Below the pieces are notes generated by a model that ran no database searches, had not been told where the DNA came from, and saw only the letters and a program-made list of their open reading frames with translations. Positions 1-64,000 of a DNA stretch of 64,000 nucleotides are shown here, piece by piece. The stretch covers positions 58,256 through 122,255 of the forward strand of contig CAXXUQ010000003.1 of assembly GCA_963676015.2 (NCBI GenBank), written 5' to 3'. Every line of letters starts with the position of its first letter. Positions within the stretch are counted from its first letter, which is position 1. The position numbers and the translations under genes were made by a program. This stretch comes from Prolixibacteraceae bacterium (GTDB taxonomy: Bacteria; Bacteroidota; Bacteroidia; Bacteroidales; Prolixibacteraceae).

Positions 1-489
1 TATTTAGTTGATGAAAAATATGAAAAAATCAATCGCATAGTTTTTATAATACCAACACTTTTAACTGATGCAAAAATATCATTTCATTAGTTCTGAGATA
101 AATCTTTATGGTTTGTCTTATGAATGCCCCTATATAATAAGGAAATGTAACTGCCCTTTAAAATGTGTTGATTCTCTTTCATTTCAGAAAAAAGTTGATT
201 GGATTGATGATTTAAGTGAAGAAAGAAAAAGATCAATTTGGGAACAACACATAGCCTGTTCACAAATTAGACATTGAGAAAATTGCTTAGTTATTATGAA
301 TGTGGTCAAATAATAGGTTTTGTTAGGTTAGTTAGTTAAATGAGTCTTCCTCTTCGTGCAAACAGAGGAAGGTTTCCCGGGGGCATATTGATGCTCCCGG
401 GATTAATCTGTAAAATGAAAGTGATTTCATCACCAAATAGAAAAAACAGCGAACCTGTAACAAAGGGAAACTATTAAAAATCTGTTGCC

Positions 490-1650
490 ATGCAAAACAA
501 ATCGGACAATCATATTGATGTATTATTGAATTTGATTTCTTCAGGAGAAATCCTGGAAGCAGAACAATATTGCCAACAATTTCAAAAAGGAAACGAAAAG
601 TTAAAATCCATCCTGTTTCAACAGTTCTATTCATTTGAAATTGAAGGCATGCAGCAATTATTTTTACGAAATATCCATGCACGTTTGATTTTCTTGATTG
701 ATGATCTTTTTATAGCTGTTGAAAAAAGAAAGAATGAAGATAGCGTTCAGAATAAGGAGCTTATTAATGCCCGGAAGTCAGTTCTTTTGACTTTGGAAGA
801 TTTGCTGGTTTTTATCGGAGAAAATTTTGCGGAATCCGTTGATCCTGAACAAAAATTACCGATGAAATTTCATGGTTCTTCTATCCAAAAAATAACTGAA
901 GAATTTTTGAGATTGAGTTTGCCAGCCGATGATCCGGATTGTATTTTATTTGAAAAGGTAAAAGCTTCAGTTCAAAACAGGTTAAGCAAGCCGGGTATTA
1001 CCTATGGATTAATGGCTTACCTTAACGAACTTGCCCTGCAAATTGAAAGGGTGCAGTTAAGCAACAGGGAACATCCTTTTTCGATTACATTAAAAGACAT
1101 CCTTATCGCTTATAATTTCAATTCATTAAGGGTCGTTCATTACCTGAACGCAGCGATCACAAAAGAGATAAAGATGATAGAGTCGGCAAAAGAGAAAATA
1201 GAATGTCTTAACCGTTGGTTGAAAGAAATAAGCCAGGTTCCGGTTAAACCTGCATGTGCTTTTAATGATTGGCATCTATCAGTGAGTCTTTTCCTATGCA
1301 ATTGGATACGGGAAGAAATCATTTTTTATGAAAAGGGGCTTCTCTTGTTTTCGGGTGTTTATCCGGCAGGGACACAGAGCGTTGTCAATACAGGATACAA
1401 AATTGAAACGGAACTCTCGGTTAATCAACTGGCCTGCTTTGTCCGGCTTTTTATGGAATGTGAGATATTAAAAAATACGAATGTCCGCGAGTTGTTAAAT
1501 TTTCTCGCTGAACATACTCGCTCCAAAAAACGTGAGAATATTTCTGCGGAAAGTTTGCGTTTAAAATACTACAACATTGAAGAATCAACACGGGAGGAAG
1601 TTCGAAAAATCTTATTCCGGTTACTGAAAAAAAGCAGTATCCCCATGTAG
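490..1650 (+). CDS. ICE-associated hypothetical protein with a C-terminal RteC-like winged-helix region
   Basis: 386-aa ORF. C-terminus (LSVNQLACFVRLF...FLAEHTRSKKRENISAESLRLKYY) resembles the DNA-binding end of RteC-like proteins. Confidence 0.5.
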   Translation: MQNKSDNHIDVLLNLISSGEILEAEQYCQQFQKGNEKLKSILFQQFYSFEIEGMQQLFLRNIHARLIFLIDDLFIAVEKRKNEDSVQNKELINARKSVLLTLEDLLVFIGENFAESVDPEQKLPMKFHGSSIQKITEEFLRLSLPADDPDCILFEKVKASVQNRLSKPGITYGLMAYLNELALQIERVQLSNREHPFSITLKDILIAYNFNSLRVVHYLNAAITKEIKMIESAKEKIECLNRWLKEISQVPVKPACAFNDWHLSVSLFLCNWIREEIIFYEKGLLLFSGVYPAGTQSVVNTGYKIETELSVNQLACFVRLFMECEILKNTNVRELLNFLAEHTRSKKRENISAESLRLKYYNIEESTREEVRKILFRLLKKSSIPM

Positions 1651-1651
1651 C

Positions 1652-1891
1652 CTAATTTTGATGATTTTCAGGGTTCTCCATTAAATCTTCAAGACCTACA
1701 GATTGTAAATAGCCGAATAGGTTAATCACTGCATGATAGGTAAATCCCAGTTTATGAACCATTTCATAATCAGAAACCTTTAATAACTCATCAAGGTTTT
1801 TGACTTTATTCTTTTGACATAAACTTTGAATTTCTTCTCCAACCGGTATCTCGGAAATGGGGCGGGTAAGTATTTCCTGTTTGTTTCCCAT
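1652..1891 (-). CDS. small protein resembling the RNA polymerase alpha C-terminal domain (HhH-like)
   Basis: 79 aa; RPISEIPVGEEIQSLCQKNKVKNLDELLK parallels alpha-CTD (IEEL.LS.R..N.L....I.T..DLL). Divergent from the XRE gene. Confidence 0.45.
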   Translation of the reverse strand: MGNKQEILTRPISEIPVGEEIQSLCQKNKVKNLDELLKVSDYEMVHKLGFTYHAVINLFGYLQSVGLEDLMENPENHQN

Positions 1892-2076
1892 CTTTTTAGG
1901 ATTTTATGTTACTTTTTTCAATAAAAATGATCTGAAAGTTGACTTTTGTGTGACCAGAGATCATCTTGTATTTTTTCTTATTGCCTGAAACAAAGATATA
2001 TAAAATATAAATACTACAATATAGTAGTAATTAATAAGTAGTAACAAATTGATAGGATTTACCCTTTATTTGCCAT

Positions 2077-2316
2077 ATGGCAATAAAGGATAACTTTTCT
2101 GAAAAACAACTGCATAACTTGGGCGAAAGGTTCAAGAAGTTGAGAAAGGAAAGAGGGTTTTCAAACTATGAACAATTTGCTTTTGATAATGAAATCCCTC
2201 GTGCTCAATATGGCAGATATGAAAACGGGGAAGACCTTCGTTTTAGCAGTTTGTTAAAAGTTTTAAAAGCCATGGATATCTCCTTAAAAGATTTTTTCAG
2301 CGAAGGTTTTGAATAG
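2077..2316 (+). CDS. XRE-family helix-turn-helix regulator
   Basis: LGERFKKLRKERGFSNYEQFAFDNEIPRAQYGRYENGEDLRFSSLLKVL is a typical HTH_3 pattern. Confidence 0.9.
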   Translation: MAIKDNFSEKQLHNLGERFKKLRKERGFSNYEQFAFDNEIPRAQYGRYENGEDLRFSSLLKVLKAMDISLKDFFSEGFE

Positions 2317-2706
2317 TAAGTTGATCTGTTCGTGTTCAATAGTTTTTCCTTTTCTTTTACGCTTTCCACAAGCTCTGTACTTCCTGCTGAAACAGCCTTC
2401 CGTCAATTAGAGAAAAATTCATTTTTATTTTGATCTTCTGGAATGCCTGATACTTTGGATATCAGCAAAATGTGATGTTCATTTTTGTTACCCCCTGTTA
2501 CTTTACTGTTTGGTTCATTTGCATTTATTTAGTCTGTTATTAAGAATTGGCGAAGGTGCATTGATGCTCTTTTGTTGATTCAGAGCCTTGATTGGATGAA
2601 CTGATTTTATGGGATTGGGGAGGGGCAAAATTTACAAGGAAAACGTCCCTTAGCGAAATCAGTTTCAACATACACAATTGTTCAGGAAAACTATATTACA
2701 TAACAG

Positions 2707-3558
2707 ATGAAACAAAATGAATTCAAAGAAATAGCAAGCTCACTGGAAGCAAAAATCCGCAAATTGGATTCCAGTGACGATCATTTCCAGAACGGGATAC
2801 TTGCTGCCATAAACTTATGTGCATCCGCTTACAACGAATTGCGGGATTCATTGGTGAAGAATGGCTTTAATTCAACCGAAGAGGAGATTTATTTTTTTAA
2901 AGTTATAAAACCCAATGTGCTTGGAGAGTATTTGTTTTACTCAAAGCTTTTTGAGATAAAAACCAAAATGCCTGTTGTTTCAATAAAAAAGCAAAAGAAA
3001 TTCTTAAGAAGCATGATTTTTCAGGGGCAACAGTTTTTTAAAGAAAACAACGAATTTTACCAGTATTATCGCAGTGCTTCCGATCATCTTGACGATAAAT
3101 ATTTTGTGCGGACAAAAACCATTTGCAGCATAAATCCATACCACATTGCAGTTGATTTGTTCTTTTCTACAAGCCATGATTACATACTGGCAACGATTAA
3201 GGCCAATGAAAGAATAATTGCATATTGCGCAACCGCGATCAATAAACTAAGGACACAAAAATTGCAGAAGATTTCACAGAATAGTTTGATCCAAATCAAA
3301 ACAAACCTTTTCTGGACAGGAAGTAAAACCGCGCTTATTGAAATGATCTATGCTATTCACAGTACAGGGGTGATCAATAATGGAAAAGCAGACATAAAAG
3401 AATTGGTAAATGCATTTGAGACCATTCTCAACATCAAACTTTCACGATTCTACCATACCTTTTTTGAAATGCGGCTTAGAAAATTTGATCGGACCAGTTA
3501 TTTGGACTTAATGAAGAAGTGTTTGATTAAACGGATGGATGATGCCGATGAAAAATGA
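2707..3558 (+). CDS. rteC: RteC-family ICE transcriptional activator
   Basis: EEIYFFKVIKP, FYQYYRSAS.HLDDKYFVR, LFWTGSKTALIEMIYA and final R..RT.YLD.M...L.KRMDDAD motifs. Confidence 0.9.
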   Translation: MKQNEFKEIASSLEAKIRKLDSSDDHFQNGILAAINLCASAYNELRDSLVKNGFNSTEEEIYFFKVIKPNVLGEYLFYSKLFEIKTKMPVVSIKKQKKFLRSMIFQGQQFFKENNEFYQYYRSASDHLDDKYFVRTKTICSINPYHIAVDLFFSTSHDYILATIKANERIIAYCATAINKLRTQKLQKISQNSLIQIKTNLFWTGSKTALIEMIYAIHSTGVINNGKADIKELVNAFETILNIKLSRFYHTFFEMRLRKFDRTSYLDLMKKCLIKRMDDADEK

Positions 3559-3786
3559 TGGAATCAGAGACAAAAGATGCTTGTTTCAACTTAAAGAAAA
3601 TCAATCGCGCTATCGTATTTAAGAGCCAATGCAACTTAGTTTTCATCGGTAGTGTATAGATCCGCTTTGATGCCAAACCAGATTAAACAATATCATAAGC
3701 AGGGACATACTTCTCACTGAATACCTAGGATTCTCAATTAACTTCCACAAAAAATATCCGGAAATTAGCGAAAAAACGCCCCCAAC

Positions 3787-3832
3787 TCCGGGTCTGGTTT
3801 GGGTCAAAACAAAAATGAAGGATTCAAATTTG
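3787..3832 (+). promoter_or_regulatory. promoter of the xis/rep operon: TCCGGGTC-N3-TTTG-N23-CAAATTTG
   Basis: Same architecture and spacing as the tra operon promoter at 6708-6753. Confidence 0.55.
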
Positions 3833-3869
3833 GAACAAATCAAAATGTACCAATTTAAATCTTTTAGTT

Positions 3870-4166
3870 ATGCCTTCAGAAATTATTACCACCGACGATC
3901 TCCGGGAATTCAAAACCGAATTACTGACCGAGTTCAGAAAGATGCTGAAAGAGCATCATGGTCAACCATCCAAAAAGTGGCTCAAATCCTACGAAGTCCG
4001 CAAGATGCTGGGTATTTCTCCTGGAACCCTCCAGAACATGAGAATCAATGGAACCATTCCATTTACCAAAATGGGTGGAATCCTTTTTTATGATTCAGAA
4101 GATATCCGTAAAATTCTGGAAGACAATAAGAATGTGCCCCGGTTCTGTTTCGACGGGAAGCGATGA
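3870..4166 (+). CDS. HTH_17 (excisionase-like) DNA-binding protein
   Basis: KKWLKSYEVRKMLGISPGTLQNMRINGTIPFTKMGGILFYDSEDI; typical ICE Xis-like protein. Confidence 0.88.
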   Translation: MPSEIITTDDLREFKTELLTEFRKMLKEHHGQPSKKWLKSYEVRKMLGISPGTLQNMRINGTIPFTKMGGILFYDSEDIRKILEDNKNVPRFCFDGKR

Positions 4167-5107
4167 ACTACATCCGGCACCTGAGCGGATTCTTTATCCG
4201 GCTGGCCGAAGATCAGCGGATGACACCCTATCACATCAGCCTGTATTTAGCCCTTTTTCAGCAGTGGAATGTGGACCGGTTCGGGGATTGGTTTATCATT
4301 TCCCGAAGTGAAATGATGCAACTGTCCAGGTTCGGTTCAGCCAATACTTATGCCCGTTGCATGAAAGAGCTGTCTGATTGGGGATATATCAGTTACACAG
4401 CTTCGTCCAACATCCACTCGGGCAGCCGGGTCTCCTGTATCAGATTCGATACCACTACTGATATTGCTAGAAATACAGGAACCGATACCGGTATCAAAAC
4501 TAATACTTCAACCGATACCGGTAATGATACCGGAAGAAATACCGGTATTTCAGGCAGTACCGAAAACGATACAGGAAGGGATACAACAAGTGATACCGGT
4601 ATCACAGCCAATACCGAAACTGATACAGGAAGAAGTACCGCAAGTGAAAAAAAAGATGCTGCCAGTATCAAAACTGATACAGGATGTGATACAGGAAGTG
4701 ATACACTTCTTATAAACAGTCTAAACAAAAACAAACAGGAAGAAAAGTCAGTCAGAAGAAATCAAAAATTAGATGTTGATGAAAACGAAGAAAAACAAAA
4801 ACGATTCCGAACGACAAATCCCGAAAATCTTCCGGATGAGAAATCTCCGGTTCCGGATTTGTCCGAAACCGAACAATTTTTTGAACAGAACCAGTTTCCG
4901 CGCAGCGAAGCGCAGAAGTTTTACGCCCACTACCAGTCGTCAGGCTGGAAAACGGGAGATATGAAAAAAATAATTTCCTGGCAGGCCGTTGCCCGGAAGT
5001 GGATGAACAATACCCAAAGTTTTAAAACAGATGAACGAGAATTCAATCAAGTCGGGACCAGCAAACACAGTGTTACCGTCAACAAAAATTACGCTGAACC
5101 CTTATGA
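4163..5107 (+). CDS. putative replication initiator-like protein (N-terminal wHTH, T/D/G repeat linker, conserved C-terminal domain)
   Basis: HISLYLALFQQWN...TY.RC.KEL..WGYI.Y N-terminus; C-terminal AQKFYAHYQSSGWK.G..KIISWQA.ARKW. ATGA-coupled to the xis-like gene. Confidence 0.65.
   Translation: MNYIRHLSGFFIRLAEDQRMTPYHISLYLALFQQWNVDRFGDWFIISRSEMMQLSRFGSANTYARCMKELSDWGYISYTASSNIHSGSRVSCIRFDTTTDIARNTGTDTGIKTNTSTDTGNDTGRNTGISGSTENDTGRDTTSDTGITANTETDTGRSTASEKKDAASIKTDTGCDTGSDTLLINSLNKNKQEEKSVRRNQKLDVDENEEKQKRFRTTNPENLPDEKSPVPDLSETEQFFEQNQFPRSEAQKFYAHYQSSGWKTGDMKKIISWQAVARKWMNNTQSFKTDEREFNQVGTSKHSVTVNKNYAEPL
4448..4717 (+). repeat. five degenerate 54-bp units, each with about four (G/A)ATAC cores at 12/12/12/18-bp spacing
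   Basis: Cores at 4448, 4460, 4472, 4484 / 4502, 4514, 4526, 4538 / 4556, 4568, 4580, 4592 / 4610, 4622, 4634 / 4664, 4676, 4688, 4700. Some are variants (GATAT, AGTAC, AGTAT). Confidence 0.85.
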
Positions 5108-5759
5108 ACAGATAGCCAATTATAGCGGCGGAGTGTTTAATTTCAGTTTACAGACCAGCCTGCAATGGATGGAGGAACGGGGCAAAATCCTGTTCGGGAA
5201 CCACTTTGCGATAGTTCCAACTGATATAGAGCTGATCTACAAACTGCTGGTTTATGCCATCGGCGACCAGGAAAATGCTGAAAGGCACGGGATCAACCTG
5301 AGAAAGGGTATCCTTTTGTGCGGCCCAATCGGCTGTGGCAAGACCAGTTTATTAAAGCTCATTAGCTATTTTTGTCCTCGGGAGACCCAGTTTTTGGTTA
5401 AGCCCACGCGGGAGATTAGTTTTGAGTTTGAAAAAGATGGTTATTCCGTGATTAACCTGTACAGCAAAGGATCGTTTGTCAGATATGCCAACATGCCTTT
5501 CATCCCCAAAGTGTATTGCTTTGATGATTTGGGATTGGAACAAACCCCGAAATATTACGGCAATGAATGCAACGTAATGGCCGAAATATTGCTGAACCGT
5601 TACGATCTTTTCATTTCAAAACGGATGCTAACACACATCACCACCAACCTTTCTGCATCAGAGTTGGAGGAGATCTACGGCAACCGGATCAGAAGCCGGA
5701 TGCGCGAAATGTTTAACCTGGTTGCATTTGACAGGGATACCAAGGACAAAAGGGCTTAG
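5031..5759 (+). CDS. DnaC/IstB-like AAA+ ATPase (start uncertain)
   Basis: Walker A GPIGCGKT, Walker B YCFDDLG, THITTNLS and RIRSRMREMFN motifs. Confidence 0.85.
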   Translation: MNENSIKSGPANTVLPSTKITLNPYEQIANYSGGVFNFSLQTSLQWMEERGKILFGNHFAIVPTDIELIYKLLVYAIGDQENAERHGINLRKGILLCGPIGCGKTSLLKLISYFCPRETQFLVKPTREISFEFEKDGYSVINLYSKGSFVRYANMPFIPKVYCFDDLGLEQTPKYYGNECNVMAEILLNRYDLFISKRMLTHITTNLSASELEEIYGNRIRSRMREMFNLVAFDRDTKDKRA

Positions 5760-5823
5760 GATAAAGTCAATCAAGGATAAACCAAAATCAGGTTATAATC
5801 AATGTTTGGTTAGTTGGTTCTGC

Positions 5824-5863
5824 GGCCTGTTCGCGCTTTGGCTCCGCCGGGCGCGAACAAGCC
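5824..5863 (+). terminator. GC-rich hairpin after the ATPase gene
   Basis: GGCCTGTTCGCGC...GCGCGAACAAGCC inverted repeat. No U-tract follows, so its function is uncertain. Confidence 0.4.
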
Positions 5864-6707
5864 TCGATTCTGCATAGAAGAGTGGCCATGTCTGGTTCAA
5901 AGATCAATCCCTGTCATTTCGTGTCTGGATTGACTTTTCCCGTCATTGGGCCACACTTCCCCGTTTTTCTAGGTTATAAATGAATTTTGAGGTTTAAAAC
6001 TCCTTTTAGCAGGTATTTCCTCTGTACCCCGGCACATTCGCTTCTCTCGCTTTATCGCTCCCTTTCCCCGTTCGTAACCTCACCGGGACCGGTCGCTCAA
6101 TTTGCTCGTTCAGCTCATAAGCCGGTTTGTACCGCACGGCAAGAGTAGCCCGATTCATTCCATTGCGCTGACCCCTCCCCAACTCCATTTCGCCCGCCCG
6201 GTTTTACCCACAACCACTTCCCTGCACAAAACCGGATGCAGGCTCCATTCCGTCCCCACACGTCAGCTTCATTCCATTTCCTGGCCACACTTGCCTTTTG
6301 CCCGCCCGCTCTCAAAAATTTTGGTCAGTTAATCGTTTCGTCAAAATCAAAAAGCAAGCCTAATTTAGCCAGTCTCCCCACAACCCAACGTCGGAACAAA
6401 TGCAAGACCAAGACAAGTGTCCCGCTTTTTTAATCATTTTGGTTTTCACTTTTATCAAAGTATAACTAAAGAAAACGGGACAATCTTGCATTTCCACCCC
6501 GACCGGCTCTTGATTGGCTTTCTTTTTCTTTTTTTGACCTTTTTTCTTTCTCTTTTCGAAATATTTTTTCCAATCAAATTGAAATAAACCCCGTCAGGAT
6601 TTATTGAAGAATCACTTTCCAGAAGACTTTTCGAATCAAATAAATCCATAATAATCTGAATAATAGCTTGATAGTTGCTAGAGCACTATAAAAAAACACA
6701 CCCGGAG

Positions 6708-6753
6708 TCCGGGTCAACTTTGGCTTTTGCCAATTTTTCCTATCCTATTTTTG
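6708..6753 (+). promoter_or_regulatory. tra operon promoter: TCCGGGTC-N3-TTTG-N23-TATTTTTG
   Basis: Perfect Bacteroidetes -7 box TAnnTTTG at 6746-6753; palindrome ACCCGGA-G-TCCGGGT at 6700-6714. Confidence 0.6.
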
Positions 6754-6813
6754 CACTTGCAATCAGGCAAATCAAACCTGAATCATCCGGATTTTAAATT
6801 AAAACTCAAGACT

Positions 6814-7173
6814 ATGTTTGGAATCAATCAAATCAGCTGGGGACAATTCTCGGGCTTTATCCTTTCGATCCTTTTGGTATGGTACCTGTTAGTTCTGGCA
6901 CTGGCTTTTGTCAGGCAAAGAGGGAAACGAAAAACACTTTTTGAAGATGACCAATTTATTCCGGTAGCATCTGAAGGGTTTAACCCGATATCCGTTTCAT
7001 CCAAAGATCTGCCATCCGAATTAATCCCGGTCCGGCTTTCAGATGATATTGCCTTACCAGCTTCTTTATACGAAGAAACAGGTTTGGATGAAGGTTATTC
7101 CATAGATACCTTCTCACAGCCCGATAATCCGCAATTGCCAAAAATTCTGGAACAAGTCCAGCACCAATCATAA
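6814..7173 (+). CDS. membrane-anchored first gene of the tra operon (TraD-like position)
   Basis: N-terminal TM helix (ISWGQFSGFILSILLVWYLLVLAL) and acidic tail. Likely start is ATG 6814, downstream of the promoter. Confidence 0.6.
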   Translation: MFGINQISWGQFSGFILSILLVWYLLVLALAFVRQRGKRKTLFEDDQFIPVASEGFNPISVSSKDLPSELIPVRLSDDIALPASLYEETGLDEGYSIDTFSQPDNPQLPKILEQVQHQS

Positions 7174-7176
7174 ACA

Positions 7177-7527
7177 ATGTTCAATTATTCATTTTTAAAA
7201 ACTCAAAGTCACATGAAAACACGTGTTCAGAAATTTGTTCAAAAAACAGTCTCTTTTTCAACCTTTCTGGTTTTATGTATCTCTCGTACCATGGCCCAGT
7301 CGGCAGCCGGTATAGACCAGGCAACATCCGAAGTCAGTTCGTATATTGACCCGGTGTGTAACCTGATCATTGCCATTGGAGCCGTTGTCGGTTTGATCGG
7401 CGGTGTCCGCGTTTACATTAAATGGCAGAGTGGCGACCAGGATACCCAGAAAGCCATCATGGGCTGGTTCGGGGCATGTTTGTTTTTGATCCTTGTTGGG
7501 GTGGTTATCAAAGCCTTCTTTGCGTAA
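7177..7527 (+). CDS. traE: TraE / DUF4134 pilin-like (VirB2) protein
   Basis: AGIDQATSEVSSYIDPV...GAVVGLIGGVRVYIKWQSGDQD..KAIMGWFGACLFL. Confidence 0.9.
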   Translation: MFNYSFLKTQSHMKTRVQKFVQKTVSFSTFLVLCISRTMAQSAAGIDQATSEVSSYIDPVCNLIIAIGAVVGLIGGVRVYIKWQSGDQDTQKAIMGWFGACLFLILVGVVIKAFFA

Positions 7528-7838
7528 TGCAATGTTACCCCATCAAAAAGGTAGATACCCGGTTGTACATCAAAGGGCTTTCCGGCCCTTTGGTCTTCCG
7601 GGCACTTTACGGGATCATCGCATCCTTCCTGCTATTCTCTGCACTTTATATCCTTGCCGGGGTTTTCCCGGCAGTGCTGGTCGGGGTTCCTGCCTTTTTC
7701 GGTTATCTCTATCGGCTGAATACCATCCAGAAGAAATATGGTCCGGAAGGATGGGGCAAGAAACAGACCGCAAGGAAACTGCCCCAGTTTGTCAGCTGTA
7801 AACGCCGGATCCAACAAACCTACTGCGGACAACACTAA
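7527..7838 (+). CDS. traF: TraF / DUF4133 (VirB3-like)
   Basis: YPIKK....LYIKGLSG, two TM segments, KKYG.EG.GK..A. TAATG-coupled to traE. Confidence 0.8.
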   Translation: MQCYPIKKVDTRLYIKGLSGPLVFRALYGIIASFLLFSALYILAGVFPAVLVGVPAFFGYLYRLNTIQKKYGPEGWGKKQTARKLPQFVSCKRRIQQTYCGQH

Positions 7839-7856
7839 AAGTAAATCAGAATATAC

Positions 7857-10334
7857 ATGAAGATTAAAAATCTTGAATCGATCCTTCCCATTTTGGGATT
7901 TAACGGGGATGTTCAGGTTTCCAACAACCTGGACCTGAGCATCGGGTTCAGGCTACGGCTGCCTGAAGTCCTGTCATGCAGCACTGAACAACTTTACCAG
8001 TTGCATGATACCTTTCAGCGGATGATCAATTTGTTGCCAGCCGGTAGTTTTATCCATAAGCAGGATTTTTTCCTGATCAACGAATTCCATTCGATGAAAC
8101 CGGAAGAACAGTCAGGTACATCAGAAAAACCGCAGCAAAATCAAATTGACAGTCTAAATAGCTCATATCTGAAACACTTTGACGGGAGACGTTTCCTGAA
8201 ACATGACTGCTGTTTTTACATCAGTATGCTGAATAAAGGACTTCTGAAAAGCTACCTCGAATCAGCACTGATCTTCTCCCGTAAAGATCGTAACCTGGAA
8301 AAACTCCAATACGATAAGATCAATGAACTCAGGGGAAACGTAATTGCCATCTTTCAGCAAAACGGAATCGGGTGTGATCTTATTTTCAGGGAAGAAGCTA
8401 TCGGTGATGACCATTCACTGGGATTGATTGAACGCTTTTTAAGCCTCAATTTTACAGATAACCATCCAACACTTGGAGGAATTGACTTTCGGGATCGGCT
8501 GAAAGTAATGGATCAGTTTGTTGAAATCCTGAGTTTAAGTGACTACTCCCATGTCCCGGCGGAACTTCGTCCGGCATCGGAACATCCGCAAACAGGACTA
8601 CCTGTTTCACTGATTTACCCGGTTTGCTATCACCTGCCGTTTTCGCACGTCACCAACCAGTTCATTTACATTCCCGATCAGCAGGAGATCAAAGGATTTT
8701 TGGAAAGCAGTTACAAAAAGATTTTCAGCCTTTCGAAGTTCTCATCCGAAAATAAAGTCAATGCCGGGCTTATTGAATCTTTCCTGGACCAGGTACAGAC
8801 ATCAGGAGAAAAGATCGTGAAAACCCATTTTAATGTGATGCTTTTCGACCCTTCCCTGAAAGATCTGAAACAGCACAAAAGTGAAACAGCATCCGCCTTT
8901 TCTATGATGAACTGCTTTCCTTACCAGCATACCCATGACCTGCCCATGTTGTTTTTCTCGTGCGTTCCCTTCTCCACGCAGCTTCCGGAAACCGAACTGT
9001 TCATTACCCAGGTGCCACAGGCCTGCTGCCTGACCAACTTCGAAGGGGAACTGAAAAACAGTGACTCCGATTTTACCATCCGGCTTTCAGACCGTCTGGA
9101 AGGTTGCCCGGTAAAGATTGATATTTCGGATGAACCCATGCACAGACATCTGATCCATAACCGCAATAAGATCATTATTGGCGGATCAGGCTCCGGCAAA
9201 TCATTTTTCACCAACCATTTACTTAGGCAATATGCCGAAAGCGAAAACTGTCATATCGTTTTGCTGGACGTGGGACGAAGCTATGAGCTATTGACTATCT
9301 ACCTGAACGAACGGTTGAAAACGCTGGGAGGTGCAATGATGGTAGAGTTCACCACTGAAAACCCGATTTCGTTCAATCCATTTATCCTGGAAGGAGAACT
9401 GGATGTTGAGCGCAAACAAACGATCCTTTCGGTAATCTACACCATTTACAAAGAAAACCTTTCGGAAATGGAAAAGGATGTGATTGCCCATTCGGTAACA
9501 GCTTTTTTCGAATCCAATCAAATTACCGAATCCGATCAAATGCCAGAAAAATCCTTTAACGGGTATTATGAGTTTTGCGAAAATTATATCCCGGCCTTGG
9601 TTAAAGAAAAGTCCATCCAGTTCAACTGCAACGAATACTTTTTCATTCTGGGTAAGTACTATCACGGTGGCGAATATGACTATCTGCTGAACAAGCAGAT
9701 GGATACCGATGAGTTTTTCCGTTGCCCGTTCATTGTTTTCGAACTCGACCTGATCAAGGATCATCCTGTGATTTTTCCGGTTGCCACCCTGATCATCATC
9801 GACATTTTCATGCAGAAAATGAGGCGGTTGAATGGTGTTCGCAAGGTACTGTGTGTGGAGGAAGCGTGGAAGGCCATCGCTACTCCCCAGATGGCTTCCT
9901 ATCTGAAATATTTTTTCAAAACCATCCGCAAATTCTTTGGCGAGGCCATGGTAGTCACCCAGGAAGTGGACGATGTGATTTCCTCACCGGTGATCCGGGA
10001 TGCGATCATCAACAATGCCGATACCCGCATCCTGCTTGACATGAGCAAATTTAGGAATAAGTTCCAAAGCATCAGTGACACCCTTGGACTTTCCGAATTC
10101 CAGAAAGAACAGATCCTTTCGATCAACAAGAACCTTCCGGCAGACCGGAAGCTCAAAGAAGTGTTTATCGGGCTGGGAAGCTATTCCCAGGTGTATGCTT
10201 TGGAAGTCAGCAAATCGGAATATTTCTGCTATACCTCCGAACAAAGTGAAAAGGAAATGATCCTGAAAAAGCTGAAGCAAAATTCGAATGAAGAAAGAGG
10301 CCAGTCATTTATAAAAATTCTCAAATCCATGTAA
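7857..10334 (+). CDS. traG: TraG conjugation ATPase (VirB4)
   Basis: 825 aa; NRNKIIIGGSGSGKSFF Walker A, CVEEAWKAI Walker B, FKTIRKFFGEAMVVTQEVDD. Confidence 0.95.
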   Translation: MKIKNLESILPILGFNGDVQVSNNLDLSIGFRLRLPEVLSCSTEQLYQLHDTFQRMINLLPAGSFIHKQDFFLINEFHSMKPEEQSGTSEKPQQNQIDSLNSSYLKHFDGRRFLKHDCCFYISMLNKGLLKSYLESALIFSRKDRNLEKLQYDKINELRGNVIAIFQQNGIGCDLIFREEAIGDDHSLGLIERFLSLNFTDNHPTLGGIDFRDRLKVMDQFVEILSLSDYSHVPAELRPASEHPQTGLPVSLIYPVCYHLPFSHVTNQFIYIPDQQEIKGFLESSYKKIFSLSKFSSENKVNAGLIESFLDQVQTSGEKIVKTHFNVMLFDPSLKDLKQHKSETASAFSMMNCFPYQHTHDLPMLFFSCVPFSTQLPETELFITQVPQACCLTNFEGELKNSDSDFTIRLSDRLEGCPVKIDISDEPMHRHLIHNRNKIIIGGSGSGKSFFTNHLLRQYAESENCHIVLLDVGRSYELLTIYLNERLKTLGGAMMVEFTTENPISFNPFILEGELDVERKQTILSVIYTIYKENLSEMEKDVIAHSVTAFFESNQITESDQMPEKSFNGYYEFCENYIPALVKEKSIQFNCNEYFFILGKYYHGGEYDYLLNKQMDTDEFFRCPFIVFELDLIKDHPVIFPVATLIIIDIFMQKMRRLNGVRKVLCVEEAWKAIATPQMASYLKYFFKTIRKFFGEAMVVTQEVDDVISSPVIRDAIINNADTRILLDMSKFRNKFQSISDTLGLSEFQKEQILSINKNLPADRKLKEVFIGLGSYSQVYALEVSKSEYFCYTSEQSEKEMILKKLKQNSNEERGQSFIKILKSM

Positions 10335-10361
10335 AATCAACAATTTACAACAATTAAAACA

Positions 10362-11027
10362 ATGATAACCATGAAAACAAAGACAACAATTTTCATTATT
10401 GGGATAGTTGCTTTATTCAGCATTTTCATCCCGAAAAACACAACCGCCCAGACCCCCGTAACCGATGTTGGTGCGGGAATTCAGCGGGAGTCATTATGGG
10501 AACAGGAAAAGGGAATCCTTTCGGACATCAACTGGTACAATGTGCTGATTAAAGTATTGAACGGTGACATCAAAGGGTTGACTGAAGAATTGGTCGGAAT
10601 TGATCAAAAGAAACTGGAAAGCCTCCAGAAAGTTTCCTACCTGATCAAGGATTACAAGCGCATCAAAGAGACCAAAGAGATGCTGCAAAAGATCATCCAG
10701 GTTTATACCGAGAAACTTCCCAAACTGGTGCAGGATCAAAACTTCACCACCCAGCAGGCAGCTGTGATTGTCCAGTCTTTTGACCTGATTCTGGATGACA
10801 GCCGCCAACTGACCACGTCCATTTTAAATACCATTGTGGAAGATGACCTTTTTATGATGGATGACAAGCAGCGGTATGACACGATTAACGGCATTTATAC
10901 CGATGTACGCAAACATTACGGGACGATCTGTTACCTGTACAACAAGCTGATGTATGCTTCCTTCCAGAAAAGTTTCGAATCGGATAAGCTGGAAAGTTTT
11001 GCTTACTACTATACGCTTTACAATTAA
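10362..11027 (+). CDS. TraI-like conjugation protein (DUF4141-like, VirB5-like)
   Basis: Signal peptide, coiled coil, MMDDKQRYDTIN motif; sits between traG and traJ. Confidence 0.65.
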   Translation: MITMKTKTTIFIIGIVALFSIFIPKNTTAQTPVTDVGAGIQRESLWEQEKGILSDINWYNVLIKVLNGDIKGLTEELVGIDQKKLESLQKVSYLIKDYKRIKETKEMLQKIIQVYTEKLPKLVQDQNFTTQQAAVIVQSFDLILDDSRQLTTSILNTIVEDDLFMMDDKQRYDTINGIYTDVRKHYGTICYLYNKLMYASFQKSFESDKLESFAYYYTLYN

Positions 11028-11062
11028 TCAAACATCAATTCTCAGTAAACAGAAACAATCCC

Positions 11063-11776
11063 ATGAGAACAATACTTTTCATACTCCTTCTTTCCCTGGC
11101 GGCTTTGCTGCCGGGGGAAGAGCTCAAAGCCCAGGTAATTGACATTAAATCCTGGAATGGGACCTACCCCGAAATGAACGGGAGCTATCCGCTTTCCTTT
11201 GTGGCTTTCAAAGGGTGGCTGATTCCGGTTCCCCATGTTTTTATACGCACCTGGCCAACGCATTATTACATTGAAGTTGATGCCATGCCGGTTTCAGACG
11301 GAACAACCTATTCTGATCTTCTGAGGATCAATTTAATGAAGATCATTGAACGCCTGATCGAAAAATCACAGATGGAAAAACGCAAAGAAGAAACAGATCA
11401 GATCAAGACAAACACACTTTCCCAACGGGACATTGAAAGGAAAATCTTTGACGCCCAATCTGATCAGTTGCCCGATGTATATAACATCACTTCCGGTTTT
11501 GTCAGGCTGTATTTAAGCATTGAAAAACTGGAAAAACTTGACAACTGCCACTGGCTAAAACAAACGTACGAGAAAGAAGCCGACCAGCTATTATCCCGTT
11601 TTGTTTCAGTGAACTTGTTCCTGACAGATCACGGTAATAAACTGGAAGCCTTTGATGAGATCAAAAAAGAACTTGACCGCCAGATGGGTGAAACGGATTA
11701 TTGCTACCGGAAAGTACATCACTACCAGTTTTACGCCAATAATGTCAGCCAATCCTACAACTTCCTGAAGGAATAA
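11063..11776 (+). CDS. secreted hypothetical protein of the tra operon
   Basis: Signal peptide and helical body; lies between the traI-like gene and traJ. Confidence 0.6.
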   Translation: MRTILFILLLSLAALLPGEELKAQVIDIKSWNGTYPEMNGSYPLSFVAFKGWLIPVPHVFIRTWPTHYYIEVDAMPVSDGTTYSDLLRINLMKIIERLIEKSQMEKRKEETDQIKTNTLSQRDIERKIFDAQSDQLPDVYNITSGFVRLYLSIEKLEKLDNCHWLKQTYEKEADQLLSRFVSVNLFLTDHGNKLEAFDEIKKELDRQMGETDYCYRKVHHYQFYANNVSQSYNFLKE

Positions 11777-11891
11777 ACAAGCCCGGATTTACGATTTAGT
11801 CATTTGCGATTTAATTCCATGATCGCCGGGCATTCTTTGCTTTCAACTACGCATTCATCATTTATAACTCATCACTCATAACTAAGTATTT

Positions 11892-12839
11892 ATGCTTTTA
11901 TTTATTTCAACCAAAGATTTTTTTGCATTTACCGATGTGCTTGTGCAGGGAGGGCTGGACAATGCAGCCGTGCTGGTCAATCTAGCCCGGGCCATTGGTG
12001 GCATTGCCGCTTTTTTGTACATCTCCAAACGGATTTACGAGCAACTGATTGCCGATAACCCGATTTCTCTTTTGCCACTTTTACGGCCTTTTGCCCTGGT
12101 GTTGGTTATCACCTTCTGGGGGCCATTTGTACAATTGTTGATGGTTCCGACCAAGGGACTGACCAAACTTTCCGAAGCGATGTACGCCGATAAAAAGAGT
12201 ATAGTAAGCGCCCGGCTGGAGGAAAAACAGGATGCGATCCTGGCTGTTGACCTGCCTTCCTTCCAGGAGAACGAAGAAAAGGAAGCTACCCTCTGGGACA
12301 AGGGGATCAACATGCTGTTGACCACCTATAACATTGTTTCGGGAAGGGCTTTGCAGCACCAGATCAACTTTTACTTTATGGACGGGGTCCGCCAACTGAT
12401 GGAATCCATGTTTGAAGCCATTGTTTACCTGATTGCCTTCCTTCGAACTGTCTTCTGTGTGCTGCTGATCATTTTCGGGCCGCTGGTTTTTGCCATCTCT
12501 ATTTTTGACGGGTTTCAGGACAACTACCTGAACTGGATAGCCCGGTTTGTCAACGTGAACCTTTATCTGCCCATTGCCCTGATAGTTCTGGCACTGGTTC
12601 AGGAAGTGCTGATCTATGTGCTGGAAGCGGAGATTGTGCAGATCAAAAGCTCGCTGATCTACATGCCTTCGATGTATTATGTTTCCAACCTGGTTGTTCC
12701 GCTTTGTGGTATTGTCGGGCTTGTGATGGTCCCCAAAATCGCTTCGTGGATTGTGAGTGCATCAGGCACCAACTCTGGCGGTGGACGACTGGTGAAAACC
12801 GCAGCCATGATGATGATCACCAAAGGAGCCATGAAATAG
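11892..12839 (+). CDS. traJ: TraJ (VirB6-like) polytopic membrane protein
   Basis: LARAIGGIAAFLYI..., LLPLLRPFAL, IFGPLVFAISIFDGFQ..Y.NWIARFVNV.L.LP. Confidence 0.92.
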   Translation: MLLFISTKDFFAFTDVLVQGGLDNAAVLVNLARAIGGIAAFLYISKRIYEQLIADNPISLLPLLRPFALVLVITFWGPFVQLLMVPTKGLTKLSEAMYADKKSIVSARLEEKQDAILAVDLPSFQENEEKEATLWDKGINMLLTTYNIVSGRALQHQINFYFMDGVRQLMESMFEAIVYLIAFLRTVFCVLLIIFGPLVFAISIFDGFQDNYLNWIARFVNVNLYLPIALIVLALVQEVLIYVLEAEIVQIKSSLIYMPSMYYVSNLVVPLCGIVGLVMVPKIASWIVSASGTNSGGGRLVKTAAMMMITKGAMK

Positions 12840-12870
12840 AAAAACATCCAATAATAAATCATCAATCAAA

Positions 12871-13497
12871 ATGAAAAAGGTTTTTGATATACAGCAAAAA
12901 TTCCGTTTTACGGTCTATGTCCTCTTAACTATCAGCCTGACTTTAATCGGATTCAGCACCTTCGTTTTTATCCGATCATTGAATTTGGTAGAAAAATCAC
13001 GGCAGAAAATTTATGTGCTGGACAACGGTAAATCCCTGCTTTTGGCCCTTCGTGCCGATATAACGGACAACCGTCCGGCAGAAGCAAAAGACCATATCAA
13101 ACGTTTCCATGAGTTATTTTTTACGATGGAACCCGACAAACAATACATCGAGAACAATGCACGGGAAGCCCTCTTCCTGGCTGATGGTTCAGCTATGAAG
13201 CAATACCAGTCTTACAAGGAAAACAACGTCTATAACCAGGTCATTGCTTCAGACATCAGTATGACATTGCTGACCGATTCGGTACATATTGACTTCTCGG
13301 CATACCCTTACCAGTTCCGATTTTTCGGGAAACAACGTATTGTTCGAAAATCCAACATTACGATCCGTAATCTTGAAACTGGTGGAAGGCTTCGGAACAT
13401 CTCCCGGACTGACAATAACCCGCACGGCTTTCTGATCGAAGAATGGTTGATTACCGACAACAAAGACCTGGAAACCCTTAAACGTAAATCATTTTAA
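12871..13497 (+). CDS. traK: TraK (VirB8-like)
   Basis: RQKIYVLDNGKSL, EAKDHIKRFHELFFT..PD, RTDNNPHGFLIE. Confidence 0.95.
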   Translation: MKKVFDIQQKFRFTVYVLLTISLTLIGFSTFVFIRSLNLVEKSRQKIYVLDNGKSLLLALRADITDNRPAEAKDHIKRFHELFFTMEPDKQYIENNAREALFLADGSAMKQYQSYKENNVYNQVIASDISMTLLTDSVHIDFSAYPYQFRFFGKQRIVRKSNITIRNLETGGRLRNISRTDNNPHGFLIEEWLITDNKDLETLKRKSF

Positions 13498-13514
13498 CAG
13501 CAAAACACAATGCC

Positions 13515-13862
13515 ATGAAAAACACGAATGATGAACCTAAAACAGAAAATCCGGGTTGTTTTGTCCAGATGATCAAAAAACTTGACTTGAAAGATCAAGG
13601 CCTTGACCCGGAAAAACGAAAACGCAAGTGGATGTATATCCTTGCCGGAACATTCGTTCTCTACCTGCTCTCGTTTCTGATTCCTTCTCCCAAATTGACG
13701 CACGGGTCTTTAGCAGATAAAAATAAAGCAACTGCGAAAGATTCAGTTTCAAAAGGAAATACTTCAATCGCTCAAAAGTCGATGACTTTTGAGATGCCCG
13801 TCGATTCATTTGAAAACATTTTAAAAAAGAACATCGATGAAAAACTTTCTAAAAAGAGATAA
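13515..13862 (+). CDS. TraL-like small membrane protein
   Basis: Single TM segment; position between traK and traM. Confidence 0.55.
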   Translation: MKNTNDEPKTENPGCFVQMIKKLDLKDQGLDPEKRKRKWMYILAGTFVLYLLSFLIPSPKLTHGSLADKNKATAKDSVSKGNTSIAQKSMTFEMPVDSFENILKKNIDEKLSKKR

Positions 13863-15006
13863 GCCACTACTGTTCCTTCCATTAATCCTGATTCCTTTTA
13901 TTGTATTGATCTTTTACATCCTGGGTGGAGGAAAACTTCCAAATGAGCAGTCTCAAACCCAGGTGAAAAAGGATTCCATAAAAGGTGCCAATTACAACCT
14001 CCCGGAAGCAGACCGTAACATCGGTATCGTGGACAAGATGGAACGTGCCCAGTCTAAAAAGGAACTGGCAGAAACCCATGATTACGACATTATGGGGGAA
14101 AAAGACTCTCTGGATCAGCACAATACTTTTTATGATCAAGGACAGGAACTATCAGAAAATCCAAATACAAATGAACCAGTACAATCACCAGGATTGAATT
14201 CCGACGTTTCCAATAACCTGCTTTCCCATATACGGCAGAGGGAAGAACAAGTCCGGGAAGATTTGCTCAAAAGTCAAAAAGAAGCTCAGCAGGATGAAGA
14301 AAACCAGCAGGAACCTAAAGCAGGATCAACAGTGCCGGATAAAACTTCAGAACACAACTTAAAATCAACCGGCATTGAAGAGCTGGATCAAATCTTCCGG
14401 CAGAACCAGCAACTGGCTAAAAAGAATGATTCGCTGAGCCTGCACCTGAAAGAAGTTACTGCCAAAAATGAAAAGGCTGAAACTGAAAAGGCCAGAAATT
14501 TTACCCTGGAAAAACAAGGCAAATCAGGATTTAACTCCAAACAGTCAGCCGTTCCGGTTATTGAAGCTGAAGTTTACGAAACTGCTACGGTTCTTTCCGG
14601 CAACCGGGTCAAACTCCGGCTTATGGAAGATGCCTGGCTTTTGGGTACCAAAATACCGGCAAACACCTTCCTGTACGGAACGTGTGAAGTAACCAATGAA
14701 CGCCTGCAAATAGAAATCCGTCAAATCCCGCTTGGTGAAAAGTTCGTACCTGTTGAGATTACCGCCTGTGATCTGGACGGATTACCCGGACTATATGTTC
14801 CCGACAATGCTTCCCGAAAAGTAGCCAAAGAAGTAGGCAGCAGTGCCAATACTTCTTCCATGTTCGGGGTGAGCAACAATCCACTGACTTATATGGGGAT
14901 TCAGGCAGCCGACCGGGCCTCCCAATCACTTTTGAAGATGATCCGCCTGAAAAAAGTTACCATCAAGAAAAACACACTAGTCTATTTAGTCAATAAATCC
15001 AAATAA
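13837..15006 (+). CDS. traM: TraM (VirB10-like)
   Basis: LFLPLIL.PF TM segment; RVKLRLMED, GERL-like NERL.I.I, DLDGLPGLYVP. Confidence 0.93.
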   Translation: MKNFLKRDKPLLFLPLILIPFIVLIFYILGGGKLPNEQSQTQVKKDSIKGANYNLPEADRNIGIVDKMERAQSKKELAETHDYDIMGEKDSLDQHNTFYDQGQELSENPNTNEPVQSPGLNSDVSNNLLSHIRQREEQVREDLLKSQKEAQQDEENQQEPKAGSTVPDKTSEHNLKSTGIEELDQIFRQNQQLAKKNDSLSLHLKEVTAKNEKAETEKARNFTLEKQGKSGFNSKQSAVPVIEAEVYETATVLSGNRVKLRLMEDAWLLGTKIPANTFLYGTCEVTNERLQIEIRQIPLGEKFVPVEITACDLDGLPGLYVPDNASRKVAKEVGSSANTSSMFGVSNNPLTYMGIQAADRASQSLLKMIRLKKVTIKKNTLVYLVNKSK

Positions 15007-15023
15007 ACAGAAACACGAAAAAC

Positions 15024-15848
15024 ATGAAATCAATTATTGTTATCATTTTTGGCGCAGCCGCTATTCATTTTTCGGTATGCGCCCAACAGGTTCAACCTGC
15101 AAATACAAACAGTTTAAAAGTATCCGATACGAAAGCCAGTCATTTGGTCTGTCCGGATAAAGTCAGCTATGTCCAAGCCGGTGATTACTCACTGGTACAG
15201 GCCGAAGTAGTTCCCGAGCTATCCAATATAGTCAGGGTTAAAGCTACTCAACCCTTTGAAAAGCAAACGTCCTTAACAGTTGTCTGTGCCAACAAAATTT
15301 ACAGTTTTGAACTTCAGTACGGGAATAATGCCTCCATTACTTACCCCATTGAAACGTTCCAGTCACAATCGGCCATGACCTTTTCCGGCAAATTAATGCC
15401 GGATCATGTTTTGAAAGAACTTTGTGATCAGGTTCTAAACAAACATAAGCGACAGTTTCACAAGCGCAAGGCCGAAAAAGACGGGATCACCATCCGGTTA
15501 AACTCCATATCCCTGAAAAACGATGCTTTGTTTTTTGAACTGGAGATCACCAATAAAACCTCGATGGCTTATGATGTGGAAAGCTTTAACTTTTGGATAA
15601 CGGATAAGAGAAAAGCCAAAGCCACCAATGTGCAGGAATACCAGGTTTTTCCCGAGTACCAGCGCAATCAGGTTCAACGTATCCCGGGAGAAGAAACTGT
15701 CCGTGAAGTTTTTGTGATGGAAAAGATGACCATCCCTGACGGACGAATTCTGAAGATCGAGCTGAACGAAAAAGCATTGGGCAACACGGGGCGAAAACTC
15801 AGCTTTAACTTGAAAAACAAAGATATCCTCAAGGTTCGAAAACTTTGA
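15024..15848 (+). CDS. traN: TraN (VirB9-like, DUF4138)
   Basis: SHLVCPDKVSYVQAG, NIVRVKA, VFVMEKMTIPD.R.L.IEL.EK....GR. Confidence 0.92.
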   Translation: MKSIIVIIFGAAAIHFSVCAQQVQPANTNSLKVSDTKASHLVCPDKVSYVQAGDYSLVQAEVVPELSNIVRVKATQPFEKQTSLTVVCANKIYSFELQYGNNASITYPIETFQSQSAMTFSGKLMPDHVLKELCDQVLNKHKRQFHKRKAEKDGITIRLNSISLKNDALFFELEITNKTSMAYDVESFNFWITDKRKAKATNVQEYQVFPEYQRNQVQRIPGEETVREVFVMEKMTIPDGRILKIELNEKALGNTGRKLSFNLKNKDILKVRKL

Positions 15849-15947
15849 TTAAAATAACCTGACGGTCAATAACCCGCATTTATCATTCCAACATTCTGGA
15901 TTCAAGTACTCAAGATTCAAATACTCTGACATTCTAATCTTCCAACA

Positions 15948-18032
15948 ATGGATCACGAATCTCACGAACTGGCCAAGCTACACGAAGGGTTTCGGTTTTT
16001 CAGCTATCTGCTACTTTTTGCATCGCTGTACCTGACCCAACTGGATTATTTTGTTCTGAAAGGGATACAGATACACGTTTTTCTTCCCTTGATCGAAAAG
16101 ATGCAGAACCTGAAGTTCCTGGCCGGACTGTATCCATCCAAGACTGTTTGCATAGTCTTCCTGGCTATTACATGCATCGGGACCAAAGCCCACAAAGATC
16201 GGGAATTGCTGGTTTCAACCATCATTGGACAAACGATAGCCGGAATGATTCTCTATTGGGGAAGCCTGATTGTTTTCAAAAGCTATCCGGCGGTTTACCT
16301 GGGACTGACATTCTTTGGTTTTGTCCTTTTAAATATTGGGTTTGACAACATCTCCAAACTGATCAACGTCAATTTGATGAAGGATCGGTTTAACGTAGAG
16401 AATGAAAGTTTCCCGCAGGAAGAAACCCTGAAAGCAAATGAGTATTCGGTTAACCTGCCAACAGTTTACCTTCACAAAGGTAACGAGCATCAGGGCTGGA
16501 TCAATATCGTGAATCCCTTTCGTGCAACAATGGTGATCGGAACGCCCGGTTCCGGAAAATCTTTTTCTGTCGTATTGCCTTTTATCCGGCAACACCTGAG
16601 AAAAGGTTTTTCGATGTGCGTTTATGATTTTAAGTACCCGGATTTATCGCTGGTTGCCTACAATCATTTTCTGAGGGCCAGAAAGGACGGGAAACTGCCA
16701 CAATCGGCCCGGTTTTATGTGATCAACTTTGAAAACATCCAAAAGTCTTTTCGTTGCAACCCGTTGGCGCCCGAGTGGATGGAAAGCCCGATTGATGCCT
16801 TCGAATCTTCCCGGACAATTCTCTATAACCTGAACCGGGAATGGATACGCCAGCAGGGAGAGTTTTTCTCCGAATCAGCCGTTTCTTTTTTCGCGGCGGT
16901 AATCTGGTTTTTGAAGAAGTACCAGGGTGGTAAGTTCTGTACTCTGCCTCATGCCATTGAACTGTTACAGATGGATTACGATGATTTGTTTGCAATCATG
17001 GAACAGGAAAAAGATGTGGCGAACATCATCAATCCCTTTGTCAATGCGCACAAACGCGGAGCCAGGGAGCAGCTGGAAGGACAGCTGGGAAGCCTGAAAA
17101 TCGCCATATCTAAGATTATCAGCCCCGAGATTTACTGGATATGCTCCGGCAATGATTTTTCACTGGACATCAACAATCCGGAATCGCCCAAAGTCCTTTG
17201 TCTGGCCAATGATCCGCTTCGGGTAGAAATGTATGGAGCTGTCTTGTCGCTTTACATCACGCGGATGCTGAAAGTAATCAACAGAAAAGGACAACAACCT
17301 TCTTCCCTGATCTTTGACGAGCTGCCGACGATTTACTTCCGTGGACTGGATACGCTGATTGCAACAGCCCGAAGTAACCGGATTTCGACTTTACTGGGAG
17401 TTCAGACCATCGATCAACTGATCCGTGATTACGGGAAAGAACAGGCCAATGCCATTACCAGCAACATCGGGAATGTGTTTTCCGGTCAGGCTGCCGGTGA
17501 AACAGCCAAGTTTATCCAGAACCGGATGGGCAAAATCCTCCAGGAACGGCAATCTGTGAACATTAACCGGAATGTTCAATCCTCCACGTTCTCCACCCAA
17601 CTGGATTTTCTGGTACCGGAGGGGAAGATCGCCACGTTGCCACAAGGGTATATGGTTGGACAGATCGCTGACAACTATGGAGAAGCTATTGCCCAGAAAA
17701 ACTTCAATTGTCTGGTTAAAGTCGATCTGAAAGCTCATGAAAGAGAAGAAAACTGCTATGTGCCGATCCCTGATTTTTACCGGTTCGATAATATCCCGGA
17801 AGTTCTTGAAAGAAACCGCACCCGGATACAGAATGACATCCGAAGAATAGCTAACCAGAGGCCGGATTCCGATCAATGCGAAAAGCCAGGCCAAAGTTCT
17901 CAGCAACCTCAAACTCAAAATGAACCGCCAAACAAACCTCCCGGCAAAAACCCGAAAGTCAATCAACAGACCAATCAAAGATTAATACAGAAGACCAATC
18001 AAAAATCAAATTCAAAAAGAACTATCCGATGA
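15948..18032 (+). CDS. type IV coupling protein (VirD4/TraG-like, MobC in CTnDOT nomenclature)
   Basis: INIVNPFRATMVIGTPGSGKSFS, YDFKYPDL, FDELPTIYF, ATARSNR. Confidence 0.95.
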   Translation: MDHESHELAKLHEGFRFFSYLLLFASLYLTQLDYFVLKGIQIHVFLPLIEKMQNLKFLAGLYPSKTVCIVFLAITCIGTKAHKDRELLVSTIIGQTIAGMILYWGSLIVFKSYPAVYLGLTFFGFVLLNIGFDNISKLINVNLMKDRFNVENESFPQEETLKANEYSVNLPTVYLHKGNEHQGWINIVNPFRATMVIGTPGSGKSFSVVLPFIRQHLRKGFSMCVYDFKYPDLSLVAYNHFLRARKDGKLPQSARFYVINFENIQKSFRCNPLAPEWMESPIDAFESSRTILYNLNREWIRQQGEFFSESAVSFFAAVIWFLKKYQGGKFCTLPHAIELLQMDYDDLFAIMEQEKDVANIINPFVNAHKRGAREQLEGQLGSLKIAISKIISPEIYWICSGNDFSLDINNPESPKVLCLANDPLRVEMYGAVLSLYITRMLKVINRKGQQPSSLIFDELPTIYFRGLDTLIATARSNRISTLLGVQTIDQLIRDYGKEQANAITSNIGNVFSGQAAGETAKFIQNRMGKILQERQSVNINRNVQSSTFSTQLDFLVPEGKIATLPQGYMVGQIADNYGEAIAQKNFNCLVKVDLKAHEREENCYVPIPDFYRFDNIPEVLERNRTRIQNDIRRIANQRPDSDQCEKPGQSSQQPQTQNEPPNKPPGKNPKVNQQTNQRLIQKTNQKSNSKRTIR

Positions 18033-18544
18033 TCGAAAATACAACCTACTTTAAATGCAGGCCATCCCAAATTATGAACCTGCAAACCTTTTTGCTGACG
18101 TTGCTGTCCATTCCAATTGTGATCCTAATGCATATCATGATCAAAGAACAGCAGTTAAGCGCTATTCTTCCAGAGAAGCTGGCCGTTCACGTTGACAGGT
18201 TTCCAATCTACCTTTCAGGATATGTCCTGATAAACCTTATCTGGCAAATTCTGAAGGTTTGGTGTATCCGTTATGAAATTGACCCGGAACAACTAAGGCA
18301 CACATCAGGAATAATACTCCGAAAGCATGAGTTTGTAGAAAATTATCGGATTAAGGACTACGCCATAGAAAAGCCTTTGATCTACGGGATGTTTGGCCTG
18401 GGTAACCTGACCATTTATACCTCCGATAAGACCACACCAATCCTGTATTTATATGCCATCCGAAAGCCGGAAGAAAAGTATCAAATCCTTCGGGGACTGG
18501 TGGAACTCAGCCGGAAAGAAAAGCGTGTTTACGAAATTGATTAG
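18029..18544 (+). CDS. membrane-anchored bacterial PH-domain protein (bPH_2-like)
   Basis: Two TM segments, then RYEI...L....GI..R......YRIKD........GMFGLGNL.IYTSD.TTP.L.L..I. Confidence 0.75.
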   Translation: MIENTTYFKCRPSQIMNLQTFLLTLLSIPIVILMHIMIKEQQLSAILPEKLAVHVDRFPIYLSGYVLINLIWQILKVWCIRYEIDPEQLRHTSGIILRKHEFVENYRIKDYAIEKPLIYGMFGLGNLTIYTSDKTTPILYLYAIRKPEEKYQILRGLVELSRKEKRVYEID

Positions 18545-18621
18545 CAATTCCATTAATAGTTCTGATAATATAAACCGTAGATAACAACCATTAGTACTAA
18601 CAATTCAAAATTTTAAAAATC

Positions 18622-19308
18622 ATGGAACAACAACAAAGTACACGAATGACAATGGATCAGGTACCATTTGACAAACTCGAAAAGGTAGGAATCAACCGCA
18701 GCCTGATTGAAAAAATGGAACAAAAAGAAAAGACCGATTTTCTGAACGGTTTCCGTTCGGATAAACTCTACACCGTAAATGCCCGGATCGGCAATGAAGA
18801 TTACAGAATCCCTGCTAAAATCCGATTGCAAAGTAAGGAGGACGGATCAGTGGATATTAAAATTCATCCAATCCAGCGGTTGAATGTCCCCGATGAATAC
18901 ATGGGGCACAAGTTTACAAAGGAGGAAAAAGGAGCTTTACTGAATGACAAAAACCTGGGCAAAACGGTGGAACTGACTGGCCGGGATGGAAAGAAGGATA
19001 ATTATTACCTGGGTATTGATCCCAAGACGAATGAACTGATTCCGCTCCGGACAAAGATGATCCAGGTGCCGGAAAAGATTAAAGGAGTAACCCTTTCGTC
19101 GGAGCAAAAAGAAAAGCTGGCTTCCGGACAAAAAGTTGAAGTTGACGGGATGATGGGAAAGAATGAGAAGAAATTTTCAGCCACGTTGCAGGTGGATGCG
19201 GCTAACCGGAATATCAGTTTTTCGCAATTCAAGCAAGAAAAATCAGAAGACTTAAAAACCGATGCCAAACAATCAGAAAAACAAGGGGCTAAACAGAAAG
19301 TCCATTGA
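18622..19308 (+). CDS. DUF4099/DUF3945-domain ICE protein
   Basis: VPF.KLEKVGI, FTKEEK..LL...NLG, KIKGVTLS.EQKE.LA.G.KV.V.GM..K..K.FSA.LQVDA. Confidence 0.8.
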   Translation: MEQQQSTRMTMDQVPFDKLEKVGINRSLIEKMEQKEKTDFLNGFRSDKLYTVNARIGNEDYRIPAKIRLQSKEDGSVDIKIHPIQRLNVPDEYMGHKFTKEEKGALLNDKNLGKTVELTGRDGKKDNYYLGIDPKTNELIPLRTKMIQVPEKIKGVTLSSEQKEKLASGQKVEVDGMMGKNEKKFSATLQVDAANRNISFSQFKQEKSEDLKTDAKQSEKQGAKQKVH

Positions 19309-19450
19309 GTAAATAACAGGTCTCGTTTTCAAAACCGGAAGGGGAAATTCTGAAGTGCAGGTTTCCCTTTCTTTTTGGTAAAAAATGAAAAAATGAAGAT
19401 GAAAATGCAAAGAGAAAAAGCAAAGAATCAGGGAGAAAATCTTATTCAAA

Positions 19451-19527
19451 GTGGGGAATGCAAGATGTGTATTTGTATGCACAAATACCTTTTCACCTTG
19501 TCTGGCAGGAGCCAACCCACATTCCCC
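19451..19527. other. oriT candidate
   Basis: GCAAGATGT-GTATTTGT-ATGC-ACAAATAC hairpin nested in CAAG/CTTG and GGGGAATG/CATTCCCC inverted repeats, just upstream of the mobA-relaxase pair. Confidence 0.6.
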
Positions 19528-19584
19528 CCGGCTATGAATGATTCCCCTCTTTGAACTCTTGAAAACAGGAACAGGAAACAAACC

Positions 19585-19953
19585 ATGCGACCCAAATTGT
19601 CAGAGATAGATAAACGAAATGCCAAGCTCATTATCCGGGTTTCTAGAGATGAGAAGCTCAGGTTGCAAATCCTGACCAAGAAGGGAAAATATGGCTGCAT
19701 GAGTGACCTGATCCGGACAAAGGTTTTTAATGAGTCAAACCGAAAAGTTATTTCGCTGGACGAGGAAACCAACTCACAGCTTAAAAATCTGGATTATGAA
19801 TTGAACAAGATCGGAGTCAACCTGAACCAGCTTTCCAAGCGTATGAATTCGTTTGCAGGTTACAATGTTGGGGACAATGATCGTCAATTGCTCCGTCAGG
19901 CTTTTGATATGATGAGAAATTGCCTGATACTACTTCAGAAATTTCTACACTAA
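19585..19953 (+). CDS. relaxosome accessory protein (MobA/MobC-like, RHH)
   Basis: N-terminal RHH-like region; ELNKIGVNLNQL.KR.N motif. Confidence 0.9.
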   Translation: MRPKLSEIDKRNAKLIIRVSRDEKLRLQILTKKGKYGCMSDLIRTKVFNESNRKVISLDEETNSQLKNLDYELNKIGVNLNQLSKRMNSFAGYNVGDNDRQLLRQAFDMMRNCLILLQKFLH

Positions 19954-19992
19954 TTTACCTATCTGTCCCGGCCAATCTCAAAGTACAAATCA

Positions 19993-20910
19993 ATGGTTAT
20001 TAAAATCCACCAGGCATGTAGTACGCAAAACGCTTTGTTTTACAATGAGCGGAAGGTCTTTCAGCACAAAGCTACTTTTTACCACAGTCGGAATACCCCG
20101 GAAATCAATCCTTTTCTGGGAGACAAGAATGCCAGAAATCAGATATTTAAAGAGATTGAGGACAGGAACACCCGTGTTCGAAAGAAAGGGTTGCATATTT
20201 CGGTGAACCCTACTGTTGGGGATTTGGTCAGGCTAGGAGATGCCGGGATCAGGACAGAAATTGATAACCTGATGAAACATCTGGGCTATGGGAACCAGCC
20301 TTATCTGGTATATAAACATGCCGATCTGGAACGGGTGCATTTTCATATTGTTTCGACAAGGATTGATTGTGAAACCGGCAAGAAAATCAAAGACAATTAC
20401 GAAAAGGAAAAAACACAGCGGTTCATCAAAGATTTGGAACAAAAGTATCAGTTAACGAAAGATGATAATCCGGAGAAGCTTAACTTCAGGTTCTCTAATT
20501 CGAGCAAAGACCTGAAACAAAACCTTGAAAACCTTTTTGGACAGTTGAACCGGATGGAGTTTATCACATCCAAAGAAATGTATGATCAGGCACTGGGGTT
20601 ATTTCAGGTAGAAATCCGAAGAGCAGGAAGAGGTCATCTGGTTTTTGTAGTTAATGAAAATGGAAATCCGATCCGTCATCCGGTTAAGATGTCAGACTTT
20701 CAGGATAGGCCTAAGTTTTATTTGTCTGAACAGCAGAATTTGGGTCAACATTCTAAGCAACATCTCAATCCGGATCAAACAGGACAGGGCACAGGAGTTT
20801 TAAAATCATTGATTTTGAAAGAATTGATCAGACAATTAGGAAGCAATCAACAAAAAAAAGAACAGAGATTGAGGTTGCAGAAGAAAAAAGAGAAAAAGTA
20901 CAGACCATAA
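19993..20910 (+). CDS. relaxase (MOB-P-like, short)
   Basis: ALFYNERK Tyr motif, GLHISVNP, YKHAD..RVHFHIVSTRI His-triad motif. Confidence 0.88.
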   Translation: MVIKIHQACSTQNALFYNERKVFQHKATFYHSRNTPEINPFLGDKNARNQIFKEIEDRNTRVRKKGLHISVNPTVGDLVRLGDAGIRTEIDNLMKHLGYGNQPYLVYKHADLERVHFHIVSTRIDCETGKKIKDNYEKEKTQRFIKDLEQKYQLTKDDNPEKLNFRFSNSSKDLKQNLENLFGQLNRMEFITSKEMYDQALGLFQVEIRRAGRGHLVFVVNENGNPIRHPVKMSDFQDRPKFYLSEQQNLGQHSKQHLNPDQTGQGTGVLKSLILKELIRQLGSNQQKKEQRLRLQKKKEKKYRP

Positions 20911-21013
20911 ACGATTGTCTCAAGATTATCATGAGTTATTCAAATGTCACTATTGACTCAGTTTTGTGTAGCTAAATTATGTTATGTTTAAATGCTTTTA
21001 AATATTGTTTTTC

Positions 21014-21021
21014 TATCTTTG
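21014..21021 (+). promoter_or_regulatory. -7 box of the hsdM promoter
   Basis: TATCTTTG matches TAnnTTTG, 48 bp before the ATG. Confidence 0.55.
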
Positions 21022-21068
21022 GGTTCGATATTAAAAGTTCGAAAATTTAGAAATTGTAACACTGGAAA

Positions 21069-23270
21069 ATGAGCAATAAAGCCCACAATAAATTAGTAAG
21101 TTTCATCTGGAGCATTGCCGATGATGTTTTAAGAGATGTATTTGTCAGAGGTAAATACCGGGATATTATTCTACCATTTACCGTTCTCCGTCGACTGGAT
21201 GTATTACTTGAAGAAACCAAAGAAAAGGTACTCGAAACCAATGCTTTTTTAGAGAAGGAAGAAATTGACAACAAATCGGCACTGAAAGATTTCTCAGGTT
21301 ATCCGTTCTATAATGCTTCACGTTTCACGATGGGAAAAAACTGTGAAGAAAACGCGAAATTCAAGTATGTTTCTTTAACATCAGATCCTGACCGAATTGA
21401 TACCAACCTTTTGGAATATCTCGATGGTTTTAGCGAAAACGTTCAGGAAATAATCAGTAAGTTTAAAATCAGGAACCAGCTGGAGACCATGCAGGATGCC
21501 GGTATTACATTTAGCCTGATTGAAAAACTGGTGTCCAATGAGATAAACCTGAGTCCAGACGAGGTTGTAAATTCAAAGGGTGAGATACTTCCGGCATTGA
21601 CCAATTTAGGAATGGGATACGTTTTTGAGGAGTTGATTCGTAAGTTCAATGAAGAGAACAACGAAGAAGCAGGAGAACACTTTACACCACGTGAAATCAT
21701 CAAGTTGATGACACATATTGTTTTTGAGCCATTGAAAGGCAAATTCCCTGACGGGGCACGTTTCACCGTTTACGACCCTGCTTGCGGTAGCGGTGGTATG
21801 CTAACCGAATCGGAAGGATTTGCTTTGCGCATTACCAATAACAAATGCAAATTTCAGTTGCACGGGCAGGAAGTAAATCCGGAAACGTATGCCATTTGTA
21901 CGTCTGACTTGCTGATTAAGGGAGAGGAAACCAGCAACATTGCCTATGGATCAACCCTCTCGAAGGATGGTTTTCGCGGACAGGAGTTCGATTTTATGCT
22001 CTCGAATCCACCTTACGGAAAATCGTGGGTAAACGATATGGACGCTATTGTGGCTGATAAAAAAGAAATTATTGATCCGCGTTTCACCGTTGGAGTTCCC
22101 CGCAGCAGCGATGGACAGTTACTCTTTCTGGCCAATATGGTCTCCAAAATGAAAAAGAGCAGCAAGCTTGGCTCCCGTATCGCTTCAGTTCACAATGGCT
22201 CAGCACTTTTTACCGGCGATGCCGGTGGAGGTGAAAGCAATATCCGAAAATGGATCATCGAAAACGACTGGCTCGAATGCATCATTGGTTTACCGAAGAA
22301 CATGTTCTACAATACAGGCATTTCAACCTATATTTTCTTTCTGAACAACCGGAAAGAAGACGAGCGAAAGGGGAAAGTTCAGTTGATTGATGCCAGCGAA
22401 ATCTATACCAAAATGCGCAAGTCGTTGGGCGCCAAATCGCACGAATTGACAAAGGATCAAATTGATGAGATCACTGCAATTTATCTTGATTTTAAAGAAA
22501 CAGAACAATCTAAAATATTCAACAATTCTGATTTTGGATACCAGAAAATAACCATTGAACGGCCTTTGCGTTTGTCTGCTAAATTTTCAGTTGAAGCCAT
22601 CGAAAGCCTGCGTTTTGCCGATGGACTGCGAGATGAAATGGAATATATCTACCAAACGTATGGCGATGCCATTTATACAAATCTTGATCCACACGAAAAG
22701 GCTATTTTGAAACATTTCGAAAAGGAAGAAATAAAGCTCACAATAGCTCAAAAGAATAAGCTTTTTGATACAAAGACATGGCTGACACAGCGCTCAGTGC
22801 TGGAAACGGCGCAACAGCTCATGAATGAGATCGGCCCGGGGCAAAGCAGCAATTTCAACACATTTACTGTGACACTTGATAAGGTTATTAAAAAGCTGAA
22901 CCTTAAGCTCGATAATTCGGCAAAAAAACAAATCATCGCGGCGATAACCTGGAAAAACGAAGAGGCTGAAAAGGTGATCAAAAAGAAAGAAAAGAACGGA
23001 ACGATCAGCTATGAATCAGATTCAGAATTACGCGACAACGAAAATGTGCCATTACTCGAAAACATTGATTCCTACTTCAAACGGGAAGTTTTGCCGCATC
23101 TTCCGGATTCCTGGATTGATTGCGATAAAACCACTATTGGCTATGAAATATCTTTTACCAAATACTTTTACAAATACCAGCCTTTGCGCGGATTAGAAGT
23201 TATTACAAAAGAGTTAATGCAGGCGGAGAAAGAGAGTGATGGTTTATTACTTGCAATTATTAACGGATAG
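21069..23270 (+). CDS. hsdM: type I R-M methyltransferase subunit
   Basis: GEHFTPREII, YDPACGSGGML (motif I), LSNPPY (motif IV), N-terminal IWSIADDVLRD. Confidence 0.96.
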   Translation: MSNKAHNKLVSFIWSIADDVLRDVFVRGKYRDIILPFTVLRRLDVLLEETKEKVLETNAFLEKEEIDNKSALKDFSGYPFYNASRFTMGKNCEENAKFKYVSLTSDPDRIDTNLLEYLDGFSENVQEIISKFKIRNQLETMQDAGITFSLIEKLVSNEINLSPDEVVNSKGEILPALTNLGMGYVFEELIRKFNEENNEEAGEHFTPREIIKLMTHIVFEPLKGKFPDGARFTVYDPACGSGGMLTESEGFALRITNNKCKFQLHGQEVNPETYAICTSDLLIKGEETSNIAYGSTLSKDGFRGQEFDFMLSNPPYGKSWVNDMDAIVADKKEIIDPRFTVGVPRSSDGQLLFLANMVSKMKKSSKLGSRIASVHNGSALFTGDAGGGESNIRKWIIENDWLECIIGLPKNMFYNTGISTYIFFLNNRKEDERKGKVQLIDASEIYTKMRKSLGAKSHELTKDQIDEITAIYLDFKETEQSKIFNNSDFGYQKITIERPLRLSAKFSVEAIESLRFADGLRDEMEYIYQTYGDAIYTNLDPHEKAILKHFEKEEIKLTIAQKNKLFDTKTWLTQRSVLETAQQLMNEIGPGQSSNFNTFTVTLDKVIKKLNLKLDNSAKKQIIAAITWKNEEAEKVIKKKEKNGTISYESDSELRDNENVPLLENIDSYFKREVLPHLPDSWIDCDKTTIGYEISFTKYFYKYQPLRGLEVITKELMQAEKESDGLLLAIING

Positions 23271-23273
23271 AAA

Positions 23274-24410
23274 ATGGATTTTGAATCAATACAAGCCTTT
23301 TTGCATAAGGCAGATATCCCCAAAATAAAACGTCAGCCTAAAACCTTCATGGGTATTGCGGGGCAACCTCATTACGAAAACGTATTATCCAATATGTATT
23401 CCTTTTATTTTGATGCCAAAGAAGAACACGGATTAGGTGATCTCTTTATTTTGACACTTATACAAATGGTGCAAGAGACAGAGGTTGGGAAGCAGAAGAA
23501 TTTTGCCTTTGCTAACGACCTCTCTAATGAAACTGAATTTCCTACAAAAAAAGGAGGTAGAATTGATTTGTTGTTAACCGACGATTTGCATAGCATAATT
23601 ATCGAAAACAAGGTCTACCATACTCTGAATAACGATCTGGAAGATTATTGGAATTCTGCAAAAGGCGCTGTTGAAAATAAAATTGGCATTGTACTCTCGT
23701 TGTTTCCCATAAACAGCACCGGACATCACCATTTTATTAACATTACACATCCTGTATTTTTGAAAAGGGTAATTGCAAACAGTGGAAATTATTTATTGGA
23801 GGCAAACGATAAATACATGGTCTTTTTAAAAGATTTAGTTCAAAATATTATCAATATGAGCACAAGCATAATGAATAAGGCTGACTTGGAATTTTATTTC
23901 GGAAATCAAAAACAAATTAATGAAATAGCCAGTTTCAAACATCGGGTGAAGACCCATATTTTAAGTGAAGTGGAAAAGGTGCCTGCTCAACTTGATGAGA
24001 AATTTGGATTGGTGCTATCTGGTAAAAGAAGTGACCGTTTGCGATATTACATTTCTTCGGTTAACAGCAATCTGATGATTACCGTGATTGTTGAAGGCTT
24101 GTTATTGTCTGAGAACAAAAAGATGCATATTGTAGTCGAGTTGGCTAAAAGCGCTTTAAAAAATAAAGAGATTTATAAAACAATCAATTTCTCGCAGGAA
24201 GAGGTAAGTGCCAATGTATTTGTTCCGGATTTTTATACCAACAACAGCAATGCTTGGGCTCACTTTGCCACAAAGGCCTACCATCCTAACGAACAGGAAA
24301 TTGCGCATTTAAGCCAATTTATTATAGACAAACTACAAAAGGATCATTTTCTTTCCATCTACCAAAAACTGAATCAACTATTTGCTAATCGAAACAGCAA
24401 CAATGTCTAA
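23274..24410 (+). CDS. PD-(D/E)XK nuclease (PDDEXK_4-like)
   Basis: HYENVLSN, GRIDLLL...IIIENKV.H.LNNDL.DY. Confidence 0.85.
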   Translation: MDFESIQAFLHKADIPKIKRQPKTFMGIAGQPHYENVLSNMYSFYFDAKEEHGLGDLFILTLIQMVQETEVGKQKNFAFANDLSNETEFPTKKGGRIDLLLTDDLHSIIIENKVYHTLNNDLEDYWNSAKGAVENKIGIVLSLFPINSTGHHHFINITHPVFLKRVIANSGNYLLEANDKYMVFLKDLVQNIINMSTSIMNKADLEFYFGNQKQINEIASFKHRVKTHILSEVEKVPAQLDEKFGLVLSGKRSDRLRYYISSVNSNLMITVIVEGLLLSENKKMHIVVELAKSALKNKEIYKTINFSQEEVSANVFVPDFYTNNSNAWAHFATKAYHPNEQEIAHLSQFIIDKLQKDHFLSIYQKLNQLFANRNSNNV

Positions 24411-25776
24411 ATACAAAACATATCCAACATATAAAGATGCCGAAATTCAATGGCTGGGAGAAATTCCGTTGCATTGGAAGGAAATTAAAACAAAGTTTCT
24501 ATTTGCAGAACGTGTTGAGAAGGGGCATCCAAATGAAACATTATTAGCTGCAACCCAGACTCAAGGGGTTATATCAAAAGATAAATATGAGACGAGAACA
24601 GTTACGGCTCAAAAAGATTTTCATTTACTAAAACTTGTAAAAAAAGGTGATTTTGTCATCAGTTTACGCTCTTTTCAAGGTGGTATTGAGATTGCTCATG
24701 AACAGGGCATTATTAGCCCTGCTTATACAATTATGGAAGGTGAAGCGACCGTTTTTAATGGGTATTTCAAACATGTTTTCAAGTCAAATAATTTCATTAG
24801 TGGTCTTACAACCTTCGTAACCGGTATTCGTGAAGGTCAGAATATTGACTATTCTAAATTTAGAATGTCATATTTACCACTTCCTCCACTCTCTGAGCAA
24901 ACTGCCATTGCCAATTTTTTGGACCGAAAAACAAGAGAAATAGATGGTTTTATTACGTTTAAAGAAAAAACCATAGCCTTGCTCAAAGAGCGCAAAACTG
25001 CTATTATTAACAAAGCTGTAACCAAAGGATTAGAAGATACCGCACCGATGAAAGATTCGGGTTACGAATGGTTAGGCAAAATTCCAGCACATTGGCTGGT
25101 GAAACGATTGCGTTATTTGGGGAAATGCCAAAATGGAGTAAGTAATGGTGCTGATTATTTTGGCTCGGGATACCCATTTGTTAATTATGGTGATGCCTAT
25201 AAGAATAGAGTTTTGCCTAATGATGTTTCGGGTTTGGCAAAAGCTACAAAAAGAGATCGGGAATTATATTCGGTAAAGCGTGGAGATGTATTTTTTACCC
25301 GTACTTCAGAAACTATTGAAGAAATAGGTTTTGCATCAACTTGTGTAAAAACAATTGATGATGCTTCCTTTTCAGGTTTTCTAATACGATTTAGACCGAT
25401 GAAGAATTGCTTAGACACTTCATTTTCAAAGTACTATTTCAGGAGTAATTTGCATCGTCCTTATTTTACCAAAGAGATGAATTTGGTTATCCGGGCATCA
25501 TTAAGTCAGGATTTATTGAAAGGTTTGCCCGTAATTCTCCCTTCTCTTTCTGAGCAAAAGTTAATTGGTGATTATTTAGATCAACAAATTGCCAAACTTG
25601 ACCTATCCATTGCACAGGCTGAAAAGGAAATTTCATTGATCAAGGAATACCAACAGAATTTAATTAGTGAAGCAGTTACCGGAAAGATTGATGTAAGAGA
25701 TGAGATTAAAGTTGATATGCCTTTGAATCTTGCAGCTGAAGGTGAAGTTGCTTATAAGGCTATAACTCAAAGGTAG
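24403..25776 (+). CDS. hsdS: type I R-M specificity subunit
   Basis: Two TRDs with repeated YKDS..WLG.IP.HW and LP.LSEQ..I..(F/Y)LD linkers. ATG 24403 overlaps the upstream stop. Confidence 0.95.
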   Translation: MSKYKTYPTYKDAEIQWLGEIPLHWKEIKTKFLFAERVEKGHPNETLLAATQTQGVISKDKYETRTVTAQKDFHLLKLVKKGDFVISLRSFQGGIEIAHEQGIISPAYTIMEGEATVFNGYFKHVFKSNNFISGLTTFVTGIREGQNIDYSKFRMSYLPLPPLSEQTAIANFLDRKTREIDGFITFKEKTIALLKERKTAIINKAVTKGLEDTAPMKDSGYEWLGKIPAHWLVKRLRYLGKCQNGVSNGADYFGSGYPFVNYGDAYKNRVLPNDVSGLAKATKRDRELYSVKRGDVFFTRTSETIEEIGFASTCVKTIDDASFSGFLIRFRPMKNCLDTSFSKYYFRSNLHRPYFTKEMNLVIRASLSQDLLKGLPVILPSLSEQKLIGDYLDQQIAKLDLSIAQAEKEISLIKEYQQNLISEAVTGKIDVRDEIKVDMPLNLAAEGEVAYKAITQR

Positions 25777-25788
25777 TGTAATGATGAT

Positions 25789-25994
25789 ATAACCTCTAAA
25801 GGTTATATTGGTACTTTATAACCTAATAAGGTTATAATTACCGATCGTTTTAGAGTTGATAATGAAAGTGCAATTTAACCTGAAAGGGGACATGAAACAA
25901 ACTTGCACAATTCAGTTCATGATAAATGTGATAAAAGAGTTGCGAATATAACTCATATAGGTTATATTGGTGCATTATAACTCATATAGGTTAT
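25789..25994. promoter_or_regulatory. four palindromic operators ATAAC(C/T)-N6-GGTTAT in two 29-bp-period pairs
   Basis: 25789-25806, 25818-25835, 25948-25965, 25977-25994. The spacers ATTGGTACTTT and ATTGGTGCATT are also alike. Confidence 0.75.
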
Positions 25995-26030
25995 ACTTTG
26001 TCCTCACATGCTACAATTAAGTTTAGAGAT

Positions 26031-26687
26031 ATGGATACAATTAAGGCTGTTCTAACAGGTGATCTGATACAATCACGAAAACTTACTAACGATGATATGG
26101 AGAAAGTGCTAAATGCACTTCACGATACATTCAGTGAGATTCAGGAGAAGATCTTGCAAAAAGAAGCTTACTTTGAAATCTATAGAGGTGATAGTTTTCA
26201 GGTACTGATTAATGAACCTCAATTGGCGCTGAAAGTCACACTCATATTAAAATCCCGTTTACTTAGTCTCTTCGGTCCGTCTAAAGTGAAACCTAATGCA
26301 CGGATAGCCATTGGTATTGGAACAATACGCATGCAAAACAGCAAAATCATTGAATCTCATGGAGAAGCATTTGAACTTTCAGGTTTTGAACTCGATAAAA
26401 TGATTAAAGAATCAACATCAATAAGTATTAAAACTCCCTGGGATGCCGTTAATGAAGAACTCAAAATAAATTGTCTGTTTGCCGACAATACAATCAACAA
26501 TTGGAGTCCAATAACCGCAGAAAGTATATTTAGATACCTGTTGTATGGTGAGACACAGGAAAAACAAGCCCAATATTTTAAAGTTTCTCAGCCTGCCATT
26601 AGTAAGAGACTATTTAATCAGGGAAATATGAAAGCCGTAGATGCTTTTCTGAAACGATTTGAATATATCATCGAAAATCACAAATAA
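26031..26687 (+). CDS. satD: SatD-family protein (class III nucleotide cyclase-like domain plus C-terminal HTH)
   Basis: VLTGDLIQSR, IYRGDSFQ, ARIAIGIG, GEAFELSG; C-terminal TQEKQAQYFKVSQPAISKRL HTH. Likely start ATG 26031. Confidence 0.85.
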   Translation: MDTIKAVLTGDLIQSRKLTNDDMEKVLNALHDTFSEIQEKILQKEAYFEIYRGDSFQVLINEPQLALKVTLILKSRLLSLFGPSKVKPNARIAIGIGTIRMQNSKIIESHGEAFELSGFELDKMIKESTSISIKTPWDAVNEELKINCLFADNTINNWSPITAESIFRYLLYGETQEKQAQYFKVSQPAISKRLFNQGNMKAVDAFLKRFEYIIENHK

Positions 26688-26695
26688 ATAAACAC

Positions 26696-27550
26696 ATGGA
26701 TTACATTCTACTTATACGTCTAATCCTGGCACATCTGATTTCCGATTTTGTCCTTCAACCTACCAAATGGGCAAAAGACAAAGACTCCAACGGATTTAGT
26801 TCTGGCTATCTCTACTTGCATATATTGGTCACAGGTATTACTGCAATGCTTTTGGTTTGGGACACGAACTATCTCTTGCCAATTGTTATTCTGACTTTCA
26901 TCCATGGACTCACCGATGGCATAAAAGGTGAATTAAATAAACGATTCCTCGAAAAATCGCCACTACTAAAACCTTCCTTCAAGAAATCATTGCTATTCAA
27001 ACATTTTCTTAAAAGAATATCACCATTATCCCTTTTTATATTCGATCAAATAATTCATGTTCTCATCTTGGGCACGATGTGGATGTTAATCACCAACGAG
27101 TCTGCAAAATTCTGGACTCAATATGGAATATTACTTCAAAGTCAGAAATTCTGGCTCTACCTATTAGGCTACATCTGGATTTCCATTCCAATTGCTGTTA
27201 TCATTGGCAAAGTAACCGACAAATGGAATAATGAACTAAATTTCCCTCAAACGTTAGAAGAAGGTACAGAAGCAACTAACATTCAAACTACAGACAAGAA
27301 AGTAAAGTCCGGACTTACGAATGCAGGCAAATGGATAGGCATCATCGAACGCATACTAATTCTAACGTTTGTACTAAATCTGCAATTTGCAGCCATTGGC
27401 TTCATGCTTACCGCTAAATCGGTATTTCGGTTTGGCGATTTAAAAGATGGTAAAGACCATAAAAAAACCGAATACATCATCATTGGAACATTCTTAAGTT
27501 TTATGCTATCCATACTAACCGGAATAGCCATCAATTACCTTACCACGTAA
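26696..27550 (+). CDS. DUF3307-family polytopic membrane protein
   Basis: LAHLISDFVLQP, YLH, HGLTD, FIFDQIIH, GKWIGIIER, AKSVFRFGDL, TEYIIIGT. Confidence 0.88.
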   Translation: MDYILLIRLILAHLISDFVLQPTKWAKDKDSNGFSSGYLYLHILVTGITAMLLVWDTNYLLPIVILTFIHGLTDGIKGELNKRFLEKSPLLKPSFKKSLLFKHFLKRISPLSLFIFDQIIHVLILGTMWMLITNESAKFWTQYGILLQSQKFWLYLLGYIWISIPIAVIIGKVTDKWNNELNFPQTLEEGTEATNIQTTDKKVKSGLTNAGKWIGIIERILILTFVLNLQFAAIGFMLTAKSVFRFGDLKDGKDHKKTEYIIIGTFLSFMLSILTGIAINYLTT

Positions 27551-27560
27551 AGCTCTACTT

Positions 27561-30500
27561 ATGCCCCAAGCCACCGACACTTCTGAAAAAGGATTTCAAA
27601 AACTCATAGTCAGTCAATTGATTGAAAAGCAAGGCTATGTTGAAAGTTTCTCTGCCGATTTTGATAAGGAATTTGCGGTAAATAAAGATCAGTTGTTTCG
27701 GTTTATTGAGCAAACACAACCCGAATATTGGGCATATATCAAACTTCGGGGCGAACGTAAATTCCTTTCTTTGTTGGATGCCAAAATTAAGAAAAAGGGC
27801 ACAGTTGAAGTGTTTCGAAAAGGGGTGGCATTCAACGATAAAACAGTTAAACTATTTTATCCGCAGCCCAATTCAAGCTATAATTTAAAAGACAGGGAAA
27901 ATTTTAGGTCCAATATTTTTTCGGTTACTCAGGAGTTAGTTTATACAACCGATCAGGCCAATCGTCTCGATTTGACCATTTTTGTAAATGGCTTGCCCAT
28001 TTGTACGATGGAATTAAAAAACGCATTTACTTATCAGGCGGTAAAAAATGCCATTCATCAATACATGTTCGACCGTAAATCGAAAGATAAACTGTTAAAC
28101 CAAGGCAGGTGTATGGTACATTTTGCAATGGACACCACTCTAGTTTACATGACTGGCGCACTCAATAACAATGAGACTACTTTTTTCCCTTTTAATAAAG
28201 GCTTAAACGATGGCAGCGCCCACCCACCATTTGGTGCCGGGAATCCGGTGAATCCCGATGGCATTAAAACAGCCTACATGTGGGAAAAAATCCTGACGAA
28301 AGGAAGTTTGGCAAACATTATTGAAAAATTTGCAACATTCTTTCCTAAAAAGAACATGCAGATTTTTCCAAGATACCACCAGTTAAAAGTGGTTCGCAAC
28401 CTGTTAGCTGATGCCAAAGAAAAAGGAGTTGGTCAACGTTACCTGATTCAACATTCCGCCGGTTCAGGTAAATCAAACTCCATCACTTGGTTAGCGCATC
28501 AACTGATTGGCCTTTACAATGCCGACACAGTAACTCCTCTATTCGACAGCGTATTAGTAGTAACCGACCGCACCAATCTCGACGAACAAATACGTGAAAA
28601 CATCAAAGACTTTGCTCAGGTAAAAAGGGTAGTCGAAGCCATTACCGGAAAGGCAAAAGACATTAAAGCCATCGACCCTGCAGAACAGGTATTCAGCAAA
28701 ACGGTTCACATGCGTTTGGCATTGGCCAATAACAAGAAGATTATTACCTGCACAGTACAAACCTTTCCTTTTGTGCTGAAAGTAATTCAGGATATGGCTG
28801 CGAAAAAGGTTGCCATTATCATTGACGAAGCACACTCCAGCCAAAGTGGCCTTGCGGCAGCCAGTATGAATGCTGTATTTGCTAATGAAAAATTTCAGGA
28901 CCTTCCCACCGATGAAGAGGGAAATATAAATACGGAAGATCTGGTCAATTATCTGGTAGAGAGCCGTAAAATGTTAAAAAATGCCAGCTATTTTGCCTTT
29001 ACAGCAACGCCAAAAAATAAAACATTGGAAACGTTTGGTATAAAAGTACCCTACATCAATGAACATGGAGAAGAGCATTTTCAATCTTACCCATTTCATA
29101 CCTATTCCATGAAGCAGGCCATTGAAGAGGAGTTTATTTTGGATGTATTGAAGAACTACACCACTTACAAGTCTTTCTTCAAGATCAAAGAAAGCGAGAA
29201 AGCTTCCGGGGAAGAGGAATACGATACCAAAAAGGCAAATAAAAAGATTCGTTCATTTGTGGAAGGGCATGAACTGGCAATAAGCGATAAAGCCCGAACC
29301 ATGATTGATCATTTCAACAAACATGTTTATTTTCTGATCGATCACAAAGCCAAAGCAATGGTCGTTTGTAAGTCGATTGAAGCTGCCATGAAATATAAAG
29401 ATGCGTTTGACCACTACCTGAAAGAATTGAATAGCCCGTATAAATCGATTGTTGCTTTTTCGGGCAAAAAGAAACATTATAAAACTGGAGAAGAGCTAAC
29501 TGAAGAAAAAATGAACGCTTTTTCCGATGGCATCAACGACATACCAAAACAATTTAAAAAACTCGAATACCGTTTCTTAATTGTAGCTGATAAATACCAG
29601 ACAGGTTTCGATCAACCATTGTTACATACCATGTATGTCGACAAAGAGTTGTCTGATGTACAGGCAGTTCAAACACTTTCGCGCTTAAACAGGGCATACA
29701 AGCCTGCGAAGAAAGACACTTTTGTACTCGATTTCTTTAACATTACTGAAGACATCAAAGAAGCATTTAAACCATATTACACCACAACAATTCTAAGTCA
29801 GGAAACAGATGCAAATAAATTAAACGCACTTCAGGAAGATCTTGATGAATTTCAGATTTATGATGAAGACCAACTGCTGCAATTCTTCAAACTATACCAC
29901 AATAGCAATGAAAAGAACGACAACAGGCCGAAACTTGACCGCATTATTGATGTGATACAGGCCTGTTTCGCCGAGGATTTAATTAAGGATCAGCAAATTG
30001 ACTTTAAAAGCAAAGCGAAATCTTTTGTAAGGACTTATAGCTATTTGGCAAAACTGCTCGATTTCAATAAAACCTATTGGGAAATGCTGTGGTTAGTGCT
30101 TAAACATCTCATTCCGCACCTTAAAATTGCTGAAGATGCGCCAGATGAGAACATTCTGGAAGTAATTGATATGGCAAGTTACAGTAACCGGAGTCAGGAG
30201 AAAAATATAGAAATTGAATTGGTAAACGAGCCAGGAATAGTTGAACCTATTCCTGTAGGTGGTGGTGGTGGAAGTTCGGCACCTGAGTATGATAAATTGA
30301 AAAACATTGTAAAACAGTTTAATGAACGATTTGCCAAAGATTTGGAAGAGTTTGGTGAGAATCAAGCTGAAGCAACAGAAATTCTATCAGTGGGTATTCC
30401 ACAAAAACTAAAAGAAAATGAGGCCACTTTAAAAACAATTGCCAATTCAGATAAGGCCAATGCCAAAGATGAAGCAGATTTCCAGTTAAAGGCACTCATG

Positions 30501-30641
30501 CAAAAGCTGATGTTTACCAATACCGGTCTGTACAAAAAATTTCTTGGTGATGAAGATTTTCGCAACCGATACGAGGAATTTATTTTCGATATGCTTTGGC
30601 AGGAGGTGAAGGGGGTGCCCAATCAAATAAAAGCGCGTTAA
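27561..30641 (+). CDS. hsdR: type I R-M restriction subunit
   Basis: RLDLTIFVNGLPICTMELKN nuclease motif, QHSAGSGKS, IIDEAHSSQ, FTATPK, KYQTGFDQP, VQTLSRLNR. Confidence 0.96.
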   Translation: MPQATDTSEKGFQKLIVSQLIEKQGYVESFSADFDKEFAVNKDQLFRFIEQTQPEYWAYIKLRGERKFLSLLDAKIKKKGTVEVFRKGVAFNDKTVKLFYPQPNSSYNLKDRENFRSNIFSVTQELVYTTDQANRLDLTIFVNGLPICTMELKNAFTYQAVKNAIHQYMFDRKSKDKLLNQGRCMVHFAMDTTLVYMTGALNNNETTFFPFNKGLNDGSAHPPFGAGNPVNPDGIKTAYMWEKILTKGSLANIIEKFATFFPKKNMQIFPRYHQLKVVRNLLADAKEKGVGQRYLIQHSAGSGKSNSITWLAHQLIGLYNADTVTPLFDSVLVVTDRTNLDEQIRENIKDFAQVKRVVEAITGKAKDIKAIDPAEQVFSKTVHMRLALANNKKIITCTVQTFPFVLKVIQDMAAKKVAIIIDEAHSSQSGLAAASMNAVFANEKFQDLPTDEEGNINTEDLVNYLVESRKMLKNASYFAFTATPKNKTLETFGIKVPYINEHGEEHFQSYPFHTYSMKQAIEEEFILDVLKNYTTYKSFFKIKESEKASGEEEYDTKKANKKIRSFVEGHELAISDKARTMIDHFNKHVYFLIDHKAKAMVVCKSIEAAMKYKDAFDHYLKELNSPYKSIVAFSGKKKHYKTGEELTEEKMNAFSDGINDIPKQFKKLEYRFLIVADKYQTGFDQPLLHTMYVDKELSDVQAVQTLSRLNRAYKPAKKDTFVLDFFNITEDIKEAFKPYYTTTILSQETDANKLNALQEDLDEFQIYDEDQLLQFFKLYHNSNEKNDNRPKLDRIIDVIQACFAEDLIKDQQIDFKSKAKSFVRTYSYLAKLLDFNKTYWEMLWLVLKHLIPHLKIAEDAPDENILEVIDMASYSNRSQEKNIEIELVNEPGIVEPIPVGGGGGSSAPEYDKLKNIVKQFNERFAKDLEEFGENQAEATEILSVGIPQKLKENEATLKTIANSDKANAKDEADFQLKALMQKLMFTNTGLYKKFLGDEDFRNRYEEFIFDMLWQEVKGVPNQIKAR

Positions 30642-30658
30642 AAACCAAACTATAATCC

Positions 30659-31657
30659 ATGCAAACAGCCCTCTATCTCAATAACAAGCGGTTCACCGAA
30701 AAAGAATTTTCCAAGGAAAAAGAGTTGGAAGATCTGATGTTTCAGAATAGCAAAAATCTATTCGGTCAACATAGCATCATTATCGAAGCAAAAAAGAAGA
30801 TCGACCATAAAACATTAGGTGGTACTATTCCTGATGCTTTTCTGTTCGATCTCAACGACCCGGAGAATCCGGAGTTTTACCTCATTGAGGTAGAGTTGGC
30901 TAGCCATAGTTTTTTCAACCACATTTTTCCACAGATCACCAAATTCTTTGCTTTTTTCAAAAATTCGGTCAGCCAGAGCGAATTAATTGAGAAACTTTAT
31001 TCCCTGATCAATGCTGATGCAGGATTAAAGAAACAGTTTAAAGATCGTATCGGAAATAAGGAAATATTCAAATTCATTAAGGACACTATTGAGAACAGTC
31101 AAAACATTTTGTTGATGCTCGACAATGAGAAACCCGAGCTGCCTGAGATCATTAATACCTATACCGACACATGGGGTAAAATTGTTAAGCTTACTTTGCT
31201 AAAAGAATACACTCATAACGGCGAAAGCATCATCAGCCTGACTCCCGAATTTGCCAATATTGTTACAGTGGGACTCGCAACAGAGAAGGAAGCTCCCGGT
31301 TCATATACTGAAGAATATCATTTGGAAGGTACTTCCCCGGAAATAAAAGAAGCATACCGCACAATGCATGATGCACTAACCTTTCAGACAAAAGACATTA
31401 TTTTTAACCCGTTGCGCTACTATATTTCGTTGCGTAAAAAGAAGAACTTCGCCTTCATTCATGTCAAAAAATCAAAAATGACCATTGTTGCCATGATGGA
31501 TCAGCCTTCAATTGAAGAACGGATCAAACACCATAAAATCAATACCCTTGCCGCAAGTGTCCAGAAATTCTATAACGGTCCATGTGCTCAAATAGTAATC
31601 ACTGACAATTCAAATATGAACGAAATAATCAATCTACTAGTGGAAATACAAAAATAA
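30659..31657 (+). CDS. PD-(D/E)XK (NucS/EndoMS-like) nuclease fused to a DUF5655-like C-terminal domain
   Basis: EKELEDL, IPDAFL, LIEVEL in the N-terminal part; YTEEYHL...YISLRKKKNFAFIH.KK in the C-terminal part. Confidence 0.7.
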   Translation: MQTALYLNNKRFTEKEFSKEKELEDLMFQNSKNLFGQHSIIIEAKKKIDHKTLGGTIPDAFLFDLNDPENPEFYLIEVELASHSFFNHIFPQITKFFAFFKNSVSQSELIEKLYSLINADAGLKKQFKDRIGNKEIFKFIKDTIENSQNILLMLDNEKPELPEIINTYTDTWGKIVKLTLLKEYTHNGESIISLTPEFANIVTVGLATEKEAPGSYTEEYHLEGTSPEIKEAYRTMHDALTFQTKDIIFNPLRYYISLRKKKNFAFIHVKKSKMTIVAMMDQPSIEERIKHHKINTLAASVQKFYNGPCAQIVITDNSNMNEIINLLVEIQK

Positions 31658-31794
31658 TCTGATTTAATGGATTTTTTGAGGTGTAGCAACGTTCGTTCAA
31701 TTGAGGCAAAAGCAAAATTGTGGAGAAAGAGTGTGAATGAAAATGTTTTTAGTGAGGATAGGTTAAAGTCAAAATATTGTCTAAACATATTTGA

Positions 31795-33186
31795 ATGAGA
31801 GATACATTGTTTATTAGCCATGCAACTCCTGAAGATAATGAGTTTGCTATCTGGATTGGGTCAAGGCTGGAGATGTTGGGATATAAAGTTTGGATAGATA
31901 AAGATCGATTGCTTGGTGGTGAACCTTTTTGGAGAACAATTGACGGTGTGATTAGAAACGATGCAGTAAAAGTATTGTTAATCTATTCAAATAACATCTG
32001 TCTTTCACCAGGCATTCTTAAGGATGGCATAGATAAAGAATTTTCTCTTGCTGAAGCTATTGCGAAAAGTGAAGGTCTATCTGATTTTATAATACCTCTG
32101 AATATTGATAAAGATGTACCTTATAATTCCTTTATTGGTTCAAATAGACTTAATCAAATACCATTCTTTGGCAATTGGGCAGAAGGACTAAAACAGCTAT
32201 TGAAGAAATTGATTAATGACAACGTTCCCAAGCTAAAAGAGATACAAGAATCAACTTTTTCTGAATGGTATGAGAACGAATATATTTCAAACTGCTCAAT
32301 TATTTCGAAAAAAGAATTGTATTACTCTTCCTGGTGGCAAATTGCAGAAATGCCACCAAGGTTTTACATGTTTAAATTTACGAATGCTGAGCAAGCAAAA
32401 GCAGTTCGAAACGCTAATACATTGCCTGTTAGTCTTTTGTCTAACACTATATCAGCGTTTGATGAAAATATCAATTTTACTGTAACAAGAGAAGATGAAG
32501 AAATTGAGGTACTACCCGAAGCTACATATTCATTTTCTTTAACTGATATTCTTGACGGGTTTCTGTCAGAATCTTTTCCACAGCATAAGGATGCTGAAAA
32601 TCATTTCAAATGGTTATTGAGAGGTGTAATAACTAATTTGTTCAGGAATAAAGGACTGTGGAAACAAGAGATGTCAAATAAAAAATTTGTTTATTTTTTG
32701 CCAAGTTATAATGATTTAAAACCAGTTAGTTTTAAATATCCATTCTCTAGCCCAAATAAAAAGGATAAAAGAAAATCAATCGTTGGAAAATTCGAGGATA
32801 TCGGAAAGTGGCATTACGCTGTTTCGTGTCAAACTAGTTTGTCCCCAATTGTCGGGTTTTCATTAAAATCTCATTTGGTTTTTACCAGTGACGGTTTCAA
32901 ATTACTGCAAGATGAGAAAAAGGTTCATGGATATAGAAGGAAAAAGGGAAGACGATTCTTTAATGATGAATGGAGAGATCTGCAACTGGCATTTATTCAA
33001 AGATTAAAGGATAATGATAATGAAATAAAAATAAAGGTTTCAAATGAAGGATGGTATTTGAAAATGGAAAACTGGACTGAGATGTTTTGGAGCGATGTAG
33101 GTTATCGAGATCCTAGCACACCTATGGCTGTTGAAAAAATTGAAGATTTCTTTGAAGAACCTCATAACGAAGAAAATGATGATTGA
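31795..33186 (+). CDS. TIR-APAZ effector of a SPARTA system
   Basis: LFISHATPEDNEF.IW....L...GYKVW.D TIR start, catalytic Glu in DKEFSLA, FIIPL.ID; APAZ half with ELYYSSWW, WHYAVS, KSH.VFTSDG, RRKKGR.FFNDEWRD. Confidence 0.93.
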   Translation: MRDTLFISHATPEDNEFAIWIGSRLEMLGYKVWIDKDRLLGGEPFWRTIDGVIRNDAVKVLLIYSNNICLSPGILKDGIDKEFSLAEAIAKSEGLSDFIIPLNIDKDVPYNSFIGSNRLNQIPFFGNWAEGLKQLLKKLINDNVPKLKEIQESTFSEWYENEYISNCSIISKKELYYSSWWQIAEMPPRFYMFKFTNAEQAKAVRNANTLPVSLLSNTISAFDENINFTVTREDEEIEVLPEATYSFSLTDILDGFLSESFPQHKDAENHFKWLLRGVITNLFRNKGLWKQEMSNKKFVYFLPSYNDLKPVSFKYPFSSPNKKDKRKSIVGKFEDIGKWHYAVSCQTSLSPIVGFSLKSHLVFTSDGFKLLQDEKKVHGYRRKKGRRFFNDEWRDLQLAFIQRLKDNDNEIKIKVSNEGWYLKMENWTEMFWSDVGYRDPSTPMAVEKIEDFFEEPHNEENDD

Positions 33187-34693
33187 CCCTGAATTAAAAT
33201 ACCTTAGCGAACCTTTTCTAACTTTCAATAATGGGCAAAAGGCAATAGATCCGCGAGATGGATTAATGTTATTTGGTCCATTTTCACAAAAAAAAGTTAA
33301 AGGACAAAAGACTATTGGTCTTATTGGACCTGCGATTTTGCGAAATAGAATGTTAGAGTATTTAAAAAAGCTGCATGCACCGATTTTAAATTCCGATAGA
33401 TCTATTGCCCGACCTAGCTTCCCTGGACTTGAAACAATCTTTGATATTTATGTAAATTTCGAAAATGTTTCACAAATCGAAATTTCTCAAAATGAGATTG
33501 ATAAATATTTGAAATTTAGGGATTCACATCAGCGAGTTCACAATTGGACCAATTTATATGTTGACAAATTGAAAGAATATGCAGATAATGAGGAAATACC
33601 TGTTGACGTTTGGATAATTGTTATCCCAGAATGCATTTTCCAGTATGGAAGGCCAAATTCGAAGATACCAAAATCAGCCGATGTTATAAATGAAGGATTA
33701 AGTATTGCTAAAAGGAATTCACCTCAATTAGATATGTTTTTTCAGGACGAAATTGATCAATTGAAAAAAGCGTATGAATTTGAGATCAACTTTCACAATC
33801 AATTAAAAGCAAAGGTTTTATCAGATAAAATTATTACCCAAATTATTAGGGAAAGCAAAATCTCATATGAAGAGTTGTGGGATAATCCTGAAAAGATTGA
33901 TGCTGAACGTAAATTCGACAGTGCTAAAGCATGGAATATATCTACGGCCTTGTATTATAAGCTTGGTGGTTTACCATGGAAACTTGGAGATGTAAGAGAG
34001 AATGTATGTTATTTAGGTCTTGTTTATAAAAAGACTGATGCGAATGAGAAAAATAAAAATGCTTGTTGTGCTGCTCAAATGTTTTTAGATTCTGGGGATG
34101 GTATGGTATTTCGCGGGAATGTTGGTCCTTGGTGGAATCCAAAAACTGGTGAATTTCATTTATCAAAAAAGGATGCCACTGATATAATATCTCAATCTTT
34201 AGAGTCTTTTTACAATAACTCCGGACATTATCCAAAGGAGGTATTTATTCATGCAAAAACTTATTTTGATGACACAGAATGGGAAGGATTTGAGGAGGCT
34301 GCAAAGGGGAAATGTAAAATAATAGGTGTAAGGATTAGGGAAAATAATACATTCAAATTATACCGACAACAGCAATACTGTATTCCAAGAGGTATGATGT
34401 TGCATTTTGATGATAATAAGGCATATTTATGGACAAAAGGATTTATTCCGCGTTTTCAGACTCAAATTGGATTGGAAACCCCAAATCCGCTAGAAGTAGC
34501 CATAACACGCGGTAAATCAGAAGTTGAGATTGTTTGTAAGGATATTCTGGGATTAACGAAGTTGAATTATAATACTTGTATTTATGGTGATGGTGTTCCC
34601 GTAACATTAAAGTTTGCTGAAGCCGTAGGGGAAATTCTAACGTCAGGTAAAGATGTAAAAGGTGGAGTTTTGCCATTTAAACATTATATATAA
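33176..34693 (+). CDS. short prokaryotic Argonaute (MID-PIWI, catalytically inactive) of SPARTA
   Basis: EP.L.F..GQK..DPRDGL.LFGP, FHNQLKAK, AWNISTALYYKLGG.PWKL, CYLGLVYKK, ACCAAQMFLD.GDG, LTKLNYN.CIY.DG.PVTLKFA. Start overlaps the TIR-APAZ stop. Confidence 0.95.
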   Translation: MMIDPELKYLSEPFLTFNNGQKAIDPRDGLMLFGPFSQKKVKGQKTIGLIGPAILRNRMLEYLKKLHAPILNSDRSIARPSFPGLETIFDIYVNFENVSQIEISQNEIDKYLKFRDSHQRVHNWTNLYVDKLKEYADNEEIPVDVWIIVIPECIFQYGRPNSKIPKSADVINEGLSIAKRNSPQLDMFFQDEIDQLKKAYEFEINFHNQLKAKVLSDKIITQIIRESKISYEELWDNPEKIDAERKFDSAKAWNISTALYYKLGGLPWKLGDVRENVCYLGLVYKKTDANEKNKNACCAAQMFLDSGDGMVFRGNVGPWWNPKTGEFHLSKKDATDIISQSLESFYNNSGHYPKEVFIHAKTYFDDTEWEGFEEAAKGKCKIIGVRIRENNTFKLYRQQQYCIPRGMMLHFDDNKAYLWTKGFIPRFQTQIGLETPNPLEVAITRGKSEVEIVCKDILGLTKLNYNTCIYGDGVPVTLKFAEAVGEILTSGKDVKGGVLPFKHYI

Positions 34694-34786
34694 CACATAA
34701 TACTACTCACAGAGATGAATTAAGTTTGATCTCTATTTACAATACGTCATTTGTTTTGTATTTAACTCTGTATTAAAAAACACCTT

Positions 34787-35035
34787 CTATTCATGTTTTC
34801 GGCAAGAAATTATGTATAGATATGATTCATCAATCGAATAAACTAATCGGTTTTGAATATCAATACTAATAGAAAATATACCGGTAGTCTTTCGTACTGA
34901 ACCGTTCGAAAAGAAATAATTCAATATAATCTCAATAATAGAATTAATTTTTCTCTTCCTTCTCTTGTCCATTTTTCCCCAAAGCATATAGTCATCCCAA
35001 GCTTCTGCTGAAAAGATAATATTCTTCTTTCTCAT
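34787..35035 (-). pseudogene. yoeB: degenerate YoeB/Txe toxin
   Basis: IFSAEAWDDYM.W...DKR...KIN..I and RLVY retained. The central GKPEPLK segment is missing; SRRI has become SISI and the C-terminal RYHY has become RKHE. Confidence 0.65.
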
Positions 35036-35043
35036 TTTTTTAC

Positions 35044-35304
35044 TTAATCCTTTAAGTCATTTAGAGATACTTTTTTGATTAAACTTTCCTTGATTTGCTC
35101 TAAGCTTCTTGCCAGATGTAAAGCATTATTTGTATTACTTATTAGGTGAAAAGTTTCCATAATCGTTTCATAATCATCTCTAGACATTATTATTACATCT
35201 TCGCCACGGGTTCTTTTTACAAGTATTTGGGAGTGGTCATCTGTAACCTGATCCAAATAAGACTTTAACTGACTTCGAAAATCAGAAAATGTTACTGATT
35301 TCAT
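35044..35304 (-). CDS. yefM: YefM/Phd antitoxin
   Basis: VTFSDFRSQLKSYLDQVTDDH..ILVKR..GEDVIIMS.DDYE...ET.HL. TGTAC operator-like cores upstream at about 35320-35380. Confidence 0.9.
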   Translation of the reverse strand: MKSVTFSDFRSQLKSYLDQVTDDHSQILVKRTRGEDVIIMSRDDYETIMETFHLISNTNNALHLARSLEQIKESLIKKVSLNDLKD

Positions 35305-35443
35305 ATTTACATATATAATTGTACGTAAAAGTATAAAATTAAGATAATTTAGTATATAAGTTGTACTTATAGATGTACATTTTATTTTGTGGTCAAATTT
35401 GTCCTTTTGAATTTCACATCAATATTTCACTTTTAAAAGAAAA

Positions 35444-35647
35444 ATGGCTAATTCTTTTAATAATGTGAAACGATCAATTCTTCTATTCTTAGGAGGTATT
35501 GAATTTTTTAGAGTTTTTCAAAGAGACGTTTTAGAATTTATAATTATCCTTTGTGCGATGATGCTCCTTATTTTGTTTGTTTTCTATTTGCTGACCTCAA
35601 AGCGATTCCTCAAAGCATACAGAAAAATCATGAAGGGGAGAAAATAG
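35444..35647 (+). CDS. small membrane protein
   Basis: 67 aa with a hydrophobic core and basic tail. Confidence 0.4.
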   Translation: MANSFNNVKRSILLFLGGIEFFRVFQRDVLEFIIILCAMMLLILFVFYLLTSKRFLKAYRKIMKGRK

Positions 35648-35747
35648 TCAAGAATTCTATTTGATTTTTTTCATGTAAAATTCAAATGTAGATTCTATAG
35701 TTATTCTCTGGTATTGTTACACTCAAATTTCCGACAAAGTTATTGAT

Positions 35748-35979
35748 CGCTTCACGGAACGGTAAAGGGGAACTCGCTTTTCGTGGCTCGTTTCCTTCGG
35801 ATGCGTTCAGTTTCATGGATTGCCCATTTCGGGCATGAAACTGACATGCACCCCGTTGACCTGATCCGTGACAGCTCAATGTTGGTACGCCAAAAATTTA
35901 AGTTTAGCGGCGTGCCAGATATTTCCCTAGTTAAATCGAAGGGAGCCATAATAAGTCCGCAGGGCAGCGGCACTTTCAC
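35748..35979 (+). repeat. structured leader, copy 1 (upstream of ardC)
   Basis: 135-bp core (35748-35882) differs from 37738-37872 at 5 positions. Two further hairpins are conserved in structure. Confidence 0.85.
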
Positions 35980-36894
35980 ATGAATACTTCATTCGACATT
36001 TATGAAATGGTTACAAACCTGATTATTGAACGCCTTGAAGCGGGTGTTGTCCCTTGGCAGATGCCCTGGAAAGCTGAAACCGGGTTCCCACAAAACATGG
36101 TTCACAAAAAAGCTTACCGTGGTTTTAATTTCTGGTTGCTGCTGACTGTTACAGATAAGTTTGGCTCTCCGTTCTTTCTAACCTTCAACCAGATCAAAGA
36201 ATTGGGTGGGCATGTTTTGAAAGGCGAAAAAGGTTTCCCGGTTGTGTTCTGGAAGCTGTTGGATAAGGAAGAAAAAGATGGAAGCCTTGACCATATCCCT
36301 TTCCTCCGTTATTACACCGTTTTTAACTTGAAACAAACCGAAGGTATCGATGAAAGCAAGATCCCAGCAACTGAAGCACACGACCATGTATTTGACCCGA
36401 TTGGTCAGGCAGAACAGTTAATCGAATTCTGGTATGATAGCCCTGAAATCAGGCTTGACCAGTCACACGCCTTTTATTCGCCTTCCGGTGATTACGTCGG
36501 GATGCCAAACCCACGGACTTTTTTCAGGGACGAACAATATTATTCGACACTTTACCACGAACTGGTTCATTCTACCGGGCATATCAATCGAACTGGAAGG
36601 CATGAAAAGCTTTCGGATCACAAATTCGGTTCTCAGGATTACAGCCAAGAAGAACTCGTAGCTGAATTAGGAGCCGCGTACTTGTGTTACATGACTGGTA
36701 TTCAAAATGCCACAATTGACAACAGCACTGCGTACATCAAAAGCTGGATTGGTAAATTCAAGGAAGATAAAAAGATGTTGTTGATTGCTTCTTCTCAGGC
36801 ACAAAAGGCAGTTGATTATATATTGGAACATCAGGTTCATCCCAACCAGGCGGCAAGTGCCGCTTTGGTTGACCAAATGGCGGAGGCAGTTTAG
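35980..36894 (+). CDS. ardC: ArdC-family ssDNA-binding anti-restriction protein (DUF1738 plus zincin-like domain)
   Basis: G.VPWQMPW, YRGFN, FLTFNQIKELGG.V.KGEKG, FLRYYTVFN..QTEG, YYSTLYHELVHSTGH..R, YS.EELVAELGAA.LC. Confidence 0.93.
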   Translation: MNTSFDIYEMVTNLIIERLEAGVVPWQMPWKAETGFPQNMVHKKAYRGFNFWLLLTVTDKFGSPFFLTFNQIKELGGHVLKGEKGFPVVFWKLLDKEEKDGSLDHIPFLRYYTVFNLKQTEGIDESKIPATEAHDHVFDPIGQAEQLIEFWYDSPEIRLDQSHAFYSPSGDYVGMPNPRTFFRDEQYYSTLYHELVHSTGHINRTGRHEKLSDHKFGSQDYSQEELVAELGAAYLCYMTGIQNATIDNSTAYIKSWIGKFKEDKKMLLIASSQAQKAVDYILEHQVHPNQAASAALVDQMAEAV

Positions 36895-36908
36895 CCTTCG
36901 CCTTTTTT
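36879..36908 (+). terminator. intrinsic terminator after ardC
   Basis: GGCGGAGGC-loop-GCCTTCGCC followed by T6. Confidence 0.75.
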
Positions 36909-36950
36909 AGCTCAAAATTTCACAGTTAGAAACAATTAAAGATTAAAGAT

Positions 36951-37658
36951 ATGGAACAGTCAAAAAGTTTTACCCAGTATATACTGCAAATCGGTTACAA
37001 GTATGGTTTGCATTCGGTATTTGATGATTTTCTTGAAATGGTTGTTTGCGCTTTATCTTTAGGGGCAAAGGAAGACCGTTACTTGGAGATTGTCCGTAAT
37101 TACGAAAAACCGGATGCCTACCTGATGGCTGAAGCTTTTGGCGCATTAGTTGTTGAAATGGACAACAATGGCGAAGGTTTGAAAGATGGGTTCGGTGACT
37201 TTTATATGGAATACCTTAGTCATGGACATAATGGACAGTTCTTTACCCCGGAACCGATTTGTGAAATGATGGCCAGGATTCTAAATCCGGCAGGTTTTGG
37301 AGAACGGGTTGCAGATTGTTGCTGTGGCTCTGGCCGGATGTTGCTGGCAGCAGCAAAAACAAGTCGAAACTCGTTATTCTTTGGGGCTGATATTGACCGA
37401 ACCTGTGCCATGATGTGTTTGATCAACCTATGCCTGAATGGACTTTTGGGCGAAGTCTGTTGGATGGATACGTTGATGAACCGTTTTTATGCAGGGTGGC
37501 GGGTTGAACTTCACCCCGAGAAGGGAGTTCCGTATATCAGGGAAATTACCGAACCTGAAAGTTACATGGTTCTAAGGCTACCTGAAAAGAAACAGGAACT
37601 CATTGTCCAACAAGCACCAGTAACTAAAGTAACTCAGCAGCTGATGTTTGAATTCTAG
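36951..37658 (+). CDS. N6-methylase-like (HsdM-like) protein lacking the NPPY catalytic motif
   Basis: GQFFTPEPIC, DCCCGSGRML (SAM-binding motif I), GADID..CA.MC..NL. No (N/D/S)PP(Y/F) anywhere in the ORF. Confidence 0.8.
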   Translation: MEQSKSFTQYILQIGYKYGLHSVFDDFLEMVVCALSLGAKEDRYLEIVRNYEKPDAYLMAEAFGALVVEMDNNGEGLKDGFGDFYMEYLSHGHNGQFFTPEPICEMMARILNPAGFGERVADCCCGSGRMLLAAAKTSRNSLFFGADIDRTCAMMCLINLCLNGLLGEVCWMDTLMNRFYAGWRVELHPEKGVPYIREITEPESYMVLRLPEKKQELIVQQAPVTKVTQQLMFEF

Positions 37659-37676
37659 GGGCAATGCCCCTTTTTT
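37657..37676 (+). terminator. intrinsic terminator
   Basis: AGGGGCA-A-TGCCCCT followed by a T-tract. Confidence 0.65.
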
Positions 37677-37737
37677 GTTCGTTCAATTTTTTGTTAGGTA
37701 AAATCACTCCATTTAAAATTGCAGGCAAAATTATTTA

Positions 37738-37942
37738 CGCTTCACGGAACGGTAAAGGGGAACTCGCCTTTCGTGGCTCGTTTCCTTCGGATGCGTTCAG
37801 TTTCATGGATTGCCCATTCCGGGCATAAAACTGACATGCACCCCGTTGACCTAATCCGTGATAGCTCAATGTCCGGTTACGCCGAAATTTTAACCGGCGT
37901 GCCAGATGCCAATATAAATCTGTAAGGCAGCAGTAAATAACT
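37738..37942 (+). repeat. structured leader, copy 2
   Basis: Near-identical to 35748-35882, with covarying downstream hairpins. Confidence 0.85.
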
Positions 37943-38302
37943 ATGAATAATGCAGCTAAGAAACTCGATGCTGAAAGTGTAGAACAACCTAAAACTTCTT
38001 TGGAAGTTGTAAAGAAAGATGAAAAAGAAGTTGCTGAAGTTCCTTCATTGGAGAAACGCATCCAGAAAGTGGAAGACCTAAGCATGCTCATCGAGAAGTG
38101 GCGCAAGCTCACCGAAACCAGAAGAAATCTCCAAACCTTCTCCCTGGGTGCTGACGGGTTGGGAGCAACAGTGTTCCTTCGGGACGCATCAGGAAAAGAG
38201 TTTAAAACTTCCAACACCCCTGTGGTATCCGCAGTGATGGAAGAAATCAAAACGACTTTGGATGAGAGGATCAAAGAAGTTGAAACCCAGATCAAATTTT
38301 GA
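37943..38302 (+). CDS. small acidic/helical hypothetical ICE protein
   Basis: 119 aa with coding-like composition; has its own structured leader and terminator. Confidence 0.7.
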   Translation: MNNAAKKLDAESVEQPKTSLEVVKKDEKEVAEVPSLEKRIQKVEDLSMLIEKWRKLTETRRNLQTFSLGADGLGATVFLRDASGKEFKTSNTPVVSAVMEEIKTTLDERIKEVETQIKF

Positions 38303-38307
38303 AAATA

Positions 38308-38332
38308 GGGAGGCAAAAGCCTCCCATTTTTT
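38308..38332 (+). terminator. intrinsic terminator
   Basis: GGGAGGC-AAAA-GCCTCCC-ATTTTTT. Confidence 0.8.
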
Positions 38333-38441
38333 GTCGCTTATAATTATATTCTATAGATACCTATGACTGTGATTGTATTTTATAATTTTTCATTTATTTT
38401 TCTTGAAAAGATTGCATGATTGAAATAATAAGCTTTACTTT

Positions 38442-38459
38442 GTTCGTCATTTCACGAAC
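38442..38459. promoter_or_regulatory. putative ArsR operator GTTCGT-N6-ACGAAC
   Basis: Palindrome just upstream of arsR, repeated at 40173-40190. Confidence 0.7.
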
Positions 38460-38467
38460 TACGAACA

Positions 38468-38791
38468 ATGCAAAAAGAAATAATTACAGAAGAACAGCAA
38501 AAGGCAGCCCGTTATGCCAAGGCGATGGGACATCCCATCCGTATGTATGTGCTTGACTTACTTTCAAAACAGTCATGTTGTTACAGTGGGGATTTAACCG
38601 AGGATCTTCCAATCGTCAAATCAACCCTTTCCCAACATCTGAAAGAACTGAAAGATGCTGGCTTAATTCAGGGTGAAATTGAAGCCCCACGAGTTAAATA
38701 TTGTCTGAATAAAGAAAACTGGAAGGAAGCACAAGATTTATTCCGCAAATTTCTGAAAATGGATATTGAAGAACAAATTCAAAAATATTAA
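38468..38791 (+). CDS. arsR: ArsR/SmtB repressor 1
   Basis: AKAMGHPIR..., SCCYSGDL, KSTLSQHLKELKDAGLI.G. Confidence 0.92.
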   Translation: MQKEIITEEQQKAARYAKAMGHPIRMYVLDLLSKQSCCYSGDLTEDLPIVKSTLSQHLKELKDAGLIQGEIEAPRVKYCLNKENWKEAQDLFRKFLKMDIEEQIQKY

Positions 38792-38804
38792 GAACAAAAT
38801 AATT

Positions 38805-39038
38805 ATGGAAATTAAAATTTTAGGCCCTGGTTGCCCAAAGTGTAAAACACTTGAAAAGTTGACCCGCGATGTGGTAGAACAAAATAGTATTGATGCCACT
38901 GTCACCAAAGTAGAGGACATCATGGAAATCATGAAATACGGAGTAATGACTACTCCAGCTCTCGTGGTAAACGGAAAAGTAGAAATCAAAGGACGTGTTC
39001 CTTCTTCAGACGAAATCAAGCAAGTATTAACACGATAA
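38805..39038 (+). CDS. small thioredoxin-like protein (MTH895/ArsE family)
   Basis: IKILGPGCPKCKTL...KVEDIMEIMKYGVMTTPALVVNG. Confidence 0.9.
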   Translation: MEIKILGPGCPKCKTLEKLTRDVVEQNSIDATVTKVEDIMEIMKYGVMTTPALVVNGKVEIKGRVPSSDEIKQVLTR

Positions 39039-39048
39039 AACATTCAGC

Positions 39049-39453
39049 ATGAAAAAAGTTATTTTCTTAAGTTTTGCCCTGATACTGATGAGCAGCTTGA
39101 TCTGCAATTCTCAAACCGTAAAAAAGGAAACGGCAGTTTCGGGAAATCAGATAGAAGCCTATTATTTTCATAACACAGTACGTTGTGAAACATGCAGAAC
39201 AGTGGAAGCTCAGGCAAAAGCTGATTTATTAAACCTTTATGGCGATCAGGTTACATTTAAGGCTTTAAATCTTGAGGACGATGCAACCAAACCGATTGCC
39301 GAAAAATTAAAGGTTTCAGGTCAAACACTGTTAATTGTAAAAAATGATCAGAAAATTAACCTTACCAACGAAGGATTTCTGTATGCTGTAACCAACCCTG
39401 CGAAATTTAAATCAATTATAAAAGCAAAGGTTGACCCACTACTAGATTTATAA
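39049..39453 (+). CDS. ArsF-family periplasmic thioredoxin-like protein
   Basis: Signal peptide; YYFHNTVRCETCRTVE. Confidence 0.8.
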   Translation: MKKVIFLSFALILMSSLICNSQTVKKETAVSGNQIEAYYFHNTVRCETCRTVEAQAKADLLNLYGDQVTFKALNLEDDATKPIAEKLKVSGQTLLIVKNDQKINLTNEGFLYAVTNPAKFKSIIKAKVDPLLDL

Positions 39454-39456
39454 ATC

Positions 39457-40155
39457 ATGGAGTTCCTGACCAATCTTCTTGAAAACAGCACCATGCCATG
39501 GCTTTCGGCATTGGTGCTGGGATTAATGACTGCAATCAGTCCTTGCCCGCTGGCCACCAATATCACGGCGGTTGGTTTTATCAGCAAGGACATTGAAAAC
39601 CGCAACCGTGTTTTCGTTAACGGGTTGCTTTATACGCTTGGACGTGCAATTTCTTACACTGCAATTGCCCTGATCATTTATTTTGGAGCCGATCAGTTTA
39701 AGTTTTCGGGCTTCTTCCAGCTTTACGGCGAAAAAATTGTAGGCCCATTGCTGATTATCATTGGATTGTTTATGCTCGATGTGATAAAAATTAAGTTTCC
39801 TGGCATGAGCGGATTGACTTCAAAAATGGAAGCCAAGACCAAATGGGGATTTTTTGATGCCATTTTGCTCGGAATGATTTTCGCTTTGGCTTTCTGTCCA
39901 TACAGCGGAGTACTTTATTTTGGCATGCTCGTTCCAATGACTGTTGCAAGTGCATCAGGCTTATATCTTCCTATCGTTTTTGCTTTGGCTACAGGTATTC
40001 CGGTGATCATTTTTGCATGGATTCTGGCCTTTTCGGTTAGCTCAATTGGTGGAGTTTATAACAAGATGAAGAACTTCGAAATTTGGTTCCGCCGAGTGAT
40101 TGCCGTACTCTTTATTGCAGTGGGTATCTATTACATTATCAGGGTATTCTTTTAA
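39457..40155 (+). CDS. ArsG-family (DsbD/CcdA-like) permease
   Basis: LGLMTAISPCPLATNI, FALAFCPYSGVLYFG. Confidence 0.85.
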   Translation: MEFLTNLLENSTMPWLSALVLGLMTAISPCPLATNITAVGFISKDIENRNRVFVNGLLYTLGRAISYTAIALIIYFGADQFKFSGFFQLYGEKIVGPLLIIIGLFMLDVIKIKFPGMSGLTSKMEAKTKWGFFDAILLGMIFALAFCPYSGVLYFGMLVPMTVASASGLYLPIVFALATGIPVIIFAWILAFSVSSIGGVYNKMKNFEIWFRRVIAVLFIAVGIYYIIRVFF

Positions 40156-40172
40156 AAAAATTTGATTTCTAT

Positions 40173-40190
40173 GTTCGTTATTTTACGAAC
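40173..40190. promoter_or_regulatory. second GTTCGT-N6-ACGAAC operator
   Basis: Identical half-sites to 38442-38459; lies upstream of the arsP-like permease. Confidence 0.7.
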
Positions 40191-40209
40191 AATTTTATAC
40201 AGTACGAAT

Positions 40210-41232
40210 ATGAAAAACATAAAAAATGTGATCTGGCTACCTCTCGCCCTTTTACCTGTTTGGTATATAATTTATCACAACCTTCAACCGATAACCGATT
40301 GGCTCATTGACACGGTTTTGGGAATGACCAAAGGGGCACATCTTACTGAAGCTCTCCGGTTCTTCGTTTTCGAGTTTCCCAAAGTGATGCTTTTACTTAC
40401 GCTCATAATATTCTTTGTCGGAATTATCCGCACCTACTTTACTCCTGAACGAACCCGAAAAGCCCTTGAAGGGAAAAAAACATTTACCGGCAATGTGATG
40501 GCTGCGACGCTGGGTATTGTCACCCCGTTTTGTTCGTGTTCAGCTATCCCACTGTTTTTAGGGTTTGTTGAATCAGGTGTTCCGCTTGGTGTAACGTTTT
40601 CTTTCCTGATTGCAGCTCCCATGATTAACGAAGTAGCCATTATTCTTTTGTATGGCATGTTTGGCTGGCAGGTCGCCGCTATTTATGTGGGAACCGGATT
40701 AGCCATTGCGATTCTTGCAGGCTGGATTATTGGACTACTGAAACTCGAAAAATGGGTAGAACCCTGGGTATATCAGACCCATATGGGAGATAGCGGATCG
40801 GAAGAAGAAAAATTAACTTTTGTCAGGCGGATAAATCTTGGCTATGATGCCATAAAAGAAATTGTAGGCAAAGTTTGGATTTATGTAGCACTTGGAATCC
40901 TGGTTGGCGCTGGCGCTCATGGATATGTTCCTGAAGATTTTATGGCTGCCTTAATGGGCAAATCGGCCTGGTATTCCATCCCATTATCTATCCTGATTGG
41001 TATCCCGTTGTATTCCAACGCAGCCGGGATCGTTCCGATTGTGTCGGTGCTGATTGAAAAAGGGGCATCACTTGGAACCGCTTTGGCCTTTATGATGGCA
41101 GTGATTGGGCTTTCATTACCCGAAATGGTAATACTCCGGAAAGTTCTAAAACTCCCGCTCATATTCACTTTCATTGGAGTCGTCGGGGTCGGAATCATGA
41201 TCGTTGGATATTTATTCAATTATATCTTCTAA
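40210..41232 (+). CDS. arsP: ArsP / DUF318-family permease
   Basis: TPFCSCSAIPLF.GF...GVPLGVTFSFL.AAPMINEV, IGIPLYSNAAG, LSLPEMVIL. Confidence 0.85.
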   Translation: MKNIKNVIWLPLALLPVWYIIYHNLQPITDWLIDTVLGMTKGAHLTEALRFFVFEFPKVMLLLTLIIFFVGIIRTYFTPERTRKALEGKKTFTGNVMAATLGIVTPFCSCSAIPLFLGFVESGVPLGVTFSFLIAAPMINEVAIILLYGMFGWQVAAIYVGTGLAIAILAGWIIGLLKLEKWVEPWVYQTHMGDSGSEEEKLTFVRRINLGYDAIKEIVGKVWIYVALGILVGAGAHGYVPEDFMAALMGKSAWYSIPLSILIGIPLYSNAAGIVPIVSVLIEKGASLGTALAFMMAVIGLSLPEMVILRKVLKLPLIFTFIGVVGVGIMIVGYLFNYIF

Positions 41233-41235
41233 GAA

Positions 41236-41724
41236 ATGAAAACAACAGAAAAACCCACATTACAAGACTTTCATATTGAAGGTGTAAAACACATCAACCC
41301 GGCTGATGCGCTGGAAACTATAAATAAAGGCGAAGCAGTAATGCTTGATGTACGCGAATTGAACGAAGTCAAGTTGGAAAGTGTGCCATTGGACCGGGTT
41401 ATCAATCATCCAATGTCTGTGATCATGGACCGGTTGCCATACATTGCAAAAGACCAGAATATTATTGTGGCTTGTCCCGGCGGTGTTCGTAGCGTAAAGG
41501 TTGCCAATTTACTTGTCATGCATGGCTACCCCCATGTGGCTAATCTCGACGGCGGATTAATGCTTTGGAAAGCAAAAGGATTGCCCTATGACAGCAGCAT
41601 TACTTCAGTAGGTTGTGGATGTAATTCAGGTACTCCATCAAAATCGAAATTTACATCACTTAAAATCGACTTAGGTGAAAATCTTAGTCGAAATATGGAC
41701 TTCAAAAATTTGAAGCGGATTTGA
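41236..41724 (+). CDS. rhodanese-domain protein
   Basis: MLDVRE..E, IIVACPGGVRS, VANLDGGL..W. Confidence 0.85.
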   Translation: MKTTEKPTLQDFHIEGVKHINPADALETINKGEAVMLDVRELNEVKLESVPLDRVINHPMSVIMDRLPYIAKDQNIIVACPGGVRSVKVANLLVMHGYPHVANLDGGLMLWKAKGLPYDSSITSVGCGCNSGTPSKSKFTSLKIDLGENLSRNMDFKNLKRI

Positions 41725-41753
41725 AATAAATCGGTCAGTAAAAACCAAAAATC

Positions 41754-42125
41754 ATGGAAACATCCGATTACAATAAAACTGCGCTGAAACTTTCTCCCAT
41801 GCTAAATGCTCTTTCGCATCCGGCAAGGTTGCAAATCATGTTACATCTGGCAAAGTATAATGGTTGTCAGGCTGGAAGTATTTCAGGAAAACTGCCACTT
41901 GCAAAATCAACAGTTTCGGAACATTTGAGCAAACTAAAGGAGGCAGGTTTAATTACTTGTGTTGTTGATGGAATTTGTTCAAACTATCAGATTAGCGATG
42001 AAGGTTACGAAATGGTAAAAGCAAGTTTTAATGAGTTTTTGGATCTGATGGAAGAAAGTCGGGCAAAACGCAGCGATTGTTGCCCGGTTCATCAGGGTAA
42101 CACACAAGTATTCTCGCACAGTTGA
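41754..42125 (+). CDS. ArsR/SmtB repressor 2
   Basis: LNALSHPARLQI, KSTVSEHLSKLKEAGLI; C-terminal CC. Confidence 0.88.
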   Translation: METSDYNKTALKLSPMLNALSHPARLQIMLHLAKYNGCQAGSISGKLPLAKSTVSEHLSKLKEAGLITCVVDGICSNYQISDEGYEMVKASFNEFLDLMEESRAKRSDCCPVHQGNTQVFSHS

Positions 42126-42166
42126 ATTGCTCTAAAAGAGTTGTAATTCAAAACATTATAAAAATC

Positions 42167-43069
42167 ATGGACGAACATCGCCATCACGCACCCAAAATTT
42201 CGAACCTAAACAGAGCATTTATCATTGGCATTGCCATTAATGCACTGTATGTGATTATTGAGTTTGGTGCGGGATTGTACTACGATTCGCTGGCTTTGAT
42301 TTCCGATGCCGGTCACAACCTGACCGATGTGGCATCGTTGGCCCTTGCCTTGCTTGCTTTCCGTCTGGCCAAAGTTAAGTCGAATGATAAATTCACGTAT
42401 GGGTATCGTAAATCAACCATTTTGGTTTCGTTGATTAATTCGGTGGTGCTTTTTGTCGCTATTGGCGGAATTCTATGGGAAAGTTTCAGCCGGTTGCATA
42501 ATCCGGTAGTAGTTGAAGGACTTCCCATCTCGGTGGTTGCCGGAATCGGAATTGTGATCAATGCTGTTTCTGCCTTCCTGTTTTTCAAAGACAAAGACAG
42601 CGACCTGAACGTGAAAGGAGCTTACCTGCACCTGATGGCCGATGCCGCAGTTTCGCTGGGAGTAGTGATTTCAGGAGTACTGATTTTCTTTTTCCAACTC
42701 TACTGGCTCGATTGGGTGATGAGTCTGGTGATTGTTCTGGTAATCTTCTATTCAACCTGGAACCTGTTCAAAGACAGCCTTTCCCTTACCCTTGATGGTG
42801 TACCAAAAGGCATCAACTTTAATGAGGTTGTTTCAGAAATAAAGGAAGTGGAAGGTGTTATCGACGTTCACCACCTGCATGTTTGGGCCATCAGTACCTC
42901 ACAAAATGCCATGACAGCACATATTCTCATTCCTTCGAATACAGGAATGGAACAACAAAACCTAATCAAGAATAAAATCAAACACGAGCTGGAGCATGTG
43001 AACATTCATCATGCCACGCTTGAGTTTGAAACTGAAGATGAAAATTGTATTGATACAAATGCAATTTAA
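42167..43069 (+). CDS. czcD: cation diffusion facilitator (CzcD-like) Zn/Co/Cd exporter
   Basis: SLALISDAGHNL.D, FTYGY.K..IL, GAYLHLMADA, HHLHVW.I. Confidence 0.92.
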   Translation: MDEHRHHAPKISNLNRAFIIGIAINALYVIIEFGAGLYYDSLALISDAGHNLTDVASLALALLAFRLAKVKSNDKFTYGYRKSTILVSLINSVVLFVAIGGILWESFSRLHNPVVVEGLPISVVAGIGIVINAVSAFLFFKDKDSDLNVKGAYLHLMADAAVSLGVVISGVLIFFFQLYWLDWVMSLVIVLVIFYSTWNLFKDSLSLTLDGVPKGINFNEVVSEIKEVEGVIDVHHLHVWAISTSQNAMTAHILIPSNTGMEQQNLIKNKIKHELEHVNIHHATLEFETEDENCIDTNAI

Positions 43070-43070
43070 A

Positions 43071-43847
43071 ATGAAAACTATGGAAACGACACAATCAAAT
43101 TCAGTAAAAATTAAGCAGATACTCGGTTTAAATACTTCTATGGTGGGCGTAAAATTCATCTTTTCAGAAAACGAAATTCCTTCTGGGGTTGAAAAGTTAA
43201 ACGGACACCGCTATTGCCAGGCATTGATGAAAGCACGCCATGGTTCGCCCGTCCTGCTTGATGCAGAAGGAATTGCCTGTCCGGCAGCGGCAGCCGCCTT
43301 TGGGTTTAAACCTTTGCCGGATGGTTTGAAAACTGGAAAAGGTCTGGTAGGCTTCGGCATTGTGAATAAAGATTCAACCGGAAAAGCGATGTTTGAAGGT
43401 ATGACCACTTTACCACAAGGAAAACTCAACGCATTGTATCTGTTTCCGCTCGAAGAAGCTACAATTGAGCCAGATATTGTGGTAGTGGAAGACGAAACCG
43501 AAAAGCTGATGTGGTTTGCCTTGGCTAACCTGAATGTGAAAGGCGGGCATCGGGTGGAAAGCAGTACGGCCATTTTGCAGGCAACCTGCGTGGATGCAAC
43601 AATCATTCCGTATTTACAACAAAAATTCAACATGAGCATGGGCTGTTATGGTTGCCGCGATGCAACCGACATTTGCCCCAACGAAACGGTTTTGGGTTTT
43701 CCATTCAAAGACTTTGATGCCATTGCCCAAAGCATTGAATTTCTAAGTCGGAAAGCCATTCCCAATTCAAGGGGCAAGAATGCTTTGGCTATGCTCAAAC
43801 GTAAAGAAGCAGAATCAATAAGTAAAAATGATCCTTTTACAAATTAG
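43071..43847 (+). CDS. DUF169-family protein
   Basis: RYCQALM.AR.G, CPAAA.AFG, QA.CVDA...PY, GCYGCR.AT. Confidence 0.85.
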   Translation: MKTMETTQSNSVKIKQILGLNTSMVGVKFIFSENEIPSGVEKLNGHRYCQALMKARHGSPVLLDAEGIACPAAAAAFGFKPLPDGLKTGKGLVGFGIVNKDSTGKAMFEGMTTLPQGKLNALYLFPLEEATIEPDIVVVEDETEKLMWFALANLNVKGGHRVESSTAILQATCVDATIIPYLQQKFNMSMGCYGCRDATDICPNETVLGFPFKDFDAIAQSIEFLSRKAIPNSRGKNALAMLKRKEAESISKNDPFTN

Positions 43848-43851
43848 TCTT

Positions 43852-44103
43852 ATGGAAAAATTCAAACATCTTGATGCAAAAACAATTGAATTAGCGGGTA
43901 TTGCAGCTTCAGTTGCAGGAGGTTGCCGACCTTGTCTTGATTTTCACTTTAAAAAGGCTCTTGAATTAGGTTGTTCATTGGAACAGGCTAAAGAAGCAAT
44001 CCAGCTTGGGAAAATGATTAAGCAGCGACCTATTAATGATATTTATGAACATGCTGATAAGTTAATTGCCAATAATAAATCATTTAAAATTAATGAATTA
44101 TGA
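43852..44103 (+). CDS. carboxymuconolactone decarboxylase/AhpD-family protein
   Basis: ELAGIAASVAGGCRPCLDFH.KKA..LG.S.EQ. Confidence 0.88.
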   Translation: MEKFKHLDAKTIELAGIAASVAGGCRPCLDFHFKKALELGCSLEQAKEAIQLGKMIKQRPINDIYEHADKLIANNKSFKINEL

Positions 44104-44504
44104 AAAAATCTATTTTGTTTTTTCTGGTTGCTTTTCTGACCATCTCAGGAGCAACATTCGGCAAATCGAAAGAAAACGTTGAAGTCCTTTATTTTAAAGC
44201 AAAACAATGTGCCTGTAAAACCATGACGTGCAACGCACTTGAGGATCAGGTAAAATCTGTAATCAATAAGGAATTCCCAGACAAGAACATCATATTTAAA
44301 CGAGTTTGGCTGAATGAAAAGGAAAACGATGCACTTATTCAAAAATATAGTGCCAAACCACAAACAGTTGTCTTGGTAAAAATGAAAAAAGACAAAGAAA
44401 CAGTAACCGAATTGACAGAAATTGTGAAAGATTTTGCAACGAAACAAAACAAAGAAAAGTTTGAAACGGAGCTGAAAGAAAAAATCAGTGCAAACTTAAA
44501 GTAA
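44100..44504 (+). CDS. periplasmic thioredoxin-like protein (ArsF-like paralogue)
   Basis: Signal peptide; VLYFKAKQCACKTMTCNALE. Confidence 0.65.
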   Translation: MKKSILFFLVAFLTISGATFGKSKENVEVLYFKAKQCACKTMTCNALEDQVKSVINKEFPDKNIIFKRVWLNEKENDALIQKYSAKPQTVVLVKMKKDKETVTELTEIVKDFATKQNKEKFETELKEKISANLK

Positions 44505-44528
44505 TCTATCACTCTGAAATAAAGTAAA

Positions 44529-45284
44529 ATGCTGTATATCATAGTCGCAGTTATTATCGCTGTCGCCTCTTTCGTATTTGCCATGCTGGGTTTGGGTGGT
44601 GGAATGGTTTATGTCCCCGTTCTCAACTGGGCCGGATTCGATATGAAGGAGGTCGCCATTCCGTTGGGGTTGTTGCTCAATGGATTAAATACTGCCCTGG
44701 TTCTTATTCCGTTTGCCCGCAAAAAACTGGTGGATTGGAAAGGGGGTTCGGTTATGGCTACTACCGCCCTGATTGCTTCTCCATTGGGAGCAATGATGAG
44801 CGGTCATGTTCCGGTGCAAACCCTGAAAATATTGTTTGCCGCGATGGTGGTTGCAGCCGCACTGCGTACACTTTGGGCTTCGAAACAAGCCGAACCTGAA
44901 GCGATGATGCCCTTGAAAAAGCGGAGTATAATTGGATTTTTTACTGGAAGTTTTGCCGGTTTTATTGGCGGGATGTTGGGACTGGGAGGTGGTTTTATTA
45001 TCGCTCCAATCCTGATGATGATGGGCTACAAAACTAAGGAAGCTGCGGCTACAACAGCATTGGTAGTCACTTTTTCATCGTTCTCCGGATATTTTGGGCA
45101 CGTTGCCCAAGGAGAAATGAACTGGCCTTTAACTATCGCGGTGGTCATTGCTGTGATTATTGGTTCGCAGCTTGGCGGAAGGTACATGACACAAAAAGCG
45201 AAGTCTAAGCAAGTAAAAATGATCTATGCCATCGTGCTCTTGTTGATTGCTATAAAAATGGTATTTGATGTCTTTTATAAATAA
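44529..45284 (+). CDS. TauE/SafE-family exporter
   Basis: Duplicated GLGGG..(Y/I).P motifs; polytopic. Confidence 0.9.
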   Translation: MLYIIVAVIIAVASFVFAMLGLGGGMVYVPVLNWAGFDMKEVAIPLGLLLNGLNTALVLIPFARKKLVDWKGGSVMATTALIASPLGAMMSGHVPVQTLKILFAAMVVAAALRTLWASKQAEPEAMMPLKKRSIIGFFTGSFAGFIGGMLGLGGGFIIAPILMMMGYKTKEAAATTALVVTFSSFSGYFGHVAQGEMNWPLTIAVVIAVIIGSQLGGRYMTQKAKSKQVKMIYAIVLLLIAIKMVFDVFYK

Positions 45285-45302
45285 ATATAAAAAATTAAGA
45301 AA

Positions 45303-45905
45303 ATGATTGATCCAAAAGATTGGCTCGAATTCGGGCAAAAATTTCACGGGCATAAATGTCCTGCCATGCCAATGGGCTTAAGAGTTGGCGCAGCCGCAAT
45401 GAACGCACTAGGTGTAGAACGTGCCAAAGACGGCCAGTTGGTTGCCTTTGTTGATTTGGGCGAAGACCATTGTGCCACTTGTTATGGCGATGGATTGCAG
45501 GTAATCATGGGAACAACCTTTGGTAAAGGCAATCTCAAAAAAACGCACAAAGGTAAATGGGCCGTTACTGTGGTTGATCGGGCTACCGGACGTGCTGTAA
45601 GAGTCACCCCAAAAGCCGAAGCCATGCTGAACAACAAAAAGACAGCATTTTTTACCGATTATCGGATGTTAGGCAAACCTGCCAGTACTGTGCCTGCCGA
45701 AATAGTTGATCCATTGGTAACCAATGTAATGAATTCACCAGTCGAAATGCTTCTTAACGTTTCTCCAATTTTCGAATACAAACTTGAACCAAAAAAAGAC
45801 AGTTTCGATGGTTTTGTTTGTGAAGAGTGTGGCGAAATGACCGTGATGGAATATGGTCGAATAAAAGGCGATAAAAAAGTTTGCATTGATTGTGCAGCGA
45901 AGTAA
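45303..45905 (+). CDS. FmdE-family protein with C-terminal Zn finger
   Basis: FHGHKCPAMPMGLR, C..C..DG.Q...GTT.GKGN, CEECGE...CIDC. Confidence 0.9.
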   Translation: MIDPKDWLEFGQKFHGHKCPAMPMGLRVGAAAMNALGVERAKDGQLVAFVDLGEDHCATCYGDGLQVIMGTTFGKGNLKKTHKGKWAVTVVDRATGRAVRVTPKAEAMLNNKKTAFFTDYRMLGKPASTVPAEIVDPLVTNVMNSPVEMLLNVSPIFEYKLEPKKDSFDGFVCEECGEMTVMEYGRIKGDKKVCIDCAAK

Positions 45906-45918
45906 CAAAATAATAAAA

Positions 45919-46275
45919 ATGGAAAATTCACCAAATTATCAAATTGTAAGTTGCAGCGGAGCTTCAAATACCGGGAAATTTACCGATGAAGTTGCCCGGA
46001 TGTTATCTGCCAGCGGCGATGCCAGTATGATATGTCTTGCTAAAGTGGCCATAAGCGACCAACCGCTTATCCAGAAAGTAAAGGAGCAAAAGACCAGAAT
46101 TGTAGTATTAGACGGCTGCCCTATTAACTGCGCAGAAAAACTCCTCGAAAGAGAAGGGATTACCGATATTATCCATATCAATACAACCGATTTCGACATT
46201 GTTAAAGGCAAAACACCTTTTAGCATTGAGAAAGCAAATGAAATTGTTGAGCACATAAAAAAAATAGCACACTAA
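45919..46275 (+). CDS. DGC-domain putative zinc-binding protein
   Basis: SCSGASNTG, MICLA, VLDGCPINCA. Confidence 0.9.
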   Translation: MENSPNYQIVSCSGASNTGKFTDEVARMLSASGDASMICLAKVAISDQPLIQKVKEQKTRIVVLDGCPINCAEKLLEREGITDIIHINTTDFDIVKGKTPFSIEKANEIVEHIKKIAH

Positions 46276-46308
46276 CTTGTTGAAAAACAAAATAATCATT
46301 GTATAAAA

Positions 46309-46728
46309 ATGAGAACAAAAGTTATTCAAAAACTATCATTGGTATTGATTTTACTTGCATTTATCCAAATAACCAGCTATGCCCAAAACACAGCACAGGA
46401 TAAAACGCAGAAACAAGCAACAGAACAGCAAAAGAATGCTGTGAAATACAAAGTAACTTTTATTGAACTTGGTTCAGTGCGCTGTATTCCTTGCCAGAAA
46501 ATGCAATCCGTAATGAAATCAATCGAAGAAAAATACGGCAATCAGGTAAAAGTGGTTTTTCATGACGTATGGACTCCCGACGGGAAACCCTTTGGAGTTC
46601 AATATGGCATTGAGTCAATCCCCACCCAGATATTTTTAGATGAAAATGGCAAGGAGTTTTCACGGCATGTGGGTTATTTCCCAGAAGAAGAACTGGTAAA
46701 AGTCCTGAAACAAAAAGGTGTAAAATAA
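46309..46728 (+). CDS. exported thioredoxin-family protein
   Basis: FIELGSVRCIPCQKM, IPTQIFLD..GKE..RHVG. Confidence 0.9.
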   Translation: MRTKVIQKLSLVLILLAFIQITSYAQNTAQDKTQKQATEQQKNAVKYKVTFIELGSVRCIPCQKMQSVMKSIEEKYGNQVKVVFHDVWTPDGKPFGVQYGIESIPTQIFLDENGKEFSRHVGYFPEEELVKVLKQKGVK

Positions 46729-46820
46729 ATATACTTTGCCCTCTAAAAGAAACATTTAGTTACAATCCGGTTTGCGAAAAAAGTAAAATTCAGTTATTAA
46801 CCTTTAAACATCAATTTATT

Positions 46821-47594
46821 ATGAAATCAAAATCATTAGGATTTATTGGTGGTGGCCGAATCACCAAAATCTTCCTTCAGGCTTTGGCCAATAAGAAACT
46901 TGAACTTAATTCGGTAGTGGTATTCGATACAAACGCTGATGTACTTGCAGCCCTGAAACAACAGTTTCCAAACATTGTTGTTGCCGAAACTCCGGAACAA
47001 GCAGCGCAACAGCCGACTGTTTTTATTGCCCTGCACCCGCCGATGATCATGGAATCACTTGGAAAAATTGCCGAAATAATTTCTTCTGATGCCTTGGTAA
47101 TTTCGCTTGCCCCAAAGATCAATATTGAAAAGATCGCATCAAAACTAAAGACATCGAACATTGTTCGCATGATCCCAAATGCCACTTCATTTATTAACGA
47201 AGGGTACAATCCGGTAACTTTTGCAGCAGACTTCAATGAAACGGAAAAAACTGAAGTGTTGGATTTACTTCAATTATTGGGAACAACTTTCGAAGTAGCC
47301 GAATCAAAACTGGAAGCCTACGCCCTGCTTTCGGCCATGCTGCCCACTTATTTCTGGTTCCAGTGGAATGAATTGACAAAATTAGGTGATCCAATGGGTC
47401 TGACAGAAGAAGAAAGCAATGTTGCCATACAACAAACCTTACAGGCCGCGATGAATTTGTACTTCGAATCAGGACTTTCGCCAGAAAAGGTAATGGATTT
47501 AATACCGGTGAAACCAATCGGTGAGCACCAGACACAGATTACCGAAATTTATCAAACCAAACTAATGGGATTGTTTGAGAAGATTAAACCATAA
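46821..47594 (+). CDS. NAD(P)-binding oxidoreductase, pyrroline-5-carboxylate reductase-like
   Basis: GFIGGGRIT Rossmann motif, IVRMIPNA.S. Confidence 0.8.
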   Translation: MKSKSLGFIGGGRITKIFLQALANKKLELNSVVVFDTNADVLAALKQQFPNIVVAETPEQAAQQPTVFIALHPPMIMESLGKIAEIISSDALVISLAPKINIEKIASKLKTSNIVRMIPNATSFINEGYNPVTFAADFNETEKTEVLDLLQLLGTTFEVAESKLEAYALLSAMLPTYFWFQWNELTKLGDPMGLTEEESNVAIQQTLQAAMNLYFESGLSPEKVMDLIPVKPIGEHQTQITEIYQTKLMGLFEKIKP

Positions 47595-47596
47595 AA

Positions 47597-48073
47597 ATGG
47601 TAAAGAAGATTTTCCTCTGGGTAGTATATGTTTTGCTGTTCGGGTTTATAATCATCGGATTTGCCTTAAAAGAGAACATGAACAACTACCTTTCGAAAAT
47701 GATGAAAGCACAAGCCGGTTCCGAAATTATTAATTCGGGATCGGCCTATGTCGATTCTACCTTCAACTACAAAAAAAATAGGCTGAATTATCAGCTTACT
47801 TTTCTCGAATTTGGGTCAACAGGTTGTTCTGCCTGTAAACGCATGGAGAAAGTGATGGATGAAATCAGTAAAAAATACCCACAAACCGTAAACGTAGTTT
47901 TCCTGAATATTTTGAAACCCGGAAATCAGGTTTTAATGAAATACTTTGGTGTTGCATCAATCCCAACACAGGTTTTACTTGACAAGGAAGGAAATGAGTA
48001 TTTCAGGCATACCGGTTATTATTCCACAGAAGAAGTTGATACGGAAATTATCAAAAAACGGAATATATATTAA
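47597..48073 (+). CDS. membrane-anchored thioredoxin-family protein
   Basis: FLEFGSTGCSACKRM, IPTQVLLDK.G.E.FRHTG. Confidence 0.88.
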   Translation: MVKKIFLWVVYVLLFGFIIIGFALKENMNNYLSKMMKAQAGSEIINSGSAYVDSTFNYKKNRLNYQLTFLEFGSTGCSACKRMEKVMDEISKKYPQTVNVVFLNILKPGNQVLMKYFGVASIPTQVLLDKEGNEYFRHTGYYSTEEVDTEIIKKRNIY

Positions 48074-48228
48074 AGACGAACACTTCAATCCGGATTTGAT
48101 TTTCTGCGGCCATTCATTCATACTAATTTTTCAATTAAGGATCAAAAATTTTATTAAAATATATGTCGCAGATATACGTCGCATTAATATTAAACGTATA
48201 TTTACGTCGTAATTTAAAATTCAAGGTC

Positions 48229-48564
48229 ATGGTAATAGCAAAAACAGAACTTTTCGACGAAGTGCTTCAAATAAGAGCCAGTTTATTCAAAGCACTTGCA
48301 CACCCAGCACGTCTGCAAATTCTTCAATTCCTGGCCGAAACAAAAAACTGTATTTCAGGTGATATTTCGGAAGAACTTCCTTTAAGCCGTACAACTGTTA
48401 ATCAGCATTTGAAGGAATTAAAAGATGCTGGATTGATTCGTGGACATGTTGAAGGAGTAAAAACAAACTATTGTCTCGATTATGAAAAGGTAGTAGAGAT
48501 GAAGGAAATTCTTTCCGGATTCCTGGATGATATTCAATTACCGGAAAATTTCTCCTGTAAATAG
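48229..48564 (+). CDS. arsR: ArsR/SmtB repressor 3
   Basis: FKALAHPARLQIL..LA....CISGDI...LPL...TV.QHL.ELK.AGLI.G. Palindrome ACGTA-TATT-TACGT at 48194-48207. Confidence 0.9.
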   Translation: MVIAKTELFDEVLQIRASLFKALAHPARLQILQFLAETKNCISGDISEELPLSRTTVNQHLKELKDAGLIRGHVEGVKTNYCLDYEKVVEMKEILSGFLDDIQLPENFSCK

Positions 48565-48621
48565 CCACATTTATTGGCAATTTTCAAAAAATTCCTGATA
48601 ACTATTTGAATACATTAAGCT

Positions 48622-48834
48622 ATGAAAATATTAATCAGTTATGTAATCCAAGGGGAAAAGAGTCATCATTATAACTCTGAAATCGTGGATCTAAAATTAA
48701 ATGCTCCTTTATATTCTCCTGAACCTCGACAATCGGAAATTGAGATTGAAATAGTCAAATGGGCTGAAATGAGGCAAAGTAAATTGAAAGGTAGTGAAAA
48801 AATCATAGTGCTGAAAACATTAAAAACCAATTAG
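48622..48834 (+). CDS. small hypothetical protein
   Basis: 70-aa ORF lying in operon orientation. Confidence 0.45.
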   Translation: MKILISYVIQGEKSHHYNSEIVDLKLNAPLYSPEPRQSEIEIEIVKWAEMRQSKLKGSEKIIVLKTLKTN

Positions 48835-48879
48835 GCAGTTTAAAAAAATATCCCAAAAACAACTTAAAATCAAAAAATC

Positions 48880-49722
48880 ATGAACTCAATGAAAGGATCA
48901 CTTTTATCATTAACTGTAATTAGCTTATTGGCATTAACTGCCTGCGGCAATACCAATGCTGGCACCAAACAGGCAAGTAAGGGAACCGAAGCGACCCAAA
49001 GCGCTCAACCTGAACAGCAAGCAACATTACCTGCAAGCAACTCAAAAATTCAGGCCGATCTGGAAAAGGCTAAAAAAGATGGAAAGGCTGTTTTTGTAGT
49101 AGTAACCGGAACTGGGGTAACTGAAACCGATAAGGCAACAACAATAGCCAAAGGCGCCAATGCCATCTATAAAAATGCAGCCGTAGTCCAAATGGACAGA
49201 GACGATGCCGCCAATGCACAATTGGTAGCCGAATGGAGGTTAGCCGGTGCGCCGCTTCCCCTGGTATTAGTTGTTTCACCCAAAGGTCAGTTAACAGGTG
49301 GAATGGTACTGGCTCAGGCTACTGCTGAAACTATTGCTGCCCTTGTGCCATCACCCAAACTGGAAGAAGTGCAGGAAGTTATAAGCAATAAAAAACCTGC
49401 TTTTGTGGTCTTCACAAAAAAAACATACAGCGATCGTGCAGAAGTACTTCAGGCATGTAAAGAAGCCGTAACTATTTTAAAGAATAATGCTGCGATTGTT
49501 GAAGTGGATTTGGATGACATGAAGGAAGCTAGTCTTATTGACAGGCTTGAAGTGGACAAATCATCAAAGGAAACTACCACACAAGTTGTCAATGTACAGG
49601 GACAAATTGCCGGAACTTCATCAGGGTTGCCCGATGCAGCCAAATTAGCCGCTGCTGCTATTGCACCTCCCAAAAGCGGATGCTGCCCAGGAGGAGCCGG
49701 ATCTTCAGGTTGCGCTAAGTAA
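48880..49722 (+). CDS. lipoprotein with tandem thioredoxin-like regions and a Cys-rich tail
   Basis: Lipobox LTAC; C-terminal SGCCPGGAGSSGCAK. Confidence 0.7.
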   Translation: MNSMKGSLLSLTVISLLALTACGNTNAGTKQASKGTEATQSAQPEQQATLPASNSKIQADLEKAKKDGKAVFVVVTGTGVTETDKATTIAKGANAIYKNAAVVQMDRDDAANAQLVAEWRLAGAPLPLVLVVSPKGQLTGGMVLAQATAETIAALVPSPKLEEVQEVISNKKPAFVVFTKKTYSDRAEVLQACKEAVTILKNNAAIVEVDLDDMKEASLIDRLEVDKSSKETTTQVVNVQGQIAGTSSGLPDAAKLAAAAIAPPKSGCCPGGAGSSGCAK

Positions 49723-49736
49723 AAAAGTTCGAAATT

Positions 49737-50954
49737 ATGAGATTAACAGATTTAACATTAAAGGAGCTTTGGCACAGAAAATCGCAACTTGTATCTGGTT
49801 TGTTAGCCATTACGTTGGGCATTGGTGTGATTGTAGGTATCCGTTCTTTCTCTGTTGTGTCAGAGAAAGCAGTAGCGGTGAACCTCGACAATCTGGGGGC
49901 AAATGTATTAGTACTCCCACAAGCAGCCAGTGTTGACAATTATTATTCTGCCGACATTGATGCCCCAACCTTTCCTGAAAGCTATGTGGAAAGAATAGTT
50001 ACGTCCACTTTGCCCGGTGTCGATAATTTATCACCCAAGTTAACAAGAAGGGTTAAAATCGGCAATGAAAACATTGTGTTGACAGGTATTCTGCCTAAAA
50101 GCGAAATAGCATCAAAACCTATCTGGCAACAGGGAGGTTTAATGACTAAAAAGGTGGCAGCAAGTTGCGCCCCAAAACCCGGTGCCGAACCTGCCAAATA
50201 TCTGGATGCAAAACTTCAACGAAAGGGAATTGACTCTTTGGCAGAAGCAGATTGTTTTATCGGTTCAGCAGTTGCCCAAAGACTCAATCTAAAGGAAGCT
50301 GGTACACTGACCATCGAGGGCAAGATCTTTACAGTTGTGAAGGTTTTACCTGAAACCGGAACAGTTGATGATGACCGCGTATTTGCAAATCTGCACACGG
50401 TTCAGACACTTTTGGGTACAGGAGAACAAATCAGCGCCATTGAAATTATGGGTTGTTGTCAGGAAATTTCAGAAGGCCTTTTGGGAAAACTCCGGAATGT
50501 ATTGCCTGATACGCGCATTACCACCATTGGACAAATTGTTTCTACTCAAATAGAAACCAATAAAATGATGAATAAAATATCGATGGTATTTCTCATCATC
50601 ATCCTTTTTGTAGGTAGCATATCTATTGGTAATTACATCTGGGCAAACGTGAACGAACGCCGGAAAGAAATTGGAATCCTTCGCATGATTGGTTACCACA
50701 AAAGACATATTTATTATATCCTGGTGCTTAAAGGTATCATCATTGGTCTTTTGGGTGGAATTGCCGGTTATATTCTTGGAACTTTAGGCGCAATCTGGCT
50801 TGGGCCACAATTTGCCGGAATCGAAGTCAGTCCAATTTATACACTGTTACTCGTTTCTATCGCCCTTTCTATTTCTATTTCAATCTTGGGATCGGTTATT
50901 CCTGCTTATCTGGCCGGAAAAATTGAACCATTTTCAAACATGCAGGAGGATTAA
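49737..50954 (+). CDS. MacB/FtsX-family ABC permease
   Basis: L.EL..RK...L....ITLG, periplasmic domain containing EIMGCC, NVNERRKEIGILR.IG. Confidence 0.9.
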   Translation: MRLTDLTLKELWHRKSQLVSGLLAITLGIGVIVGIRSFSVVSEKAVAVNLDNLGANVLVLPQAASVDNYYSADIDAPTFPESYVERIVTSTLPGVDNLSPKLTRRVKIGNENIVLTGILPKSEIASKPIWQQGGLMTKKVAASCAPKPGAEPAKYLDAKLQRKGIDSLAEADCFIGSAVAQRLNLKEAGTLTIEGKIFTVVKVLPETGTVDDDRVFANLHTVQTLLGTGEQISAIEIMGCCQEISEGLLGKLRNVLPDTRITTIGQIVSTQIETNKMMNKISMVFLIIILFVGSISIGNYIWANVNERRKEIGILRMIGYHKRHIYYILVLKGIIIGLLGGIAGYILGTLGAIWLGPQFAGIEVSPIYTLLLVSIALSISISILGSVIPAYLAGKIEPFSNMQED

Positions 50955-50956
50955 TT

Positions 50957-51670
50957 ATGCTTATACAACTGAAAAATCTCACGAAGACCTATCAACATCA
51001 CGATGGGGCAATCAATGCAGTTGATGACCTCTCACTCGATATTCCTAAAGGTTCTTTTGTAACCATAACAGGAGCTTCAGGTTCAGGCAAAACAACTTTA
51101 TTGCTGATTCTTGGTGGTTTATTACGTCCAACTTCAGGAAAGATGAGCTATAACTGTAAGGAAATAAACCTGCACAATGACGAAGAATTAGCCAATTTCC
51201 GCAGCAATCATGTCGGGTTTGTGATGCAGAGCTTTGCCCTTGTACCATATCTTACTGCTATTGAAAATATCATGATTGCCTTGAACGTGAAAAACAGAAA
51301 CACGACTGAAAATAGAAAAAGGGCTCTGGAATTGTTAGAATGGGTCGGTTTGGAAGACCGAACCACTCATTACCCAAAGGAACTTTCGGCGGGGCAACAA
51401 CAGCGCGTGGCCATTGCCCGTTCCTTGGCAAACAACCCCGATTTGCTTCTTGCTGATGAACCCACCGGAAATCTTGACCCCGGATTGTCGGAAGAAATAC
51501 TTGGTATTTTGAAAGAGATCAACCTGAAACAAAAAACGACTGTCGTGATGGTTACCCATAGCCCAATGGCTGCTGAATATGGTGATACGAAAATTCAGCT
51601 TAAAGATGGAAAATTAAATAGCCTTCATTTGAAGGAAGTTAAGCTAGACATTGAAGTTTCTGTAAATTAA
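50957..51670 (+). CDS. LolD/MacB-type ABC ATPase
   Basis: GASGSGKTT, LSAGQQQRVAIAR, LLADEPTGNLD, VTH. Confidence 0.95.
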   Translation: MLIQLKNLTKTYQHHDGAINAVDDLSLDIPKGSFVTITGASGSGKTTLLLILGGLLRPTSGKMSYNCKEINLHNDEELANFRSNHVGFVMQSFALVPYLTAIENIMIALNVKNRNTTENRKRALELLEWVGLEDRTTHYPKELSAGQQQRVAIARSLANNPDLLLADEPTGNLDPGLSEEILGILKEINLKQKTTVVMVTHSPMAAEYGDTKIQLKDGKLNSLHLKEVKLDIEVSVN

Positions 51671-51678
51671 ACTCGAAC

Positions 51679-52026
51679 ATGATGAAACTCGAAATATTTG
51701 AACCATCGCTTTGTTGCGATAGCGGTGTTTGCGGGCCAGAACCTGATAAAGTACTTATTGACCTGCAAAACACTATTCAGTTGTTAAAAAAGGCTGGCGT
51801 GGAAACCAAACGGTACGCCATTAACCAGGCCCCGATTGTGTTTTTACAAAATACGGTTGTCAGGGATTTTATAAAGGCAAACGGACCGGGCAAGTTACCG
51901 CTGGTATTGCTCGATAATCAAATCATCAAAACTGAAGGTTATCCGACAATTGATGAACTCAAAACGCTTATCCCGGAATTGAACGGAATAAAACCAGACA
52001 CGAAAATTCTTGGAATTTTTAGCTGA
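51679..52026 (+). CDS. arsD: arsenite metallochaperone
   Basis: IFEPSLCCDSGVCGP, LP..L.D..I...GYPT..EL. Confidence 0.92.
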   Translation: MMKLEIFEPSLCCDSGVCGPEPDKVLIDLQNTIQLLKKAGVETKRYAINQAPIVFLQNTVVRDFIKANGPGKLPLVLLDNQIIKTEGYPTIDELKTLIPELNGIKPDTKILGIFS

Positions 52027-52036
52027 CCCTAACAAG

Positions 52037-52351
52037 ATGGAAACAAAAATCTTTTTGGTTGAACTTTTCACTATTCCACAAGCGGCTTGTGATTCCGGTA
52101 AAGCAAACTGGATACAGGTTGGTGAAATGGTAAAAAATCAACTCGAAACCAGGTTTGGGAAGTTGATTGAATTCAAACATGTTGAATTCATGTCCGAACA
52201 ATGGTTTGAGAATCAAAAAGCACAGGAAATGCTTGAAAATGGCGAGGTAAATTTTCCTTTCGTTTTGGTGGATGGAGAAATTGCCAGTGCCGACAAAAAA
52301 ATTAATGTATCCAAGGTAAACCGGGCGATACAATTGAAAATACAACAATGA
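52037..52351 (+). CDS. small thioredoxin-like hypothetical protein between arsD and arsA
   Basis: Single Cys (AACDS); FPFVLVDGE resembles the cis-Pro strand of the Trx fold. Confidence 0.6.
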   Translation: METKIFLVELFTIPQAACDSGKANWIQVGEMVKNQLETRFGKLIEFKHVEFMSEQWFENQKAQEMLENGEVNFPFVLVDGEIASADKKINVSKVNRAIQLKIQQ

Positions 52352-54162
52352 CACAATACATATTTTTTTCAGGAAAAGGCGGCGTGGGAAAAACCACAAT
52401 GGCAGCCACAACAGCAGTTTATCAGTCGGGCAAAGGAAAAAGAACTTTGCTTGTATCAACCGACCCGGCAGGAAACCTGGGCGATATTTTTGAACGCAAG
52501 GTAGGTGTTGAACCTACACTGGTTGCTCCAAATCTGTCGGTAGCCCAAATGGATTCGGATGCCATAACAGATGCCTACAAAAACCGGATGCTCGAACCAC
52601 TATCTGCCATTCTTGATGAACTGGCGCTGGCGCAGGTCAAAGAAGAGTTTAACGGAGGTTGCACGGTAGAGATTGCCACATTCGATAAGTTTACCGATTT
52701 TCTGGGTGATGAAACTTACGACCTGATCGTATTTGATACCGCTCCAACGGGCCATACACTCCGATTAATGACTTTGCCCAATGAGTGGGATAAATACATC
52801 AAGAAAAGTTCGGAAGGAAGTGGGCAAACCTGTATCGGCCCGGTTTCACAAATTGAGGGTGCAAGGGCAAAATATGCACATGCAGTTCAGATGATGCAGG
52901 ATGCCAATCGTACCATTGTGTATCTGGTTAGCCGTCCCGAAAAAACTTCGGTTTACGAAACCTTCAGGGCGCGGACGGAGCTTGAAAAAACAGGCATCCA
53001 TAATTTTCACCTTATTATCAATGGCGTTTATCCCAACCATGGAGCAACATCAGGAATTTTTGGGAAGTTGGCCGAAAATCAGAAGATTTACATCAAAGAA
53101 CTTCGAAGCAAATTTCCTGACGATACCTCAGAAGTGCCAATGCAACAATCGGAAGTAAAAGGTGCCGGTAATATTGCTTTGTTGGGACAAATAGCTTTTG
53201 AGAAGAAAGTCGCGACTTTACACAGTGGCTTTGCCCAAAGTAAACCATTTAACGAGTTTGCGTCTGCTGAAACGCTGACCCAATTACTGGAAAAGAAAAA
53301 TCACAGTCGTATCGCAATTCTCACAGGAAAAGGAGGAGTGGGGAAAACGGTAACAGCCTGCACTGTGGCCATGAAGTTGGCGGAGAAAGGCAAAACTCTG
53401 CTTTTCACTACCGATCCTGCTGCACATATTGGGCAAGTACTCGAAACCAATGTTACCCATATTCCGGTGAATGTAACAGGTAACCTCTGGGCCGTAAACA
53501 TCGACCAAAAAGAAGCGGTTGAAGAATATCGCCATAAAATATTAGAGGATGCAAAGTCAAACGGATACACTCCGGAGTTGATTGCCGCACTCGCAGAAGA
53601 ACTGGAATCACCATGTACCGAAGAAATTGCCATTTTCGAGCAATTTGCCAATTTATTGAACGAACCCGAATGGGAATATTTTGTGCTCGACACAGCGCCA
53701 ACTGGCCACACGCTGCGCCTTTTGGAACTGCCTTTTGAATACAAGAAGCAGCTCGACATGAAACTGAAAGGAAGCATTGATTCTGCAATTACCGAAAATG
53801 CAGGAGATGCAAGTACTAAAATTGAAAACTTAATTAGCAGACTGAAAGATCCGGAGGAAGCGACGTTCCTGTTGGTTGCTTATCCCGAATTCACTCCGCT
53901 TCACGAAAGTTTCCGAGCCATGAAAGATTTGGAAAGAGTTGGCATTCAGGCACAGGGCGTATTTTTGAACCATATCCTGAATGAACAGGATTGTACCGAT
54001 GATTTTTCAATCGAACGGTGGAAGCTTCAGCAACATTATTTACATCAGGCCAGTGAAATTTATCATCCAAAGCCATTGTTCTCCATACCGCTTCAATCTT
54101 CCGAAATTATAGGTATTGGCCAGGTAAAAGCCCTTTCAGAATTGATTTTCAACAAAAAATAA
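52348..54162 (+). CDS. arsA: arsenical pump-driving ATPase
   Basis: Two GKGGVGKT P-loops, two DTAPTGHT motifs, metal-site Cys in GGCTVE, TCIGP and PCTEE. Confidence 0.96.
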   Translation: MTQYIFFSGKGGVGKTTMAATTAVYQSGKGKRTLLVSTDPAGNLGDIFERKVGVEPTLVAPNLSVAQMDSDAITDAYKNRMLEPLSAILDELALAQVKEEFNGGCTVEIATFDKFTDFLGDETYDLIVFDTAPTGHTLRLMTLPNEWDKYIKKSSEGSGQTCIGPVSQIEGARAKYAHAVQMMQDANRTIVYLVSRPEKTSVYETFRARTELEKTGIHNFHLIINGVYPNHGATSGIFGKLAENQKIYIKELRSKFPDDTSEVPMQQSEVKGAGNIALLGQIAFEKKVATLHSGFAQSKPFNEFASAETLTQLLEKKNHSRIAILTGKGGVGKTVTACTVAMKLAEKGKTLLFTTDPAAHIGQVLETNVTHIPVNVTGNLWAVNIDQKEAVEEYRHKILEDAKSNGYTPELIAALAEELESPCTEEIAIFEQFANLLNEPEWEYFVLDTAPTGHTLRLLELPFEYKKQLDMKLKGSIDSAITENAGDASTKIENLISRLKDPEEATFLLVAYPEFTPLHESFRAMKDLERVGIQAQGVFLNHILNEQDCTDDFSIERWKLQQHYLHQASEIYHPKPLFSIPLQSSEIIGIGQVKALSELIFNKK

Positions 54163-54178
54163 TTCAAAAAATATCATC

Positions 54179-54466
54179 ATGAAAATTACAGAACAAGCGC
54201 AGGTCGAGTTGAAAAAAGCCCTTGATAGTTTTGACAAACCGGGTTCCGGAATTCATGTTTACAGCACACAAGGTTGCTGTGGCCCATCCATACAAATGGA
54301 CATTGCCACGCAGATAGGAAATGGGGAAACCGCAATTTCACTTGAAGGCATCGACTTCTATGTAGCAAGCGATTTAATTCCTAAACTGGCTGAAGTTACC
54401 ATTGAATTTGGCTCAAATGGATTCCGTTTAACTGGATTGAAAAAAGCGAGCAGTGGTTGTTGCTGA
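54179..54466 (+). CDS. HesB/IscA-like small Cys-rich protein
   Basis: QGCCGPSI.M, GI.FYV; C-terminal SGCC. Confidence 0.7.
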   Translation: MKITEQAQVELKKALDSFDKPGSGIHVYSTQGCCGPSIQMDIATQIGNGETAISLEGIDFYVASDLIPKLAEVTIEFGSNGFRLTGLKKASSGCC

Positions 54467-54500
54467 TAAAAACATATTCAAATTTTTAAATTATAACCCT

Positions 54501-54926
54501 ATGAAAGTATTAATTCTTTGCACAGGCAACAGTTGCCGTAGCCAAATGGCACATGGTTTTTTACAGTCGTTCGATCCAAACATTACCGTTTGTTCAGCAG
54601 GAACCGAAGCATCCGGAAAGCTGAACCAAAAAGCGGTTGCCGCCATGAAAGAGATCGGCATTGATATTAGTAACCACACTTCAGATTCAGTCGATTTGTA
54701 CCTCGATCAGGAATGGGATTATGTGATCACCGTTTGCGGTGGTGCCAACGAAAACTGCCCGGCTTTTTTCGGAAAAGTGAAACACCGCTTGCACATTGGC
54801 TTTGATGATCCGTCACATGCAGTTGGAACCGATGAATTCATCTGGAGTGAATTTATCCGGGTGAGGGACGAGATTAAAGAAGGCTTCTGGAAGTTTTACA
54901 GTGAAGAAATCAAGCCACAATTATGA
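54501..54926 (+). CDS. arsC: arsenate reductase (LMW-PTP family)
   Basis: LILCTGNSCRSQMA, ITVCGGA.ENCP, FDDP. Confidence 0.95.
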   Translation: MKVLILCTGNSCRSQMAHGFLQSFDPNITVCSAGTEASGKLNQKAVAAMKEIGIDISNHTSDSVDLYLDQEWDYVITVCGGANENCPAFFGKVKHRLHIGFDDPSHAVGTDEFIWSEFIRVRDEIKEGFWKFYSEEIKPQL

Positions 54927-55735
54927 AAGCCGAAGATTTAAAATTGGTAGTACAGGAGAAATATGGGGCAATAGCTAATCAGAGTTTATTGATGAACCAG
55001 CCGCAATCGTCTTGTTGTGGAACTTCCGGCTGTTGTGGAGAACTTGAATTTAGCATGATTGGCGACGAATACAAGAATATCGAAGGCTATAATCCTGATG
55101 CAGATTTAGGCTTAGGATGTGGACTTCCAACTCAGTTTGCCGACCTGAAAATTGGTGATCATGTCCTTGATTTAGGAAGTGGTGCCGGAAATGATTGTTT
55201 TGTAGCCCGCGCCATTGTTGGAGAAACAGGTAAAGTAACAGGTCTGGATTTTACAGATGCGATGGTTACCAAAGCCATCGGAAATAATCTGAAACTTGGG
55301 TTCACGAATGTTGAATTTGTGCAGGGCGATATTGAAGAAATGCCATTGCCGGACAACAACTTTGATGTGATTGTATCAAACTGTGTTTTAAATTTAGTTC
55401 CCGATAAAAACAAAGCTTTTGCCCAAATAATGCGGGTATTGAAGCCAGGTGGGCACTTTTGTGTTTCCGACGTGGTCATCAAAGGTGAACTGCCCCAAGC
55501 ACTGCGAAAAGATGCTGAAATGTATGTTGGGTGTGTTGCCGGAGCTGTTTCAATGAATGAGTATATCGACATCATTAACAGTAAAGGATTTAAAACCGTC
55601 ACGATCCACAAGCTAAAAGCAATATTAATTCCTGACGAAGTTCTAAATGACTATCTATCCAATTCCGAAATTGAAGATTTCAAAAATGGAGATACGGGAA
55701 TATTCAGTATTACAATTTCAGGTTACAAACAATAA
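54923..55735 (+). CDS. arsM: arsenite S-adenosylmethionine methyltransferase
   Basis: [37 protein letters not shown]. Confidence 0.95.
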
Positions 55736-55758
55736 TTATAACAATCTCAAAAATTAGT

Positions 55759-56808
55759 ATGAGCACAGCAAAACAACTTTCATTTTTTGACCGCTACCTT
55801 ACTTTATGGATATTTCTGGTCATGTTTGCCGGGGTTGTCGTTGGCTTTGGGTTCCCTGAAATTTCTGGTTTCTGGAATTCATTAAGCTCTGGAACTACCA
55901 ATATTCCCATTGCCATTGGACTGGTGCTGATGATGTATCCGCCGCTGGCCAAAGTGAAATACGAAAAATTACCACTGGTTTTCAAAAACCTGAAACTTCT
56001 TAGTTTATCACTGACACAAAACTGGATTGTCGGACCGTTGGTCATGTTCTTTTTGGCAATCGTTTTTCTGCACAATCAGCCGGGATTAATGGTTGGTGTT
56101 ATCCTGGTCGGATTAGCCCGATGTATTGCAATGGTGTTGGTTTGGAATGACCTCGCGAAAGGCGATACTGAACTTGCTGCCGGATTGGTTGCATTCAATG
56201 CCATTTTTCAGGTGTTTTTGTATTCAGTTTATGCCTATGTGTTTATTACCCTTTTACCTCCACTGTTTGGGTTAAAAGGAGCTGTTGTTGAAGTTTCGAT
56301 TTCAGAAATTGCAATTACGGTTTTGATTTATCTGGGAATACCTTTTGCCGCCGGGTTGATCTCAAACCTCATACTCCGCAATTGGATGGGTAGTGAATGG
56401 TACTTCTCCAAATTTATTCCTAAAGTTTCCTTGTTAACACCAATAGCATTGCTATTTACCATTTTTGTAATGTTCTCTCTGAAAGGTGAAAAAATCATTG
56501 AATTGCCTTTAGATGTGCTTCGGGTTGCAATACCTTATACCATCTATTTTGCCTTCATGTTTTTTAGTACCTTCTTTGCTGCCAAATGGATGGGCGAAGG
56601 TTACGAGAAATCAACAACGATGGCTTTTACCGCAGGAAGTAACGATTTTGAATTGGCAATTGCCGTGGCTATCGCAGTTTTCGGGATCAACTCTCAAGCT
56701 GCTTTTGCAACTGTAATTGGGCCATTGGTTGAAGTGCCGGTAATGATTGCATTGGTCAATGTGGCTTTTTATTTTAAAAGGAAATATTATTCAAGCAATA
56801 TGGTTTAA
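55759..56808 (+). CDS. acr3: Acr3 arsenite efflux permease
   Basis: [50 protein letters not shown]. Confidence 0.96.
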
Positions 56809-56893
56809 TAAATCTTAATGCTTATTTACTTTATTCTTTTTTAAAATAGTATAAAATTTGTGTATATTTGTATTGTAATGGATTGAATATCAG

Positions 56894-56911
56894 TCGAGAC
56901 TATATCGAGAC
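56894..56911 (+). repeat. TCGAGAC direct repeat at 11-bp period (integrase arm-site-like)
   Basis: 56894-56900 and 56905-56911, about 55 bp inside the att-like core. Confidence 0.45.
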
Positions 56912-56965
56912 CTATTGAAATAAGCACTTAGTAAAATATTGATAATCAGCTCGGAATAAGGATAC

Positions 56966-56987
56966 GTTCAAACTCCAGCTGGGTCAC
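56966..56987 (+). other. tRNA 3'-end remnant, candidate attR (resembles the Bacteroidetes tRNA-Lys 3' end as I recall it)
   Basis: GTTCAAACTCCAGCTGGGTCAC matches a T-loop/T-stem/acceptor pattern. No 5' half of a tRNA precedes it. Confidence 0.6.
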
Positions 56988-57021
56988 TTAACAAGAAGCC
57001 ATTAGGCGACAAAAAACTGTC

Positions 57022-57056
57022 AAAGCCTCACAATATCAATATTGTGAGGCTTTTTT
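57022..57056 (+). terminator. terminator-like hairpin after the tRNA remnant
   Basis: AAAGCCTCACAATAT-CA-ATATTGTGAGGCTTT followed by a T-tract. Confidence 0.7.
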
Positions 57057-57258
57057 ATTTAATTTCTGTCTGCTGTAAAAAGTCAAAAAATGGACTTAAA
57101 ATGACACCGTTCAGTGTCCAGGTCGTACCCCCTTTTTGAAATTTAAAAAAGGGGTACGAATTGTCCAAAGTTGACACCTTCCTGTCGCATATTGTCCTGT
57201 CTGTATTGATCTCACTATCAGTTACTAAAATTAGTTTTAAAACGTAAAAAGTGAGATT

Positions 57259-58485
57259 ATGAAACAAGAAAAAAGTACTTTGAATGTGTTGTTTTTCCTC
57301 AAGTTGGATAAGGCTAAAAGAAATGGTTTAGTACCTATTCACGCACGAATTACCATCGATGGTAAACTTACCCAGTTTTATACCAAGCTGGATATTGAGG
57401 AAAAGAAATGGAAATCAGGGCGACCAATCGGGAAATCTGTAGAAGCTAATGGCATCAATTCTACATTGAATGAGATTCGGGCAAGAATACATACGCTTTA
57501 CCATGAAATGCAGCAACGCGATGGTTATGTAACTGCCGAAAAGGTGAAAAATGCGTTTTTAGGTAAGGGAGAAAAAACAATTATCGCCTTCTTTGAGGAG
57601 CATAATCAGCAGTTTAGTTTAAAAGTTGGGAATAGCATATCGACTCATAAAACCTATACCCGTTATGAACTAACTAAAAGCAGGTTGGTCGAATTTATGA
57701 AGGAGAAATATAAGGTTTCGGATATGCCCATTCGGGAAATGAATGCGGTGTTCATTGAAAACTTCTATCTGCATATCCGGGATAATTTTGATTGTTCACA
57801 TAATACCGCGATGAAATTTATTCAACGCTTTCGCACTATTGTCATTTATGCCAAAAATTCCGGGTTGATAACCATTGACCCATTTTCGAATTACAAATTA
57901 AAGTATGATCGTGTAGAAAGGGGGTATCTGAATCAGGAAGAAATTGACCGGATTTATGCAAAACGATTTGCCTCCCAACGACTGGAACAGGTGCGTGATA
58001 TGTTTGTATTTAGTTGTTACACGGGCTTGTCGTATATTGATATTTGCGGGTTGTTGCCCGAAAATATCCGCACTATGTTTGACGGGAATCTTTGGATCGT
58101 GATGAAACGCCATAAAACCAATGTGCCATCAAACATACGCTTGCTGGATATTCCCAAAGCAATTCTGAAAAAATATGAAGGGAAGCTGCCCGATGGTAAG
58201 TTACTTCCGGTAATCAGCAATCAAAAGATGAATGAATATCTGAAAGAGATTACTGCCGTATGCGGTGTTAATAAGACTATTACCTTTCATGTTGCACGGC
58301 ACACATTTGCCACGCTTTCGTTAGGCTATGGCGTTCCTATTGAGACTGTATCCAAGATGCTTGGACATACCGATATTAAAACAACTCAGATCTATGCAAA
58401 GATTACAGATCGAAAATTGAGTGATGATATGGAAATCATGGCTCAAAAAGTTAACGGCAGAAAAATTGCAAATACTTGTATGTGA
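57259..58485 (+). CDS. site-specific tyrosine integrase (Arm-binding + SAM-like + catalytic domains)
   Basis: PIHARITIDG, FVFSCYTGLSYID, KR.KT, TFHVARHTFAT, VSKMLGHTDIKTTQIYA. Confidence 0.96.
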   Translation: MKQEKSTLNVLFFLKLDKAKRNGLVPIHARITIDGKLTQFYTKLDIEEKKWKSGRPIGKSVEANGINSTLNEIRARIHTLYHEMQQRDGYVTAEKVKNAFLGKGEKTIIAFFEEHNQQFSLKVGNSISTHKTYTRYELTKSRLVEFMKEKYKVSDMPIREMNAVFIENFYLHIRDNFDCSHNTAMKFIQRFRTIVIYAKNSGLITIDPFSNYKLKYDRVERGYLNQEEIDRIYAKRFASQRLEQVRDMFVFSCYTGLSYIDICGLLPENIRTMFDGNLWIVMKRHKTNVPSNIRLLDIPKAILKKYEGKLPDGKLLPVISNQKMNEYLKEITAVCGVNKTITFHVARHTFATLSLGYGVPIETVSKMLGHTDIKTTQIYAKITDRKLSDDMEIMAQKVNGRKIANTCM

Positions 58486-58750
58486 AAATTATGGATTTGC
58501 AAATCATTCAGAACAAGATTTTGAAGTCAGAGGTTACAGAGTAATACTGGACTTTTATTAGGTGTAGAAACTCTACAACATAAAAAAGTATTGAAGCCAG
58601 CTATTAAATGTAATATTCAAAGTTTTTTATTCGATGATTTATCAGTATTGAGAAGCCAAACAGCAATAGACATAAACATATCTAACATGTGAGTACTAAA
58701 TTAAACAATTAGGAGTAAATTTCGCAGTCTGAGAAATTAACAAACTATAG

Positions 58751-58920
58751 AGTTATTATATGACCCAGCATGGTTTTGTCAATTATCTGAAGCCAAGAGT
58801 GTTGCAGTTGCTGATGTTGTTAGAGAATCTATGGAATACCAAAATCTGGCTGTTACTCAGGCATACCTAAATGAATTGGACGGTTTTGTTTTGGATAATG
58901 CTTGTGAAATGTTGCTTTGA
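58751..58920 (+). pseudogene. frameshifted C-terminal relic of a tyrosine integrase
   Basis: Two frames read ..QHGFVNYLK.. and ..ADVVRESMEYQNLAVTQAYLNELDGFVLDNACEMLL*, matching RHSFA..LK and S.GH.NLAVTQAYL catalytic ends. Confidence 0.65.
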
Positions 58921-58966
58921 ATGTTGGGGAAAAGGTAGAACTGAGTATGTACCCAATTTTTAATTC

Positions 58967-58974
58967 TACCTTTG
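58967..58974 (+). promoter_or_regulatory. -7 box upstream of the ECF sigma gene
   Basis: TACCTTTG. Confidence 0.5.
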
Positions 58975-59035
58975 CAGATATTTTCTTGATATTTCATTTT
59001 TTTATAATAATAATTGTGAGAAATCATTTTATCTA

Positions 59036-59632
59036 ATGGATAGTCTTACCTGGAATAAGATAAAAGCAGGAGACAAACAAGCCTTTAAACTGTTTTTTGA
59101 TGAATATTATTCGTCATTCTGTCTTTATGCAAATTCTATACTTGACGATTTAGAGCTTTCACAGGATATTGTCAGTGAGTGTTTCGTGAGAATATGGGAA
59201 CGTAAAGATAAAATCCAGATTAAAACGTCTATTGAGAAATATGTATTGCTTTCTGTCCGTAACAGTATTTATAGCTATTTACGCTCGCCTAGAAGTAGAA
59301 ATGTTGATATTGACCTCATTATAGGACGACTTGAAAATACCCCAATTGAAGAATACGATATTGAAAAGGAGGAGACCATTCAACGAGTATATAAGTTGAT
59401 AGAAGAACTTCCAGAGCAACGAAGAAGAATATTGGAGATGGCCACGTTCAAAGGAATGTCCTATAAGGATATTGCCGAAAAACTAAATATCTCTGTTAAT
59501 ACCGTTAAAACGCAATTATCAAGGTCTTACCATTTCCTGCGTGAAAAGTTAGTGGATGACAGTATTATCCTTTGGTTGATTTTTCGAAAAAAAAATAATA
59601 AAATTTTGCTGTCACCCAAATATTCTCTTTAA
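59036..59632 (+). CDS. ECF sigma-70 factor (Bacteroidetes FecI-like)
   Basis: AFKLFFDEYY, DIVSECF.RIWE, LPEQRR.I......G.SYKDIAEKL.ISVNTVKTQL.R. Confidence 0.95.
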   Translation: MDSLTWNKIKAGDKQAFKLFFDEYYSSFCLYANSILDDLELSQDIVSECFVRIWERKDKIQIKTSIEKYVLLSVRNSIYSYLRSPRSRNVDIDLIIGRLENTPIEEYDIEKEETIQRVYKLIEELPEQRRRILEMATFKGMSYKDIAEKLNISVNTVKTQLSRSYHFLREKLVDDSIILWLIFRKKNNKILLSPKYSL

Positions 59633-59643
59633 GCGTCCTTTAT

Positions 59644-60666
59644 GTGCAAAATCTGAAGCACATGGATGAAATGAATAATAAAACATGGGAACTAGTTGTT
59701 GGAAAGGCACATAACAATTTAGACGAAGAGGAAGAGAAGCTATTCAGGGAAATTGAGAATTCAGAGGATACAAAAAGTGCCTTGAAACAAGCAAGACACT
59801 TATATGCCAAATTTCTAAATAGTTATTTAATCCATCGCATTAATAAAGAAAAGAATTGGAAATATATTAGTAATGAAATCAACCATTCTTCCCAATTAAT
59901 AAAACAAATTACTTCGTTTTCTAAATATGCTGCCATATTCCTTTTGGCTATCTTAATTGGGATTATGCTCCCGAAATCTATTACGAAAAAATCACAAACA
60001 TTAGCATATAATAGCATTGAAATGGAGTGGGGGCAAATGAGTAAGATGACTTTGTCCGATGGAACTAAGGTTTGGCTCAATGCTGGTACCACACTTGAAT
60101 ACCCAACTACTTTTGATACTCAAAAACGAAGGGTAAGACTTAATGGTGAGGCTCAGTTTAAGGTTGCCCATAACAACAAAATACCATTTGAAGTAGTAAC
60201 AAAAACAGGTATTATAAAGGTTTATGGAACCACCTTCAATGTCGCATCCTATGACAACGATCCAGAAATGGTTGTAACTCTCATTGAAGGAAAAGTAGCG
60301 ATAGAAAACGATAAAGGTGATCAGTTAGCTATATTAAGACCATCAGAACAAATTAGCATAAGCAAACAAACAGGCGAAGCAAAACTGAAATTAGTAGATA
60401 CCCAATTTTATAGTAGCTGGATCGATGGGAAAATATTACTTCAAGAAACAAAACTCGTTGATTTGGCAACCCTACTTAGGAGATGGTATAATGTGGAAAT
60501 TAATCTTGTTGGGGAAAATATTGGCGATCTTAGAATTTCAGGTACCATAATTAAAGATAAACCGCTTGACCCTTTCTTGAAAATTTTAGAGCGGATGTAT
60601 GGAATAAAATATGAAACAAAGTCAAACAATGATAAAAAAGATGAAATAACAATTTATAAAAACTAG
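59644..60666 (+). CDS. FecR-family anti-sigma factor
   Basis: TM segment, LSDGTKVWLNAGT.L.YP..F...R.V.L.GEA.F.V, V.GT.FNV.SY. Confidence 0.95.
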   Translation: MQNLKHMDEMNNKTWELVVGKAHNNLDEEEEKLFREIENSEDTKSALKQARHLYAKFLNSYLIHRINKEKNWKYISNEINHSSQLIKQITSFSKYAAIFLLAILIGIMLPKSITKKSQTLAYNSIEMEWGQMSKMTLSDGTKVWLNAGTTLEYPTTFDTQKRRVRLNGEAQFKVAHNNKIPFEVVTKTGIIKVYGTTFNVASYDNDPEMVVTLIEGKVAIENDKGDQLAILRPSEQISISKQTGEAKLKLVDTQFYSSWIDGKILLQETKLVDLATLLRRWYNVEINLVGENIGDLRISGTIIKDKPLDPFLKILERMYGIKYETKSNNDKKDEITIYKN

Positions 60667-60697
60667 TTGCCTATGAAGGATTGATCAAGACAAAAAA

Positions 60698-60726
60698 ACG
60701 GTGAAAGTGACCCACACTCCCACCGT
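60698..60726 (+). promoter_or_regulatory. hairpin in the susC leader
   Basis: ACGGTG-AAAGTG...CACT-CC-CACCGT, preceded by an A-tract. Confidence 0.4.
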
Positions 60727-60772
60727 CAAGCGTTTTAACGAATTTAAGTACTAATTAAAACATTTCAAATTT

Positions 60773-63700
60773 ATGAAAAAAATTAATGTAAGTTATTGCC
60801 TTCATTGGCAATGGCGAAAATTATTGTTGATTATGAAGCTCGTTTGGATTTTTATTTTAGCGGGAATGTTTGTCGCAAATGCGAAAACCTTTTCTCAAAA
60901 TGTTCGGCTTGACTTGAAAACAGAAAATGCTTCTCTAAAATCTGTTTTGAGCCAAATAGAAGAAAAGACAGATTACTATTTCTTCTATAAAAATGAAGAG
61001 TTAGAGAATTTTACAAGCATTACTGTTGATGCCAAACAAGAATTGCTTTCAGAACTATTGGATAATATTTTGAAAAATAAGGGATTTGAGTACGAAGTCC
61101 ATGATCATTATATATTAATTCAGAAAGCAAGCGAAAATGGTTCCTTTATGGATTTAATGCAGCAGCAAAAATCTGTCGCGGGTAAAGTTACAGACTCCAC
61201 TGGTGCTCCACTTCCTGGAGTTTCTGTTGTGATAAAAAGTACGACGAAAGGGGTCATAACTGATACTAATGGCAGTTATTCAATAGCTAATGTACCGGCA
61301 AATGCAATCTTGGTTTTTTCATTCGTAGGAATGAAAACACAGGAAGTTTCCGTGACCGGTAAAATAAATATTAATATTTCGATGCAGGAAGAAGCCGTTG
61401 GAATTGAGGAAGTGGTGGCTGTAGGTTATGGAACACAATCAAAAGGCAAATTGACCAGTGCTGTATCGACATTGAAAACAAAAGAATTTCTGAAGGTTCC
61501 ATATGAAAATGTAGGTACTGCATTAGCAGGAAGAATTGCTGGGGTTATAATTCAGAGTAGTGGAGGCGAACCAGGATCATTCCCATCCGTTTCTATCCGA
61601 GGAGGTGATGATCCTCTATATGTTATTGATGGAATTGTAAGGGATAAAACTGCGTTTATGCTTCTATCCAAAGAAGATGTTAGTTCTGTTAGTGTATTAA
61701 AAGATGCATCTGCGACTGCAGTATATGGGGCTAGAGCAGCAAATGGAATTATTCAGGTAACTACGAAACAGGGTACTAAGGGAGAAAAGTTTCAAATTAG
61801 TTATAATTCAAACTTTGCATGGAATACCCCAACTCGGAAGTTGGATCTTATTAGCTCATATAATAAGGCCAAAACTGCAAATGCTATGGCCGAGGCGGAA
61901 GGATTAGGATTGTATTCAAGATATTCAGAAGCAATCCTTGATACGATACAAAGAGGTCTTAATTCATCAAAGTATCCTAATACAAATTGGTACAAAACGG
62001 TTATGCGTAATTATGCTCCACAGCGCGAACAATCATTATCCGTTTCCGGAGGGAACCAATCGACTAAATATTATCTGGGATTAGGAATGCTAAATCAAGG
62101 AAGTTCCTATGTAAATAATGCTGCAGAGTACAAACGGTATACTTATCGGTCAAATATAACAACCTCATTTGATAAAATTGGACTTGATGTTTCTTTAAAT
62201 TTAAATGGCTACATTAAAAAAGCAAAATACCCACCTTTCTCAGCACGGATGATTTTTAGTCACATTGTTGCAAAAAGCCCTCTAGAGAAACCTTACAATA
62301 CTGATGGTACTCTTTCTGCTTTAGTTGATCATCCTCTTGCAGAAATAGAGTCGCCTGGCTATGAAAAGAATAACAATTATTACAATAACGGGAGTCTTGT
62401 CTTTTCATGGGCAGTCCCATGGATTAAGGGATTGACAGTAAAAGCTCTAGGCGACTATGCTGTAAATTCTGGCTATCAGAATACTTTCACAGCATATAAG
62501 GAACAATATGATGAACTAGGAATACTGAGATCTGTATCTGCTCCTTCCTTGAGTTTGTATAATGAATTAGGAACTTCATATAATTATGAAGGACATATTG
62601 ACTATCAGCTATCATTTGGCCAACATAACATAGGCGCAACTTTTGTTACTGAAACCTCTGGCGGCAATACAAATTGGACTATAGCTTCAAGAAAAGATTT
62701 TTTTTCAACTGCTGTAGACCAGCTTTTCGCGGGAAGTTCCAAAAGCATGACTAACAATGGAAATTCAGCCGAATATGGAAGATTAGGTTATATTGGCCGT
62801 GTTAAATATGATTTTAAAAATAAATATTTTGTGGAACTTAGTGGTAGATATGATGGTTCAGATAATTTTCCAAAGATTGATAACAAACGATGGGGATTCT
62901 TCCCCGCTATATCTATGGGATGGAATATCTCAGAGGAAAGTTTTTTTATTCCATTAAAAGAAAAGAATATTTTTAACCTCTTTAAATTAAGAGGATCTGC
63001 TGGTGTTATTGGAAACGATAATTTAGCAAGGTTTGCTTACTTATCCACTTACAATCTTAACTCACAGATTTTTGTTACAGACGGAAATCTTGTGAATGGC
63101 TTCTCTGAAGGTGATTTGGTTAGTAATAACTTGAGTTGGTATACTACAAAATCATATGACTTAGGATTTGATTTTACCTCTTTTAGAAATCACTTATCTG
63201 GTTCATTCGATTATTTTTACAATAGAACTACTGGCTATTTAACAAGTCCACGAGCAAGATATGTCGATCCGTTAGGGAAAAGTTTACCACAGATTAAATC
63301 TGATGCAGCTTATAGAAAAGCAGGGATTGATGCCAGTTTATCTTATAGCAATTCAATAAGGGACTTCTCTTATCAGATTGGGGCGAATATAACGAGTTAT
63401 AATTCGTTATGGGAAAAGGCTAACGAGGATAGTATCACGAATGTAAATCCTTATGTGAGATCACAGGGGGTGCTCGAAAGTTATTACGGTAGTATGTATA
63501 CAAGTGCAGGATTCTATCAGTCATTCGACGATGTATTGAATTATCCGCGACGAATTAGTTCCTCATCACTAGCTCCTGGCGATATTCGATATCAAGACAC
63601 AAACAAAGATGGTAAAATCGATGGTCAGGATTTTCGAAGAATAGGAAATAATTCTTCTCCGCGTTTAGTGTTTGGATTTACTTTGAGTGGTGAATATAAG

Positions 63701-64000
63701 GGATTTAGCATTAATGCACTTATCCAAGGAACTGGGAGAAGAGATATTTATATAGGAGATTATTTGCAAGCGCGTGAAGAAAACCGAGTGAACTTTGGTT
63801 TCCAAGCTGATTATTGGACTTCAGTAAATACAAATGCTAAATATCCCAGGGCTGCGAATTCAAACATAAATAGTAGCAATAATTACTCTTCTTCAAATTT
63901 TTGGTTGTTAGATGCAAGCTATATTCGATTAAAAAGTTTGAGCTTGGCTTATGACCTTAAGAAAGTAGTATTAAAAAATTATAAATGGATAAATTCATTT
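60773..64000 (+). CDS. susC: SusC/RagA TonB-dependent transporter with N-terminal STN domain (truncated by the window end)
   Basis: Absent from the ORF track because no stop falls in the window. Translated by hand at several points, all in the frame of ATG 60773: GKVTDSTGAPLPGVSV, EEVVAVGYGTQ, KDASATAVYGARAANG, FWLLDASYIRLK. Confidence 0.93.
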   Translation, partial: MKKINVSYCLHWQWRKLLLIMKLVWIFILAGMFVANAKTFSQNVRLDLKTENASLKSVLSQIEEKTDYYFFYKNEELENFTSITVDAKQELLSELLDNILKNKGFEYEVHDHYILIQKASENGSFMDLMQQQKSVAGKVTDSTGAPLPGVSVVIKSTTKGVITDTNGSYSIANVPANAILVFSFVGMKTQEVSVTGKININISMQEEAVGIEEVVAVGYGTQSKGKLTSAVSTLKTKEFLKVPYENVGTALAGRIAGVIIQSSGGEPGSFPSVSIRGGDDPLYVIDGIVRDKTAFMLLSKEDVSSVSVLKDASATAVYGARAANGIIQVTTKQGTKGEKFQISYNSNFAWNTPTRKLDLISSYNKAKTANAMAEAEGLGLYSRYSEAILDTIQRGLNSSKYPNTNWYKTVMRNYAPQREQSLSVSGGNQSTKYYLGLGMLNQGSSYVNNAAEYKRYTYRSNITTSFDKIGLDVSLNLNGYIKKAKYPPFSARMIFSHIVAKSPLEKPYNTDGTLSALVDHPLAEIESPGYEKNNNYYNNGSLVFSWAVPWIKGLTVKALGDYAVNSGYQNTFTAYKEQYDELGILRSVSAPSLSLYNELGTSYNYEGHIDYQLSFGQHNIGATFVTETSGGNTNWTIASRKDFFSTAVDQLFAGSSKSMTNNGNSAEYGRLGYIGRVKYDFKNKYFVELSGRYDGSDNFPKIDNKRWGFFPAISMGWNISEESFFIPLKEKNIFNLFKLRGSAGVIGNDNLARFAYLSTYNLNSQIFVTDGNLVNGFSEGDLVSNNLSWYTTKSYDLGFDFTSFRNHLSGSFDYFYNRTTGYLTSPRARYVDPLGKSLPQIKSDAAYRKAGIDASLSYSNSIRDFSYQIGANITSYNSLWEKANEDSITNVNPYVRSQGVLESYYGSMYTSAGFYQSFDDVLNYPRRISSSSLAPGDIRYQDTNKDGKIDGQDFRRIGNNSSPRLVFGFTLSGEYKGFSINALIQGTGRRDIYIGDYLQAREENRVNFGFQADYWTSVNTNAKYPRAANSNINSSNNYSSSNFWLLDASYIRLKSLSLAYDLKKVVLKNYKWINSF

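Follow-up and report, generated by a model that had tools for sequence, protein, structure and literature searches.

The window examined here, a 64,000-nucleotide stretch of DNA from a Prolixibacteraceae bacterium, carries an arsenic resistance operon in which an ArsR gene is followed by genes for a lipoprotein, an FtsX/MacB-type permease and a LolD-like ATPase, and then by arsD, arsA, arsC, arsM and acr3 (Table 1). The lipoprotein, permease, ATPase and arsD genes lie on the same strand with spacings of 14, 2 and 8 bp. The initial annotation had named an ArsR, a small ORF, a lipoprotein, a permease with an EIMGCC motif, an ATPase and arsD at this locus, and each of these genes was recovered. 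The lipoprotein, permease and ATPase genes are referred to below as the module.

Table 1. Coordinates of the features at the locus, in window positions.
Feature	Coordinates	Strand	Basis
Exported thioredoxin (CIPC)	46309..46728	+	Pfam Thioredoxin_2, 2e-12
ProC-like NADP oxidoreductase	46821..47594	+	Pfam F420_oxidored, 3e-9
Membrane-anchored thioredoxin (CSAC)	47597..48073	+	Pfam Thioredoxin_2, 3.4e-11
Candidate ArsR operator	48163..48215	.	ATATACGT-N14-ACGTATAT inverted repeat, repeated ACGTCG words, just 5' of arsR
arsR, ArsR/SmtB repressor, 111 aa	48229..48564	+	HTH_5, 1.6e-12; NCBIfam HTH_metalloreg, 69 bits (cut-off 55)
70-aa ORF	48622..48834	+	Inside a window-specific insertion of ~250 nt
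Lipoprotein, 280 aa	48880..49722	+	Signal peptide, lipobox LTAC (Cys22), tail GCCPGGAGSSGCAK
Permease, 405 aa	49737..50954	+	Pfam FtsX, 7.5e-20; MacB_PCD, 5.8e-10
ABC ATPase (LolD/MacB-NBD type)	50957..51670	+	ABC_tran, 7.2e-33
arsD	51679..52026	+	Pfam ArsD, 1.8e-30; NCBIfam chaperon_ArsD, 103 bits (above cut-off); 8 bp past the ATPase stop
ArsD-like small protein without Cys triad	52010..52351	+	Weak ArsD match, 1e-3
arsA	52348..54162	+	Duplicated GKGGVGKT and DTAPTGHT motifs in the translation
HesB/IscA-like protein ending GCC	54179..54466	+	Fe-S_biosyn, 7.7e-5; NCBIfam IscA_HesB_Se, 30 bits (below cut-off)
arsC, LMW-PTP type	54453..54926	+	CTGNSCRS motif in the translation; orthologues in loci
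arsM	54923..55735	+	Translation; orthologues in loci
acr3	55759..56808	+	Translation; orthologues in loci

No terminator-like site was found on the + strand of the run from the module to arsD. A single metatranscriptome contig from a biofilm (n = 1, ~97% identical) spans ATPase-arsD-orf113-arsA (51531-52994), a weak hint of transcript linkage, as carry-over of DNA is possible. A scan for sigma-70 promoters returned 13 sites where 10.4 were expected, with a scan consensus that differs from Bacteroidota promoters. The start of arsR is most likely the ATG at 48229, which gives a protein of 111 aa that matches the paralogue, rather than the ATG at 48163, because the latter falls within a conserved block of repeats and palindromes. 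This block is a candidate ArsR operator, a function suggested by its sequence and position; it is kept in a 91%-identical locus (L011) and in a paralogous locus of the same genome (L005). L012 and L013 contain a palindrome of related sequence, ATGTCG...CGACAT. The 70-aa ORF, placed by the initial annotation at the head of the operon, matched no Pfam or NCBIfam family and was ruled out as a component of the module, as the insertion that contains it is missing from L011, L005 and L012.

Homologues of the two thioredoxins recur at this position, the exported one directly 5' of ArsR in L012, L013, L052, L058 and others, and the membrane-anchored one in L016, L018, L037, L038, L043 and L051. As common immediate 5' neighbors, these exported or anchored thioredoxins would hold periplasmic thiols in the reduced state. 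The ProC-like oxidoreductase also recurs 5' of the module in many loci, including the paralogous one. Downstream, many loci likewise encode the ArsD-like small protein between arsD and arsA, and the arsA orthologues of related loci are 76-96% identical. The module of the window lies on a conjugative element and the second copy in the chromosome. A gene for a CDF transporter is found 6 kb 5' in the window and an integrase gene just downstream. The stretch was also detected as small shares of sequencing runs from mine drainage, freshwater, groundwater and other sources, shares that are too small to indicate a habitat.

The lipoprotein consists of the lipobox cysteine, a disordered tether (residues 23-52), two domains (residues 53-157 and 157-265) and a disordered tail with Cys268, Cys269 and Cys278. 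Its AlphaFold model (pLDDT 76.6) has two confidently predicted thioredoxin folds, with only the tether and the tail disordered. Foldseek matched the model to a two-domain protein disulfide oxidoreductase (1a8l, E 3.8e-8), and VIA-align comparisons with thioredoxins gave Z scores of up to 12.7 for residues 157-265 and 10.6 for residues 53-157. A CxxC motif was found in the body of none of 120 homologues, the N-terminus of helix 1 included. The modeled fold thus places the lipoprotein in the thioredoxin superfamily, where it is predicted not to be a redox-active thioredoxin. Exactly three cysteines occur within the last 16 residues in 119 of the 120 homologues, with body identity down to 53%. 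The spacing of these cysteines is variable (C-x3-C-x4-C in 93, CC-x8-C in 24, CC-x9-C in one and C-x4-C-x4-C in one), while their number is constant. Among the partners in the clade of the window the lipobox cysteine is invariant. In total, 293 homologues were detected, those with a name being hypothetical or thioredoxin-domain proteins, and no Pfam or NCBIfam model covering the lipoprotein was found. Descent from a duplicated, periplasmic ArsD was considered and rejected, as a comparison of the family with ArsD (PF06953) in hhalign gave a probability of 0.1% and no ArsD model of Pfam or NCBIfam matched; the resemblance is one of analogy only.

The permease is predicted to have a first transmembrane helix, a periplasmic domain of mixed alpha/beta structure (approximately residues 41-272) and three further transmembrane helices. 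Its Pfam matches extend over residues 283-398 (FtsX) and 22-233 (MacB_PCD, 40.2 bits against a cut-off of 27). The periplasmic domain contains C144, C173 and C240-C241, the last two in the EIMGCC motif. In the model, C144 sits in a flexible loop (residues 128-163, pLDDT <50) and C240-C241 end a strand (residues 234-238). C144, C240 and C241 are invariant across 21 permease sequences with identity down to 34%. Cysteine conservation in the permease and in the lipoprotein tail thus exceeds what chance would give. The Cys-Cys pair noted in the initial annotation is present and conserved, but the pattern was incomplete: permease and lipoprotein alike carry a cysteine triad. In the ATPase, the Walker A motif, Q-loop, LSAGQ signature, Walker B motif with catalytic Glu and H-loop are all intact, as read from the translation, and its best NCBIfam matches are LolD, FtsE, DarD and MacB.

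Together, the permease and ATPase are a type VII ABC system with the MacB/FtsX fold, all three of the features tested being present. The closest structural matches of the permease were LolE (9rlc_E, 5.4e-16) and MacB (5gko, 3.7e-15), with LolC, HrtB, YtrF, YbbP, BceB and FtsX also found, and its best sequence match in the PDB was MacB (5gko, 2.2e-10, in the transmembrane part). NCBIfam names of the SaoA/SaoT type were rejected for the module, as their scores were far below the cut-offs. The original label 'MacB-type' holds for the fold, for which MacB is a top match, and for the presence of both MacB_PCD and FtsX domains. It fails in other respects: the module locus yielded no gene for MacA or TolC, the nucleotide-binding domain is encoded as a separate ATPase, LolE and LolC are structural matches equal to MacB, and the periplasmic domain fits MacB_PCD weakly. 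The host genome has approximately 14 further MacB_PCD matches, most of which fit far better (up to 172 bits vs 40). MacAB-TolC acts on periplasmic substrates by mechanotransmission (PMC5985334).

The likeness to LolCDE-LolA includes the size and fold of the permease, its four transmembrane helices with a periplasmic domain between the first and second, the separate LolD-like ATPase, the lack of a membrane-fusion protein, and a dedicated periplasmic protein together with lipoproteins. It could be argued from this that the lipoprotein is itself the cargo, which a Lol-like ABC system frees from the inner membrane, As(III)-loaded or newly made, for the outer membrane or vesicles as a sacrificial sink. 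LolE and LolC in complex with lipoproteins are indeed the top structural matches, lolCE and LolD are the best NCBIfam matches, the lipobox cysteine is invariant in the clade, and Lol systems need no adaptor. However, the scores fall well short of the cut-offs for Lol proteins (44 vs 362 bits for the permease with lolCE; 221 vs 308 for the ATPase with LolD), and the module has one permease gene instead of LolC plus LolE, the Lol alternative being a single LolF. The partner has a tandem thioredoxin fold and not the barrel of LolA, and the partner in one distant locus (L028) ends in a C-terminal hydrophobic stretch and looks membrane-anchored rather than lipidated. Moreover, the module is an accessory, ArsR-controlled and mobile system that is not conserved like a housekeeping one, for which the other MacB_PCD proteins of the genome are available. 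A sink would be costly, at 280 aa per arsenic atom, and would leave the cysteine triad of the permease without a role. We therefore regard a cargo role of the lipoprotein as very unlikely.

With its single cognate periplasmic protein encoded next to an ABC mechanotransducer, the module also resembles FtsEX-EnvC and YbbAP-TesA, and FtsX and YbbP are among the fold matches; partner-dependent type VII ABC systems of this kind are listed in PMC12646458. The module differs from these in that its partner neither is an enzyme nor activates one, both proteins have cysteines of a metal-binding type, and the context is arsenic resistance. A complex of the lipoprotein (residues 53-280) with the periplasmic domain of the permease (residues 42-272) was predicted with a score of 0.46, compared with 0.01 for the best control, with a partner pLDDT of at least 85 and runs agreeing in at least 52% of contacts. 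The mark applied to such scores was reached by 58 of 80 solved complexes and 2 of 110 mismatched pairs, and scores of 0.60 or lower accounted for only 7 of those 80 complexes and both mismatched pairs. The prediction weakly suggests that the lipoprotein binds the periplasmic domain of the permease.

The distribution of the module was surveyed in 77 loci (not de-replicated) obtained by pattern scans of GTDB and metagenome contig collections. Where enough 5' sequence was available, the gene directly upstream of the lipoprotein was ArsR in 49 of 62 loci and an arsD-arsA-HesB block in 8, giving 57 of 62 together. The permease was the next gene after the lipoprotein in 52/54 loci, and a core ars gene was located 3' of the module in 29/34. 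Among loci of at least 8 kb, core ars genes were present in 35 of 40, in several gene orders, and absent in five. The second copy in the same genome is arranged as arsR-module-arsC-acr3, and the order arsR-module-arsM-acr3 occurs in a genome from a different family, whose lipoprotein is only 36-39% identical. The ars linkage seen at the single locus thus extends across the surveyed loci and several gene orders and is a property of the family, and on this operational measure the module is a component of ars operons. It is conserved, unnamed and confined almost only to arsenic operons. A single-protein search of 401 representative genomes of the phylum, an insensitive search, returned three weak matches (E 1e-11 to 3e-5).

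The module is also mobile, with the lipoprotein partner present in 3 of 61 related genomes, a permease that is 77-97% identical across taxa, and the integrase just downstream. Such mobility would fit an explanation in which the cysteines form structural disulfides, the ABC system acts on or exports an unrelated envelope substrate, and the linkage to ars genes reflects co-transfer on mobile elements. However, the linkage persists through at least four gene orders and down to the lowest lipoprotein identities above, with ArsR directly 5' in most loci. The odd number of cysteines, their variable spacing in a disordered tail, the poor propensity of a vicinal CC pair to form a disulfide and the reducing thioredoxins encoded next door also speak against disulfides, making this account the most improbable of those weighed here.

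In many loci, the window included, the module is found together with organoarsenical genes (arsM, arsP and an arsEFG-like set). In another explanation, the module would draw lipophilic trivalent organoarsenicals (methylarsenite, or aromatic arsenicals in reduced form) out of the inner membrane at its outer leaflet, much as HrtBA extracts haem and YbbAP extracts hydrophobic compounds; the cysteines would be the trap and the lipoprotein the acceptor. The structural matches of the permease include HrtB and YbbP, and type VII ABC systems that take compounds out of the membrane are described (PMC12646458). On the other hand, the cysteines of the permease are predicted to be periplasmic and not within the membrane, and many loci have only arsC and acr3 beside the module (L005, L031, L033, L071). 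Three conserved thiols per protein would also be a better fit to As(III) than to MAs(III), for which two are required, judging from the chemistry of ArsR and ArsM. Extraction of organoarsenicals is accordingly unlikely.

More distant permease relatives (29-41% identity) had a thioredoxin-like protein encoded directly 5' in all four loci read, with cysteine clusters in three of the four partners, located in C-terminal tails (L026, L027) or internal motifs (L028). One relative (P0176) has a partner with a CPYC motif and a C-terminal anchor, among uninformative neighbors. Cysteine motifs (GCC, GCGC, CxxCP, CxC) occur at the same position of the permease throughout a large family, and one relative outside an ars context, whose partner has a QCCDDPNC tail, adjoins a P-type ATPase, an RND pump and His-rich proteins. 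As related Cys-motif permeases occur outside ars contexts, the chemistry may be general to thiophilic metals. The module could then be a general detoxifier or buffer of such metals (Cd, Hg, Cu, Zn, Sb) that was recruited to ars operons in this clade only and has no specificity for arsenic, and it would fit this view that ArsR/SmtB regulators sense many metals and that a CDF transporter is encoded in the window. Nevertheless, arsenic genes neighbor the module in most of the long loci of the clade, in differing arrangements, and the upstream regulator accompanies arsC, acr3, arsD and arsA rather than metal pumps. We consider a non-specific metal system distinctly improbable.

Two sequence-based checks had been suggested in the initial annotation, conservation of the cysteines and ars linkage among homologues, and both gave positive results. 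Accordingly, the best-supported reading is still that of an undescribed periplasmic arsenic module, as proposed in the initial annotation, with the qualification that capture, export and sensing are indistinguishable from sequence. The three-gene module is probably an ATP-driven arsenite-handling system of the cell envelope. As(III) favors sites of three thiolates, such as Cys12/13/18 of ArsD, Cys113/172/422 of ArsA and that of ArsR. We tentatively propose, as a reading with somewhat less than an even chance, that the three proteins make up a single machine of the cell envelope, under ArsR control, which serves As(III), and probably antimony too, as a periplasmic thiol relay. The binding of As(III), its hand-off, its ATP-driven release and the direction of transport are inferred as follows. 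The lipoprotein, held in the periplasm by its tether of ~30 residues, would trap As(III) as a tri-thiolate with its flexible three-cysteine tail, comparable to ArsD in the cytoplasm. It would then dock on the periplasmic domain of the permease, where As(III) may move by thiol exchange to C144 and C240-C241. ATP binding and hydrolysis by the cytoplasmic ATPase would be transmitted mechanically across the membrane, as in type VII ABC systems, and pull the triad apart, so that As(III) would be released away from the cell or onto a further acceptor. The net effect would be that As(III) pumped out by Acr3/ArsA, or leaking in, is kept off the reduced periplasmic thiols of these anaerobes.

This relay would parallel the ArsD-ArsA pair encoded in the same operon. 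ArsD is a small thioredoxin-fold protein with three cysteines that hands As(III) to three cysteines of ArsA; in both pairs a three-cysteine thioredoxin-fold protein would thus serve three cysteines on an ATP-driven machine. The pairs differ in that there is no detectable homology, the cysteines of the lipoprotein are in the C-terminal tail and those of ArsD near the N-terminus, and the module would be periplasmic with energy passed across the membrane. Periplasmic metallochaperones such as CusF, a small carrier feeding the envelope pump CusCBA, offer a second comparison, as here too a small periplasmic carrier would supply a thiophilic ion to an envelope pump; the pump of the module, however, is an ABC and not an RND system, no outer-membrane duct is encoded, the substrate would be a metalloid, and the folds are unrelated. 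Neither the ORFs between 41.2 and 56.8 kb nor the paralogous and related loci that were inspected yielded an adaptor (MacA/HlyD) or outer-membrane gene, and the exit route is therefore not visible at the locus, although an adaptor could be encoded elsewhere by the host. As(OH)3 is uncharged and should pass porins unaided, so it is not evident what would be gained by spending ATP on its handling in the periplasm.

The described ars transporters (ArsB, Acr3, ArsP, ArsJ, ArsK, ArsAB) all, to our knowledge, shift arsenicals across the cytoplasmic membrane. We know of no ars gene described as handling arsenite within the cell envelope at the expense of ATP, and of no work on what becomes of As(III) once it is in the diderm periplasm. 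A full-text search of the literature found no description of this system, which does not prove that it is unpublished, and neither this search nor a review of ars genes that was consulted (PMC6205960) gave any mention of ars operons with an ABC, FtsX or lipoprotein gene. It is conceivable, if rather doubtful, that arsenic resistance here has an ATP-driven periplasmic arm, the first of its kind, in which a Cys3-tail lipoprotein feeds a tri-cysteine As(III) site that a type VII ABC mechanotransducer opens at the expense of cytoplasmic ATP, as the counterpart of ArsD-ArsA. The module would then be one branch of a much larger, unrecognized family in which Cys-rich FtsX permeases and partners of thioredoxin fold deal with thiophilic metals and metalloids in the envelope.

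As a mobile system, the module bears on the cycling of arsenic in sediments and on the annotation of metagenomes. The Cys3 tail could find use as a natural As(III)-binding tag or as an element of biosensors. If the proposal is true, it would give a function to an unnamed protein family with 293 detected members, none of which has a functional name, and add a metalloid to the now short list of tasks of type VII ABC mechanotransducers. The pathway by which anaerobic Bacteroidota and other phyla resist arsenic would also be extended by a new step.

We propose the lipoprotein, FtsX/MacB-type permease and ABC ATPase genes at the head of the ars operon (the module) as a candidate new ars component; no link of FtsX/MacB-type ABC systems to ars operons was found in the literature searched. 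Every gene from 46.3 to 56.8 kb of the window is on the + strand, the ATPase gene is separated from arsD by 8 bases, and a scan of the + strand from 47.9 to 52.1 kb revealed no terminator-like site. In one biofilm metatranscriptome, contigs covered the ATPase gene and the 3' portion of the permease gene, the latter without mismatches; the lipoprotein gene was uncovered. A 1464-nt contig from the same data (~97% identical) ran from the ATPase gene through arsD and the ArsD-like ORF into the beginning of arsA, giving a weak hint of co-transcription from ATPase to arsA, as contigs from an RNA library are by themselves no proof of transcription. The block of arsD, ArsD-like ORF, arsA and HesB-like ORF was kept together in many related loci, and both small proteins are therefore regarded as regular ArsA companions in this lineage.

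Features of the ars operon and of related loci (unprefixed positions refer to the window; L005, second copy of the module in the same genome; L011, 91%-identical locus; L025-L028, loci of distant permease relatives; other L numbers, related loci)
Feature	Location	Strand	Remarks
Upstream gene train	41236-46275		Rhodanese, second ArsR, CDF transporter, DUF169, 134-aa ORF, TauE, FmdE with DksA-type zinc finger, DGC-domain protein
Two exported or anchored thioredoxins	46309-48073		ProC-like reductase between them
Inverted repeat	48163-48215		ATATACGT-N14-ACGTATAT
ArsR/SmtB repressor	ORF listed from 48163		Start conserved with paralogue, ATG 48229
Insertion with 70-aa ORF	48565-48879		~250 nt, between arsR and lipoprotein gene
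Lipoprotein	48880-49722	+	280 aa
Permease	49737-50954	+	405 aa
ABC ATPase	50957-51670	+	237 aa
arsD, ArsD-like ORF, arsA, HesB-like ORF, arsC, arsM, acr3	51679-56808	+	In that order
ArsD-like ORF	52010-52351		Without Cys triad
HesB-like ORF	54179-54466		C-terminal GCC
Integrase	57259
Second copy of the module	G000:C5:1626414-1631260 (L005:6415-11263)		Same genome
DUF1573 genes	L013:11744-12115, L014:11836-12231, L015:3772-4098, L016:11967-12365, L024:11836-12228, L005:5789-6184
P-type ATPase insert	L016:12660-14564
Tandem universal-stress protein insert	L011:11904-12791		After ATPase
Distant loci	L025:5116-7899, L026:5157-7916, L027:1-4920, L028:4279-7290		Permease 29-41% identity

The permease carries FtsX (7.5e-20) and MacB_PCD (5.8e-10) domains, and its structural model matched LolE/LolC, MacB, Spr0695, HrtB, YtrF, YbbP, BceB and FtsX with E-values down to 5.4e-16, which places it among the type VII ABC systems. 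Such systems do not carry their substrate across the inner membrane but pass ATP-driven movement to periplasmic domains, usually with a dedicated periplasmic partner such as LolA, EnvC, MacA or TesA (PMC12646458, PMC5985334). All three features that define this fold class were found in the module. The MacB-type transporter of the initial annotation holds as far as the fold is concerned, but the module is not a MacAB-TolC system, as it lacks an adaptor and its nucleotide-binding domain is not fused to the permease. The ATPase is LolD/FtsE/MacB-like with intact catalytic motifs and scored under every equivalog cut-off. The module also differs from LolCDE in that it scores far under the cut-offs, has one permease gene and is accessory; a Lol-like function, in which the lipoprotein itself would be released, is considered very unlikely.

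The GCC of the permease EIMGCC motif (C240, C241), singled out in the initial annotation, proved to be conserved. Both residues, and also C144, occur without exception in 16 ars-linked orthologues and throughout an alignment of 21 sequences including relatives at 34-40% identity; of the 16 orthologues, 15 have C173. The model places C144 in a loop of low confidence (128-163) and C240-C241 at the end of a strand (234-238).

The lipoprotein belongs to no Pfam or NCBIfam family, a sub-threshold Thioredoxin_6 match being the sole hint, and its named homologues in public sources are called hypothetical or thioredoxin-domain proteins. Its AlphaFold model (pLDDT 76.6) showed two thioredoxin-fold domains, modelled with confidence (53-157 and 157-265), between a disordered N-terminus (1-52: signal peptide, lipobox Cys22 and tether) and a disordered tail (270-280). 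The top Foldseek match was the two-domain protein disulfide oxidoreductase 1a8l (E 3.8e-8), and VIA-align retrieved thioredoxins with Z up to 12.7 (rmsd 2.6 Å over 100 residues). The protein shares the fold of thioredoxins but not their redox motif, as CxxC was found in neither domain in any of the 120 best homologues (53-100% identity), and it has no homology to ArsD. In an alignment of 13 sequences with identities down to 36%, lipobox Cys22 is conserved throughout. Exactly three cysteines occur within the last 16 residues in 119 of the 120 homologues, spaced C-x3-C-x4-C in 93, CC-x8-C in 24, and CC-x9-C and C-x4-C-x4-C in one each. Judged from these sequences, a fixed number of cysteines with varying spacing in a disordered tail would be expected of a flexible tri-thiolate ligand and not of a structural disulfide. 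That the genes encode a hitch-hiking transporter with structural disulfides is accorded a very low probability, the lowest of the alternatives weighed here.

The ars linkage emphasized in the initial annotation was recovered in homologues, in several gene orders. The window proteins were mapped by tblastn onto the loci retrieved by pattern scans, of which 14 came from GTDB genomes and 63 from metagenomes. In these counts, which are not de-replicated, ArsR was directly upstream in 49 of 62 loci with at least 600 bp of upstream sequence and the end of an arsD-orf-arsA-HesB block in a further 8; the permease was the next gene in 52/54 loci with room for it, and arsD, arsA, arsC, arsM or acr3 followed in 29 of 34 loci extending at least 2.5 kb past the ATPase. 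A core ars gene was present in 35 of the 40 loci of at least 8 kb. Among the other five, two had ArsR only (one also with a DUF1573 gene), one had ArsR and arsP, and two had nothing recognisable, their contigs probably overlapping. The module precedes arsDA in some loci and follows it in others, and it also stands ahead of arsC-acr3 and of arsM-acr3; the linkage has therefore persisted through repeated rearrangements. The second copy in the same genome (lipoprotein 84%, permease 97% identical) heads a shorter operon, arsR-module-arsC-acr3, and adjoins an arsE/F/G-like set, arsP and a ProC-like gene. In a genome from a different family the order is arsR-module-arsM-acr3 (lipoprotein 36-39%, permease 66% identity). 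The module is patchy and rare among related genomes (3/61), and in the same loci the permease is 77-97% conserved compared with 46-91% for the lipoprotein, a pattern that fits a mobile context such as that suggested by the nearby integrase.

In 16 loci, a secreted 131-aa DUF1573 (Ig-like) protein with three cysteines, one in a G-x-C-x-F context and two in SCGCT, is encoded directly after the ATPase; its gene precedes arsR in the second copy and is absent from the window. This protein may be an optional fourth member of the module. In two relatives, the ATPase gene and the next ars gene are separated by unrelated inserts, in one a P-type ATPase and in the other a tandem universal-stress protein, and this junction appears to tolerate insertions. 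The 70-aa ORF between arsR and the lipoprotein gene, counted in the unit by the initial annotation, is placed outside it because its insertion is absent from the 91%-identical locus, the second copy and a third locus. Upstream of arsR, the conserved inverted repeat with its repeated ACGTCG words is a candidate operator. According to the initial annotation, other arsR genes of the island have a GTTCGT-N6-ACGAAC palindrome, which differs from this repeat, and the ArsR paralogues may therefore use separate operators.

As(III) is coordinated by three thiolates, examples being ArsD, ArsA and ArsR. A periplasmic relay is the most economical model: the lipoprotein tail would capture As(III) and pass it to the permease Cys triad, and ATP-driven opening of the triad would release it. 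The thiols would be kept reduced by the thioredoxins frequently encoded nearby. The predicted lipoprotein-permease complex scored 0.46 (best control 0.01), in a range (up to 0.60) where the mark for a complex was reached by only 7 of 80 solved complexes and by both of the mismatches that passed, compared with 58/80 and 2/110 overall. Partner pLDDT was 85 or more, the runs shared at least 52% of contacts, and the predicted binding lends the relay weak support. Extraction of organoarsenicals from the membrane by the module is an unlikely alternative function, albeit the least unlikely of those considered. The weakest point of the relay is the exit step: the locus contains neither an adaptor nor an outer-membrane gene, the upstream gene train encodes no membrane-fusion or outer-membrane protein, and As(OH)3 should leave by diffusion without help. 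The advantage may therefore lie in shielding reduced periplasmic thiols and not in bulk export.

With the permease as query, an exhaustive HMMER search returned 25,231 relatives, with a single representative cluster at 60% identity and other full-length matches at 41% or less. Many of them have other Cys motifs at the GCC position (GCGC, C-x2-CP, C-x-C). In all four distant loci read, a 260-400-aa protein with a thioredoxin-like sequence signature lies directly upstream of the permease, and none of the four is linked to ars genes. Partner C-terminal Cys tails occur in two of them, QCCDDPNC in L026 and two GCG...C forms in L027, which has two partners and two permeases; the L028 partner has internal CPYC and CTC motifs, and that of L025 has no cysteine cluster. 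L026 adjoins a P-type ATPase, an RND pump and His-rich proteins. A role of the ars-linked module in detoxifying thiophilic metals in general is judged quite improbable. Because the distant permeases keep Cys motifs and upstream thioredoxin-like partners outside ars operons, the ars module is, at the sequence level, one branch of a broader unnamed class that pairs a Cys-bearing type VII permease with a putative thioredoxin-fold partner. These relatives suggest a large unnamed family of envelope systems that may handle thiophilic metals.
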